A stretch of 63,146 bases of DNA, counting the filler, from Hausera hauseri (Eukaryota), in assembly GCA_046269625.1 (NCBI GenBank). It is 11 parts of 11 records of this genome, joined end to end, with 100 filler letters (N's around TTAATTAATTAA, not from the genome) between each part and the next. Parts side by side here need not be neighbours in the genome. Positions count along the whole stretch, not along the records: positions 50,760 to 58,786 come from JBJURY010810976.1; positions 58,887 to 63,146 come from JBJURY010671662.1; 9 more parts are not named here. The stretch is one strand, 5' to 3'. Shown here piece after piece: positions 1 to 63,146 of this stretch. Under the pieces are notes generated by a model, which was not told the origin of the DNA, did not search any database, and was given only the letters and a program-made list of their open reading frames with translations. The position numbers were made by a program, and so were the translations under genes. Every line of letters starts with the position of its first letter. Position 1 is the first letter of the stretch.

Positions 1-250
1 TTCATTGTCATCCAGATCTTCATCAGAATCTTCTATACTATCCTCGGAAACCTTCGTGTGCTTCCTGATATTGCTGACCATACCAACAGCTTTGCGTCTT
101 ACTTTTTCATCTTTGTCACAAGACATCGCCAGTAGAAGTTGGTCAGAGTGAGCAAAATAGGCATTCTTTCCCACAACCTCTTTTACTATCTTCCTGTCTT
201 GACTGTTGAGATTTTTCATGAGTTGTAGGTGTGCTGCCGCGGTCGCGGAC
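1..250 (-). mobile_element. DNA transposase remnant (hAT-superfamily-like, C-terminal part)
   Basis: Minus strand reads ...KEVVGKNAYFAHSDQLLLAMSCDKDEKVRRKAV, resembling the NAYFAHPENLLLAM..DE..R motif I recall from invertebrate hAT-like transposases; the superfamily call is uncertain. Confidence 0.45.
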
Positions 251-3200
251 GTAACTCTGTACCGTCATTTGAATCAGACTCATCCTAATGTCAACATACC
301 GATGGTTGTATCATCAATAAATTAAAAATTATGTAATTAATAGTAATAGTACAAATGGATCACTATTAATATTTATATAAGAAAGTTCTACACTATGATT
401 ACTATAAATAATATTATAATTATCAGGGAAAATGGTACACAGGAAAAATAATTGCTTTGGTGACTCCGCATAGCTCCCTGTCTATCTGAATTTACATGTT
501 TAAATCTGTGACTTTCATGTCTTCGGTGTTCTCAAATTTTCGACGATCATCAACTTCTTCTGTTGGATGTAGCTGGTTAATCGGCCAGATTCTCCGTCCG
601 CATTGAAATTGTAAATGACCGTTCAAATTGTAAACTGAACACCGCACATAGTTGCAGTCTATCCTTCTGTGGCCATGTTCTTTTCAAGACAGACATAAGT
701 CTGAAATTTAATTCTGGCAAGTTCAATTCGTATGTCCTTCTTTTCCACATGTGAAACAAACTATTGTTCTTTTGTGACAATAAATATTTCTTTAGATCAG
801 TGTTTCTTAACGTGGGCGATATCAAAGTTTTGGTGGGCGATGGAAAAATTTATGGTCAACCAAAAGCTTTTACGTAGTCAGGTATTGAACCATATTTAGA
901 TAATTGATGTCAGTTTAGCTATTTTTATCAACAAAATTTAAAGTACTGTATGAATTTGGCTTTTTCATAAGTTTAAATGCGAAATACTGTGTTCAATTCC
1001 AATTACATATCCTTGGACAGGTGTGCTGCTTAGTTGTCATCAGTGGTCTATATTTAACATTTTATTAGTTGGAGAAAAATTGAAAAAACAACCTTTTGGG
1101 GCGATAACTCAAAAAGGTTGAGAAAGACGGCTTCAGATAATATTGTTAAGACAACCAAAATAAAAATTAATAAACAAATTTATTAATAAAATAAATTATG
1201 AATTTATGATTTTAGAGTTTCATTCTACTCATAATAATCGTTAGCTGAGAATAAAGTGATTTGGTGTATGTCGTTAAAGGTTGGCGACATTTTATTTGAT
1301 AGGTAATATGCCAGAAGGTGGCTTGCCTTCATGATGTAGCTCGTGGTAAGACGTTGAACGCTCCGTGATTTTCGGTTAATTTCGTTTGATTCAGTGTGGC
1401 TTTGTTATCAAATTTATTATTTTAATAACCGATTCATCTTTCATATTGTGAATTTAAACAAAATGGTTTAAATTCATAAATTGGATTTAAGATGTAATAT
1501 TTGTGGATTCTGCAATATTTACGTTTTAATTTTTTTTTAATGACTTCCGATCTCGGAACACTACCAACACATTTTGGTAATGAATTGGACACGACTTATG
1601 TATTCATTTATTCTGACGAAATATCAGCTTCAAAAGTTCGCGACATTATTGTCCTAAAAAGTCTTATCATTACACATTATTTCACTAAATGCTGCTCCAA
1701 AAGAATTGCCGTATTCTAAAATATAGTTTCACAAAAATCTAAATGAAATTAATGTCTTGGTTTTATTAAGCAAGCTCAAGTTACCAAAAGGTTCACCGAA
1801 TAGGCGACTGACTAAAATATTAGGATGTTGTAAACACTACTGTATTTATTATAATGCTAATTTTTGAAAATCTGAGATATTATAAATATTTTATTATTTT
1901 AGGTTGTTCGTAAAAATTGTATGCATAAGTTCATAATGAATCATGTGCTACATTAACATTATGCTTAGGAAAGCACCGCTTATAGTTTGTTTAAGTATTA
2001 TGATGTAAAGCAGACTGAACCATTTATCCTACTGCGCTAATTTAAATTTTAGTTTCAGCTCTGTGTGTAATAATTTTGAAAATTCTATTCTTCAACTAAA
2101 CGGAAAGAAAACGACGAAACTACCTAAAATTATACATATGAAAAATTCTTGCTCAATTATTAATAAGGTGCAAATTTGTATAAATGCAGTTCAGCCTGCT
2201 TATGTCGACATATGAAGAACCCCAATATTTCTGTTCATATGAGGTTGTCGACAGATGATTTGTCTTTTAGCGTTTCAACATATTTTGATGTTGAGTCAAT
2301 GGAATTGGCTTGTGATATTGTGAGGTAGCTATGTAATAGCGGACACACTGTAATATATGGACATTTCAGCATTTTCGGGCATCTTTGTTTGAATGACGAT
2401 CTTCCAGTTTTGCTCATTTTTTGTGATAAATACATATATCACGCATCTCGTATTCCGTTAATGGGTTACGGAATTGGCATCCCTGGTAGTATTTTTATTA
2501 ATTCCCCTTAATGAGAGTGGTAGTAATAAAATATAGGCAATTTATGTGTTTTGTTTTTGATAGCTAAGGATTATTGATTTTTTGGATTGTGATTTTGAAG
2601 AGCTGTAATCAGCGATTCAAATTTTTTATTTAGTTCACTGTTGTTAATACCGATGTTATTACATAAGTATTTATTTCACTGGTCATGTATTCAATAATTT
2701 TGTCAGACTTATTGATCTTGTCATTTAGGCTAGCTTCTGGCGGTTTAGCTAGTGTGTGATTACATTTAGTGATTTATACAGTTTTTACATGGATAGAATC
2801 GACTGTTTTGTTAGTATTTGGTGCTGTATTGTTGTCGCCGACTTGTGTATCATAGAAATCATTTTGGAAGTTTTAGTTATTCAATTATCACGAACATTGC
2901 TAGCAATTTCAAAGAATTAAAAATTTTCTACACCGTTTGTGGTATATTTGTTGTTGAACAAATTTCACGAATAACTACTGCTTTTGATTACTTCGTGTGA
3001 AGTTTTATTTATTCCATGTTATTTGAGTATAGATGAGTGTATTTCTTTGCCACTTTTTAAGTCTAAAATAATATATAGAAGTATTACATAATCTATTAAA
3101 TGAACAATTTTCAATATAGCAACAAGCATTGTTTGATATCTGAGTCTGACACTTCTAGAAATAATCCGCAGCAGTGATGATGTGGTGTGCATAGCTAAGT

Positions 3201-5881
3201 ATGGTAGACATTTTGTTCGATAGATTTTTCGTTGTGATTTTATCTAGTAGCATAGCGTCGATGTGACGGAAATTGTTTCATGGGAGTTTCTTCATAACGT
3301 AAATCGTGGTTTGGCGTATAAAACGCGTATTAGCAGCTGTGTTACTACATCTGAGAATGTAATGTTCGTTGCATCAGTATTTGTAATTATAGAACAATCG
3401 AAAACTTTCATCTAGTTAAAGAAGTACTCTGTTCTGTTGCCTATTCAATTTTTGAATTTTCAAGTCTATTTTGATATTACAAATTTAAACAAAATGATTT
3501 ATTTTTTCATTTGGGATTGCAAATTTCCAAATTTTTGTAGAGATTTAAAATTACTATACACTTATTTTTATGTTTTACATATATTGACAATGGACAAAAG
3601 AGTCAATAAAAAGGACTATTTACAAGGCGTATTTTGAACAAATACTGGGCAACCAAAATAAATTGTGGTCTGCACATAATGTGGTCCTGATCTTCTTGCT
3701 GTTCATCATGGACGAGATGTTCCCGTTGATGCTCCGCCGCCTATTTTATATATAAATGAGTAAACATCCTTTTCATCACTAATGATTCATCAGAAATCCG
3801 TGAAAATGGCGATAACGATGATGATTATATGTTAACCAGAATGTAATTGGTGGCCACATTCACCCAATCGGAAGAAACAAAATTATATAGACATTTTGTT
3901 TGTTTAAATAATCATGACGATGTGTGCGTAGTTTATGAAATTTTATAAATACAATAATTTTAGAGGCTTTCAAATTCTTCCTGTTTCTTGTTGCTGTTTA
4001 AGTTCATTTCAACAATCATTATAAATTAGATGAATGGTCCAGAAATTCCATGTGATTACTGAGCAAACAACAATTTTTCAGAAATTTTCCTTGGCTAAAT
4101 TTTAGCAGAAAAACTATACTTCGGTAATCTCAAAAAAAAATTGAAACTATTTACAAATTTATCCGATTTCAAATTGAAATTCCGTTTTTTCAAAATATTA
4201 TCGAATTAACCGAAATGAAACGAAACGGACCAAATTAGGATATTTTAAATCTTACAAAACATGATATAAACGAAAGTAAGCGTTAATCAAAACAATTCTG
4301 ATATCTGTCTGTCGAGTGATTATAATAACAAAATTCACAGTAACAATTCTTAACTTCAATTATTTATTCAATATGAAATTATAGGGCTGTAATGAAATTA
4401 ATATCGTGATTTTTCAGACTTTGAGTGAATCAATAGTAATACTTTTAAATGTGGAAATTGGGCATTTTAAATTTCATGAAATTTGCTGAATAATGGAGGT
4501 TTCAGCTGCAGATACTAACGTTATATTGAAACTGTAAGGTACAATGATTAAAAATCAGTAAAGGTTTGTAAAATTATTATAAGAGTCATAGTTAGTGTCA
4601 GGCAGGTTCAAAGAAATCTAAAGGAATATGGCGAAAGAAATCGTAAATGGTTGTAGGAGGCAAGATGTACTGAGGGAAAAATGCAGGGCTCTCGAGTCTT
4701 GTGTTTGTGTTTCAAACTCACAAACCAAATTCTGAGGGTTAGCTTGTAAATTTTTCTAATGAAGTTGCTCCTTTCTAATTTCTTTTCTAGCAAAAAGAAA
4801 CTCAAGTCGCTCTTCGAATACAAATTTCCAATATGATAATATATTCAGTATGTGATATAAGTAATGCACAATTCTCATAAACTCGCTATTACTTTATGTA
4901 AATATTTTAGTACTTTATGCAGAAATAAGAAAGTGTTGAGTTTCCTCAGTCTTTCTGTGAGTCTGGGATAGAGATTTTAATTTGAACAAAACAAAATGCA
5001 GTAACAATAATACAAATATATTAGTCGTCCAAATAAAATAACAAATAACTTACAAGTTAAAACATATCAATAATACCCAAAGGTAACTTTTCAATAATGC
5101 GTTCAGAACGAAATTAACGTGACCTTGCATAAAATAATTGTGTCCTTTAACGTCAAAAATCATGGGAATTTATAGCATTTAAGAATCTATAATTAGCATC
5201 AGAACCGGGGCAGGAAAATTCACTACATAAACCCAGTGATCTAAAAATAGATTCGACAGTGCAGTCAATTCTGCAAGTACACTGAAATTCTAGACTGCAC
5301 TGTCTAGTGCATTTACCATATGCACAACAATTGTATTTGTTTGCTTTTATTTTCTTAATTACAAATGTAGAGTAAATAGTCTTTAATTGTATTAATAAGG
5401 TTATATTAGCGTATTAAGTGATAAATAAATTTAATTTCGTCCACGTTTTGGTATTCTAGCCCCGTAATTAGCCGGTTCTATAAAATCCTTTAAATAACGG
5501 GTGTTCACTCAGTATCCCTCCTGAGAACGACCTTACCATAAGATCAAGCAAACCTACAGACAGATTATAAGAATAAATAATAACTTGGTCTTTGGAAGAA
5601 AATACTCAAGACTTATGGACAAAGTATAAGTTTAGGGTTTTAAGAACCTATCTCATTTTAATTATCCTAAACTTTACACTGGTATTCATGTGCAAAATGT
5701 AGAATCTAATTAGGTGTAACATAAACAACAAGGAAAGAAAATGATAGGACTAATACAAGTCTATTTGCATGAATACACATACATTTAAAACTTTTAAAAT
5801 CCAATTAGTCCAAAAATGAGGATATAAACTTTATTATTTGAGCTGAACTTTAGCTTATTGTCATTGTAACCTGTTTACCAG

Positions 5882-6169
5882 ATTCTCTCCTACCTGTGAG
5901 AGCCTGGGTAATGGAGACTACCAGTGTACCTCCTGTCAGCCTGGATACACTGGCCAGTACTGTGAACGGTAAGGCTGCTTTATCTCCCTACAACCACTAA
6001 CCTGCTACAGCACTGTGGCATGCTTTGAAAAGAAATGCATAAAATATTGGCACACAGAGTTCAGTGAAAGTTTGCCCAAGATGGAAACTTTGTGTGTTTT
6101 TCATCATCAGTTGTTCTCCTGGATATGTTGGCAACCCACAGGACAGAAATAAGTGTCGTCCAAATGACG
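5882..6169 (+). CDS. HSPG2: Two exons (5882-5968, 6111-6169) of perlecan/HSPG2, laminin-EGF repeats; vertebrate (teleost)-like
   Basis: Spliced translation FSPTCESLGNGDYQCTSCQPGYTGQYCER-CSPGYVGNPQDRNKCRPND closely matches the vertebrate perlecan segment (FSRTCESLGAGGYRCTACEPGYTGQYCEQCGPGYVGNP); canonical AG/GT sites with consistent phase. Confidence 0.8.
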
Positions 6170-6558
6170 GTAATGCAAAATGCTGATATTCACTTGAAAA
6201 AACCCCATGTGATCTTGGTGAAATTAGAAAAACAGTGGATATAAAAGGATTATTTTTTAGATAGTGAAAACATATTAACTATTTATTCACTTGCCAGAAC
6301 ACACACACATTAGAAACATTACATGTGTTATTCAGAAACTTGGCACACATCTGTTGAACATCATCTGACTCATCTGTGCTGCTGGAAAAGCAGCGGCTTG
6401 CATGATGAAAATGTGCAATATCCGAGCACCACCTGACGCATTATGTGAAAACACAGTATGGAGGACCATTAATGCTGATGGCTGCACTCTGTCTGAGCAG
6501 GCGGAACCTCTTATGAGAAGAATATAAAGAAGGGGCAGGGGGTGCGGGGGGGATGAGG

Positions 6559-6658
6559 NNNNNNNNNNNNNNNNNNNNNNNNNNNNNNNNNNNNNNNNNN
6601 NNTTAATTAATTAANNNNNNNNNNNNNNNNNNNNNNNNNNNNNNNNNNNNNNNNNNNN
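6559..6658. other. Artificial contig linker (first of ten: also 15687-15786, 20787-20886, 24913-25012, 29164-29263, 35468-35567, 41747-41846, 46016-46115, 50660-50759, 58787-58886)
   Basis: Identical 100-bp N-runs, each with a central TTAATTAATTAA (stops in all six frames). Confidence 0.99.
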
Positions 6659-9466
6659 CGCCTGGTGGTGCATGTTTTTACCACGTGGATAAGTGCAGCA
6701 AACCTTTGTCCTTTTTTATTAGAATTCAACGACAATAGTTTATAGATGGGAAACACCTCTTTCACGAGCACCTTCATTTCAAATTTTCAGAGAACCATTC
6801 TTAGTTTATCAGTATTTATGGACTGAGGGACAATCTTGAGTTTTGGGACAAATCGAAGGAATTAAATTAAATTTTACTAGACGAATAATTACTCCAAAAT
6901 TATCCCTGGACGTACCACGATTTCCTATATATTATAATAGGCCGACATGGGTTAGAATTACCACACCGATATCTGTGACAAACGTATATTTCCTATACCA
7001 CTGGTTAAGTCCTCCCGTTCAATCTTTATTTACATCAGGATGAATTTTGTTGAATGCAATCCCTTATTCTTGTGTTGATGTTCTACGAACACGGTAGACT
7101 CATCCAGTGCTGGAAGCCACATACATAGGGAAACATTGGTCGGTATCTGTTGGGCCTTCTCCGCCTCGGCTTATGATAATAAAGAAAGAAAATATTCATT
7201 TTCGACCCTCACTAAGCGAATCCAGTTTTCAGTTTTGGTAGATCCCTCACATCGTGTCATAATTAATATTACGTTAAACTTGAAGCATCTATTTTCATTT
7301 AGGTCATCACCCCAAATAAAACCAAGAGTTACTATGTTGAACAAGTGAATTGGTCCTACGAAATTGAATCTCCTAAATACAACAGTTAAATTCATACCTA
7401 ATCAATCCTTATTAAATTTAGCAACACATAGACGTAATTTAACAAGCTGTATTATTTCTAAACCTTTGGAAAACCCCATACCATTTGTTACAAATTTTTC
7501 AAACTGTAAACAAAAGTTCGCTTTTTATTTCTTTTCACGTATACCTATCTCAACAACAAGTGCGACTGCATTACCAAACGGAACTTCTATTGCTCTATTT
7601 TATGTTTGGATATTTGTGATCATTGTTTCGAGCATCATGATTGTGGTTTGCTTTCCCTAGAGGTATATTTCAAATTATCAAATGAAGCATTTTTCCTTGA
7701 AAATTTTAATGTGTAGGAGAATATGATGCAGTATTATGATAATTTTATTTTAAATTATTTCGCGCCTGACGAAATTGTCGACAGGCAGAATGACGAGTTT
7801 TATAGCTCGATCTTATGACAATCCCAACCAAGCCATTTGGTTACATTCGAATATTCGAGTGGAGACTGTTGGAACGTCCGTTGAGCGCTACATGAATGAC
7901 ACAATCCCCTTTGATTTCACAATTTCTTACACCCTTGCCTTACTCTGCTACATACTATACTTTAACCGAAGTACCAGCAATTCGAAATATTAACCAGAAC
8001 CTACAATTTTCCAATTTACGGCAAATGCTCCGTGTAGTCATATTTTTGCCAAATGCTTCACCTATCCATTTTCTTACTGAAATGCTACGTTCACGCTCCA
8101 CCTATCGGGCTATACGTATGGATTCTTCCCTCCGTCATACTATACCTCGATATCCCTCTGTATTTTCAATTCCGAATAAATATAAAGGCAATAGCCTTCA
8201 AGATCAGTACATTCTGATATCCCACAGTATTAGTTGATATAGAATATATCAGTCGGCACAAAATGAGAATTAGACACGATATAAATCAAAAAAGAATATA
8301 AGTTCAGAAATAAAATTACAACGCGAAGAAATATGAATAATTGCGATTTGAAAAAAGAAAATCAAAATGGTGGATGAATTAAGACGATGCAAGATATCCT
8401 TGATGAGTGGTAAAGGGTACGCATCCATGATAGTCAAGTTGTTCAGCTCTCGGTAGTCACCGCATGGTCTAAAAGTACCGTGCTTTTTTGTACAACGTGT
8501 AAAGGTGATGACCAAGGAGATTTGGAACGGCGTACTATGCCGGAACGTTCTAGCTCAAGAAATTCGGCTTCTACGGCCTGTCTACGACGAGGTGACAGAG
8601 GTCGTACCTTTTGACATATTGTATATTGATGTTGTGTAACTATATGGTGCAAAGTGCTCTTGGAGGGAGTAAAAGTACGATCTTTTTTAAGCACACGTGG
8701 ACATGATTTGTTGATGAATTGCTGTAACGTAGTATGTAGCTGTGAAAGATTCGGTGAAAGTGGTGAAACGGTTTGAGTAGTAGCGGATGCAATTTGTTAG
8801 TTGTTTGGTGATGTGAAGTTAAGTGGTATTTGGTGTAAGATGGTCAAATTGAAGATGGTATTTGATGAAGTATGGTGGCAGTACCACAATTACCGACATC
8901 AAACCTTAATCGAATATCAGTGTTATTATTTAAAAAATTACGAATTGCGTTATTATTATGGAAATTAAAATTATTTGTTAATTTTTTTTAAATTTACTTC
9001 CGCGTTCCGATCGACTGCACCGTAGTCGAAACGTTCTTGACATGTCCAGAAATGTCGCCAGTGGTGCCGTTCCTCAAACATCGTTGACTGCAGTCAGGCA
9101 GTAAATTATAGTGTGAGAGAAAGTTTGACCCAAGAATTGCCGTCTGGACGTTAACGAGTGTGAACGTCCAGTGGAAGAGTGAATGAAAGTTTGGTGGAGT
9201 GAAAGATAATTTAGACATGCCAGAAATGTGCAGCGGTTGGCCTGAAGCAGTATATAAGGGCTTAAGTTTGAATGGAGAATTTTGTTCAGGAAAGGTTTGT
9301 GGTAATAAGGAAATCGCTGCACCTGTATCGATGGGGAAGTCAACAGATTGCGTTGTAGGAGCAGTGATTGCAGCCTTTAGAGTAAAGACAGAAAAAGAGA
9401 CGTGTCGGGGTTCAGAATATGAAGCAGTGCCATTGCCAGAGTTTGCCGTGACTGCTGGCTGCGAAC

Positions 9467-9477
9467 TTAGTTTTTTT
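9467..9477 (-). promoter_or_regulatory. Putative -1 ribosomal frameshift site between gag and pol
   Basis: Minus strand CAAAAAAACTAA: an A-AAA-AAC slippery heptamer immediately before the gag stop, with the protease downstream. Confidence 0.65.
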
Positions 9478-10832
9478 GAAAGGGTGAATTAAAACGACTA
9501 TTAGAAGGAAAGGCTGTACGTCCGTCGTTCGTATTGGATTTGAAAGTGCAGCCTGGAATACATGTACGAGCTTGATTTTTGAACCTTGCATGGTAGATGC
9601 AAATAACGGTGTCCGAGGAAAAATTCTTATTATAAAACTTACAGCCTAGGCAGCACTTCTGAGCATTAGTGTTGAATCTGTTGTGGTAATAGCAGATCGA
9701 CGAACGCGCAGGCGATGGTGAGCGGTTTCTTGACGCAGAACGGGTGCGGTCAGCGGCAAAACCCCCTCGTCGGGACAGAGACAATTCGTTTAACTTATTG
9801 TTGATGTTGTTGATTGTTGCATGTAGTGCAATGTTTTTAGCACGTAGCTGATTAAGTTGTTGTTCTATAGATGTTATAATTTGTGGTAACTGTTGCTAAA
9901 ACTACTGGTGGAGAATTTACGTGTAAGACATAATATGTCTTATCGGCTAATTCGGCCAATTTTTCAAGCGGCGTGAAGTCCCCCACCACGGTAAGTAGGG
10001 CCTGGATTTGGATGGGTAGCGCATTAAGAAAATAGTGGCGCAGAAGATCTGGGTTGTGCTCCTTAGTGACGCCAAGAGTACGTAGGTGGGCCAACGAGGT
10101 GCGTAGGAAGTCACTGGATTTTTGTGTCCCCAATGAGTTTTCGTTGAAGAAGCGTTACATTATGGAGTCAATTGATGGTTCTGTCTGTTTTAATACAGCG
10201 TCAAATAATTGGGCATAAGGGTAAGAGTGTTGGAAGATGCCCAGTAAGTTATGGATTGAGACTTTTATGGAATTTTGGAGAAGATAAAGTAGGCTATGGG
10301 CTTTGGTTAAGGCGTCTGTGATACCGTTGGACTGTAACCAGAGTTGATGGAAGTGGCGCCACGTTTTGCTGGACTTTTCATTATCTATAAAGTAGTCAGT
10401 GCAAAGAGAAGTATTGATTGGATTTTTGTGAGAAGAATTTGCGTCGGTTGAGGTAGGTGGCTGATTTGGTTTGGGGTAGTAGAGAATGGGTATTGCCTTT
10501 TTTGTGGTGGTTGTATCCGTGATGTCAATGGTTGGCGGTGTTCATGCCACCACGGATACGGAAATGTATGTAGACGCAGGTGTGATTTGAAAAAGAAGGT
10601 AAAGTTTCGTTGAGATGTATGATACTACCGTGATGACTGAGGTAAAAGTCGGAGTAACCAAGCAAGGAAGAAATGCAGGTCTGAAGGGTGGGAATGTGTA
10701 GATGTGTTGTATTGAGGGTGTAGATGTTTGTTGTTATAAAAAAAGAAAATGGAAGTGGGAGCAGTAGTACACCTGGGGACGTGATGTGGGGCCAACGCCG
10801 AAAGCGCCGTCCGACCGACCGGCGCAGGGTTG

Positions 10833-10850
10833 GCAATCGGCGGGGCACCA
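10833..10850 (-). promoter_or_regulatory. Putative primer-binding site (degenerate, tRNA-Trp-like)
   Basis: TGGTGCCCCGCCGAT lies 3 nt after ...TGCA and upstream of gag; resembles the tRNA-Trp PBS TGGTGACCCCGACGTGAT. Confidence 0.55.
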
Positions 10851-11944
10851 AAATGCAGGGTGCCCGAGTTTCCAATCGAACCGTGCAACATCTGAATGTC
10901 ATTATCGAATCTTTCAACGGCTGTTGTCCAATGGGTTGTGCAATCAATTCAAAATGAGTAACATTGGGTTTATATTGCAATAACGTCACGAATCTCATTA
11001 AGCCACCGAATAGAATAAAATCATCCTTTCGTTTACGAAACAATGCAATAATGTCCTTACCGATCAGATTATCGCCAGTCTCGCTGATCATCAGCGAATC
11101 CTCCAGAATGGCAGCATTATCAGCTGATTCGCAATTTACATATTTCACAACGCAGCTAATCGTCCACAAAAAGGCTTCAGCATTGTTCTTCTAGCCACTG
11201 GCTTTGGACTTGTGCAATTGACTCAAGTCGGTTAGCAGCTGTCGGAAAACAGTTTCGAGGTTAAAGAAACTCCTAATCTATTACATTACACAGAACACTT
11301 CACCACGGACGTAACAGCAGCTGATCCTCGTCGTGATCAATTAATGCACAATGGCTATTTGATGTAGATGAGCTGTTCGAATTTCGGTGTCAACGTGTCT
11401 CGGGCGGCATCGTTTTTTCCATCCTCATGTTGGTCAGTCACGTCTGTCAACACGTCAAGCACCAGTGTAGAGCAATCTCGATTTGTGCTGGTCGCAAGGG
11501 GTAAAATGTCCAAAGTCTGCGCATTACCCGGACAGATAACTCTGTAAAACACCGGAACGTCGAGCATGATCGGCAAAAGTGCATTTCCCATGCCGTAAAA
11601 TATTTTGGCATACTCAAGACAGTAATTGGCTCGACCCGTTCGATGAAGGGATAGATAACCGTCGCGTAGTACGTACGTTAAATCCAGAGAAAATTCTCGG
11701 AAACCGTTTGGTGTGTGGAAAATGAGAAATTTCGCACCATCGGAGTACGAAATTGATTTCCGTGATTTACTACTATGTTTCATACATTGATGTTGATAGT
11801 TCAAATCTTTCTTTCTCATATTGAAATTCACCAGATCCTTGTCCAACGAACAAACGTAATCGGTTTTCGAGACTTTCCCTTCGCAACCGCACTTAAAACA
11901 TTTCGTTGAATACGAAAAATTGCATTTTAACCGTTCCGTGGGAT

Positions 11945-13344
11945 CGGTTTGATTTACCTTCTTAGGTTTGGGCGCTTTGTCATAAAGATGTTTACTCTTT
12001 GGAGTTGTTGTAGCAGCTGAAAAATTTACAACACTACCATCGGAATTAACTTTTTCTGCAGATGTCACGGCGGGAGTAGAACTTGGTGGATCTTTCTTTA
12101 AGTAAATATCTAACAGTCTGTTGAATACAATTGCAGACAGAACACAAACAACCGGTGTCAGAGTGAGCATGAGACGGACTATGACCCCAGCAAAGTACGA
12201 CGCACTGACAGCATACAGAATTATAAAAACTCGTTCATCGGTAACTTGTTTTATACAGAACCAAAGTCCGACAGGAAAGACGCATACTAGCATATGGCGA
12301 TCAAAGAACGACACCCAAGTAGTCGGCTGATGCTCCGATACACTAGCGATAATTGGAATGTGAATTTTGACAACCCGCATCCCATAGAGAATAGAAACGA
12401 CCGCTCCAAGGAGCGATGTATCCGCAGTACGTTAAACCAACGACCTATAAAAACACAAGTGCAGCAGTTACGGTAACAGAAAAAAGAAGAAATTTCGAAA
12501 CTGAGCTTTTGTTAATTTCGTTTGAAGCCACATCAGAAAAACATTTGCCTGCAGTAAAATGAAAACACCGGCCGATGCCGACGAACGGAATATGCATGGA
12601 AAACAACAATCCCAATATGTAGAAAGTCGCATAGGCCACGTACATCCGTGAACTATACTGTTGCATTAATAATAGAACGAACAAGTATAGTGGCATCAGA
12701 TTGATAATGTACACAGCCGCCCCATGCTGATACCATGCACAGATAGCTAATGGCACAGAAAACACTCCATAATACAGTTCCGGTCTTGACAGCTTTAATC
12801 CAGAGGTAATAGGTAAACAAGTGCAAATATGACAATTCCTTCAGTCGTAACTACCAGCTACCGAACGACTGATGTAGCCAGGAACGATTGCTACAAATCA
12901 TCCAGCAAATAATCCAGCACCACTATTCCCCGATTTTTTGGTTAATAAAAACATTGCTATCACAGTCAATCCGCTGAAAATCGGTGCTAAAAACACGCAA
13001 ATATCCCGAATATGAACTGGAAAATTGATCACTTGTAAAACATAATGAATCGAACCCGATCTTATCATCAAACCGGGATAGACAGTACCACCGACAATTC
13101 GTCCAAGTAGATACCATGAGCGTTCATTGAACAAATTGAGAACATTGCAATAACCATTTTCAACCATATGATGAGTTGATCGGTAATTGAACCATGGATC
13201 AAATTCATGAGTTATACTTTCAAATCGTAAAACGGAAAATAATCTCGAACTGAATCCAACAAGCCATGCAAGTGAAAGAATAAAAAATGTCAATAAGTTC
13301 GTCTAGCCACTTGAATTTCCTAAAAGATTTTCACTGTTTTTCAT
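11945..13344 (-). pseudogene. STT3B: Oligosaccharyltransferase catalytic subunit STT3B, 5' part only, with stops, frameshifts and deletions
   Basis: FSSRLFSVLRFESITHEFDPWFNYR, GRIVGGTVYPGLM, APWSGRFYSLWD, IIASVSEHQPTTW, FAGVIVRLMLTLTP, HLYDKA; the WWDYG domain is absent; in-frame stop near the start. Confidence 0.93.
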
Positions 13345-13649
13345 AGAAATAGTCATTCAGTTTGAATAAATCAGAAATTTTTGACACCAATTTGTTGAAT
13401 GTGATTGAACGATAACCGGCAGATATTGCGACGAGAATTTAAATCAAATAATATTCGTAATCAACAGATCACAAATTACTGTAAAATGAAATTGTATAAA
13501 TTCATAGATATTGTAAATAATGTTATCCGATAACTGGCAGATAAAATTGAATAATAGCTTCTGGAAATAATTTGATAAAATATATTGAAACCAAAAAATC
13601 AATTTATTTGCATGTTTGTGCAAAATGTAAAAAACATAATTACAATATT

Positions 13650-14347
13650 TAAACAAAATCACCATCACGAATTCTAAATACGATATTGACTCTCGACTAC
13701 GGTACTGTGGTACGATTGGCACCCGATTGAAATCGAATGAATTCATTCCATCTGGAACTCGATTAGACTCCGCATCGGTTTTCAGCAGAGATTTGTATTT
13801 GTATGGGGTTAGAAGAATTAACGTGAGAAATTCGATAATATATCGACGTTGATAGACCATAATCGTTAATTCAAATGACTTTCGATTTTCTCGTTATTTT
13901 GACGTGCTGCAACGTTGGTAGAATTATATGGAGAAGAATATCTTTCTGTGCCATTGTTCTTTCTTCATTCAACGATTCAAACAAAAATGGCAATAATTTT
14001 ATACGATTGTCAATATCATATTTCTGGAAACACAGCTTTATATACATATGGGCGACATTCCTTGATGGAATGGACAAATTTTGGTCATTAAACAGATCTA
14101 TGAATGGCTCCAGTGGCATTTTCATTAGTCCCTAAGCACGAATTCTGTTGTTAATATGTATTAGCAATTCAAAAAGCTTTGGACGGCTTTCATTATTTTT
14201 CGAAACCTCAAAAAGAATAGGTTTAACAATACTGATCAAGTTATTTTGAAAATATCATCATCCGTCAATCGACAATTTGAAAGTAAGATTGTCGATGTCG
14301 ACTGATAAAAGTCCAGAAGTATTGAATATTTGTTTGGCAGTAGACAT
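13650..14347 (-). pseudogene. ECM29: Proteasome adapter ECM29/ECPAS N-terminal fragment
   Basis: KLFELLIHINNRIRA*GLMKMPLEP..YIKLCFQK..KLLPFLFESL..QKDILLHIILPTL..EFLTLILLTPY..VPDGMNSFDFNRV aligns by eye to the ECM29 N-terminus (ELLVHLNKRIK..QLPVE..YVKMGYPR..LMHLLIP..LLMPY..PPG); has stops and frameshifts. Confidence 0.75.
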
Positions 14348-14381
14348 GAAATTTTCTTTTGTCTTAACAATAGTTGGTTAC

Positions 14382-14774
14382 TTGCTGAAATGATTTAAAT
14401 TCCCGCAATTTAGCAACATAGGGTTCTAGAATATCCACTGTTTTCTCGTAAATCTGAATCCGATATGGTTGTTCATTTAATTTAATTGGAGGTAACTCAC
14501 AATAACACGAATGCCAAGTGTACAAAAACACCCTATTCTTTCCCCTACTGTAAAATTGTATGCAATTGTGACTGGACTTGTGCCTCTTCGGCGTAAAGTG
14601 CATGAACCATACGGAATGCTTCTCGGTCACCGAAATTCGTATCGAAATTCACTTGGTATTAATTGCATTGTTAACCGCCTGAATACAGGACACGTCATCC
14701 GGCAATGGTATGTCGTCGAGTGCTGTAACATTACGCATTTCATCGTCAAATGATACTTTGTATGATTTGCTCAT
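14382..14774 (-). pseudogene. CYFIP: CYFIP/Sra-1 first exon, decayed
   Basis: MSKSYKVSFDDEMRNVTALDDIPLPDDVSCI..NFDTNFGDREAF..LYTWHSC..NEQPYRIQIYEKTVDILEPYVAKL matches the CYFIP N-terminus; frameshifts and a stop; ends at a GT donor (14381). Confidence 0.88.
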
Positions 14775-15339
14775 CGATAAAACTATTCAGATCCTTGATG
14801 ACAATTTGCAATTAGTAGAAATCTTCTACAATTACATAAATTTCATAAATTTGTTTGTACATTATTATTCAATTGGATTATTAAAACAACGAATGATTCA
14901 TATGATTACTAATTTAACGGCTAAAGTCGGCGATTTTAATGTTAATCATTCTTATTTATTCACATAAACCAGATATTAATTGAATTTTAATTTTATTAAT
15001 AAATTCTCCAAGTTAAAGAAATGTGATGAAGTTAATGCAAGGCCATAACCAATTGCAATATATCATATATATATGAAATAATCAAGATGAAAACAGTTAA
15101 AATGAATAAAACTCTGATCTATATAGAAGGCTGTTATGAGTCGATGGTCATTTTGTTTTCCACCTTCCAAATTTTAGTACCAAAAATATTTGTGGTCACT
15201 CTCCTGATACTACCCCAAGTGTTTTAGCCACATCAACTTAAAATACATTATTTAACATGGGTTTTCATTTATATCAATATAAGTTTGTTTCATTATTAGA
15301 ATTTTTAAGTTCTTTACTATAGTCTTCTTCAGGAACCAC

Positions 15340-15686
15340 AGTATTTATGTTACTCTCTGGGATGTCTGTTTCCCTTAAAAAGGCTGGACCGTTCCACCAC
15401 GTCGTACTTGTAATGAGTTTCTCAACGCTAGTTCCTCTTGTGAGTAGGTCAGCAGGATTGTTCTTGCTAGAACAGTGGTGCCAGGAATCTTTGTCAGACA
15501 GGGATTGTATCTCCTTGATACAATTGGCGATGAATGATTTCCATTTTTAACTAGATCCCTTGATTCAATACAGCATAATCTGAGTCTGTCCAGAAGTAAC
15601 TGACTGACTGCATTTTTCTATCAATGACTTTTTTGATTTCACACATTAGCCTAGCGACGCTATCAATGCACTGAGTAATTTCAATC
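15340..15686 (-). mobile_element. BEL/Pao LTR retrotransposon fragment (RNase H region)
   Basis: Minus strand KWKSFIANCIKEIQSLSDKDSWHHCSSKNNPADLLTRG..WWNGPAFL, the Pao NPAD..RG..WW.GP signature. Confidence 0.88.
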
Positions 15687-15859
15687 NNNNNNNNNNNNNN
15701 NNNNNNNNNNNNNNNNNNNNNNNNNNNNNNTTAATTAATTAANNNNNNNNNNNNNNNNNNNNNNNNNNNNNNNNNNNNNNNNNNNNACAGTCTTATACTT
15801 CACATCGAGCTGTCCTTTATGAACAGACTTTTCAGCAATCTGGTGCTGACAATTTGCAG

Positions 15860-17141
15860 TAGCAAATTGAGAATTTTGCTTATATGGGTAGTGGATGGAA
15901 AATAGTTAGGATTTTAAAATACTGTTTTCACATGGTCAAAACAAGCCTGCTAGCTTATTTGTCTGGAAGGTCATATCTGCCAACACCTGAGGCTTTAAAA
16001 AATCCAATGGTCGTTATTAACGTACAGAATGACGGCAAATAGTTTTTCATACTGTGCTCTGTCAGTGACCAAATATTCTCTCTTTGATCATCATAGGAAT
16101 AGAGCTAGCAATTACATTCCTTATTTCAGCGAGCTGAAATATTCTTTGTTTGATATGCCTATGAAAATCTGTAATATAGGTAAATTTGAAAGACAAAATC
16201 TGCAATTTTCCATTAGTGTGTTGTTGTTTCACGGGGACTATAATGTGGATTTTGAGGAGCATATAGCAAAAAATCGTTGATGTATTGTATCGTACAAACA
16301 ATTCGTATGGTACTCTCGTAAATTTGCTCATTTTAGAAAATGATATCGACGTTCGCTATGTAGCTATACCTAATCTTAAGCGGTTATTGAAGATGGACAG
16401 TAAGAAAATCCGAATTCAATGTAAACATTGGTGTGAAAAATGTTTGCATGACTTAAGGTACGACACTGCTTACGCTAAGCATTTGCCAATGTGCATGTCT
16501 TCTGCCAAATGTATGAATTTGTATAAGATGCCGGAAAATAAATTTTCGAATTTAAGGATTGGGCCAAATCAATGAGTCCTCCATTCATTGTATACGCAGA
16601 TTTTGAATCGGTTATATGTCCCAACAATAAGGTAAAATATATTCATTTACTTGTTGCAGCCGGTGTCTTGTTAGTTTCATAAACAGGTAGGTGAAAATTG
16701 TATTGCCGGTTTTTTGGCTTCTTTCGAGGATGGTGTAAAAGCTTCATTTTTCTCTTCATATGAAAATGCTAAGAGGCCAATGATCCCATTAACCTCTGAT
16801 GAATGGCGTGTTATCTTTTTCAGGAAAATGGTTCTGACTGTGTTCGTGATCACTGCCATGTTACGGGTAAATTTGTGGATCCAGCTTGTAATAAATGTAA
16901 CATGGCACGTGAGATTAGGTATACTTTGCTTGAAATTTTTCATAATTTGCGTGTCTATGATCTTCATAATGTTTTAAAACACGCACTAAGTAAATTCGGT
17001 ACTTGGAACTTGATTGTTAATCCAATATCAACGGAGAAATTTTTAACCATGCAAGCAAATGTATAGTGTTCATATAAAAAGTCAGTTTCTATTAAGTTTC
17101 TAGACTCTTTGCAATTTTTACTGGCTTCACTTATGACTTTA
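15860..17141 (+). pseudogene. Protein-primed family-B DNA polymerase (Maverick/Polinton/adintovirus type), N-terminal half, degenerate
   Basis: GSGW, YLPTP..INVQND, IGKFERQN, VYADFES (ExoI), DHCHVTGKF..ACNKCN (EndoVII-like), FHNLRVYDLH (ExoII), KFLDSLQFLLASL; homology stops abruptly at 17141. Confidence 0.88.
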
Positions 17142-20100
17142 TGTTGTTGGTGGTACAGGGGTTAGCTTGAACCTTAATTGGTACCTAACATATAAATAAA
17201 ATATTAGTATGAATTGTTTAGCTGAATTAAATCCTATCATGCCGTTTATATCTGGTACCTTAAAATGACTTGACTCTACTTGTCTCATGTTATCCGAAGG
17301 TTTGTGAGTTTCTCATACTCATTCTGTGGTGCCATTTATAATTAATACTCAATCTTCGCTTCCACTAATTCACGACAATACAGATCGCAAATATCACTCT
17401 CCTGGCATCCGTGTTCTAATTATTTAATTTAATTCTAAAAGAATATAAGTCCAACACTTCAACAGAAATACTACGTAAGTTTTGATTGCATGGGTCGCGT
17501 GCACATGTGTATATACAACTCCTGTGGTATTCCGACATAAAAATGAGGCATGTATGGTCATGGTTAGATTTATGTCCTGTTTATTGTATTAAACCTATAT
17601 CCTGTAATTCATCATTCCAATATTTGTGGGGACACCATATCCAAACAAATTTCATCAAAAACGGAACGCAGAAATTTTAATAAAAATTCCGTTACTTTCG
17701 ACACAAAAATGTTGAAGTGTGTATTTTAAAATTTAACAATATCAAGTTGATGCATGTAATATGTAGATCTATATAGATGTAGAATATGTAGGAACGTAAA
17801 CCAGTTGAAAAGGTCGATAAAATGGACAGAAACTTCTACCGTAATAAAGCTCTTGTTGAATAATGAAATATGTAAATAAAAGTCATTTTGTACATATTGT
17901 AAATAAATTCTTAACTAAAAATTATACTTAAAACTTTTAAATTATCAAACCTAAAATAAATACTAATGTCTTCGGGAACGAGTCCAATTATATAATGAAA
18001 GTCTATCTGAATGTTCCTTCTTCATGAATTCCACCTGCTATTTTTCCTGACTTATACATAATTTATTTCTAAAGCGTGAAGGTTAGTAAACGTATGAATT
18101 ATTAATGCGCTTTCCTGACTCTTTTCTTAGTTACAAATATGTTATGCATCGTATATTTTCAGGGTTCTACCTATATAGGTCATTCGTCAGGAGGTACATT
18201 TGTAGCTACGAGCTCTGGCATGAAACAGTCTGATTTTAATATTATTCGTCGACTCTTTATGGTTCATGATGATTATAAGCCTCATTAAATATAAATCATA
18301 TAATTGTAATTTTACTATAAAGTTACTTAACACAGTTATGCGGTGTTCGTAGTTGAAAGCTTTCCAATCTTAGTGTTGAACCATGGTAAGTACCTACTGC
18401 TCCCTTGCAATTCCCCAATTTTTTACTATAAAATTAATTTCCAAGTAATACAGACACGCTTCGTATGCACGTACACGAATAATCATCACTCATAAACTCT
18501 TACGTCATACACCTCAGATATTTATACACGCGGCGGGTTTTCGTATCTCAGTCTCAATCGTCTCAAAGAAATCTATCGTAGCTTCAATCAAACCTGAAAG
18601 ACTATAATAATAATCGATTGATTAAAATATGAATATAGGTTCATGCCATAATCATCTGTATATTAACACCTTTCACTCACCCTTTTTACCTTAAATATAT
18701 TTTAACTCGGCTTCTCCTGTTCACAATCAAGACGGTCTCTGACCCAAGACTGCATTCTGGCTGTACTGATCAAGTCACGTTGACCCAATTGATTATTTTC
18801 GAACCGTAACGTTGACGTCAATTAAATTCTTATTAAACCGAATAAATATTCAAATTACCAGTTAAGTAATATCTACCAATTGTTAAATCAACTGTAATTC
18901 AAAACTATCGTGAGAAAACGAGCATATCATGAATTCGATATCTCTATTATTGACATTTACAATAAATTGGATGCTTATTACAACAAAGGGAATAACTGAA
19001 CCTTTCATTCCTTTGACAATAAGAAAAAGCGTTGTATCATTGTCTATTTCATATTTCTTATTCATCGTTACTAACATCACGCCGTCTTTCAGTATAGATA
19101 TTCAAAGACAATCTTTCATACGTTTTATGAGTATACCTCAACGAATCTTTCTTTGTACCCATCATGTGTCATCTCATTTATCTTCGGTAATTGCCCCAAT
19201 CACGGCAACGTATTGTCTCCCCGTTTTATTTCGTTTCGGAGATCATTTGAATCGCCCTGCTCGATAGTCATTGGTACTTTATCATTGTTCCTTCAATCAT
19301 TTCCAACAATGGACTCCAATTCACTCATTATCATTTCATCCAATTCATCAGATACCATGATAAAACACCTTTTCAAATTTAATATATCAAATATCTATTT
19401 TATAACAAATATACAGACAATAAAATACAAAATTGCAGCATTTATTAGGTAATGGATTAAATTAAGGATTATTACCAGTAATTCTCTCCATCCGTTGAGT
19501 GTGGTCGTGCTGTTCGGTCATAGTATCTGTTAAAATAGTTTTCAATTGATTAATAGAATAATTCTATGGATTGCAGTTCTTCTCTGGTCCAGGCAGTAGG
19601 TGCTTCTTAATCCTCACGATAAGTAGCTCTTGGTTTGCTCAACAATTAATCGGTTATTCTACAATTGACTCTGAAATTTATATGTATAACCGGTTACCAA
19701 CAGCAGTTCAATATACCTGCTATAGGATCACAAAATAAACGGTTTAAATTCGTAAGAAATTCTTCAAGAGTAAAAAGTGTGTAGTCTTACTAAAATGTTC
19801 GGTTTATATATCATGTTTCAATTCTTAAATTAGTCCGTGCGTCATTTCTTAAATTAGTTCGTACTTCATTCCCGTCATTCCTGTATTCAATTCTTATATT
19901 CAACTGCGTCATTTGTTTGATGCGTCATCCTTTTCGACTGCATTTCTAAATTTCGACTGCATTTCTAAATTTGGTCCGTGTGTTGTTTTGCATCATTCTT
20001 GTACTTTCAACTGTGTCATTATTTGATTCTATAAATTTGGTCCGTGTGTCATTCTTATGTTTTATTTTTAACTTGTAAGTGCAATTTGCACTTCAAATCC

Positions 20101-20616
20101 GTCATCGAGTATTTAAATTTAATTTTCGAAATTCATCGTCAAATGACTAATTCCGTGCGATTTATTTTTAACTTGTTAGTGCAACTTTCACTTCAATTTG
20201 CGTCATCAGTCGTTTGGTTTGCGTCATTGTTAGTGCAACTTTTACTTCAATTTGCGTCATCAGTCGTTTGGTTTGCGTCACTTTCTAATTTTGAATTCTA
20301 CGTCATTTTTATGAATCATGAATCATGCCATCCTTATTAATTTCGATTATGAACAATTCAATCCTAATTACCAACAATTGCCGCATATGGTTACAATTTA
20401 CTGATATTAAACAGTTACCAAGAAAATGACCATCAAGGGGTCTAAACATTGTGAAAGAAACAGAATACAAAATATACTGTATTTATAAACGAAGTACAAA
20501 ATATACTATTGTTCATCATTATGTCAGTAATTCATCATTATGTCAGTAAAATGTATAATTGTTTAACGTTATATCAGTGAGTCTATGGTTTGAATTTGAA
20601 TTAATCGATCTCAACA
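17142..20616 (-). mobile_element. Putative giant (3475-bp) LTR with a polypurine tract at 20617-20630
   Basis: Ends are TGTTG...CAACA; minus-strand AAAGGGGAGAGAAA abuts one end and the other end coincides with the pPolB truncation; internal TATA-like box (~19803-19810, minus) and tandem repeats. Confidence 0.65.
19830..20285. repeat. Degenerate tandem repeats rich in TGCGTCA (AP-1/ATF-like), including a ~54-bp direct duplication at 20174-20281
   Basis: At least six TGCGTCA copies; ttgttagtgcaact..tttgcgtca occurs twice. Confidence 0.75.
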
Positions 20617-20886
20617 TTTCTCTCCCCTTTGAAAAGGATTCGGTCCTCCGGATCACATTGAGTACTGACATCGATGAAACTGAGGTTTCTGGGTTTAATC
20701 GTCAAAGTTGCATCGTTCACTGGGTTCATCCAATGGCATAATCTTTGGGTTCGGTTGTCGTAGGTATAGGAGAAATGATAGTAGACNNNNNNNNNNNNNN
20801 NNNNNNNNNNNNNNNNNNNNNNNNNNNNNNTTAATTAATTAANNNNNNNNNNNNNNNNNNNNNNNNNNNNNNNNNNNNNNNNNNNN

Positions 20887-23200
20887 AAAACCCATTAAAA
20901 TAAATACCAATACTAGCATCACCATTCCTTTGCATAGGCGTAGATGTAGTAGGACCATTACCAACTACTGCCAGAGGAAATACATATGTACTTACAGCAA
21001 TACATTACCTCTCAAGATTTCCAATATCAATGCCAATGGTAATTCAAATTACGGATTTTATGGCCAGAAGTTTACTAGTTTATGTAATATTCGAATACGG
21101 AGTGCCAGTGACAATGATATCCCATAGAGGAAGTAATTTTTGCAGCGAATTGGTTGAAAAAATACTAGCAATATTAGGAGTCAACCATAAATTTACCTTA
21201 CCTTATCATCCTCAAGCCAACGGCGCGCGGAAGCCTTTAATAAACAATTTTCAATCATGATATCTAGTTACGCATATAATCATTCAGCCGATTGGAATCT
21301 GTATCTAAAGCCTTGTGTATATGCCTATCAACAAGGCCCCCAGACAATGACCGGAGAGTCGCCATACTTTTTACTGTGTGGTAGACGAGATATTATACTA
21401 ATTAATCTGGAATATAGACCTCCGCAATCACAACTGATGGAAGGATCCGATTATGCAACAATCCTACAGGAAATATTATAAGAAGCATGGATTAGAACTG
21501 GACTAAAAATTAAATACCACCAAGAAAATTATAAATATAAATATTATAAAAGGGCAAAACCCCACGCATATCGAACTGGAGACTTAGTTAATATACTGGA
21601 TAAGACCTGTAAACCAGGCGAAAGTCCAAAATTGAAATTACCGTATAAAGGACCATACAAAATACTACAAATAACCTAATCAATTTTAGAACTACAAAAC
21701 CTAGCCAAATTTAATAAAACCTCTTGGATGAGCGTGCAACTATGTAGACCAGTAGCCAGGAAACATAAATTGGAACAACCACCATCCTGTAAATACCCAT
21801 TAAGAAGTAGAATGTAATTAGATGAGAAGAATACGACGGGTACATTCATAGATTATGGGTCAAACTATACATTAACCACAACTGTAACCATAAGAAAAGT
21901 CAAAATAAAAGCAGTAATAGGTACAGGAGCAGCAAAAAATTATTTAAGTAAGACTACGATGGAAATTCGAATAATAGAAACACCTTTGACCAATAGCCCT
22001 GCAATGATTTTCGTAAACCGTTTTAATTTATATACTATAACCTTGATAACCTTAATACTACTCATAATATTTGGATGCACGAACGCCCAACCAACCTCAA
22101 CAATTACCACGACTAGCTACTGGAATAGTACAGTTGTACTATTGTTGATATCTGTATAGTGTATGTTTCCAAGTAGTATGAAAAACGACGAAGAAGAAGC
22201 ATGTAACCACTTTTTGAATGACCGAGCAAGAAAACAAGTACCCCTACCTTCAATAGCTAATACAGACACATATTTAGTATCTAGCATAACAAGTATTTCG
22301 AAGAAATCACCACGAAACACTTTACGAGACTTATCTAAACCTGTATTAACAGTTTCTATTTACCCTGACTTAACAGGAGTCCAAACAATGAATGAATTTT
22401 AGATACCTGCAAGTTATACCACTATAAATAAGAAATTGCAAGAGGCAGAAGAGAATATTAGACTCCTACAGTTTGCAGGTAACAGTATTAGATATTTGGA
22501 TGAAATTGCAAACGAGACAAGAGCTATGCATATACAAGACCTTCAAGAAAAGGATAGAAAACAACAATCTTCAGGAATAAAAGGCTATTCATCGTTCTCA
22601 TTGGGAACGTTATTCTTCATGGAGATATGTTTCCTACCCACGATTTATATAGCAAATGCAGCCGAGACTACATCAAAATACACGAGTTCCTCATGGATTT
22701 TAATAGTACTATAGATACTCTCATTATTTATGTTAAGTAAGCTTTCTATTGATGACAATAAGATTAATGAATTCTGGAAGATAATACGTATCCCAACATT
22801 CAGTGTGAATGGACATTTCAATAAAAGAGAATTCAAAACACTTAACGACAAACGTTGCGTATCAAATAAATCCCCCGTAAATAATACAGAAACTCCACCG
22901 GAATCCACTTACATTAACCAACCGACAGAAGAATACTCGAACTATCGAGAATTAACAGAGACCCTAAAGGAAATCTGCAAAACACAAACAATATCAGATC
23001 AAAACCACCGCAAGCACTCCGTATCAGATTTAATACATTACGTGCGTAGTTTTGATTGGGATCCGCAGGAAGGTGGACCGATGCTTGACGATAAAAATGT
23101 TTAGACTAAGAGAACATTGTCAACATTAGATTGTTCCTCTTACGGGGATGTAATGAAGTATAAACCCCTATTCATCGGAAGCGCACAAGAACGAACTTTT
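20887..23200 (+). mobile_element. Gypsy integrase (rve + GPY/F) followed by a long in-frame C-terminal extension, degenerate
   Basis: IGVDVVGPLP..GNTYVLTAI, YGVP..ISHRGSNFCSEL, PYHPQANG, TGESPYFLLCGR, YKGPYKI, YPLRSR; the downstream ORFs at 21959, 22163, 22436 and 22730 all share the frame of the integrase C-terminus. Confidence 0.88.
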
Positions 23201-23218
23201 CTTATTCATTTCTTAATT

Positions 23219-23746
23219 TTATTCCCTGGATTTCTCTCCCTCCATTTCTATTTTGCTTTTTTCCAATATATGAGCAAATGTGGATCTTCGGTGCTGTAAA
23301 GTTAGTTCTGTTTTTTTGGGTGAAGACTGATCTATTTTTTTACGCCCATGGATAACTTCACCTGAAGCGCTGGAATGGGCATCAGGTTTTTCATGATCCA
23401 TATCACAGTCCGCTGAATGATTACAATCTATGTTCTCGACGCTGGCATGTTCATGATTTTCATCATCACAATGTTCCGACTTCACAATAAAATCATCACA
23501 CGTCATTTCACCATTTTGACAGCTGTCTTCTTGTTCACGTTTGATATTTGAACATAAAGGCACAACACTAACATTTTCCGCAACATCAGCTCCACTCTCC
23601 ATATCACGACATTCATCAGTAGGTTTCACATTTCCATCAGTAAGTGATTCACTGATTTTTTTCTTTAACGTTTTAAAATGCTTGGCAGCTGGGCCCGTCA
23701 CTGTTTTATTATTCTCTGAATGTTTTAGTTTTCTTTTGGGTCTCAC
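23219..23746 (-). CDS. Hypothetical low-complexity acidic/basic protein fragment (host-like), unknown
   Basis: 175-aa ORF with an NLS-like RPKRKLK and a D/E/H-rich stretch; no family recognised. Confidence 0.3.
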   Translation of the reverse strand: MRPKRKLKHSENNKTVTGPAAKHFKTLKKKISESLTDGNVKPTDECRDMESGADVAENVSVVPLCSNIKREQEDSCQNGEMTCDDFIVKSEHCDDENHEHASVENIDCNHSADCDMDHEKPDAHSSASGEVIHGRKKIDQSSPKKTELTLQHRRSTFAHILEKSKIEMEGEKSRE

Positions 23747-25339
23747 AGTAGAAATTTTGCAGTTAGAATCTTGTGTTTTATTTGTGATAATTTGGCATTT
23801 CGCAGTTCTTTCCTGTAGGTCGGATCAAAGAGCACTAAATTGCGAAAAGGTCCTGATGAATGGCACCAGGGTTCCGCGCACCCATCTTCTGCAATATGTG
23901 CTTTTGTGAACCATTTGACCCTTTAAGCAAAATAGTCATTAGGTGGATCGGAAATTAACAATCCCCCCCCCCCCCCAGCTTGTGTGGAAGAAGAGCCTGC
24001 AAACTGAGCCTATTCCTGAGTCGGGGCACCGACTCCATTGGACTACGTGAAAGTAGGATTGTCAAGACCGACATAATGAAATACTCCAGGCCTTTCTCGT
24101 CAAAATTAATTTGATACAACATGCGTCTACTTGCCAAACTATCGCACCACTATTACGAATAACCGGACACAGTTTACGGATAACTGACCTGTCAACAAGA
24201 CGCGTCCAGACGGCTGGCAGCGTGACCGAGAAAATGTCTCACACAGAAACCTATTCCAAAGTGGCGCTGAGATCTAATCAAACACGTTCTGTCACCATTC
24301 TGCCCAGTTTCCGAATCGCGTCTCTTTGACGAGAAAGAAATGATCCGCAGTTTCCCTTGTAAATTTCCGAGCCATTATCTATAAAGTGGTACTCGTTTTC
24401 AGCAATCACGTTCAGAATCTGACCATTTCCACGCTGTTTCTATCTGGTATTAAATGAACGTGCTGAGCAATAATTATTATAAACTGATAGCAACTAGTGT
24501 TTTGATTTGTCTCACAGATTATCTCCCCTTGCAATTTTCATAGGACTCTATGGAGTACGGGCTGTCGTCGTCTAGGCATATCAATCAAGTTAGCCCCACC
24601 ATTCAGGAAGTCGTTTGGAAGAGATAGTGAACTTTCCACTGCCGTTTCAACGACACTCTAAATCATGGGCAAAGCAAACCTCTGGGCTGGGACCCGCCCC
24701 ACTCTATCACATAAATACAAACGTGAATGATCAATGATATTACATTCTCTAGAATCCCGAGGCCCCGGGTAACTATGTAGTGTGACTGTGAGTTAAGGCA
24801 ATGCTGGCTCTGTTGAGTTTAACAGCACATGAGTTAGGGACGTGTCCGGCTATGACCGCAGTCAGCGACATATGGTAGGCCCAAATGTCTGACTTTCTAT
24901 CCATTTCGTTGANNNNNNNNNNNNNNNNNNNNNNNNNNNNNNNNNNNNNNNNNNNNTTAATTAATTAANNNNNNNNNNNNNNNNNNNNNNNNNNNNNNNN
25001 NNNNNNNNNNNNTAAATGATAATAAAACAAAAGGCAAAAACAACGAACAATATACATTATTTATACAAAAACACAGATCACAATGAATTGCCACAGTAAT
25101 TTGATCTGTCTGTCTGCACCGAATTTTGCATGCGTGTGCGTGTTTTATTCCAAACGCCAATGTCCGTACGCCCAACTCTTATTTCACACCTATCCAGTTA
25201 CGCGTATCATCATTACATGATAAAATGACTTTCGCATTAATTATTGTATACAGCTGGTGCTGAATTGATCGGTGATCGTTTTAGACACAACAGCCACTGA
25301 TTGTCCTCCTTCTGCTGCTGCTGCTGCTTCATATATACA

Positions 25340-28300
25340 GCGATAATCACCGCGGCCGATTTACGTCTGTCTCGGCTGGACTCCTTTTGTCCACATTTTC
25401 GGTTCACAGTCCGTCAGAAGACTAGCACTTTGGGCGTAGGAATATTTATTCCCGATACTGGCCACGACCTTCACTTTCATCCTTGAAGCAGCTGATTTTG
25501 TTGGTGATCTCGCTGCTGTATAACGGATGATCCGGTGGATAGTTGGCCGTGTCCAGTAGTCCATCTGCCATCATTTGCCGGATCAGTTCGTAGCGATTGA
25601 TGTTTTTTAATTCGAGGAAAAAGCTGTCTGTGTCACCGGCAACGATACTGATTTCAGCCGTCGAGAATTTGCCGATTACGTGCCAAGTCGCGATAATGGT
25701 GCTCGTATATTCGCAACTTGCTCAGGTCCAATACCACTTGTCCGATGTAACTTGGCCGGTCCAGAACTTCTTCCCTGTTTAACAGCATCGCAATCAATCC
25801 ATCGGCAATGTGAATTGACCTCCGAAACTGCACCTTACTTGTTTACGTGACCAATCGCTTTTCGTTATTGCATAGGCGTACATTGAGCCGCTTTTTCAGA
25901 TTCTCCACTGTTTTTCCGTGCAGAGAATCGGTTTTCAGCTTGTTAACAAGCTGGGGCTCGTTTCTCCGAATTTCTATTTATGTACGCCTTGTATATGGGA
26001 GCCTGAGCAAATCGGATTGCACGAATCAACTGCGTGACGCGTACACCGAGCTGCATGTAGAACTGTAGCATACGCCAATGGTCCACGAAATTCAGCTTTG
26101 GTTCATGCGTCATGAGCAGTTTCTTCACTTGAGCCTGACGGACATAGGTTAAATGGTGCGACCGGTAAATCGTCCAAAATGTCATGCAGCTCATCTGGTA
26201 CCACGAGATCGACCTCCATCAGGTATCCGACTGAGCCTGCCATGTCTGCTCGCGGTAGATTGACCATTATATCGTCCAGATCTTGTTTGTCGACTATACA
26301 TTCAAATGAACCGTTCGGCAAAGGTTGCGAAAGCGCTCAGCCATACAGGTTATTGATATCAATATACATCAGTGATGTGGTATCGGTAGCACGGACATGA
26401 TGCTTGTTGACAAATGTCATGCCGCCGCGAATACCAACATTAAACATCCGGTACATTTCCGGGGGTCTTGCAGCAGCTCAGTGTCTCGATCCAGTGCCAT
26501 TAGAGCTGACGCCAAACTCATTCCCGGTATGGAATAAAAGTTGAGTGGCTCCAGCCATTCTTTAGGCAACGCTTTCGCCCGAAACGCCTGGAACACATCG
26601 GCCAATAAATACACGTTTAGTTTAAGATACTGGAGCATCTAATCCAACATGTTTCTACAGCCGAGTTTTGTCCAACACCTCTGCTTTCCGGTATTCATCT
26701 CCTGCAATACCTGTCCATCGTGGCGGTAATTCCTCTGTTGTCCGCAGTCGCTCATACAATGTTGCAAAGTCATGGAAATATGCCTTTGCTGCGTTCAATA
26801 TGTGCAGGGAACTGCGTCATTGCTATCGGCACATCTGGCGAGGCATTTACCAACTTTGCCAATGATTCATTGAGAAATTGCAATGAATCAAGGAAGCGTA
26901 CCTGGAACCGGTTTATATGAGGATACAGTGACAGGTATTTCTTCATCGTAGTCGGAATTACGAATAGTTCCCAGTGCGCAAATCCGTTTATTACCCATTT
27001 CAAAATATGGTGACAATCATAACCCCTAAAGTTATGAAATTCCACAGGCAGGAATGGACGCACACGCTTTGCCAAATTGCATGAATTACATGCTGCTCCG
27101 AGATATTGACCGGTAAAATTATCGTGATCTGGTGTGAGCCGTTCCTGTGCATCAAACGGTAATATTCTGTGACACAGGTAACATTCATCTGTGACTGTAA
27201 ACATCAGGCGTTCATCATCATCTGTCCACATCAAGGGTTTATTGCTATTTCTACTGTACCAGAGTGCGATTTCAGTTTCCATTGTGGTTTGCAACTGCTG
27301 CAAGAAATCGCGTACACAATTCCATCCGTGGAAAACATGATATTGAGGTTTACCTGCGGCTTTCATTGGAACAACCAATATACAGACTGCAATTGGAACA
27401 TGTTTTTTTCATATATGTTGTGCCGTGGTAAGGTAGCTTCGATATCGGCTATACCACATATGCCGGGCTGTCTGTTTTTGGCCAATCGGTGAACCTGAGT
27501 TCCTGTTTGACGGGCATGACAACATTGTGGTTCCTGACGAATTTTGTCTGCACAGAGTTACATGTTTCTCCCATGTTGTTTCCGACCTGAATCCATGAAG
27601 ACATACGAGAAACCATTTACACTATCCGTTTTTGGAGGAAATGGTCATGCTCCATGTTCAGTAGTCTATCCAGATTTGTCACTGCAACGTAATGGTACTT
27701 TTCGTTCCAGTAGCAGCAAATTTACTGAGCGGTTATTTGGGTTCCGACTACGATAGGCTATATGCACATGAGGATTTTTGTAAATTTCTTCATCCGCTGG
27801 TATTTCTACGATTGTGTTGTACCGGAACACGTTGATTTCCAGTGTCGGATTACGCCGTTCAAAAGTCGGAATGGATTTCAATTTTATCGGCATACAGCTT
27901 TTATCGAAATCCAATTCGGAAAAATATTTCTGATACTGCTTTGGACGATATGCACTATATCTGTCCACTTCGTCATATTTCAATACCGCCAGAATACTGT
28001 AAAGAAAACAGTATTCATCGTTAGTATTTTTTACATTCACTACAGCCAGAGACTACTTCAGAATTCCACGTGTCGGTGTAAATGATCGCCAGGACAAATG
28101 TTTTATGTCACTCGACTTTGTTATGATAAAGCCGAGGGTGACAATTTTTATAATTCGCCATCCACTATCCTTTTCGGTGTACTTGGCGATTTTCTCCTCG
28201 AGCTTTTCGCCTACGTCGGCAATAAAATCGCTGGCAAATGGTACAGCTCGATGTAACAGGTACAATTGTTTTCTGTCACCCTGTATATTCTCAAATTCTG

Positions 28301-28428
28301 CCAGTGCATAATATTGTACTTTGCAGTGTTGGTGTTGGAATTTCTCCACTTCCGATTCCAACCGGTTACGCACATTTTACGGAACATATCTAAATTGCGC
28401 CGTTGTTGTTGTTATTTTCGCCGACATG
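25340..28428 (-). pseudogene. Near full-length protein-primed DNA polymerase B (Maverick/adintovirus type), frameshifted
   Basis: DSGWRI, NVKNTNDEYCFLYSILA, FERRNP, ADIEA (ExoI), DHDNFTGQYLGAACNSCN, FHNFRGYDCH, RFLDSLQF, KGIFP, LLADVFQAFR, YIDINNLYG, GYLMEVDL, SLHGKTVEN, GDTDSFF, CFKDE, LRPK, all in the expected order. Confidence 0.93.
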
Positions 28429-28445
28429 TTCGCTTTTATGTCCAC

Positions 28446-28664
28446 TTATAATCTGTTCAGATCGTACTTGGCATAAATATAGGGATCCTGTTGTATCTGT
28501 TCCTCTTGCTGTTGATGCTCCTGCTGATCCTGCTGTTGCTCTTCTTCTTGCAGCTCGGTACTGGTTCTAATGTATTTGTCCAGACTTGTTGATACCTTAC
28601 GTTTCCTGCTGGTTGTTATTGTTGTTGTTGTTGAAGGGACACTGTTGATTTTTGTTGATTCCAT
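28446..28664 (-). CDS. Small T/Q/E-rich hypothetical protein upstream of pPolB
   Basis: Intact 72-aa ATG ORF with a basic RKRK motif, co-oriented and tightly packed with pPolB. Confidence 0.45.
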   Translation of the reverse strand: MESTKINSVPSTTTTITTSRKRKVSTSLDKYIRTSTELQEEEQQQDQQEHQQQEEQIQQDPYIYAKYDLNRL

Positions 28665-28694
28665 TAATATTTGTTTTCTCTACCACCGCTGAAA

Positions 28695-29084
28695 CTAGTT
28701 TAAATTGTCCTGGTGCTCATTGTAAAATTGCTCATAGTTGATTTCATCATGAATTATTGAACAACCGGGACAAATATAGACCTGTTTGCCGTGTACCGTT
28801 ATGGCGCCATAGTATTGCTCTGTTGCACCATGGCAACCATTAACGTCGTGTACTCTACTTGTACAGTACCGTGGGTACATGGGACAATGCACTAGAATCA
28901 TCTTCTTCAACCATGTAAATGGTCCAAGATGATGCTTGTGAATTTCATAAAAATCGGGGTACGGATATTGGGCTGAAACATAACACGTCGGACACAGATA
29001 TGTGTCCATTCCAACGTTGTAATACTTCGCCATCTGTTGATGGCACTGTTCTGCCTCCTCATGTATGCGACAGACGCAGTACAT
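28695..29084 (-). CDS. Cys/His-rich putative zinc-binding protein, probably an accessory gene of the Maverick-like element
   Basis: Intact 129-aa ORF with CxC..H, YLCPTC and YICPGC motifs; co-oriented with pPolB. Confidence 0.5.
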   Translation of the reverse strand: MYCVCRIHEEAEQCHQQMAKYYNVGMDTYLCPTCYVSAQYPYPDFYEIHKHHLGPFTWLKKMILVHCPMYPRYCTSRVHDVNGCHGATEQYYGAITVHGKQVYICPGCSIIHDEINYEQFYNEHQDNLN

Positions 29085-29265
29085 GAGATATTGTGAACAT
29101 TTCTAAATTTAAACAAATTAAAGTAAATGTTAACTTTAAATTGAAAACATTAAATACAATTATNNNNNNNNNNNNNNNNNNNNNNNNNNNNNNNNNNNNN
29201 NNNNNNNTTAATTAATTAANNNNNNNNNNNNNNNNNNNNNNNNNNNNNNNNNNNNNNNNNNNNAA

Positions 29266-32200
29266 CTCATTTGTCTACGGGCTATTCAGGATGTAAATGT
29301 GCCAAAATTTTTGATGGACGATTTGAAATTGTTCAATGGTGTTGTGTCGGATTTGTTTCCAAATATTCGGTATCTCATGGAACAACCTATCGATTATGGA
29401 GATCTACTCATTTCAATTCAGACGTCTGCAAGACGAATGGCTCTCAAAGATGTTGAAGGTTTCGTACACAAATGTATACAGCTGTATGAAACCACTGTTG
29501 TTAGGCACGGTCTGATGCTTGTTGGACCTACCGGATCTGGGAAAACCAAATGTTATGAAGTACTGAAAGCGGCTCTTTCTTCACTTAAAGATCAGATATC
29601 ACCCGATGGAAGTCCGTTTCAAACTGTTCACACTTACGTATTAAATCCAAAATCAATTACAATGGGACAATTATATGGTGAATTTGATTTGATGACCCAT
29701 GAATGGACAGATGGAATACTGAGTACACTTATCCGACAAGGGGTCGTAGCAAATGGACCTGATAAGCGTTGGTATGTTTTCGACGGACCTGTTGATGCCG
29801 TTTGGATCGAAAATATGAATACAGTTCTTGATGATAACAAAAAACTGTGTTTAAGTAGCGGTGAAATAATCAAACTTTTGGAAGAAATGACGATGATGTT
29901 TGAAGTTGCCAATCTGGCTGTGGCTTCGCCTGCAACTGTTAGTCGTTGTGGTATGGTCTATTTAGAACCAAGCATTCTTGGATTGGAACCATTTGTTGAT
30001 TGTTGGATAAAAACCCTTCCTGATGCAATTTATCCCCATAGAGAATTGCAAACTAGATTGTTTGAATTCTACCTGGAGGATTCTGTTGAATTTGTCCGTC
30101 GAAATGTAAGAGAAATTGTTCCAACCACAAATGGGCAATTGACCTTCAGTCTTCTTAAATTGATGGATAGCTTCTTCCGTCCATTCGTTCCGGAAGAGTT
30201 ATCTATCGAAGCAAAAACTACCAAAAAGAAAGCCGAAAGACAATTGCAACAAAATAATCAAAATTTAAATGCTCCTCTGCGGCCGTTGAAAACAAAGAAG
30301 ATTCACAAGGCTGAGAAAATTCCAGATGAAATTGTCAACAAGATTGGCGAGGCAATAGAATCATGGTTTCTATTTAGTTTAATTTGGTCATTTGGCGCCT
30401 CCGGTGATTTTGACAGTTGCAAGAAATTTGATACTTACTTACCTCAAGAATGGAAAGACGATATTAAAAAATTTATGATGATTGCCGGTCTGGAAAATAA
30501 ACCCATAACTTTCCTGTTTTCAGATACTCAGATTAAAGATGAGTCATTCTTGGAAGATCTTAACAATATATTCAATTCTGGTGATGTTTCAAATCTCTAC
30601 AGTTTCGATGACTTGGAACTAATTTACGGCGAAATGAAACCAATTGTTCAGGATCAAAATTTACAAGCAACAAAAACGAATTTGTTTTCAGCTTTCACTA
30701 AAAGAGTTCGTAACAATCTTCACACAGTGATAACAATGAGTCCAATTGGAGAAGTTTTCAGAGCTCGTCTTAGACAATTTCCAGCATTGGTTAACTGCTG
30801 TACAATTGATTGGTTTAGTCAATGGCCCCAAGAAGCATTAGAATCTGTTGCATTGAGATTTCTTAATGATATTCCGGATCTGGAAGTTTCCGATGAAATT
30901 ATTAAAGGTATGGTTTCGGTGTGTAAAGAAATCCACCAGTCTGTATTTAATTACACTGAAAAATATCGACAAGAATTATCTCGACACAACTATGTCACAC
31001 CAACGAGTTACTTGGAATTACTAGGTATTTTTTCTAAGATATATGGATTAAAGAAAACTGAAATTCTAACAGCCAGAAATAGAACAAAGAATGGTCTCGA
31101 CAAAATTTTGTATACTGAGGATATTGTATCAAAATTACAGGAAGAGTTGGAAATAATGAAACCACAGTTAGAGCAAGCAGTAGAAGAGTCAAAAGCCACT
31201 AATGAAGAAATTGAAAGAGATTCGGAAATGGCTAAAGAAACACAAATTGTTGTGACTCGAGAAGAAGCTGTTGCTGCTAAGAAAGCAAAAGAATGCGAGA
31301 TTATTCGAGATGATGCTCAGAGAGATTTGGATGAAGCACTTCCAGCTCTGTTTGAATCACTGGAAAGTCAAAAAAAACTAAACAAAAATGATATAACAGA
31401 AGTGAGAGCTATGATGCGACCTCCAGAAGGTGTAAGGTTGGTCATTGCAGCAGTTTGTATAATGAAAGACGTTAAACCGAAGAAAATAGCCGGAGATAAA
31501 CTTGGAGAAAAGAAATATGATTATTGGGACGGCGGTAAAGCACCTTTAACAGAACCTCAAAAGTTTCTCGATTCCCTATTTACATACGACAAAGATAATA
31601 TCCCTGATGCTATTATTCAAAAAATAGCCCCGTATATCGATTCGGAAAACTTTCAACCGTTAGCTATTGAAAAGGTTAGCCGAGCTTGTACAAGTATTTG
31701 TCAGTGGGTTAGAGCAATACATAAATATCATTTTGTCGCAAAAGGTGTTGCTCCAAAACGAGAAGCACTTTTAAAATCAGAACAGGAGTTGGATGAAACA
31801 AAGAAGATTTTGAAAGAAGCTAGAGCAAAACTTAAGGCTGTTGAAGACAGAATTGAGGTATTGAAAGAAAAATTTGATGTTTGCGCCAGACGTCAGAAGG
31901 AATTAGAAAACAAAAGCGACCTTTGTGAAGCTAGACTTACTCGTGCTGACACGTTAATCGGAGGTCTGAGTAGTGAAAAAGTAAGATGGCAAGACGCTGT
32001 TATATATTATGACCATCTGCTTAATAACATCGTGGGAAATGTATTGATATCATCTGCTTTCGTTGCGTATTTGGGCCCATTTACAGGTGAATATCGTTCC
32101 AATATGTGCCATGAATGGGTTAATGCATTAAATATTTTAGCAGTTCCATATACTGATAAGCCAGCTCCAAATCTTGTTGATACCTTTGGCGATCCAGTAA

Positions 32201-34212
32201 AAATCAGAAATTGGCAGATTGATGGACTTCCAAAGGACACTTTATCTACTGAAAACGCAGTCATTGTTCAATTTTCGAAACTATGGCCATTCTTTATCGA
32301 TCCACAAGGACAAGTTAACAGATGGATAAAAAATCTTCAACGAGAAAATGGTCTTGACATAATTAAATTAACTGACAGAGATTTTCTACGAAGCTTAGAA
32401 AATGCCGTTAGATTCGGTAAACCTTGTCTGTCGGAAAATGTCGGCGAAGAACTTAATCCCACGTTAGAGCCCATCTTATTAAAACAAACATTCAAGCAAC
32501 AAGGTGCTGTTGTGATTAAATTGGGAGATGCGATTATACCGCACCATGATGATTTTAGATTTTATATAACAAAAAAGCTACCCAATCCACATTATACTCC
32601 AGAAGTTTCAACTAAAGTGACGGTTGTTAATTTTACATTATCACCAAGTGGTTTGGAAGATCAATTGCTCGGAATGGTGGTTGCGGAAGAACGACCCGAT
32701 TTGGAAGATGCAAAAAATCAGCTTATTGTTAGTAATGCTAAAATGAGACAAGAATTGAAGGAAATTGAAGATAAGATTCTTTATCGACTAAGTGTCGCCG
32801 AAGGATCACCAGTAGACGACATTGATTTAATACAAACGTTGGAGGCGTCGAAACTCAAATCAAACGAAATCGAATCAAGAGTGATTATTGCTGAACAGAC
32901 TGAAAAGGATATTGATGAGACTCGTTCACGTTATATTCCGGTTGCCGTTCATACACAGCTCTTGTTTTTCTGTGTCTCTGATTTGGCTAATATAGATCCG
33001 ATGTATCAGTACTCTCTGGAATGGTTTTTGAACATTTTCCAAAATGGTATTAAAAATGCTGCAAAAGCAGAAGCTCTTACTGACCGTATTGACAATATCA
33101 ATGACTATTTCACATTCAGTCTCTATTCCAATGTTTGTCGCAGTCTTTTCGAAAAGCATAAGCTTTTGTTTGCATTTCTATTATCAACTCGTATACTCAT
33201 GAACGAAGGGAAGATTGATATGGTTAGTTCTATTTTGTAATGATCATCATGTGTTTGTGTTTCAAGGCTGAATGGCGATATTTACTTGCGGGTGGTACCC
33301 ATAAGTTGAAAGATTTACTCAATCCTGCTCCGGAATGGATTTCCGAGCGAATCTGGGGCGACGTTCTCACTTTGGGGTCGCTTCCGAATTTTAATAAATT
33401 TCCAGATGAATTTGCAAAGAAATATCTTGACGGTTTCAAACTAATTTTTGACAGTACTCAGCCGCACAGAGAACCACTGCCTGGAGAGTGGAATGATTTT
33501 TGTGACAGATTTCAGAAATTATTGGTTTTACGTTGTCTACGAATGGACAAATTGACAAATGCAATGCAAGATTTCGTTGCATTCTTTTTGGGCCAAAGAT
33601 TTATAGAACCGCAAACTGCTGATTTAACGCTTGTATATAAGGACAGTTCACCAACTACTCCACTTATATTTGTCCTTTCACAGGTTATCATTTATTATAT
33701 CTATATGGATATTATTTTTTTTATTATTTTATTTGTTTGTATTCCGCATTTATCTAACTTAAATTCATTTAGGGTACAGACCCTGCAACTGATTTATACA
33801 AATTTGCTGATGATATGAAATTTAGCAAAAAGTTATCGGCGATTTCTCTCGGTCAAGGTCAAGGTCCTCGTGCTGAAGAACTTTTAAAGGCTGCTATGGA
33901 ACGAGGAAAATGGGTCTTTTTCCAAAATTGCCATTTGGCTCCTTCATGGATGCCATCATTAGAACGTTTAGTTGAACAGATTGACCGAGATAAGGTTCTT
34001 TACTCAGATGTCCTACAAAACTGAAATTATTTTATCACTAGGTACATAAAGATTTTCGACTATGGTTAACAAGTATGCCAAGTCCAAAATTCCCTGTGTT
34101 TATACTACAAAATGGCAGTAAGATGACTGTAGAACCACCAAGAGGAATAAAAGCAAATTTACTCAAATCGTACACGGGATTCACTGATGAGTTTCTTAAT
34201 TCAATTCTTAAG
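29266..34212 (+). CDS. DNAH1: Axonemal dynein heavy chain 1-like, partial; exons 29266-33222, 33267-33683, 33773-33994, 34042-34212
   Basis: RHGLMLVGPTGSGKT (AAA2), FDGPVDAVWIENMNTVLDDNKKLCL, CCTIDWF, stalk coiled coil, IDPQGQ, LPNPHYTPE, SLGQGQGP, QNCHLAPSW, DFRLWLTS; GT-AG introns of 44, 89 and 47 nt. Functional status is doubtful (see finding). Confidence 0.92.
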
Positions 34213-34399
34213 GTTTGTTGCTGTTCATTTTATAGTATATTGACTTACATTTTTATATACTAGTCAAATTATTTAATAAATGTGCAAAATAATATATTTG
34301 AAAATCGTTTTGATATCTTTTCCATATGACATTCCGATAGTTATAATAATATTTACTACAAAAACTTCATGAGACGTACAAGCGATCCACAATTCGACA

Positions 34400-34900
34400 C
34401 TCACGGAACAAAATGAACATTGACCACTGTCTCTGTTTCAGGAATTAAGCTCAAAGTTTTTCAAAAAATTTTCAGTGTCCAAGTTGTCGTTGGACTTCTT
34501 AAGTTTTTGTTGCATTATACCTCAAACCGAGTAATCCATCTGATTAATATTTCGAGAGTTTCAAAGCCACTTGATTATTGTCCCAAATTGATAATAAAAG
34601 TTTCTGATGCAGTGCAATTGAAGTTGTGCCAGAAAGTGAAGTTCCATAGTGCTATTGTATTTACCAGTTTTACTCACTAAAATGTGCTTTGACCCAAGAA
34701 TTCAACACGGTTTTCAAAGTATCTTATTGGTATTTTTGGTACATTCATCTCTAAACATCTTTCCACAAAAATGAGCGGAGTGTTACCACCTGAAAATGGT
34801 TTTGCATAAAAAAGTGGTTTTGCATAACAACTTTACGGTCTTTTGTACATTTTTCAGCAGCTGTTTGTCATTCTGTGTTGTGACAACATTCTACAGTGAA
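34400..34900 (-). mobile_element. Highly decayed Tc1/mariner-like transposase remnant
   Basis: Minus strand NQMDYSV*GIMQQK resembles the (SPDL)NPMDYSVWGIL motif; LKTVLNSWVKAHF lies upstream. Confidence 0.4.
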
Positions 34901-35184
34901 CGTTTTTGTGTAAACACAGTAAAGCCCAAGGCATTTTTAGTAATTTAGTCAATAAACGTTCCCTTCTGGGCGCGTACAGTTCGTAGAATGTCGTGATTCA
35001 CTGCAAGAAGCCACAAACATCGACCGATTCCAATAATCATCATCATAAAAATCATCATTCAGTCCAGCTTATTCTAACAACAACCGATTATTCCAAACTA
35101 GCTAAAATTACCCTAACTATGCAGAAATTTCAATGATTTTCTATATAGTTGCAAAATCATTCTTGCTTCTTCACTTCGAAAGCG

Positions 35185-35467
35185 AGCCTTCACAGAACAT
35201 TTAAATTGTTGTCGAGAATTTAAATTGATCAAACATTTGAATTAAATAAAGTGAATTCATGAAGGCAAAAAAATAAAATCTTGCTAATTGGTCGGATCCA
35301 CTGGACCAGTTGGTAATATTTTATTTAGCGTTTTTTTTGTTTAAAACGTTGAATCGGGTCAATTCGCAAAAATATTATTTTTCTGTCTTCACGAATTCTC
35401 TTAATTTAATTCAAATGTTTGATCAGTTTAAATTCCCAGCAACAATTTAAATGCTCTGTGAAGGCTT
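35185..35467. repeat. Imperfect inverted repeat (~90-bp arms, ~100-bp spacer), MITE/foldback-like
   Basis: agccttcacagaacatttaaattgttg..gatcaaacatttgaattaaa versus tttaattcaaatgtttgatc..caacaatttaaatgctctgtgaaggct. Confidence 0.8.
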
Positions 35468-37359
35468 NNNNNNNNNNNNNNNNNNNNNNNNNNNNNNNNN
35501 NNNNNNNNNNNTTAATTAATTAANNNNNNNNNNNNNNNNNNNNNNNNNNNNNNNNNNNNNNNNNNNNTTTGTCTTCAACGCTCTCGAATAAAACGTAGTC
35601 ACAGAAAAATAGTGGTAGTCGCAGAAAATTGTGTTGCTGTGGTCATTTGTACTCAGTTTATATAGCAGTTTGGACTACCATTATGATTAATCAAATCTGG
35701 AGCGATAACTAAATTGACGTTTGGGTTTCCACATGAGTCCGGAAATTAAAACCCTCATCTGACAATTAACTAATGGGTTTTCGTACATAAACCCGAGATC
35801 ATAATCTAATGCAATCGATTTTGTCTTCGGACACTCCATGGGACGAACAATCTCCAAAGATTAATTAGATTGATGTAATCAGCCCAAATGTTTACCTCGT
35901 AAAAACTCGACCTTCATTGACTGTACTAGTCAATTAATGACACCAGTATAAAACTTCTGTTAATTAACTTTGTTAACTTTTTCGTAACTTTTGTTTTGTT
36001 CGAAACCACTACTTTTCTTTATCATTGTGACTTGATATTTTCAGCAATAAATCTTGACCCTAAGGTACATCCATTTTTCATAATTCCCTGCCAATCAATA
36101 TCAAAAATAATTAACATTAACAACCTTTTATGTCCTACACAATATTTCTAATTCCTGCACATTTGTACAACTCAAGCACAATAATACAAACGATTATCCA
36201 AAAATCCTAAACACATCCCGTTTCATAATTTCTGAAATTGCCGTAAACATCCGTTCACTAATAAAACTGTAATAACAATTTTCTTCTTTTTAACATATGT
36301 ACAAACACATACATACATATCTAGACGCAGTCAGAAACGTATTTGTCGTGAAATTTGTAACAATTCATTGCAATTCTGTACTGATACTTGTCTTTCACTT
36401 TACATGTTCCACTTTCTATTTTATTAATTATTACTTTAACCGCCTTGGGTAACAATATCATACATTAACAGCAATAGTGGAGATACCTATCAGGGGTTTA
36501 ACAATGTCACAAGAGCAAGACGTTTATATATAAAAGTATTTATTATTTATAACAAAATATTCACATAGTCACAATAACGATTGAACTGAAAAGTTTAAGA
36601 TCACAAAATATCATTATTCACGTCAATGTTTCGGATCACAATCACAGTTAACAACGCAGTATTTCTGATTCTCTGAACCACGATTCGGACGTCAAAACCG
36701 GTCATTCTGGGTTCGGTTTGATGCTCAAAGTTAGGATCGGTTCACTGTACAGAAAAATCGCTAAACTTTTTGGTGATAAATTTTTTTTTCAGTGCTTTTG
36801 AAATTTGTACTTTTTGATTTTCATTTGATGCTTTTTGGAATTTTGTTCTGTGGCTTTGGATTGTTCGGTTTGGATTGTTATTTTTTAATGCGGTTTTCGA
36901 ATTTGTTTAGCTGGACTCTTGCTCTTCAAGCTCGTTTTCGATTTTTACTTTTTGGGATTTTTGTTGATTGGGGAAATTGTTATTTCTCTCAGGTTTCAAA
37001 TTCAAAAAGGTCAATTTGGGATGCTGATCGATTTTTTTATTTTTTAATTTAGATTGTTGGGTAATTAAGAGATCCTAACACTTTGTCACCGTGAACGTGT
37101 TCTAAGTTTTGTTTGTTTCACAATTATAATGTGTCATGGTAATCAATGGTGATATGAAGTGGCGGAATTAGCTTTACTGTAAATCAGAGACATATAAAAT
37201 ATAACGATGATTAATAATATGAGAGATAATATGGAAACAAAACTAAGATTATGCAATATGAGCTGCTACATGTTACGTCATTTCGCATGTCTCCAACTTC
37301 CCTATAATTTGCAAAGAAATTTTGAATTTTCATACGATGTTCGTTTTGTGGTTGCATTT

Positions 37360-38079
37360 CTATGGTTGCATTGGAGCTGAACAACTGTAATACGTGGTGA
37401 GAGACAGATAGTACACTCATGAGTGGGGAAATTTGGGAAGTTTATTGATTGTATTGTGGCTAAAAAATTGAGTGGGGCTAAATCGGCGATAAGATCTATT
37501 GAACATTTGTTTAAGAAGGGAAACCATTCTTGTTGTAAAGAGGTTGGTATTGGACGGCTGTAGGAAATAGATAAAATTGCAGAAAGTGGTAGTTCTGACA
37601 GTGGATTATCGATATGTTCAGCTTGATATCGTGGGTTTGGTATAGAAGATGGTTGGTGTAACAATGACGTAACATTTATGTGGGGTTGAGGTGTCCTAAA
37701 TATGGTAGAAGGTGGTCTTACTATTGTTTTCGGGTAAAAACGATGAATGGGAAATTCTACTCGGACTGAGGATTGTTGTAAGGGTAAAAAAATATCTAGT
37801 TGGCAATAATTGTGGGATTGGCATATTGGTAATGGTAAGTAATGCTCTTTAGGGATGATGATAGTATATAAAGATATAACTGGGTCAGTAACACCATAGA
37901 CTACAAATTAAGGATCGATGGTAAGATTCTATTTGATAACAATGAGAACAGTATTCAGCATTGCAACAGCTAAATTGATAAGCTGTTCTGTTAGGTTTAT
38001 GACATAAACAACATGTATGTAGTTGGAAATAATGAAGTGAGAAGGGGGCTTTGTAATCCCAAGTATAATAATAGGTCAT
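37360..38079 (-). pseudogene. RING-finger-like fragments (two)
   Basis: CCLCHKPNRTAYQFSCCNAEYCSHC..ICSLWC (37885-38079) and ECTICLSPRITVVQLQCNH (truncated near 37365). Confidence 0.55.
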
Positions 38080-38335
38080 AGTATCAGTGTCTTCAATGGT
38101 TTCAAATGTTGTGATATCAAGTAGAGATTGTTCAGAATCAGATGGATTTGCATTATGTTTGATGCAATATTTTACTTCTAATTTATATACGGGACAATAT
38201 GGTATTGGATTGGCTTAAGATTCAATTCGATCTATGCAAAAAGAAATATTATAAGAAGACATGGAATAAATCGGTACACTACATCGAGATTACACGGCAT
38301 TCCATGCATTCATGATAATCTGAAAATAAGAAGAG

Positions 38336-39376
38336 TTAATCGAGATTTAGTTCAATGATATTAAGATCTACATTAATATTCGTGTTCTCAATATGCAATG
38401 AGTTTGTTAGATGATTAAATATTTGTCTAAATAAATGAACTTGTACTAAATATGAAGTATACATTGGAATAGCCGTGGAATGTAGCAATTGTTCGCTTAG
38501 TCGAATTATCAATACTGGATCTTTTTGGAGATTTGCAGCAATAGGGTGATGGCTAAGATTAAAGAAACCATTAGTATACGAAATAGGTATTTTTAAGGTG
38601 TACAGTAATAAATCAAGCTGTGTTGTAATTATAAATTTGTATTTTAATATGTCTTGTATTAAGGGTAAACAGTCTTCATTGTCAATTTTGTTTAAGGTAA
38701 GGTCATTGGTAATTCCTGTAAAATGGGTTCGCCAACCGACGACTTTGTGTCTGGGATACATCTGTTGTTGGAGTAGTATTTCGCCTCTGATATTTAATAC
38801 AGCGATGTCAATAATAGTCCGATTAATAAGTGTTGGATCTGATTGAGTAGTAACATAATTATAGGCCACAAAGACAAAATATGGTTCTAATTCTGATAAA
38901 GTCTGTCCAACTGGTAATGAGATATATTTGTTTACAAGTGAGACAGATGTTTTAATGGTGGTTGGTTGTCTGTTGATATCGGTACAAGCATAGATTAGTT
39001 TAGTTTGAGTTACTTCCACAGCAAATATACAGTCGGTTGAAGCGTAAAATGTACACGATAATAATTCCACAGGAGGGATTGTAATGATCACACTAGAGTT
39101 TTTTATTAGTTCGTGAGGAACGTCAAATATTGGGTCATTGTAAGTGACAGTGATAGATAATTTTCCAGATGCCAAATGTACAGCTATGACATCGAATTTT
39201 GCAGCTTTATCAATAAGGATAAATTGGAACAATGGACTGGTGATATCGGCGGCTATTTGCTGCAAACACATTTGTCTGGGGTATAATTGAAGTTTTTCAG
39301 ATGTTAGATTATTCGGGATAGCTGTTTGGTTAGGGAAAATTTGAGACAATTGATCTACACTCAGGTAAGACGCCAA
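38336..39376 (-). CDS. Protein with a C-terminal ISG20/REXO4-like DEDDh exonuclease fold, apparently catalytically dead
   Basis: IDIAVLNIRGEILLQQQMYPRHKVVGWRTHFTGIT..LPLIQDILKYKFII parallels RVSIVN..G..LYD.YVKP...VTDYRT..SGI..V..LLKGRILVGH; the ExoI DCE position reads AYN. Confidence 0.65.
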   Translation of the reverse strand: MASYLSVDQLSQIFPNQTAIPNNLTSEKLQLYPRQMCLQQIAADITSPLFQFILIDKAAKFDVIAVHLASGKLSITVTYNDPIFDVPHELIKNSSVIITIPPVELLSCTFYASTDCIFAVEVTQTKLIYACTDINRQPTTIKTSVSLVNKYISLPVGQTLSELEPYFVFVAYNYVTTQSDPTLINRTIIDIAVLNIRGEILLQQQMYPRHKVVGWRTHFTGITNDLTLNKIDNEDCLPLIQDILKYKFIITTQLDLLLYTLKIPISYTNGFFNLSHHPIAANLQKDPVLIIRLSEQLLHSTAIPMYTSYLVQVHLFRQIFNHLTNSLHIENTNINVDLNIIELNLD

Positions 39377-40029
39377 TGCGTCATAGAAAGCTTATGAATC
39401 AATATAAGGCTCCATTTTTAGTCCAATGCAAAACAAAGATATACAAGGGTATTATTTTCGTTAACTAAAACCTAAAATATTAAAACTAAGAGTACAATGA
39501 TATATGCTACTTATGAATTGAATACAATAATCATATAAGATGTAGAATTGTTAATATAGCTAAAACTAAGACATGCAATGAGATACATTAATTATTAATA
39601 GGACAAAATAATCACAAGATAGAGAGTGTTTGTATATAAGAGCAAGAATAAGACAATCATCCGATGATTAAGTAAAGATAATGACAGAAAACAAACAAAG
39701 TCAATAAAATGTTTTGAAATAATCAAATAAGAATTTCGCGACGTATAATGGCTAACAAGCGTTCGCGTTCAAGAGAACTAATTATAGGATCACGTTTTAA
39801 AGTGTCGTCAATCGTTAAGTTGCGATAAGTGTGGGTTTCTGGCAGGATGTCTGGTCATCGCATTAAGATGGAGACTGCTCCTAAGTTCGTGTTAAAAGCG
39901 CAGTTATAAGAGGGGTTTCCTCGTAAATGCCGTGAGTGTAATTAATATCAAATAAGTAAATTCTATTCTCAGATTTTTTACTTAGGAAGGTTTCTAATAA
40001 AAGGAATCATTTGAATACTATTGCATGGT

Positions 40030-40380
40030 GTAATGGGGTACTACGCAGTTGGAGTTGGTAAATGGCTTGGTATATTTTGTTGTCATATGCATAGTCGAAA
40101 TTCCGTGTTGCCAGATTATGTCAACCAAGTCCGATGGCGAGCAATAAAGGAATATCTCCATCTATATTTGGAATATGTAAAGGTGCACTTAATTGTATAA
40201 GCATGAGTATGAAAAAATCATGACACTCGCTCATAATCGCTAAATGAATAATTGTATTACCATTAGTATCTTGGAACTTAAGTGCTTCCGATACTTCATT
40301 GCCCAGTTGGGTTATAGGTTCTCTGGCTCTTTCCTCATTTCCTGATGCCACTGCTAACATTAATGGGGTTTTCCATCATT
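40030..40380 (-). pseudogene. Ankyrin-repeat protein fragment
   Basis: PLMLAVASGN, DTNGNTIIHLAI, NIDGDIPLLLAI repeats; frameshift and stop present. Confidence 0.8.
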
Positions 40381-41949
40381 ATTTACTGCCATGTATTCTA
40401 CTGGAACAGTGGACTCGTTGGTACATCCTAGCATGTAGCGTTCTGCTTTAGATAAAGGTTCCTTTTCATCATTTTCGACATATGAATTATAATCGCCGTT
40501 TTTGATAACCAAATCATAATCTAAATTGATCAAGGGGATTTCAAATGATCTGGCATTGAGTGTTATTTTTGGCGTGGCTAGGTGTGATTTTTGACGTTGA
40601 CGTAAATATGTATAAGTATTACCAACAATATGATTATGATCATAATAATACTACAAGAAATTGTCGGTAATAATAAAATTATTGTATAATTTAACTGTTT
40701 CCTAGTCCTGGGAGCCGACACTTTCTTTGTAGATATCTGGTTTCTGTAATGAAAGACAATGAGTTGTACTAGTTTAAAATGTCCTCTCTCTATTCCTTTT
40801 TTCATAATTTCTTCGAGAGTTTGTAGTGGTTGATATTGTTGAGGTCATTTCAATGTGGTGACATAGAGTATAGCTACGGTTTTTTCTCTGCCTATTGGGT
40901 CATAATAAATACGCTCTATATGAGCGATGTATGAATGTCGTGGTATTAATTGCGCACATTCCACCGACATGTTCGTGATAAAATGACAAGTATCAATGTG
41001 ATTGTTGTGTGATTATATAATTCGAGTTGGGTAAAATAAATAGTAAGCAATTAGATTTCAATGTAAAATAGATGATCAGTAGTGTAAATAAGACTGTTTT
41101 GTTCAGCTCCTGAAAATATGGATAGTTTTTGTATACAATATAACGGACATTGCTCACTCAGTATGTATTCGGACAGGAAGATAATATCTGTAGTAAAAAA
41201 AGTATTTCTCTGTTATCTTTGTGTGTACAGGATATAGGGGGTTCTTTATGTATGGTTTCTATGACGTATTGTTCTTCATTATGTCGTTTTGATGAACAAG
41301 TTAAGGTGTATTGGGTAGTTCCGATTTGAGGTTTTGCTAATGGAGTTTTCTTCACGAAGTCTATATAGGTTTGTATCCGTTGATTGGAATGGGACGTAGG
41401 ATAACAATGGATAATTGGTAAATCATGTTTAATTGCTTCTGCTATTTTCTTCCATCTGCCGTTTATTTTGTGAAGCATGTAAAAAATTAACGTGTATTCC
41501 TGTTCACGGAAGTAGTATAAAAATGCGGGTTCTGGATCACAACCCCCCGCGCCCCCCATGCAGCCAATCCGATGCGTGCTTGATGCGCACACCCGCACGG
41601 ACGGATAGATTCGGCGACGTAGGTTCCAAAAAACACACCGTGCACGGTGCACGGTGCACTCCGGAAGCAGGGGAGGTGCACGAAAAAAAGCGGATGTTAG
41701 AAGGAAGTGGTGCACGGTCATGTGTGGCACATAGAAATGATGGGGGNNNNNNNNNNNNNNNNNNNNNNNNNNNNNNNNNNNNNNNNNNNNTTAATTAATT
41801 AANNNNNNNNNNNNNNNNNNNNNNNNNNNNNNNNNNNNNNNNNNNNCACATTACATATGAACTCTTTTGTATGTACACACAACTTTTCTACAGCTGAAAA
41901 AGCATTGGTTGAGACATTTTCATTAGTGACACAGCGGCATTTATAGAAA

Positions 41950-42352
41950 CAAAGTGGGGTGGGAATACCACGACTTCTTTCTTCCGAGGTGGGAATAGTG
42001 AAACCCAATCTACCCAGAAAATGCTTTGTTCAAAATTGAAACAAAAGGGGTGGGAATAGTGAAACCCAGTTGGCACCAGAAAATGCTTTGTTCCGGGGTG
42101 GGAAATTGGCACCAGAAATTCCTTTAACTAAAATTAAAACAAATAAGGGGTGGGAATAGTGAAACCCAATTGGCTCCAAAAATCCTTTGTTCCGGGGTGG
42201 GAAAACCCAATTGGCTTTGTTCCGGGGTGGGAATAGTGAAACCACGGCTGAGCCACTTTCCTTTGTTCCGGGGTGGGAATAGTGAAAACACGGCTGAGCC
42301 ACTTTCCTTTGTTCCGGGGTGGGAATAGTGAAACCACGGCTGAGCCACTTTC
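41950..42352 (+). repeat. Degenerate minisatellite, ~30-60-bp unit with core GGGGTGGGAATAGTGAAACC, about 9 copies
   Basis: Directly visible; the last three ~46-bp units are nearly identical. Confidence 0.9.
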
Positions 42353-42517
42353 CTCTCTGATTGGTCACTTTTCCTTCCACATTTCCTACTCCACCATGAC
42401 GTGGCCTCTTCTCATTGGCCAGTTTTCCTTACCCCCATGACGTGTCCTCTTCTCATTGGCCAGTTTTCCTTCCCGGGGGGGGGGTTGGCTCAGTGTCCTC
42501 ACATCCTACTACTAACA

Positions 42518-44640
42518 TACTATGCGTATCAGATAGACAATTATACTAATACTTATCAAAAGGTCGTTGTTAAAAAACAAAAGAAACGATGCAAATGCCC
42601 TCAAAGCAACGTCACAACAGTTTGTGAAGATGATACGGTAATGACAACAACAATTAGTTATACACTAAATACTGATAAAGACTCATGTTGCCGACACGTT
42701 GACGTAAAACCCATCTCGACGATCGTATGTACTAAAAACAAAACCTTCGTTGGTATAGTAAAGAAAGAATGCAATGACAATACTGGAATGAAAAATATAA
42801 CAAAACAATATATTCAAGCTATCGACTGTAAATGCGTAACAACTTATGAAGTTCGTCCATTGCTCTGTCTTTGTGAAAAAATATATCCACCTGAAACAAT
42901 TGAATATTACAAAGATAATTACATTTACATTATTGAAAAAAGAAAGCCGGACTGTAATGAGACAGATGTACAGTGGATCATTACTAGAGAAGAACATAAA
43001 CTAGAAAATTGTGACAGAATTGAAGTTGAAGTCGGAGATTGTCAGCCATATTATCAAGATAATGCGGTATCAGCCTGTACTGTCAAAAAAATTCGATACT
43101 ATTCCGCAAATTGCAAAGGTGTTAGAAAAGTCATTCAGGAAAAGATCGAACATTACAAGTGCAAAAGTAGCAGTGAGACCGGTTTGTTTAACATCAAACA
43201 AAAACATTACAACTATCGATTACGTCTTACAACATGAACTTTTTGCGAAAAAAGTTTCGAGCAGAATAGACGATATGCCGTGTCCATCACAGCCACAAAT
43301 TACGAAAACTGAATGCAAAGATAATAATTACACGGTGACAAGAAAAACCTATTACGTTACCAGTTGTGAATGCAAATCAAACTGCACGACAAAGATCTGC
43401 GATTGCCAATGTCCCGATAATTCCATGAGAGAAGAATGTTCCAAAAACTGCATGAATAATATCTTCAAAACATCATACACATTGGTGGACTGTGTGTATT
43501 AAACACAAGACTGTGGAGCAAAGATATCCAGTTTGTCAAAATATCACGGAGAAAGAAATCGGTGACTGTGACAAGAGTAATGACACTGTTTATCAAGAAA
43601 TTATCCATCGCTCATTGCGAAAAAATTCCGACACGTGTGAAAGCACAGTAAACGAAGTAAAAACAAAAAAAAGTGTTATTGTGCAGAAAACGAGAAAATT
43701 GTTAGTGTATTGATAATAAAACCATTGAAATTCAAGTTAGGAAACGAATCATAAACTATGATACAAATAATTGTGAATGGAAACTGCTCATCCAATCGAA
43801 ATGCTACGTGTCCAAAAACCGAAATTGTCAACGTTTGCAATAACGTCACCGGGAAAACAACAGAAACGACGACAAGATATGACGTACAGAACTGTGAATG
43901 TGTGAAACACGTATCGGTTAATGAATATGACTGCGGTTGTACCAAAGAATGTAAACTGTATGAACGAGGAAATTGTTCCGGTCCACCAGATTGTGTAAGA
44001 ACTGACCTTTACGTTCGAAAAGTCTTACAGAATCGTCATTGCGTTGATGTTTACGAAAATCGCACAATGAAATGTTGCTGTTATCCCTACAAAGATCAGA
44101 AAGAAAAATACGAAAAAAACGTTAACGTTATTACAAAAATTACGTGTACACTAGCTGATGGAGTTTGCATTGCTTCGGAACAATACTCGAGAGATGTCGT
44201 ATTTTGCCCATTGTTTATTCGATGGGAAAATGGAGACTGTGGACCCGACGGAGTAATGATTGTTGAATGTTATCTCTTGAAACCGCGGAACTGTAAATGT
44301 GTTCCAACTCAGTTTAATAAATACCCGTGTGCTTGTAAGTGCCCAGATGACACAACTGAAACAACTTGTGACGTTAAAGAACGAGTCTGACAAACGATTA
44401 CAACAACGTACAACATATCAAATTGCACGTGCGTTCCCCAACAGAGTATTGATCGAAAGAAGATCTGTTGTCCGGATCAATCTACGATTATTACCAAATG
44501 TGAAAAACAAGGTAGATCGGACTATTCAACTCAAAACGTTATTACGACCACTTATAAATTGGATGATAAGTGTGAGTGTGTTTCACAAAATTTTACTATT
44601 GTAGTCATTTGTCAGTGTGATAGAAACGAACGTACCCAAA
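42518..44640 (+). pseudogene. Cysteine-rich repeat extracellular protein, frameshifted
   Basis: Recurring C-x-C-P..C..Y....C-K/E-C-V units across ORFs at 42401, 43011, 43492 and 43758 in shifting frames; similar to Cys-rich repeats I recall from large flatworm secreted proteins. Confidence 0.7.
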
Positions 44641-44799
44641 CAAAAAGCAGAGAAAACCAACAAAATCGTAACTTGCGGCAGTTCCGATTGGAAACTTATC
44701 AGTGAATCTTTAGCCGATGAGAATGGTTCCATAAATAGTTACATAGCTGATATTACCGAACAAAGTTTCGATAATCTGCAGATAGCTAGTCTCAATCAG

Positions 44800-45003
44800 G
44801 AAATCTTCTTTGTTAAAGAATTTAAAGATGTTGTACTTAATGTGGATCAGAATCTCTGTTTGGAATGCAAAGTTACTCAAACACTATATATCTCTGTGGA
44901 GTGGTTTAAGGATCTAACACTCATAATTTCGAACAGTCATGTAGCCGTAACGTATGATTTGGGAAAATGTCTTCTGATAATTCCTGAAGTAATGTATAAA
45001 GAT
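44800..45003 (+). pseudogene. Ig I-set (titin/obscurin-like) domain fragment
   Basis: FVKEFKDVVLNVDQNLCLECKV....VEWFKD....KCLLIIPEVMYKD; cut before the G-x-Y-x-C strand. Confidence 0.7.
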
Positions 45004-46334
45004 ATGAAAGAAGACAAATCATATCAACTGAACTTCGATACATGCCTTTCCGAATCTCGTCGAACAATTATTAGTCTCAGAGCACATTGGGATAATGTCC
45101 ATTATAATGAGGAAATTATGTCGACGTTGAAGCAGATGTATTATGACCGGTTTGGTAATGTTGGTGGTGTTGGTCATAAAGCAGTGACAAATCTGCAGAA
45201 AAAGGGTGCTAGTGAAGTAAAAAATTCGGATTATCAAAATACATTTCCGATGGAATCTATTAGCAAAGATTCCACAATACAACCGATAACGACAAAAAAT
45301 TTATCTTTATGCATTTCGCAAGAGTGATAACCATATCGGTTTGTATTCCAGACGAAGAAAAAACATTGAAAGAAAATTTAATAGTATTGATAAAACAGCA
45401 AGTCCAACAAGGAATTGGACAATTTTGAAGAATTTCTTTTATTATAAAGGCGTAAAAGAAAAACGTATTTTGCAGAACATGCTCGAAACTTTCTAAATTT
45501 CGAACTATCGGTTGATAGATTCAGGAACTACTGTGATGAAATTTGTGGTAACAAAAATGATTTTTCGGTTTTGAAACACGAATATGAGGAGAGATATGGT
45601 ATAAATTTGCCGGTTACAGTTAACAGATATATTGAAAATTATTTGTGTTCGATGGATGTTGATACATTTATGGACAAGCGTTCAGAATTTAAAGACGTAG
45701 ATAAAACGTACAGAAAAGATATACCGAATATGAAGCTAACAACCGTATGCCTCCAAAATTCCGAAGATAAAAATGTCCTATCAGATAATGATATAAGATG
45801 GGGTGATAAAACACAATCAAAAATTTTACCTCGCAACTATTCTAAGAGAAACGCGGTTTGTGAAGTTGTTCGCGATGAGGTCACAGGCAAAAGTCGCGTA
45901 GAGGACGGTCTTCATTTTATGAGAAAAATTTTTGAGAAATATTTTCCACTATTGTCACTGGAAGAAGATAGTTGGCTGGGATGTCTGTCAAAATTAACAG
46001 GAGCGTGTAATGAATNNNNNNNNNNNNNNNNNNNNNNNNNNNNNNNNNNNNNNNNNNNNTTAATTAATTAANNNNNNNNNNNNNNNNNNNNNNNNNNNNN
46101 NNNNNNNNNNNNNNNATGAAGCGGATTCAGTCACATGAGCACAAAATTCTATCAGTTGTGATGCGGAAGAAAAGTCTGGATTGGTTCGATGATAAGAGGA
46201 ATATTCAACAAGATGGGATTCGGACGCTGCCTCATGGACATTATCTGTTGTAAATAATGTTTTTTGTACATATCTTTTATTGTTGTTGTAATGTTATGTG
46301 AATAAAAGTTTAAAAAAATATTTTTTTTGATTAA

Positions 46335-46450
46335 GTAATGTGGGTGGTGGGGTAAGGCCAAGTAAAAATAAGTAATGACTATATAGGATAAGGCCGAGTA
46401 AGTAAATGACTATATAGGATAAGACCAAGTAAAAGCCAAGTAATGACTAT
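46335..46450. repeat. Short tandem repeat (aagtaatgactatataggataag, 2-3 copies) next to a G-rich PPT-like tract; probable LTR start
   Basis: Directly visible; minus-strand GGTGGGGGG at 46452-46460. Confidence 0.6.
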
Positions 46451-46709
46451 ACCCCCCACCGGGGGGGGTCGGTGGTGCAGAATGCCCATTTTTACACTAC
46501 TAGCAATGTTATGAAAAGTATCTGGAGAATCTCCATAATTGACATAATTAGGGCATGTATATTTGGTTGAGCGGTAGTTGGTGTATCCATTGGTCTTCCA
46601 TACCATTCTATACTTGTCGTATTATTCGTTAAACTTGGCCACCATCCGCCTCTGCATTGAACCCAGTTTTCTAACGTATTTTTGGAACCTTAACTGCTAC
46701 TTTAATGTT

Positions 46710-47707
46710 TCATTTGATTTCTTCTAAGTGATTGATCACAATTACTTTATATAAAAGGTAGACTACAGCTGTTTGAGCTTTTTCCCGCGTAATGCCTCTT
46801 GAAAACATCTTTTCCAAAATGTCTTGTTCGTGCATTTCATTGATTTGATCTTCGTTAATGATTTCGTAGAACTGTCTGCTAATTCGTAACATACCGTTAT
46901 ATAATGTTTGAAATAAATCACCCGGAATTGCTACCTGCATATCAAAAGATGCAAATGATGTATGAAGCTTTGCTAGCAAAGTTTTTAAAAGCGGGTCTAT
47001 ATCTATGGATTCTGGCGTAGCGTCCGTTCCTGCCAGTAATAAACGTCTCACTATTTTGTTATTTCTATCCTTTTTATTGCGGATGTCGCTTATCGTCGTT
47101 CCTTTGGGTCTTCCTCGTCTTTTAGCTTCTGGTTGAACTGTAACGTCTTGGGTATCACTTACCAGGTGCTCTCCTACTTCTTGGGGTTCTATCTCCCTGA
47201 TTATATTACCTATCATTTCTTAAGCATTTGCATCCGCATGTATTTCAGTTATCGTAATTGGGTTGTAATTTTCACTTCTGCAATTAATTTTTAATAAATT
47301 ACCGCAGTTGTATAATGTTCTTCCGTGGAAATATAATTCATACATTTTCTCTTTGTAAACTGGCTCTACTTCTTCTATCTTTTCTTTTTTAACGTTAATA
47401 TATCATCTGTTTCATTCATCCTGACTACTCTCATGTCTTGATTTCCTTCTTTTAACGTAACTCTTACCGTTTCATTTCTCACTTTCTCATCTTCAGCCGC
47501 TGTGGCTAATACCGTGCGTGCAATTTCTCTTACAGGATTAGTGTCATGAGAAAGTAGTAGCAGTTGAAACAAAATTTCGTTTATTTTCTCTGGCGGTACC
47601 TTGTTATTAATTTGCTTAATTATTGTAGTGGTTGCTCCATTTACGTTGAGTATGTTTTCAGGATCGATAGTCACTATTAGTTGAATGATATCATCTTTTT
47701 CGTCCAA
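46710..47707 (-). pseudogene. Retroelement-associated ORF with a ubiquitin-like domain (~47250-47470) and an AT-hook
   Basis: VRVTLKEGNQDMRVVRMNETDDILTLK(fs)KIEEVEP..YELYFHGRTLYNCGNLLKIN; KRRGRPKG. Confidence 0.55.
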
Positions 47708-48599
47708 ACCTACATTGGTGTCTTGTAGTATTTGTTCAAATACTGCTTTATCAAATACTCTAGTGGGTTGACTTTAGTCTTGATCTGATAATGGCGTGCT
47801 AAGACCACTTTTCGGTGCACTGAGGTTACTTTTATTTCGTCCTCTTTTCTTCATTTCCTTTTCTATTTCACTCCTTTCCGCTGATGTCTCTCTTGATTCA
47901 ACATCAATTATTTTTTTTTACTTTTCTTTGTTCCTTAAAGAGATACTTTTTCTTTTGGTTTGTCTTTAACCATATAAACACTATTTTCTCTTAGTCGTTA
48001 TGGTGCCCACATTGGCCCACCCAAAAAATGACAAAATATTTTGGGATCATATAGTCATGATTCTTTTTTTTGTTTAAATATTCATGACGGCAACTTGTAA
48101 AAAAATTTGAAAAAAATACAGACATTTTAGAATTATTTTTTATTTTGCACCTTCTAGAACATTGTTTTTACAAAGAAGTTGGTAGTATGTTTCTCATTTA
48201 ATTCAAATTCTTTAAATTCAGTTTTATCGTCAACGTTATAAATTTCTTTCACATACAATTTTTTGAGCAACGTCAAAGGACATTCAGAAAACCAAACCTT
48301 TCCAATATTCAACCAACAATTCAAATGTCCAAAAATCTTCCCAACTTCAATGACAATTCTCGTTCCAAAAAAGAATCTTTCAGTCGTCTTTGTCGCGTTT
48401 TGTAATCATTTAGCTCCATGGCTAGTTAAGTTTTCACACGTTGGTAGATTATATCGTTAACATAATTTACACTTTCTTTCATTTTATCTTTCTTCTTAGA
48501 TTTGTGTTCACTAGTACTATCCTCCATCTCGTATTTTTTATCAGACAATTCCTCTTATGTATAATCTTTCTTTTGCTGTTTATTCTTATAAGTCTTCGA

Positions 48600-49572
48600 G
48601 GATTCCCTTCTGCGCCATCTGCATGTCTTTGCTATATGCCCATATTTTTGCAATTAAAACATTTCAATTTCCCTTCGGAGTCTGCATTGGACAATGCTCT
48701 TCATCTTTAATAATAGATTTCTTTTTATAGCTTGACTTTTCCCCATCGTTCTTTAACTTAAACCTCACTTTCTTTTCTACGTCTGATTCAGCTTCTGTAG
48801 CTGACGTTTGTGAGGGACTTTGGTTTCTGGCATATCGTTCATACCTTTTTGTGTCATTATTTTGTCGTCTGTCCGTATTATTTATACCACTTTTGGACTT
48901 GTTCCACCTGTACAGTTCGGCATCTCGTTTGGCTTTACGTGCTTTCCTTATGGCCTCTTGAAACGTAGGTGGGTCGGCCTGCAGGATTATCGTTCTTGAT
49001 TTTCCTTCTAATCCGTATTGGAATTGAGCCAGCAAAGCGTTACTTCTTATCGTTGCGTCCGGATATTCCCTTGCTGCTAACTTTTCCAGTGCAGAAAAAA
49101 ATTTTGGACCGTCTCGTCTTTTTGTTGCCTCCTTCTTATAAATTCTTCGATTCTCCTTTTTCCGGAGAGGTCTACTAGAAATTTTTGAGGCAGTTTATCT
49201 TTGACGGTTTTCCAATCCTTTTTATCATCTTCTGGCATCTGGAAGTAAATCGTTAGGGCCGTCCATTTCAAATGTAGGGGTAACCTTTCCGTCCTTTGTT
49301 GTTCGTTGCAACCGAAGCTTTGTGAGTACACTTCGTACTCCATGATGATATTCTGTATGTCCTCCTTTCCTGAGAATTTCTGGATCACTTGTTATACATT
49401 ATGGTTTGCTATTCCGCTTTCTTCTTCGCTTAAATTCTGTACGTATTCTAATCCGTAGGGTTCGTTTTCTTCTAAGCCTACTTGGTATAACTTTCCTTTT
49501 CTCGTCGTAATTTTTGAAACGTCTTATAATATAAAGGTCTTTTTAAATAAGTCCCGGGTCACGGCATCAATT
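48600..49572 (-). mobile_element. Gypsy element 5' region: LTR end, tRNA-His-like PBS (49552-49569), gag with a CCHC knuckle, degenerate
   Basis: ...AACA-AT-TGATGCCGTGACCCGGGA; gag KFSGKED..RLPLHLK..RRQQKDETVQNF..QFQYGL..PPTFQEAIRKA; KCFNCK(fs)YGHIAKTC. Confidence 0.85.
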
Positions 49573-50759
49573 GTTCAATCCTCACTAATTCAGTTCTGGG
49601 AGAGACATTAATTTCGTATAAAGGTAAATTAATGGGGAGAACAAGGTTACTTTTAACGTTTAGACGCGATGTACGGAAGGCGAAACAAACACAAGGACTA
49701 TACCTAACTCTATCCTATGTCTGTATGTGCAAGTAGTGTGACAGTAATAGCCGATGTTTAACTTTAACTAAGCTACTTAACTTTATATTGTCTGTCGCCA
49801 GGTAGGATTGACCTGGTCGACAAATTTCCAAATTTACTTTAAAAGTGAAAAGATCTTTATAGAAAAACAAATATATAATTAAGGAAGGAAAATGAGAACA
49901 TTAACAACATGAACTAAAACTAAAGTAAAAACACTTACGAGTAGACATAGTGATTACAAAAATTCTTCACAGTGAAAATTCACAAAGTTCACAAGGTTCA
50001 GTTTGATGAGAAAATGTTTCTGCTTATATAGTCCTTTGCAGGGGCACAAAGATTAAATAAATCATGTGTATAACCAATAAATAAAATTTCACTTTGAATG
50101 ATCGGTTAATGATAATAATGCGCATATGAATCGTTAATCGAATGATCCAGCGAATTCCATGATCAATTCAATAATAAAGTCCATGTGTTTACTTATTGAT
50201 TTGAATGATCAGTTCACGATTAGTTTGAATAATCAATTCACAAACAGAGCAATCGAATATGATCAAAAATTACAGTGGGTGGTGTAAACAGCCGATAATG
50301 CTATTACCAATTATCGCATAGCTGTAAGATGAAAAAATTGGTGGTCACTATTGCCAAACTGCGCGGAAATTGCATTGTTTTACAGCTTTATTTTTATCCT
50401 TTTATAGGAGTGATATTTTTACTCTCTCACACGAACAATGTGCATATTATGTTGATAATTAGTAGTAATGAGAATTTGTTCGATTTTCAATGATCAACTG
50501 ATTAATCGGTGAAAGCCTGCTTTCGATTGTTAAATTTTTGTAAAATTTTCAAATGTTTTAAAAAAATTTTGGTACACAACAGCTGTTTATTCAGTAGTTA
50601 CAAAACGGTTATCTGGCTTTTTGGAACCTTGTTAAATTATGATAACTTTGATGCATCTTNNNNNNNNNNNNNNNNNNNNNNNNNNNNNNNNNNNNNNNNN
50701 NNNTTAATTAATTAANNNNNNNNNNNNNNNNNNNNNNNNNNNNNNNNNNNNNNNNNNNN

Positions 50760-51507
50760 ACTGTTGTGTATGAACGGTCTTCTGTCATATTCTTTTGGTT
50801 TCACGTATGCTGTCTTTCCGAAATTTTGGTTGGGAGTCTTCACCGCATCCCGGAATGATTTCTTCACTGGTGCCACTTTTCTGAACTCTTCTACGGTTTG
50901 GCTATCTTCCAAAATTTTAGCCTCTTCCCTCATCTCTTCTACCGTCATTTTTAGTTTGAAAACAAACCGCTCTCTTAGCACTTTTGAGCCGATTCGTTTT
51001 CTTAGCACTTCTTGAACAAAATCTTCTTTGTTCAACTCAAAAATTTTGTCCGTTGTTTGACGCACTCTGATCTCAAATGTCAAAAACTTTTTTCCTTCTT
51101 TTTGATTCATGTTGGCCAATTCGACCATCTCATCGAGAGGGTTCACCTTCCTCAGGAACGACGCTTTAAACCATATTATGGCTTCTTCGTCCGACGGTTG
51201 GTTTCCCTTCTTTTATTGAAATCCGTCCACATAAATCTGGCTTGTTCCGTTAACAGGAATTCACATAGCTCCACAAACGGCTGTCGAAAAATGTTTGCAT
51301 GAATCATGTCTTCCAGCCATCGTCTGTAAATGATCCATCAAATTGCCGAAGTAAAGTATCGTAGTATTTCCGGAAGTGTTCGTGATAGTCAGTAGGACTT
51401 GAATTACCTTGTCCCACTGATCTGGTTTGATCGCCAGTAAAAAAGACTTTGCTCGGCAAAGTCGTCAGATCGAAATCCTGAATGTCACATGGGTTCTTGT
51501 CGCTCAT
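50760..51507 (-). mobile_element. gag-like fragment of an LTR retrotransposon
   Basis: QKEGKKFLTFEIRVRQ..KMTVEEMREEAKILE fits the capsid-type Q..GE...F..R pattern; PBS-like TGGTAGTGCG near 51740-51749 (minus). Confidence 0.6.
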
Positions 51508-52527
51508 AATTCAAATTGAAGTCTAAAGAATTTTTAAAATCTATTTATTTTATATCAGATATTTAAACAAATTAAAAATAAATAATATTTTTGCGTATTA
51601 TTCATTTTCGCTGCTCCATTACTTATATTGCCCGAATGCAAGATCGGTACGTATCTAACCCTTTGAGGATTTGGTATTAAGTTGCAAAGGTTTGATCACA
51701 CAATAAAGACAGTTTTGGTGCAGACAATCGTAATTTTTTCGCACTACCAACGAACTCAGCTGCAAAGAATATTATAAGAAACTAACACTGATAAACACAA
51801 GACTTCTTCAAATTGTCATGAAGTGGTCGTTTGTATATACTAAACGAAACTGAAACTCAAACGGAAACCGAAACCGTTACAATTGTACAGTTGAATTACG
51901 AATTGTATGTAAATAATTAAATTACAAGTCCAAAACATCGTATCCAAATGGAAAATACAAATAAACCGACAAATGAATTAATTAAAAATTCAAAATTTAT
52001 TATGTAAATCTAAATTAATGTAAATAAACGGATCTCGACTGCTATATAAGTCGATGTACAGAGACAGTAGTTGTCATTGTTAATCAGTCAAATACAAGTC
52101 AGCGAGTATTACTATCAGACAAATTGTTCAATTATTCCAGGACTTCAAAAGACTTGACGATTAAATTCGATACACTGATTACGTTGTTGAAAATTACTTG
52201 TATTGCTGATCCGACATTCTTATTATCGGTGAAGTATAGTTGTTATTTGAATAAATTATTGTATCTTAAAAACTTCTATAGTTTTTCCGTCGCTCCGTAC
52301 GATGGACTTGCACCACACTACGTTTTAAAATCGATTTAAAATTCATAGTTAGGTTGAGAAATTTGTAATTTACGCAATCACCGCACGCAGTACACGCAAG
52401 TTAAAATAGTGCAAACCTTCTAACGAGAACGTTATGACTTATCTGCTTTTTAAAACATTGTTAACTTCGAGTTTTATTACTGTTATAAATGGGTGTTGGA
52501 TAGGGCCCACCCTCAACTACTAACATC

Positions 52528-52545
52528 TGGCGACCTTAGCAGGAC
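52528..52545 (+). promoter_or_regulatory. Primer-binding site, tRNA-Arg-like
   Basis: LTR end ...ACTAACA (52525), 2-nt spacer, then TGGCGACCTTAGCAGGAC. Confidence 0.8.
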
Positions 52546-54871
52546 AGTTTGCACTTGCTAAACTTGACTTTTAGTAAAAAGTAGCGACATATTCGCGATC
52601 AGCGCTACCACATCAAATAATTGATTGTAGATTGTTATGAAATTAAAATATTGGGATTATAAAAAAGCCCGCAGTATTATAACGGCATATTATCAAGAAC
52701 GAATATTGATAGACATAAGTCAGAGGATAACTTAAATCTCATTCTAAACGGTAAGGAGAATATTAATTTTCGCGAAACACGTAATAGAGTTTATAGAGAA
52801 GTTAAGACGTTGAGTAGACGCACTTTATCGACATCAAACTTAATTAGCACTGAACCTATTGATCTAAACGTTGTTGAACAGCCTACTGAATTTAAAGTTC
52901 CGGACAAGAGAATTAGAACTCGTAAGATAGTCAAGCAAAATCTAATAAACGTTGAGAATATGGTTGAAAATTAAGCAGTAGCTCAAAAGTTGGACATTTT
53001 CGCATTTGATTCTCTTAATCTGCCGGCGTATTACTAAAACCCGGACGGACTTAATGAATTCTTAAGGACATAAAAGTTGCATGCAGAAGATGCTGGACTA
53101 GCAGCTAATGTGACGATTAAGCGTTTTTCATTATATTTAAAGAATCTGGCCGCTGATGCGTATAGCGAACTCATGGATGATGAGAAGAAAACTTGGTCCT
53201 CACTAGTAGGAGCCCTGAATCGGAAATTGTTACCGACTGTAACTCCGCAACAAAAACTCATGGCTTTTCAGAATAGAGTGCAACAAAAGGGTGAATCGAT
53301 AACCCAATTCGCTTTTGCATTAAAGAAATTAGAAAATAGCTACGTAAGCACTTTAAGGATAGTATAGCAAAGGCTAAAAACGAAGCAGAACGTGAAGCCG
53401 CAGAAAAGGCAAGTCCTGCAGATTTGGACGTCATGATGATGACGCAATTAATAAACGGTATTTGGTCTAAAGACATAGTAGAGCAACTGATTCTAGCACG
53501 CTCGGAGAATTTTGGTAGGACATTGCAATTAGCCCAAGACTTAGAAATGGCATTAGCCCCGTATACTAGAGACAATGACAGAAATGATAGAAACAATGAT
53601 CATAGCGATCGGAGCGATAGAAACCGAAATAATAGAAATGATAGACGGTTTAACCGGGATCGAAACAAGAACGGTAATTATAATTGCAGAAATGATCAAT
53701 ATAGTAATCAGAATTTTGATAATAGCCGAAATAGTTTTTCTACTAAATCAAACTATCAAACAGATAAACCCCTAGATGGCTCTAAAAACTTTAGTCGACA
53801 AAATGCCAACCGGAATTATGATAATCGCCAATACGGAGACCCTAGACAGTCTCCGTCGCAACCGAACTAAAATAGAAATCCGAGTAGATATAAATCTCCG
53901 TTAAACGAAGACGGCCGGCAAATAGTTGGAAGAAATGGCAGTTTAATCTGTTTCACATGTCGACAAGAAGGACACATAGCGAGGTCCTGTCCGAATCCGC
54001 GAAGTGTCTCGTTTGTGTAACCTAGTAAGACTAACGTAATTAAAAATGAAAATTTAGAAGCAATTTAAGGTGTTCGTAGAGACACAGGAGTGATTATCGA
54101 GATACAAGATTTGCGACGATTCTTAAAGGCCCAGCCTGATACTAAAGACCCTAAAGTTCTAGTGGCTAGGAACGAGTACGAAAGCAAGTTACGATTATTC
54201 GAAGTTTACCATGGTCTGCGTGAACGAGAGACGGAATATTAACGCTCCATTGCACCGCCAAGACTCACTGATATGGCGCGGAAGAAGAACATTCCTACGA
54301 CAAGTAAAGGGTCGGATGAAGCAGGAAAACTTGGGACTCCGGACAAAGTAGATTTAGACGTAGCGTCCGAATATACGATAGAAAGGGATCCCAAAGCGTA
54401 AAACCAGACGAGGGGAAAGAATTTTTGGAACCGCTAATTCTTAAAATTACAAAGAATAGAGGCCGTAGCCTATCACTGAGGCGGAAATGCAAGGATCGCT
54501 CGAGATCCCCGATGGTTAAGAAACCGGACACAAAGACAGATATAGAAAGCGTGTTGGAGAGCGACACTGAGTTTGCTCTGAGCACTCCAGAAATTAAAGA
54601 GATAAGTAGTGGAACCGTATCCATAAATGAGATAAATGATATATGTCCTTTACCCACTAGCGAATAGGAAACAGAACAAGAGGAGAAACTCTATCCTAAA
54701 AAGTGGAACATCAGACGCTTATGAAAAAATGCAGAGGAATTAAAAAGAATGAGAACAAACTGTCTCAACCCAGAGGTATTACGACAGAACCTAGAGAAAC
54801 TCAAAGCAATGAGCGAACAGGTGGATATTTCTGGTAAGGAATAGCAGTTTGTAGAAAGATTATATAAAGAA

Positions 54872-56449
54872 TTGAAGTTATGTAGTAAAGGGAAAATAAG
54901 TGAAGCCATAGACCTAGATCAATCCGAGGAAGTAATAAAAGAAACAGTAGACAAATTGAAACATGAATTGGGAGTCTGGAGAGAAAGTGGGATGAAAATT
55001 CCAGAGACGTGGGATAAAACTATCCAAAGCATCGAAACTAGAATCAATCAAGCTCAGTTGTTATTAAATACTTTAAAAGCCAACCCGAAATTAAAAGGAG
55101 TAGTACGTAATTTGGAGCGTGTCATGGATGAAATTAGATTCATCGTAGTAGATCGACTAAAAAAGAAGCCGGTTAATGAACGAACTGAGGTCGATTTAGA
55201 ACTAATGGGCATAGATGCATTAGATATTCCGCCTATAATGGAAATGATAAAAATCGCGTCTACTGTGACAAGGCAATATACCAGTCTGGAAAATCGTATT
55301 AAAATTGAAGTCGAAAAACGGTCGCAGATATATAGTCTAAGGAATAGGATCATGCACCCAGCTAATAATGAAACACAAAAAATAATTCTGACTTGTATCC
55401 TCAAATTCGATGAATATAAGGATGAGTTTGACTATGCCCACCGGATCATCAGTTTTATTAAAGGTCCAGATGATAAACTAGAAGATGCTCGTAGAATGTT
55501 AAACAAAGCAATCTTGGCGAAGCCAGAAATCGCTAACCAGTTGAACGAATGGTCTAAAGTAATAACAAGATTAAGCGAACTAATAAACAGACGGAAGAAT
55601 GAATTCCCGGAGAGTGAACCTACATTTAAGAAGCAACTGGAAGAAGACACCCGAAATCTAGATACGATGAAAGCAGAGATTGACATCCGAACCCATTTCG
55701 AGGCACTACGTCAATTAGAGTTTATGGAAAAGAAACAAGAGATGATGATACTAAATGATATATATAAATTGATCAAAGAAACAAACTTTATGCGAAAGCG
55801 AAATGCGACTTGCGATTTGTATCCGCGATTAAGAGATGTCCGCCTGAAGGGAATCCGCTGGTTGACAGCCAAACTTATCGAAGAAATTTCGATCCGAGAT
55901 CTTAAAACCTTGGACTTTTGTCCCGAATATCGGTCGATTGTTGACGAAACGGTGAAATTCTTACACCAGCCACAAGGATGGATGGACGAAACGAATCAGA
56001 GACATCATACCGAAATGATTAAAATAAAGAACGACCGCCACCTTAATTCCGAAGAGATCAAATTTGTAAAAAAATTATTAGATGCAATCGATCCAAATTC
56101 AAACAGCATTAATGAGGTGTACGAATTAGCGCTATTGATGGCGGAAATGGCAGAAGTTAGTGAAGAAAAATTAAGACAATTGTTGCAACAAATACAGCAA
56201 GTTGAAAAAACTTGCATTAAGACGAAACAAAGAGCGATAAGATTAAACGAACTAGCTAGAGAACTCGAAGTGTATAAAAACAAATGCGCCCTTACAAAAG
56301 CCGAAAAAGCTGACAAGTCACAATTCATTCAAAGATGGCAAAGAGATGTCACGTCTGAACTAACGAAATATCAAGAAAAAGGGTTAATTTCACCCGATGA
56401 ATTATGTTCGTTGTTAACACTGCTCCACCAAACGTCCGCTAATGGATGA
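54872..56449 (+). CDS. Long alpha-helical/coiled-coil (Smc-like) retroelement ORF segment
   Basis: 525-aa open frame, E/K/L/I-rich, downstream of the gag zinc knuckle. Confidence 0.65.
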   Translation: MKLCSKGKISEAIDLDQSEEVIKETVDKLKHELGVWRESGMKIPETWDKTIQSIETRINQAQLLLNTLKANPKLKGVVRNLERVMDEIRFIVVDRLKKKPVNERTEVDLELMGIDALDIPPIMEMIKIASTVTRQYTSLENRIKIEVEKRSQIYSLRNRIMHPANNETQKIILTCILKFDEYKDEFDYAHRIISFIKGPDDKLEDARRMLNKAILAKPEIANQLNEWSKVITRLSELINRRKNEFPESEPTFKKQLEEDTRNLDTMKAEIDIRTHFEALRQLEFMEKKQEMMILNDIYKLIKETNFMRKRNATCDLYPRLRDVRLKGIRWLTAKLIEEISIRDLKTLDFCPEYRSIVDETVKFLHQPQGWMDETNQRHHTEMIKIKNDRHLNSEEIKFVKKLLDAIDPNSNSINEVYELALLMAEMAEVSEEKLRQLLQQIQQVEKTCIKTKQRAIRLNELARELEVYKNKCALTKAEKADKSQFIQRWQRDVTSELTKYQEKGLISPDELCSLLTLLHQTSANG

Positions 56450-56691
56450 TGTTTCCGAACGATGAAAATGGTCCAAATGCAACAGAAACTACAAGAACTC
56501 AGAGCAATTACATGGCTCGCAGGTGTAGACAAGCCAGCCGATATACCGTCAAGGAGCTACCAACTGCCAGATAATGAAAATGAACCAGATTGGGAGGCCT
56601 ATTTAGACGCAATGATTGCAGAAAATCCAAAAACCCCAATACGATTGGATGAAATGGAGGTATATTCTCCGGACAAAGGGTCAACGTAGAA

Positions 56692-57096
56692 ATGCTTCTG
56701 GACCCGGTACAAACCGAGAAAGATTTAATTCAATTAATTGAGGTGAACCTTACTGAAAATCAACTAAGACATCTAGTTCCCACTTTAACTAAATTAACTA
56801 GCGAAGGTACGATTTCTAGTACGGTACCTAAGCTTTTACTTAAGAAATATGATAAGATCTTAAAGGCAAGGGCAGAGGAAATGATCCCAGTAAAGATAGT
56901 ATCAGATTGGATAGACAAAAAAGAACAAGAGTTTACTACGCCTTCCCTTGTTAAGGATGTATTACAATGGATAAAGGACAATGGATACGCCCATGAGTTG
57001 ACCTATAGACTTTATTTTAGAGGAAGGATACTAGACGAGTCAGAATTATTGATAGAGGTTGGAATTATCCCAGGAGAAATAAATCGGTTAATGTAA
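56692..57096 (+). CDS. ORF segment ending in a ubiquitin-like domain
   Basis: YRLYFRGRILDESELLIEVGIIPGEINRLM parallels ubiquitin [30 protein letters not shown]. Confidence 0.6.
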   Translation: MLLDPVQTEKDLIQLIEVNLTENQLRHLVPTLTKLTSEGTISSTVPKLLLKKYDKILKARAEEMIPVKIVSDWIDKKEQEFTTPSLVKDVLQWIKDNGYAHELTYRLYFRGRILDESELLIEVGIIPGEINRLM

Positions 57097-57099
57097 CTA

Positions 57100-57500
57100 C
57101 CGCTATCGACGAAACAAAGAAGGAGGCGCTTAGATAATTTCTCGCTTTTCCCCGCAAACGTACATATGAATTAAACAGAGCAATGCATACAAAATTATAG
57201 GACTCGCGCTATCAGGCAAAATGGGAGTCATTACTTGGTGTTGGCTATTACATGAAGGTAACTACAGAAATATTATACAAAATTTGGGGAAGAATCCTGG
57301 TATTCGGACAAGCTGCGTCAGGATTTCTAGCGATATATTTCTTAATTCAACTGGTAAAAGCTATAATTCAAGCAATTATAAATGGATACGAGATCTTCAA
57401 CTTGACAGGATTTTCGTGCAAAATTTTAACGGCTATTATTACACCTTTCGATAAATTCTTAAAGGCTTATGAAAAAAGTAAATGGAAAACAAATGTGGAG
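57100..57500 (+). pseudogene. C-terminal part of a chuvirus-type envelope glycoprotein
   Basis: FLAFPRKR..LN..; IWGRILVFGQAASGFLAIYFLIQLVKAIIQAIINGYEIFNLTGFSCKILTAI matches the W..F..FG..SAG..GI......K......I.GY.L....GWS..L..AI tail I recall from chuviral glycoproteins. Confidence 0.65.
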
Positions 57501-60002
57501 CGACATGTGGACTACCATAATTGGAAACGCACAAGACACATATTCGATTGTAGACAGAAATTCATAGTCAGTAAGATACGAAGAAATAATTCCGATGATG
57601 ACGAGCCTAAGGGAGGAGACGTTGTTGGAACCAGATTGACTGGTTGGGTAATCCGGTCAAACTTCTGCAGGAGAGGTTTAGAAGAGGTATAAATGTATAT
57701 GTGTATGTATTGTGCAAATGTATATAAGGACATGATCGCCGAAGGACCTTTGATCTTATCAGTGATTTTAAGGTTATTTGAGAGTTGTGTGAATAATATT
57801 GTTATGGTTTATTGTTACTTTCTCTGTTGGATGAGCCCTGCCGGGGTTTGCGTGATGAGGATGAATGACTGTGTGCCTGATAAATTCAGTACGCATGTTT
57901 TGGGCCACAAAATTAATGGTGGAGAAATTCCCCCGGAGAGCAGCACTCCGAAAACAATGGCTAGGTATGTTGAAAAAATTAATTTAAATGTTTTTTTATA
58001 TTTATATATATTTGGTAAAGGATATATGGGGATATATAAACCGGTGTCTATGAAATTAAGGTCATGTTTAAAAGAAAGTAGATATGTATGGGAAATAAAC
58101 GTACATATACGTCATGCTTTAGTAAAAAAGCAGGGGTTTCTCGGGGACAACAAACAAAATTATGTAATTGAAGTTCACCGTCCGGATTGAAATCTATTAA
58201 TGGGGAATATTAATGTGAATTTAAATGGGCCCAGCAAACCACTAATTAAAAAGGAGGCATCCATTTATAATAATGTGGCATTTATAACATATGGGGGATT
58301 TATTTATAATGAGGCATCCATTTTATATCATCCAGACGTTATCTCCAGACCGAACAGGCGCAAAAATTACTCTGTTATGAAACTACCGTGACCAATATTG
58401 CCGCCAATGGCACCTATATATGAAGATTGCGAGAAACAATATATGAGCTCGTGTCAGACAGACGTCTATCAGAAGCCATTTAACATAGATGATCCCTACG
58501 AAGGAACAAAACGCTACGGGATACTGCGCAAGATCCACGAAACAGAGAGAACGTTTATCCCACATCGTCGCTCAGCAGTCGACGATCACGGTATAATATA
58601 TTCACCTAGAGTACCTAGACCAAATGAAACGCAGTCACCATTTACCAGAAGTTGTGAGACACGCAATCTCCGAAACCAAGATGTTCAGCCGCCAATTAGA
58701 AGCCAAGAAGTAGAAAACGCGAATGGTACGAATAATGAACTATACCCAATTGGAGAGCTAAGACAGTTAATCGAGCAGCCAGTTGGNNNNNNNNNNNNNN
58801 NNNNNNNNNNNNNNNNNNNNNNNNNNNNNNTTAATTAATTAANNNNNNNNNNNNNNNNNNNNNNNNNNNNNNNNNNNNNNNNNNNNGGTCAGCGGAAACA
58901 GGAAGTGGCTTGTAAAATTCGTAGCTTTGACTGGAACACACTTTCTGTCAACATTTGTTACTTCCTTCCTCCTCGTCTTACCCACCTCCCTCTCTGTGAC
59001 ACAAACACGTGTCATATAATACACTCCAGTAAAACACGCCATCTGGTGACACAGTACACGAGTCCACAACGCACGCGAGTAAAAACAACACACACCAGCT
59101 GGTGACGCAGAACACACTTGTCAAATACTAGCTTAGTCACATGGTGCACACGCATGCCATTTACTACATCAGTGACACAGAAAACACACTTGTCATATAC
59201 TACCTTAGCGACACAGTAAGCACCAGACTAAGACCCACCATTGTTTACATGTTAAATCATCTCGACAGCGTATATAAAATATGGTCAGATAATATATACT
59301 TATTAATTCAAACTAATAATTCGTAGTGTTTATACATCATCATTAAAATCAAATATTCGATTCGAACTGATATGGCAACGAAATCATTAACCAGTTAGGG
59401 GTCAAAATTTACTGGTGATGGTATACCGAACGGTGTAATAAGGTCCATGGACGTAGCGACAAATATTTTGTCAGTTAAAGGGTCAAAAGGAGTCTTTTAC
59501 TAATTTGGTTTAAAAAATGAAAGCAAAAGCCGAGGAAAATATTTTGCTTTACAAACAACGTGAGCACTGATTAGCTTCAACGGATTAACATCAATTTAAT
59601 ACAACGTCGACTGGGCAAAAGAACCTTCACATAACTGTATTACTGCTCTCTCTCAGGAGAATTAAATTTACTGTAGTACAGACGATCAGTTGGAATGAAA
59701 TTAAATGACTTTCTCTGGTAATAGGAGTCTTCTTGTTCGATCCCTCATTATGTGTAAGCTTGTGTAAGTACTCACTGGCCCATATCCAATCTTAGCGAAC
59801 TTTTTTGGGCGTAGTATTCGTCAACTTGACTTTTTTTCTCTTTCTGAAATCTGTTGTTCTCGGGTTATTTTAAAAGCCAATTATAGACACAAATTGATAA
59901 TTTTTCATTTGTTGAGTTCAATTTTAAATGAGAATTATGAAAAGTTTATAATATAATAACAAAATATAAACAATGATAGAGATAATTTTACTAAATACTA
60001 AC

Positions 60003-60709
60003 CTGCTTTTGACTTGTAATCAACAAGCGCTACAGTTATATGAATAGAATTCGGATACAATTTCGGTGAAGATGATATGGAATAGTAGCGAGCCTGTAAT
60101 CTCGGCAACAATTCCAATAAATGATCAATAGGCACTTGGACAGAAGGCAAATCATCCAGTACATGAATAATACTTCGTCGACTATCGCAAATCCATTCTT
60201 GGTATTTCGTCTTCAAATTGCGTTAACACTAATACAACAGTTCTGATGCCCTTACTCTTCCTTCCAGTGATGCAAGGTATTTTAAAAATTTGCTTTCGGA
60301 AGGTTCGTTAGCATATTCGGCAATTTCGCCAAGAACGTTCGTTTTCGGTGGGTTACAAATATCCACGTAATGCATCAGAATTGTACGGAATGTTGATGGA
60401 CATGGGAACGGATGGCGCTTAGGGTTGTCATCTATCAGGCTTAATTATACTCACTAACAGGATGATGACTCACCATCAATTACAGTCATGGAAATAACTT
60501 GATCCAGATCAACATTAAGGCGTTTAGCAAGCTGTTCGACAAGAACCGGATCATTTGTCGGATAAACTGCAACGTGGTCGCCACATTCGTATTTTATTCG
60601 GGAATCCGTAATGTCCATTTCAATGTGTATTACAGATCGATCATCACCTCGACATAGATCTCGTTTCACTGTAACTTTTGACAAGAAAGGATTCTTCGCG
60701 TCGAAAGGC
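60003..60709 (-). CDS. POR: NADPH-cytochrome P450 reductase, three internal exons (60474-60709, 60256-60431, 60003-60210)
   Basis: PFDAKNPFL, GDHVAVYPTND, HPFPCP, LLELLPRLQARYYSISSSPK; phase-consistent GT-AG introns of 42 and 45 nt. Confidence 0.95.
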
Positions 60710-61221
60710 CTATTAAAAATTGGTTCTGAATTCGACAGCTACATTTAGAAAATTCTTTGAGTTCGTTGATTACAACAAAAGGGTTAATTTCTTAAGGACT
60801 TTTTCAACCAAGTCTATTGAAATTCGATTTCCAGTGTGCCGTCAAGGTTATGTCAGAATTCATCCATATTTGTCAAATTTTCAATTGCGTCGCTAACACA
60901 CGAATGTTCGAATATTTATTAGATGAACGAAACATCAAGGGAACATTATTATTCAAATATCAATGGTCGAAAGAAGAACGATAATTTTAAGAAATGTCAA
61001 AAATTGCATATTAAAGGAATATTGCAAAAGTACAAAATTACCTAATATTTTAAAGCTGAGTCCATAATTTTAGACCCTTTTTTCAATATTGTTAAACAAA
61101 TTACGAATTAGAAACCTTGACTAACAGATATTTACTTAAAATGTACAATTAAAAACGTAATTAAAATACATATAACGATTTCATATTTGTGGCTTAAAAT
61201 TTAAGTTTTTCAATACTAATA

Positions 61222-61765
61222 TAACATATGTGATGCTGTGTGAGAAAAGGGACCACAACGCGGCAAAACTTTTTTAAAATATTTTTCGTTAAACCGGAAG
61301 GCAAATCTGTTATCTACAAAACAAAACAAAAATTTTGTCAATATTCGAAATAGTTTTGGACATATTGAATTTTTAGTGAGCAATGTCTAAAAAACAAAAT
61401 TTGTGGAAAAACGCGTTTGAAAGTAGTATGTAAATTTTATCAATATTTGTCAATGATTTCTATTTAAAAATTGACTGCAAATTTGTAATAGGTACATAAT
61501 GGCTTAGTGTATGTCCAAATATTACTCATAATTATATCAATTAAATAAGATTGTAGTCAACCTGAATTTTTATATGCGTTCTGTTTGCACTTATTTTTAA
61601 CTCATATTTTGTTGTTAGATGTCCATAATTTCTTGTCCAATGAATGTCCATATGTTGTAGAATGTAATTTTGTAAAATTTACCATTTTTACCCTTTTTTC
61701 AATTTTTCTCTAAATAAAATTTGCCGCATTATGGTACCTTTTCTCAGACAGCATCACATATGTTA
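61222..61765. mobile_element. Non-autonomous DNA transposon (MITE-like, ~544 bp), probably in a POR intron
   Basis: ~45-bp imperfect TIRs: taacatatgtgatgctgtgtgagaaaagggaccacaacgcggcaaa / tttgccgcattatggtaccttttctcagacagcatcacatatgtta; non-coding AT-rich interior. Confidence 0.85.
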
Positions 61766-63146
61766 GTATCGGGTTGTTATGAACTTACGATGGGAATTAT
61801 TAATGTTTGAGTAATATGTGATGAGGTTAACCAGGTGTTTTAGAGTCTCGGAGATTTGGGAAAAGGTACATGGAGTTAGGATGTCTAAAAGTCCCATAGT
61901 AACGGCATAAGAAAGTTTAAAATTGTCACAGAAGAGTCTAAAATAGCCTTGAAAACAATACAAAAGTTTAAAAGTGGTGCCTAGGAACAGTATCAAAGTC
62001 TAAAATCCCTTAGCAATAGTCTAGAAATGTCTAAAAGTTAAAAGTGTGAAAGTTTTTGTTAGTTTCTGGACCTAAACGCTCCATCAGAAAGATTCAGTGT
62101 CAAGGATTAGAAGGGAAAGAAAACAACATACTGCAAGAAACTAAGAGACAAAATGAAGAGCTAAAGGAATAAAGACAAATATCAGATAGTTTTTTATCAA
62201 ACAGAAACCAAATTCCAGGAAGTTTTTTGTTCCAGTGAGATGTTCAATGCAGCAGTCCTCTTGTTCCATAATTACAGTGTTGTCATAAGTCTCGTTCCTT
62301 CCTATGCTTGAACCAAAAGGGAATCTGACTATGCCGATTTTCTGTTCAGTAATACTTTGATCTTGGCACTATTCTCCAGTCCTTGTTGTTATGATTGAGA
62401 CAGAATCCTTGACATCACCTTCCGACAGTGACGTGAGGTCCAAGTGTGTACTGGACTCAACATATCTTGGTTTATCTGTGCCCGTGATTGGTATAGAAGT
62501 CAACGACGATAGACATTCATTTGAATATATGTAGAAAATGTCATGAGCTATAATCAAAGAACCACCCCAGTGAAAGCATAATGTATCAGAACATAATTGA
62601 CTTGATGAAGAAGTTTGACTAGAGACAAGAAGTCTGCACATTCAAGAGAAGCATAGGTAACAAAGCCATTAATATTAAATGTTATCCGTTGTTTATATGG
62701 TATGTATGTAACTGAATTTCTGCCTGTCTATTCTTATAATATATTGTATAGGATATGGTATGTAACCTTGTATATGTTGAATTTATATGATTTATACAAT
62801 GCAGGTAGCATTAATAAATGAGAATTTAGGGTTTCGAGTTTAAGTCTGTATATATGAAGTAAGTGTTGTGACTATCATTTGTCTTGGTGAGTTTAAGGTA
62901 TGGAGTGCTAGGTACTGAGAAAGAAAAATGGATAATTCGCTTATCCCTTCAGGAACCATAGTTGTGGACACTTCATAAGTACTACCCTATATGAACGACC
63001 TAAGAGATACTTATATGCCTATATTAGTGTGGAGTCACTGTGGGTAGATGTTGACTCCTAAGAACCTCATAGAAGAGTTCTACTACAAGAGGTGTCCCCA
63101 TTCATTCACCCATTCAGTTAAAGTGAACGTCGCATAGTTAACGGCT

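What the first reader, a model, noticed from the sequence alone, without database searches (positions are those of the whole stretch)
37300..41500. Intronless co-oriented accessory cassette: TM protein, ankyrin repeats, dead ISG20/REXO4-like exonuclease, two RING fingers
Seen: over 4 kb on one strand lie a TM segment (40578-40805), ankyrin repeats, an open 346-aa ORF with a DEDDh-like fold lacking the ExoI acidic residues, and two RING-like motifs. There are no obvious introns, and the A/C-rich coding strand resembles the integrase contig. Established: ankyrin and RING proteins are common host-modulating cargo of large viruses, and ISG20 is an antiviral nuclease. Inference: this is the cargo region of a giant LTR element or endogenous virus. 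It may encode a ubiquitin-pathway or pseudo-nuclease counter-defence kit that complements the Ubl domains seen elsewhere.
Basis: partly seen in the sequence, partly recalled or inferred. Interest (0 to 1): 0.7.

Follow-up and report, generated by a model that had tools for sequence, protein, structure and literature searches.

The report
Giant retrotransposon cargo with dead nuclease
This is a decayed copy of the tail end of a very abundant giant jumping gene of the kind known from planarian flatworms, and among its extra genes is a two-part protein (a cupin barrel fused to an ISG20-like nuclease) whose lineage has lost every cutting residue yet is kept intact in relatives, which hints at an RNA-binding or decoy role.

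Summary
The stretch lies on a 6.2-kb contig (35568-41746, minus strand). It is the 3' accessory region plus the start of the 3' LTR of a very high-copy LTR retrotransposon. Contigs of all 4 runs laid cover it end to end, mostly 80-99% alike (18,416 contigs in one run). The LTR-like part is 2-5 times deeper. In two runs the cassette runs into a purine tract or straight into the TG start at 37080.

The nuclease-like gene is a cupin + ISG20/REXO4-type DEDDh fusion (model pLDDT 78; ISG20 Z 18.4, cupin Z 11). All five catalytic residues are lost here and in three intact homologues at 56-66% identity. Ten of 22 family rows keep them. One dead relative sits right behind a 3,184-aa Gag-Ubl-Env-PR-RT-RH-IN polyprotein, the Burro architecture.

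This copy is decayed: a stop at codon 8 of the nuclease gene, a broken ankyrin gene, a second RING that is only half present, and a Polinton-type end inserted upstream. The pol gene of this very copy was not seen. Counter-defence is untested. Burro cargo (ankyrin, RING) is known; I found no report of the cupin-nuclease fusion, but two key papers were unavailable.

The parts
41511..41746 (+). GC-rich repeat that begins with AGTAGT, a Polinton/Maverick-type terminus. It is inserted into the cassette and cuts it off from whatever lay upstream (the pol side). Not part of the LTR element.
   Evidence: Contigs of runs X2-X4 stop matching at 41506 and depth jumps in the last bin. The same terminus occurs at 46501 on another contig (2 matches, 0 expected). 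(AGT)2 end motif of Mavericks from PMC8097293 passages.
41158..41510 (-). Remnant ORF (115 open codons) whose start looks like a Myb/SANT repeat cut by the insertion. A lead only.
   Evidence: Atlas feature hits all Myb, best 0.85 with recognition below threshold; no Pfam family.
40578..41006 (-). ORF ending in one transmembrane helix (40599-40688) and a short tail; one internal stop at 40845-40847. No homologue found.
   Evidence: No relative among proteins of 250-2000 aa. No similarity to the TM-ended tail of the L001 polyprotein.
39722..40650 (-). Broken ankyrin-repeat gene (about 4 repeats by eye); frame breaks near 40370 and 39880 and several in-frame stops. Ends approximate.
   Evidence: Pfam Ank_2 E 8.2e-8 and Ank E 2.3e-6 on the stretch read with X at stops. 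Generic ankyrin matches in the PDB, none specific.
38336..39415 (-). Cupin + pseudo-DEDDh gene (359 codons); in-frame stop at codon 8 in this copy.
38999..39364 (-). N-terminal cupin-fold (double-stranded beta-helix) domain, without the HxH metal motif; one conserved His (72) and one Glu (126).
   Evidence: Model pLDDT 78. VIA Z 11.1 to 1yhf, 10.1 to 2ozj over residues 1-132. A profile of 12 other members scores it 36.9 bits against at most 6.9 for shuffles. Conservation.
38378..38881 (-). ISG20/ISG20L2/REXO4-type DEDDh fold with all five catalytic positions replaced.
   Evidence: VIA Z 18.4, rmsd 2.7 over 160 residues to ISG20 1wlj. Foldseek E 2.6e-9 to ISG20L2. Family profile E 1.8e-26 to ISG20L2. 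Residues.
37885..38286 (-). ORF remnant ending in a full RING-like Cys-rich motif (38013-37891); one internal stop.
   Evidence: 0 of 1000 shuffles; the pattern was widened by hand. No Pfam RING hit.
37302..37907 (-). 201-codon frame ending in the first half of a RING (37415-37362). The second half is absent in all three frames, and relatives diverge from this copy exactly after 37362.
   Evidence: Contigs 19 (X3) and 26 (X4) match only from 37362 upward.
37081..37093 (-). Decayed polypurine tract directly before the LTR. Run X3 has a clean purine tract at this place; about 9 of 12 letters agree with it, by eye.
   Evidence: Loose end behind 37080 in X3 (table 7); window letters.
35568..37080 (-). 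3' LTR candidate, starting TGTTAGG at 37080; at least 1.5 kb, cut by the contig end.
   Evidence: Summed depth 3.6, 5.4, 2.2 and 2.0 times that of the internal part in X1-X4. One X4 contig joins cassette and LTR start (tables 5 and 8). The 5' LTR of L001 ends in the reverse complement CCTAACA.

Best explanation
Shown or nearly so: the contig is the 3' end of one decayed copy of a very high-copy LTR retrotransposon. It carries intronless accessory genes (Myb-like?, TM protein, ankyrin protein, cupin-pseudonuclease, two RING proteins) between its pol region and its PPT and 3' LTR.

Inferred: the element is of the Burro type (giant env-bearing Ty3/Gypsy), because a member of the same dead cupin-nuclease branch lies directly behind a Burro-type polyprotein.

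Mechanism, inferred: an ancestor captured a host REXO4/ISG20-like 3'-5' exonuclease and fused it to a cupin barrel. One lineage of elements then lost the active site but kept the fold. The most likely role of the dead protein is to bind RNA ends without cutting, so that it shields the element's RNA from, or competes with, host 3' exonucleases and small-RNA trimming. The ankyrin and RING proteins would act as adaptors and E3 ligases on host regulators, as the RING-BIR cargo of Burro1 is reported to do on caspases. This copy probably makes none of these proteins intact.

Odds: LTR-element cargo about 0.92; Burro type about 0.75; selected pseudo-enzyme about 0.8; RNA-shield or decoy function about 0.35.
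For: Multi-copy: 18,416 of 15.5 million contigs of X1, 1,364 of 9.6 million of X2, 124 of 2.1 million of X3 and 189 of 2.3 million of X4 lie on the 6.2 kb, all 30 bins covered in 4 of 4 runs.

LTR: depth step at about 37080 with ratios 2.0-5.4; TG start with a purine tract in X3; one X4 contig that holds both cassette and LTR start; LTR end of L001 complementary over 7 of 7 letters.

Context of a relative: P0018 in L001 follows a 3,184-aa ORF with zf-CCHC, UBX (weak), Monjiviricetes fusion, aspartic protease, RVT_1, RT_RNaseH, Integrase_H2C2 and rve. That is the order given for Burro in PMC6431247 section 7. The same window holds gag/CCHC/Ubl/env and integrase pieces at 30-48% identity to that polyprotein.

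Selected pseudo-enzyme: 3 of 3 close homologues are full length at 56-66% identity, with both domains better kept than the linker (for example P0002: 84/131 and 105/173 against 5/23), and all lack the catalytic set. Dead rows nest among intact rows. The W/Y-R-T motif is kept in 4 of 4 close rows; that this Arg holds the ribose in ISG20 is recalled, from no call.
Against: No pol gene was seen on this contig or joined to it. The link to Burro runs through a relative only about 19% identical, on a long branch in a weakly supported tree (1 of 26 inner branches starred). Genomic context was seen for 1 of 21 relatives. The cassette-LTR joint rests on one X4 contig with 29 letters on the short side, and the tool warns that summed depth is not copy number. 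The window's own PPT is degenerate and its RING2 is cut. L001 shows no ankyrin or RING, but it ends about 160 bases after the nuclease gene. The TM ORF shows no likeness to the TM tail of L001. BCL2 and dUTPase in L001 were seen only by eye; a PDB sequence search of the dUTPase-position stretch found nothing. The host was not identified. No functional data exist for the decoy role.
Confidence: 0.72

Rival explanations
1. The carrier is an LTR element, but a non-autonomous or different giant Gypsy lineage that shares cargo with Burro-type elements by gene swapping (as rotifer LTR elements and Terminons share DEDDy ORFs).
For: No pol seen in this copy. Only distant likeness (about 19%) to the L001 gene. 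Cargo exchange between retroelement classes is reported in PMC5408684 (passages).
Against: LTR ends complementary to those of L001. Burro-type gag/Ubl/env and integrase pieces in the same genome. Ankyrin and RING cargo is typical of Burro.
Confidence: 0.15
2. The dead nuclease has a structural or replication role (packaging, RNA chaperone, scaffold for the ankyrin and RING proteins) and nothing to do with host defence.
For: Loss of all catalytic residues with the fold kept fits any binding role. PMC5408684 proposes auxiliary replication roles for retroelement DEDD ORFs.
Against: It is dispensable in ordinary Gypsy elements and sits among host-modulating cargo. No test either way.
Confidence: 0.3
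3. The cassette belongs to an endogenous DNA virus or Polinton, and the LTR next to it is a chance neighbour.
For: A Polinton-type terminus abuts the cassette at 41511. The window has a pPolB-like gene elsewhere. Ankyrin, RING and DEDDh genes are common in large DNA viruses (established knowledge; weak BFVD hits).
Against: In X2-X4 the cassette goes on without that repeat (matches stop at 41506; one X4 contig continues 448 letters of other sequence), and in X4 it joins the LTR start. 3 of 3 scans of viral contigs were negative. The one relative with context is in an LTR element.
Confidence: 0.05
4. Host genes or unrelated fragments assembled together.
For: The assembly is made of short contigs, and the ORFs are broken.
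Against: Thousands of divergent copies cover every bin, and single contigs of X3 and X4 bridge neighbouring ORFs (for example 37362-38085, 37789-38535, 39909-40370). Host-type REXO4 rows lack the cupin domain.
Confidence: 0.02

Closest known systems
Burro / GYPSM1 giant Ty3/Gypsy LTR retrotransposons of planarians (as described in PMC6431247 section 7; PMC13465017 passages)
   Same: High copy number, long LTR, intronless accessory ORFs with ankyrin repeats and RING fingers. The relative L001 has the Gag-CCHC-Ubl-Env-PR-RT-RH-IN polyprotein order.
   Different: No exonuclease or cupin is listed for Burro in the passages read. No BIR domain was found in this cassette. The L001 polyprotein is 3,184 aa against 4,873-5,140 aa. 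Host, total length and RT placement were not tested.
ISG20 / ISG20L2 / REXO4 (REX4-like) DEDDh 3'-5' exonucleases
   Same: Fold and sequence profile (Z 18.4 to 1wlj; E 1.8e-26 to 7yw5).
   Different: All five catalytic residues replaced; fused to an N-terminal cupin that host-type rows lack; intronless and transposon-borne.
DEDDy ORF3 of bdelloid rotifer LTR retrotransposons (Juno, Vesta) and Terminons (PMC5408684 passages)
   Same: A DnaQ-like exonuclease carried as an extra ORF at the 3' end of an LTR element.
   Different: Those are RNase D-like DEDDy with intact residues and no cupin. This is a REXO4/ISG20-type DEDDh, separately acquired, with both intact and dead branches.
Catalytically dead DEDD proteins: Maelstrom, EXD1 (named in PMC5408684) and Exuperantia (PDB 5l80, Z 10.2)
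   Same: Nuclease fold kept without the catalytic set. This is the 'works like' model for RNA binding.
   Different: Those are host genes of other DEDD subfamilies. No membership is claimed.

Membership tests
LTR retrotransposon (3' end) | LTR beginning with TG | tested here: met
   TGTTAGG at 37080, depth step there, complementary LTR end in L001.
LTR retrotransposon (3' end) | Polypurine tract directly before the 3' LTR | tested here: met
   Clean in run X3 (table 7); degenerate in the window copy.
LTR retrotransposon (3' end) | Paired LTRs ending in CA, with target-site duplication | not testable with these tools
   The contig ends inside the LTR; no genome is held.
LTR retrotransposon (3' end) | Dispersed multi-copy family | tested here: met
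   4 of 4 runs laid.
Burro-type giant Gypsy | Gag-CCHC-Ubl-BCL2-Env-PR-dUTPase-RT-RH-IN polyprotein in the same element | tested here: inconclusive
   Not on this contig. Present upstream of the relative P0018 in L001, where BCL2 and dUTPase were seen only by eye.
Burro-type giant Gypsy | Accessory ankyrin and RING cargo | tested here: met
   Ankyrin by Pfam. RING by pattern only.
Burro-type giant Gypsy | BIR (IAP) domain, as in Burro1 | tested here: inconclusive
   No BIR hit in the ORF pieces scanned, but the region is partial and decayed.
Burro-type giant Gypsy | Length over 30 kb with LTRs | not testable with these tools
   6.2-kb contig; no laid piece spans the stretch.
Burro-type giant Gypsy | RT/IN phylogeny with Burro1-4 | not tested
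   No Burro reference sequence was obtained.
Burro-type giant Gypsy | Planarian host (Dugesiidae or Geoplanidae) | not tested
   AT-rich eukaryote with an axonemal-type dynein heavy chain gene (named by eye) open under the standard code; taxon not determined.
ISG20/REXO4 DEDDh exonuclease | DnaQ-like fold closest to ISG20/ISG20L2 | tested here: met
ISG20/REXO4 DEDDh exonuclease | Catalytic D-E-D-D and His | tested here: not met
   A176, N178, L262, T312, Q317; same loss in P0001-P0003.
Cupin superfamily | Double-stranded beta-helix barrel | tested here: met
   Predicted model matches many cupins, best Z 11.1, rmsd 3.0 over 98 residues. No Pfam cupin hit in 22 of 22 rows.
Cupin superfamily | Two-motif His/Glu metal site (HxH...E / H; motif recalled) | tested here: not met
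   Only one His and one Glu are conserved in the domain.
Polinton/Maverick or other endogenous DNA virus | pPolB, ATPase and capsid genes with terminal inverted repeats enclosing the cassette | tested here: not met
   None in the cassette; the AGTAGT terminus points away from it and is absent at this place in X2-X4.

The most novel reading that the evidence does not exclude
Giant env-bearing retroelements own a private family of cupin-ISG20-like nucleases. Active members clear the element's own nucleic-acid by-products, as the arenavirus nucleoprotein exonuclease does (Atlas lead only, score 0.83). A derived, very successful branch keeps a catalytically dead form under selection as an RNA-binding decoy against host 3' exonucleases or piRNA trimming. 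That would be a transposon-encoded pseudo-nuclease counter-defence, working beside ankyrin and RING effectors.
Probability: 0.2. Interest if true: 0.75.

Novelty: new variant of a known kind. Interest (0 to 1): 0.45.

Why it matters
Burro-type elements are the largest LTR retrotransposons described, and one of their cargo genes is reported to protect planarian stem cells (PMC13465017, citing Lee et al. 2026). So their other cargo is of real interest. A cupin-nuclease fusion found in both active and dead states gives a ready natural pair for asking how a transposon turns a captured host nuclease into a non-catalytic tool, and whether animal transposons encode suppressors of small-RNA or exonuclease defence. 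The window copy itself is an ordinary decayed insertion.

Tried and rejected
Pfam on the single nuclease ORF gave nothing usable; the family was reached only by profile. The first fold, on 4 sequences, failed (pLDDT 35) and was not used.

Scans for loci: viral contigs with three alignments found no relative; metagenome contigs with the close alignment found none. No RNA holder was listed, which says nothing on expression. Joints are low-depth DNA deletions without splice-type ends on the minus strand, so they were not read as introns.

The idea that the TM ORF is the tail of the giant polyprotein found no support: no likeness to the L001 tail. The homologue search covered only 250-2000 aa, so it cannot exclude this. 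The idea that the N-terminal domain is AlkB-like (plant-virus replicase hits) was set aside: cupins rank higher and no HxD...H...R set is conserved (motif recalled). Homodimer prediction gave no verdict.

No Rfam family or tRNA in the window. No PBS like that of L001 in the window. No nucleotide likeness between this contig and L001 beyond short chance pieces. No earlier scan notes for this genome or these proteins.

Seven of the 26 hits (P0006, P0014, P0021, P0024, P0025, P0027, P0028) were left out of the family alignment as host-type or bacterial nucleases and used as outgroups. None scored with the cupin profile.
Full report
SETTING. The window is a string of assembly contigs joined by N-spacers. 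The finding lies in contig 35568-41746 (6,179 bases, about 34% GC) and reads on the minus strand. No whole genome is held.

OBSERVATION. All long frames of 37300-41506 are on the minus strand, and the 351-codon frame is unreachable by chance (0 of 1000 shuffles, longest 191). From 5' to 3' there are: a remnant ORF with a Myb-like start (Atlas 0.85, below its recognition threshold; no Pfam); an ORF ending in one TM helix with one internal stop; an ankyrin gene with frame breaks and stops (Ank_2 E 8e-8); the nuclease-like gene; an ORF ending in a full RING-like motif (0 of 1000 shuffles with a hand-widened pattern, no Pfam RING hit); and an ORF ending in half a RING (46 of 1000 shuffles hold such a half). 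The nuclease gene starts at ATG 39415, like its homologues, but has a stop at codon 8.

COPY NUMBER AND ENDS. Six public runs hold part of the stretch, none on record as RNA. I laid 4 of the 6. 18,416 of 15,501,002 contigs of X1, 1,364 of 9,551,390 of X2, 124 of 2,056,372 of X3 and 189 of 2,324,904 of X4 lie on it, mostly 80-99% alike, with all 30 bins covered in each run. X1 may be the source sample. Summed depth over 35568-37009 is 3.6, 5.4, 2.2 and 2.0 times that over 37216-41541. The tool warns that this is no copy number, but about 2:1 is what two LTRs per element give, and more is expected with solo LTRs. The step falls at 37080, where the minus strand starts TGTTAGG. In X3 the letters directly before that TG are a purine tract (table 7). 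In X4 one contig carries the cassette from 37362 upward and, after about 290 other letters, 29 letters of the LTR start (tables 5 and 8). The window has a degenerate tract there (about 9 of 12 letters alike, by eye), and its 37081-37361 segment differs from X3/X4 from just after the RING2 histidine, which explains the half RING. At the other end, contigs of X2-X4 stop matching at 41506. The window continues with a repeat that starts AGTAGT at 41511 and recurs at 46501. This is the (AGT)2 end motif of Mavericks/Polintons (PMC8097293, passages), so a second element is inserted here and hides the pol side.

THE NUCLEASE-LIKE PROTEIN. Three close homologues exist (66, 58 and 56% identity; 349-357 aa; unnamed ENA proteins). 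A profile of these four found 26 proteins among 1.84 billion representatives. I set aside 7 as host-type or bacterial nucleases and aligned the other 19 with the window ORF, P0001 and P0003 (22 rows). The model from this alignment has pLDDT 78. Residues 171-338 match human ISG20 (Z 18.4, rmsd 2.7, 160 residues) and ISG20L2 (E 2.6e-9). Residues 1-132 match cupins (Z 11.1 and 10.1). A profile of the N-terminal domain from 12 members outside the window's clade scores the window 36.9 bits against at most 6.9 for 200 shuffles, and host-type rows score nothing (the alignment behind it included the window row). At the five catalytic columns, 10 of 22 rows are intact, 11 lack the first Asp and 1 is truncated; the window has A, N, L, T, Q. 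The three close homologues share the loss, are full length, and keep both domains better than the linker, which points to selection on a dead enzyme. In a 29-row tree the dead rows nest among intact family rows with 2 changes in the best tree, but only 1 of 26 inner branches is starred and long branches meet. Neither the number of losses nor the closeness of the window row to P0018 is established.

CONTEXT OF A RELATIVE. One relative could be placed (1 of 21): P0018, a dead member, on L001 (11.9 kb). It follows directly on a 3,184-aa ORF with CCHC knuckles, a weak UBX hit, a Monjiviricetes-type fusion glycoprotein, protease, RT, RNase H and integrase. A PBS-like motif precedes it, and the LTR end before that is CCTAACA, the reverse complement of the window's LTR start. 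Env in frame between Gag and protease, with a ubiquitin-like domain, is the arrangement described for Burro elements of planarians, which also carry ankyrin and RING cargo (PMC6431247, section 7). The window's other contigs match this polyprotein at 30-48% in gag, knuckle, Ubl, env and integrase, so such elements are in this genome. Against this: P0018 is only about 19% identical to the window protein, L001 ends soon after it, the TM ORF shows no likeness to the L001 tail, and BCL2 and dUTPase in L001 were seen only by eye.

HOW IT PROBABLY WORKS. Shown: a high-copy LTR element carries these intronless genes just inside its 3' end. Inferred (0.75): it is Burro-type. Inferred (0.8): the dead nuclease was kept by selection in this lineage. 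Inferred (0.35): it binds RNA ends without cutting and shields element RNA from host 3' exonucleases or small-RNA trimming, in the way dead DEDD proteins such as Maelstrom and EXD1 keep RNA binding (as stated in PMC5408684). The close clade keeps the W-R-T motif whose Arg, by my recollection, holds the ribose in ISG20. A purely structural or packaging role is nearly as likely (0.3). The cupin lacks a metal motif and is more likely a binding or assembly module than an enzyme. The ankyrin and RING genes are read as adaptors and E3 ligases by analogy with the RING-BIR cargo of Burro1 (PMC13465017, passages). None of this was tested.

WHAT IS KNOWN. Papers seen: PMC6431247 (passages and section 7); PMC5408684, PMC13465017, PMC8532177, PMC13238120, PMC11410931, PMC6338049 and PMC8097293 (passages). 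Grohme 2018 and Lee 2026 are not held, and Jurka 2007 is known only through the review, so nothing of them or their supplements was seen. They may already annotate this ORF. Exonucleases as extra ORFs of LTR elements are published for rotifers, but those are intact DEDDy enzymes. Nine searches (listings, with passages read only for the papers named above) showed no report of a cupin-DEDDh fusion or of a dead ISG20-type nuclease in Burro-type elements. One earlier scan note describes a Burro-like polyprotein in another genome; it was not checked here.

VERDICT. It is a decayed copy of the cargo region and 3' LTR of a giant, probably Burro-type retrotransposon: a new variant of a known kind. The part worth following is the cupin-ISG20-like family with active and dead branches. 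Interest 0.45.

Noticed in passing
window 50760-58786 (+): Fragment of another Burro-like element: gag, CCHC knuckle, a 534-codon helical ORF, a Ubl-like domain, and only the C-terminal part of env (Pfam Monjiviricetes_fusion E 9e-15). A purine run follows near 57609-57620 (inferred from the translations). It looks internally deleted, with no pol after env.
   Followed up: partly
window 20887-22700 (+): Broken integrase, 35% identical to that of L001, followed as in L001 by a signal-peptide-like hydrophobic stretch. It may or may not belong to the same family as the cassette.
   Followed up: partly
L001:8801-9934 (+): The polyprotein runs on for about 400 residues after integrase, with a hydrophobic signal-like stretch, a possible ectodomain and a C-terminal TM helix: a second membrane protein in frame with pol, with no Pfam family.
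   Followed up: partly
L001:354-380: LTR end CCTAACA followed by a PBS-like motif that resembles the 3' end of tRNA-Trp (resemblance recalled, not tested).
   Followed up: no
window 41511, 46501 and about 42506-42514: Polinton/Maverick-type AGTAGT termini on two contigs and, by eye, a third in reverse beside GC-rich tandem repeats at 41940-42480.
   Followed up: partly
window 26773-28052 (-): Fragments of a protein-primed DNA polymerase B with an endonuclease VII-like stretch, Polinton-like.
   Followed up: no
window 11358-13302 (-): Apparently intronless, broken STT3 oligosaccharyltransferase sequence next to Gypsy gag/protease/RT fragments (8446-10541): a retrocopy or captured gene.
   Followed up: no
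window 29264-35467 (+): Host dynein heavy chain gene (named by eye) with one open stretch of over 1,300 codons and then short introns.
   Followed up: no
window 42344-45324 (+): Cys-rich ORF pieces of no Pfam family, followed by an I-set immunoglobulin domain (E 9e-8).
   Followed up: no
P0006: A 733-aa protein with about four tandem REXO4-like domains, of which by eye only the second keeps a full DEDDh set.
   Followed up: no

Follow-up and report, generated by a model that had tools for sequence, protein, structure and literature searches.

Results

The window analyzed here is a stretch of 63,146 nucleotides from Hausera hauseri (GCA_046269625.1), in which 11 short contigs are joined by N spacers. 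The contig that holds the element stops at 58786, and its plus strand carries, in this order, a gag with one CCHC knuckle, ~960 helical codons, a probable SUMO/ubiquitin-like fold, and the C terminus of a chuvirus-type glycoprotein. This path does not form one open reading frame (ORF), as it is interrupted by 14 in-frame stops and 4 frame changes. Because stops, frame changes, and an insertion have accumulated, the present copy is dead, and the polyprotein cannot be made from it. Contigs of sequencing run X1 cover the contig in each of its 30 bins. Long-range linkage rests on the present assembly, and none of the contigs listed spans the whole stretch. Summed contig depth, which is not taken here as copy number, is far lower at 51832-52367 and at the junction between the ubiquitin/SUMO-like (Ubl) domain and the env stub than over gag or the stub.

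The element opens with the probable 3′ end of a 5′ LTR (52494..52525), which was recognized by sequence, ends in CTAACA two bases before the PBS, and has no second copy in the contig. A PBS-like 17-mer beginning TGGCGACC follows at 52528..52544, two bases past CTAACA, in agreement with the PBS claimed in the preliminary description. There is no tRNA gene in the window, and the 9-base complement of the 17-mer does not appear in the PBS table of PMC13524379. The 32 bases preceding the PBS were aligned with the solo LTR described below, and kinship was rejected at a score of 20 to 28, the level of shuffled sequence (mean of 27, similar alignment). An LTR pair is absent within the contig; of a TG...CA pairing with target duplication, only the LTR-like end before the PBS is seen, with the 3′ end off the contig. 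When all six frames of the contig were searched, PR, RT, RH, and IN gave no match at an E value of ≤0.05 in the 6.3 kb past the PBS. MATH, BCL2, and BIR gave no profile match, Rfam gave 0 matches, and NCBIfam returned nothing meaningful.

A decayed gag occupies 52960..53990, its frame changing near 53350 and broken by several stops. It is composed of a capsid part (~53122-53334), an N/R/D-rich linker, and a CX2CX4HX4C knuckle (53949-53990), the only CCHC knuckle in the whole window. The match to Retrotrans_gag (E = 0.003) lies below the Pfam cut-off, and that of the knuckle to zf-CCHC has an E value of 1.7e-5, so the gag with CCHC proposed earlier is present; such a capsid and knuckle behind a PBS-like 17-mer are features of Ty3/gypsy elements. 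Between the CCHC and the Ubl domain, 53991..56877 encode a charged, helical, partly coiled-coil region of ~960 codons, close to the ~1,000 previously estimated, with frame changes near 54400 and 56670 and the longest open stretch at 54845-56449. In the 534-residue open part, a 3.5-residue periodicity was detected in 27% of 28-residue windows, versus 7% on average, and 18% at most, in shuffled sequence. The region matched no family, and the likeness to Smc is one of heptad periodicity only, with no Smc profile match. A HMMER search of 1.84 billion representatives with a 790-residue frame yielded one outside homologue, P0001 (E = 1.5e-16, 37% identity), a 150-residue singleton from a 2,157-base ENA contig. 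A word-based search, in which blanks are weak, returned nothing related to the 534-residue helical ORF, whether among proteins of similar length or among longer ones.

The segment at 56878..57090 encodes a probable ubiquitin/SUMO-like (beta-grasp) domain, for which weak-to-moderate sequence and structure matches all agree. Sequence matches were weak, with E values of 0.03 for UBX, 0.12 for ubiquitin, and 0.067 for the best PDB entry. A single-sequence model of the trimmed segment (71 residues, pLDDT of 63) has a beta-beta-alpha-beta-beta layout, which was seen in this trimmed model only; an earlier 147-residue single-sequence fold was all-helical and had no Foldseek match. The Foldseek list for the 71-residue model consists mostly of SUMO and ubiquitin chains, with protein L at rank 1, and its SUMO rows have probabilities of 0.77 to 0.98 and E values of 0.03 to 0.1, with none at ≤0.001. 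VIA-align gave a best Z of 5.0 and many beta-grasp domains at a middling Z of 3.8 to 4.5. The modeling thus points to a likely ubiquitin/SUMO-like beta-grasp fold at 56878-57090, short of proof, in line with the Ubl domain first suspected from the sequence.

Beyond the Ubl domain, 57123..57497 encode the C-terminal part of a chuvirus-type (HSV/gB-type) glycoprotein, with two stops. This env stub matched PF24664 at model positions 485-610 of 653 with an E value of 2.1e-15 (56.2 bits versus a curated cut-off of 27), which substantiates the chuvirus-type tail that had been proposed. Positions 1-484 of the model are unmatched, and the stub is the only PF24664 stretch in the six frames of the contig. 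Hence, as had been supposed, part of env is missing, namely ~480 residues of the ectodomain, and the Ubl domain is joined directly to the membrane-proximal stub, with ~ten codons between it and PF24664 position 485. One of the two hydrophobic segments previously reported in the tail is a clear membrane segment (~57324-57380; KD of 2.18), and the second is weaker (~57393-57449; about 1.4). Upstream of the stub, KD peaks at 1.13 and no hydrophobic segment is present. At least three K/R residues within 15 residues are present after the second segment (net +4) and absent after the first. The stub gave no PDB sequence match and no relative among longer proteins in the word-based search, whose blanks are weak, and a relative was likewise absent from the viral and metagenome contigs scanned by pattern. 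A full-length relative of the element was found neither in protein searches nor in the viral and metagenome contig scans.

After the membrane segments, the coding sequence continues into the start of a tail, basic and then acidic (57498..57622), which holds the purine run previously taken for a PPT. The PPT and the TGTTG after it had been read as the 3′ end of the element, and this is ruled out: TGTTG opens a nested solo LTR of another family (57623..58334, plus strand; 712 bp, TG...CA), which is flanked by a 5-bp target duplication, GACGT, at 57618-57622 and 58335-58339. The chance of this 5-mer at a given place is ~6e-4. Other copies lack the insertion, with empty-site joints across the solo LTR in both X1 and X2; for 8 of the 10 joints listed (17 further rows are in the table), the skipped minus the intervening letters equal 717, i.e., 712 + 5. 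Seven X2 contigs have a different purine-rich run before 57623. Troyka was considered for the CG after the purine run and was excluded by the CX2CX4HX4C knuckle, the LTR-like end CTAACA, and the env stub, since Troyka elements are defined by a CX2CX8-10HX4C knuckle, CGCCA...TGGCG termini, and no env (PMC12440569).

Frame phase is preserved across the insertion, and the env-stub frame resumes in the same phase at 58335..58786, a Pro/Arg-rich stretch of 150 codons with one stop that has no Pfam or NCBIfam match and runs off the contig end. Since what was taken for the 3′ end belongs to a nested solo LTR, behind which the frame goes on to the contig end, the statement that no pol lies between PBS and PPT does not hold; that no pol domain is detectable in the contig stands, and the description of the element as lacking pol is unsupported.

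The junction between the Ubl domain and the env stub (57091..57122) contains a frame change near 57092, close to the position (57095) noted before, and four contigs lack it. A diverged X1 contig (record 6) crosses the junction at 56936-57127 with 36 other letters in 193 (~81% identity), and 11 more contigs run on with letters like the window's own. Only 1% (X1) and 3% (X2) of placed contigs continue into unlike sequence here, with 137 further loose ends beyond those listed. Differences among copies favor third codon positions (21 of 40 listed places, P = 0.01; the 40 are the best supported of 116). When nine places at which nearly all copies differ from the window were set apart, a heuristic split by depth share, the proportion was 21 of 31 (P = 9e-5), and for the stub alone, it was 7 of 8, a signal to which full-env copies could contribute. 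None of six env places listed in one comparison, at which the window stands apart from nearly all copies, is a third position. Because diverged copies bridge the junction and their differences favor third codon positions, the junction is, on the sequence evidence, a feature of an amplified subfamily rather than an error of assembly; as had been supposed, it did not arise by chance. The third-position bias further suggests that the reading frame has been kept under selection among copies.

Discussion

The combination of parts had been thought undescribed, but its order is published for Burro (PMC6431247), and GAG-ENV-POL gypsy elements with chuvirus-like env are published as well (PMC13524379). 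In the former paper, planarian Burro has gag-CCHC, Smc, and a Ubi2/SUMO-like domain, with env standing in frame after gag and before pol; this env matches fusion glycoproteins of negative-strand RNA viruses and also resembles gypsy (F-type) Env. Burro/GYPSM1 has an ORF1 of ~4,900 residues in an element of over 30 kb (PMC6431247). As far as the contig reaches, our element follows the Burro/GYPSM1 order, i.e., Retrotrans_gag and CCHC, a long helical/Smc-like region, Ubi2/SUMO-like domain, and env in one polyprotein. By its domains, it is not Burro itself, because it has no MATH, BCL2, or BIR match and a single CCHC where Burro has two or three. Between Ubl and PR, Burro/GYPSM1 has a BCL2-like motif and full env, whereas our element has neither a BCL2 match nor the ectodomain.

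PMC13524379 describes "ancient errantiviruses" of Platyhelminthes, Nematoda, and Bryozoa with a chuvirus-like (HSV/gB-type) ENV before pol and lists nine flatworm elements, all ENV_HSV. It argues for an ancient env association rather than a recent capture, which bears on the earlier proposal that the fusogen came from a negative-strand RNA virus. The main text contains no ubiquitin, SUMO, or Burro, and the survey dropped elements with large truncations. Equating its six S. mediterranea elements with Burro by span was given up, as the coordinates given appear to include flanks. Our element shares the gypsy-type gag with a chuvirus-like env downstream and differs from these elements in its missing ectodomain; the ectodomain that defines HSV/gB-type ENV (domains I-V with cysteine bridges, behind a signal peptide or first membrane segment) is absent. 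The same glycoprotein family occurs in another LTR element, Anakin (PMC7642597 and PMC10084718), but Anakin is a mosquito BEL/Pao element with the whole glycoprotein, whereas ours has a Retrotrans_gag-type gag, one knuckle, and the stub only. The sORF2/FAST-like proteins of MDG1-group elements (bioRxiv 10.1101/2025.03.14.642691) are likewise short membrane proteins with a basic patch and no fusion ectodomain. They are separate ORFs of 63 to 107 residues, mostly myristoylated, whereas the stub is internal to a polyprotein, env-homologous, and followed by a tail of at least 190 codons; it is not a separate ORF of 60 to 210 residues with an N-terminal MGxxxS/T and a tail under 150 residues. No report of an ectodomain-less, Ubl-fused env stub was found in the literature within the scope of the search, which took in neither subscription papers nor Repbase. 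The layout is therefore already known from flatworms, and the twist is an env reduced to a membrane stub that is common to several related copies.

We consider it probable that the contig holds what decay has left of the 5′ part of a Ty3/gypsy-like element with the order gag, helical region, probable Ubl, and env stub, whose pol lies past the end of the contig, an arrangement like that of Burro and the other GAG-ENV-POL elements. The position of pol downstream of the contig end is likely by analogy, pol being unseen in the contig. In the ancestor, a complete chuvirus-type env would have stood between gag and pol in the same frame. In one lineage, a frame-keeping deletion may have removed the upstream signal-anchor and the fusion ectodomain; that lineage would no longer be infectious and would have spread via ordinary intracellular retrotransposition. 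The stub was likely retained since all pol proteins would need translation through it, and, judging from hydropathy, its two hydrophobic segments may tether the precursor to the membrane with gag and pol both cytosolic. The present copy would have gained its stops, frame changes, and insertion later.

Other readings were weighed against this one. A non-autonomous family without any pol, in which gag, Ubl, stub, and tail lead to an LTR past 58786 and are mobilized in trans, would agree with the lack of any pol domain over the 6.3 kb that follow the PBS and with a lineage that has shed parts before, its env being already deleted. We regard it as rather unlikely: the 3′-end evidence offered for it is the nested solo LTR, published env-before-pol elements would not show pol yet at this point, and the third-position bias suggests a frame under selection among copies. 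That the ectodomain never stood between Ubl and the membrane part, with a full env elsewhere in the element or the stub captured alone, is quite improbable. Almost no placed contig leaves the window's path at the junction and no full-env relative was seen, as this would predict, but the homology begins abruptly at model position 485, ~ten codons past Ubl, and in Burro the SUMO-like domain is followed by a BCL2-like motif before env is reached, which fits the loss of an intervening stretch.

Chance nesting of unrelated fragments, or a misassembly, would suit a draft contig that is short and lies in a region rich in repeats, where a gag-like frame unrelated to the element adjoins and a solo LTR is nested. 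This we hold to be very improbable, given the X1 coverage of every bin and a domain order that agrees with published elements, and for the junction, it is largely refuted by the diverged copies that bridge it.

A further proposal is that an env-before-pol lineage lost its entire fusion ectodomain while the membrane stub went on working. The stub would then either anchor and assemble the gag-pol precursor at membranes or, after release by the element's protease, act between cells as a minimal FAST-like fusogen of class III envelope origin. We put it forward as speculative and improbable; if true, it would show how an enveloped element can evolve directly toward spread that needs no envelope.

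For annotation, the false picture of a pol-less enveloped element, which arose from a nested solo LTR and a contig end, is corrected. How env-before-pol elements lose infectivity seems little examined, because truncated envs were left out of surveys of gypsy elements that carry env (PMC13524379). In such elements, env is in frame leading to pol and, therefore, can be lost only in frame. Here, an amplified subfamily retained exactly the membrane part under apparent selection, and it offers a natural case for asking what role an envelope anchor may play without its fusion domain.

RESULTS

The Burro-like, Ty3/gypsy-like retroelement at 52494..58786 lies on one contig (50760-58786) of the 11 that make up the window (1-63146); these are 4-9 kb each and are separated by N-run/TTAATTAATTAA/N-run spacers, across which linking features is not permissible. 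On the plus strand, an LTR-like end (...CTAACA) closes at 52525, and a PBS-like 17-mer starts at 52528. The gag was recognized in Pfam by zf-CCHC (E 1.7e-5) and, below the cut-off, by Retrotrans_gag (E 0.003). About 960 charged and helical codons then lead to a 71-residue domain, and a heptad signal was present in 27% of windows in the 534-residue open part of this helical region, compared with at most 18% in 100 shuffles. The sole outside homologue was P0001, a 150-residue singleton protein without context from a 2,157-base ENA contig, matching the end of the helical region at 41% over 104 residues. Since the coding path is broken by 14 stops in frame and shifts frame 4 times, the copy in the window is dead.

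When sampled words of 52400-58700 were sought in two public sequencing runs, X1 and X2, they were present at 0.35 and 0.10, and contigs of the two runs covered 30/30 and 29/30 bins of the element's contig. These contigs are thousands of short records, mostly 90-99% identical to it, and we therefore reasoned that the element belongs to a multicopy family in related material. By eye, the neighboring genes are animal in look. A second, unrelated gag-like frame (50760-51530, minus strand) is directed away from the element and leaves the contig; it is densely covered by contigs of both runs and has no Pfam match, and the intervening DNA up to 52494 may be its own LTR or leader.

The 71-residue domain (56878-57090) gave weak yet concordant sequence matches in Pfam and PDB. 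Its single-sequence model adopts a beta-beta-alpha-beta-beta order (pLDDT 63), and VIA-align scores went up to Z 5.0, with numerous beta-grasp domains among its matches. Modeled at greater length, this region took a helical fold with zero structural matches. For the ubiquitin-like fold proposed in the preliminary description, SUMO and ubiquitin chains predominate in the Foldseek output but none reaches E<=0.001; the domain is probably ubiquitin/SUMO-like.

The tail that follows (57123-57497) scores E 2e-15 against PF24664, the family of Monjiviricetes fusion glycoproteins, with model positions 485-610 of 653 aligned, which confirms its earlier reading as a chuvirus-type glycoprotein tail. Because only about ten codons separate the ubiquitin-like domain from PF24664 position 485, some 480 ectodomain residues are missing. 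The remaining stub has one strong and one weak hydrophobic segment followed by a basic patch, and no hydrophobic segment was found upstream of it (maximum Kyte-Doolittle-type hydropathy value, KD, 1.13).

The junction between domain and stub (57091-57122) is bridged by one X1 contig (56936-57127; 36/193 letters differ), and its frame change is absent from 4 contigs. A further 11 contigs extend past 57090 with letters matching the window's own, the run contigs being so short that junction-bearing copies are indistinguishable from possible full-env copies. Contigs running into unlike sequence at the junction amounted to 1% of 1,051 in X1 and 3% of 80 in X2, with 137 loose ends beyond those listed. 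These data indicated that the ectodomain-less junction is not private to the window's copy. Among the best 40 of 116 places between 56780 and 57380, ranked by support, 21 differences among copies fall at third codon positions (p 0.01), or 21/31 without the 9 places where the window's letter is at odds with almost every copy (p 9e-5). The corresponding count in the helical frame is 7/11; of the six env places in a separate listing, none is at a third position.

The TGTTG at 57623, previously taken as the element's 3' end, instead opens a segment of 712 bases that closes with CA at 58334 and is flanked on either side by GACGT. Contigs from X1 and from X2 bridge it, and in 8/10 joints among the matches listed (the joint table holds 17 further rows) the net skip is 717 bases, i.e., the segment plus one duplication. 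Seven X2 contigs carry a different purine-rich run before 57623, which is what a 3' LTR from a different family would show. The segment is a nested solo LTR, behind which the env frame resumes in phase for 150 codons, with one stop, up to the contig end. No LTR pair was found within this contig, nor did PR, RT, RH, or IN profiles match in any of its six frames. The reported absence of these profiles thus holds, but "lacking pol" does not follow with the 3' end open: given the nested LTR, the resumed frame, and no LTR pair, the missing pol means no more than that pol does not precede env. Searches of protein, viral, and metagenome contig collections recovered no full-length relative and no pol.

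Other contigs of the window carry further features. On the minus strand, an ORF that is gag-like by eye (48500-49194; no Pfam match) is directly followed by a decayed knuckle-like motif, also seen by eye. The region 35568-41746 (minus) holds decayed ankyrin repeats (Ank_2, E 8.7e-5), then a 351-codon ORF whose end is exonuclease-like by eye (no Pfam match), and a 201-codon ORF in which a RING-like motif is visible by eye; a large mobile element may have carried the set as cargo. A single ORF at 26770-27408 (minus) combines DNA_pol_B_2 (E 1.4e-5) with Endonuclease_7 (E 1.4e-4) and is a fragment of a protein-primed polymerase element. An ORF at 8994-9488 (minus) shows a DTG motif in retropepsin-like surroundings by eye, with no Pfam match at E 0.05; lying on a different contig, it is not the element's protease. 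An STT3 fragment (11355-12431, minus; E 3e-19) sits in an open frame extending into sequence that looks unrelated, and may be a chimera or a retrocopy. By eye, a 1,342-codon open frame (29212-33818, plus) resembles axonemal dynein heavy chain, with an internal part seemingly skipped. Tandem repeats of 41-100 bases (41988-44390) precede cysteine-rich ORFs without Pfam matches.

DISCUSSION

The combination of domains, thought undescribed at the outset, is already in print in two papers. The planarian Burro/GYPSM1 polyprotein comprises retrotrans_gag, CCHC knuckles, Smc, MATH, Ubi2/SUMO-like, BCL2-like, and env, the last matching the fusion glycoproteins of mononegaviruses from arthropods and fish and lying in frame between gag and pol (Arkhipova and Yushenova, PMC6431247). 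Where gypsy elements in Platyhelminthes, Nematoda, and Bryozoa carry env, it is only of the HSV/gB type, which the authors relate to the glycoproteins of Chuviridae, and the order is GAG-ENV-POL (Chary and Hayashi, PMC13524379). From this prior art, the combination is a published one and pol is predicted downstream. The element is real, and its layout is already known.

It is distinct from Burro, with one CCHC knuckle against two or three in Burro (PMC6431247), no MATH or BCL2 matches, and no ectodomain. Troyka was likewise ruled out on the features given in PMC12440569. Anakin shares the stub's glycoprotein family but is described in PMC7642597 and PMC10084718 as BEL/Pao; passages of PMC13238120 and PMC8532177 hold nothing further on domain structure. 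No report of the shortened, ectodomain-less form was found in the literature searched, a scope exclusive of Grohme et al. 2018 and Repbase.

Env loss can promote spread within a genome. Starting from the observed order of the domains, the solo LTR nested in the tail, the 3' end left open, the junction common to several copies, and the third-position bias, we infer that an ancestor with env before pol would have dropped signal-anchor and ectodomain in frame, and that the env-reduced lineage would have persisted as an intracellular retrotransposon. Because pol was likely reached through the stub, the stub had to stay translatable. On hydropathy, its strong and weak segments and basic patch would permit a hairpin, predicted to tether the precursor while gag and pol remain in the cytosol. 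A bolder reading, modeled on the sORF2 of MDG1-group elements, would have the stub act in a FAST-like way, but most sORF2/FAST-like features given in that preprint are not found in the stub (bioRxiv 10.1101/2025.03.14.642691). A form with env reduced to a membrane stub has been amplified in this family, a modest twist on a known layout.
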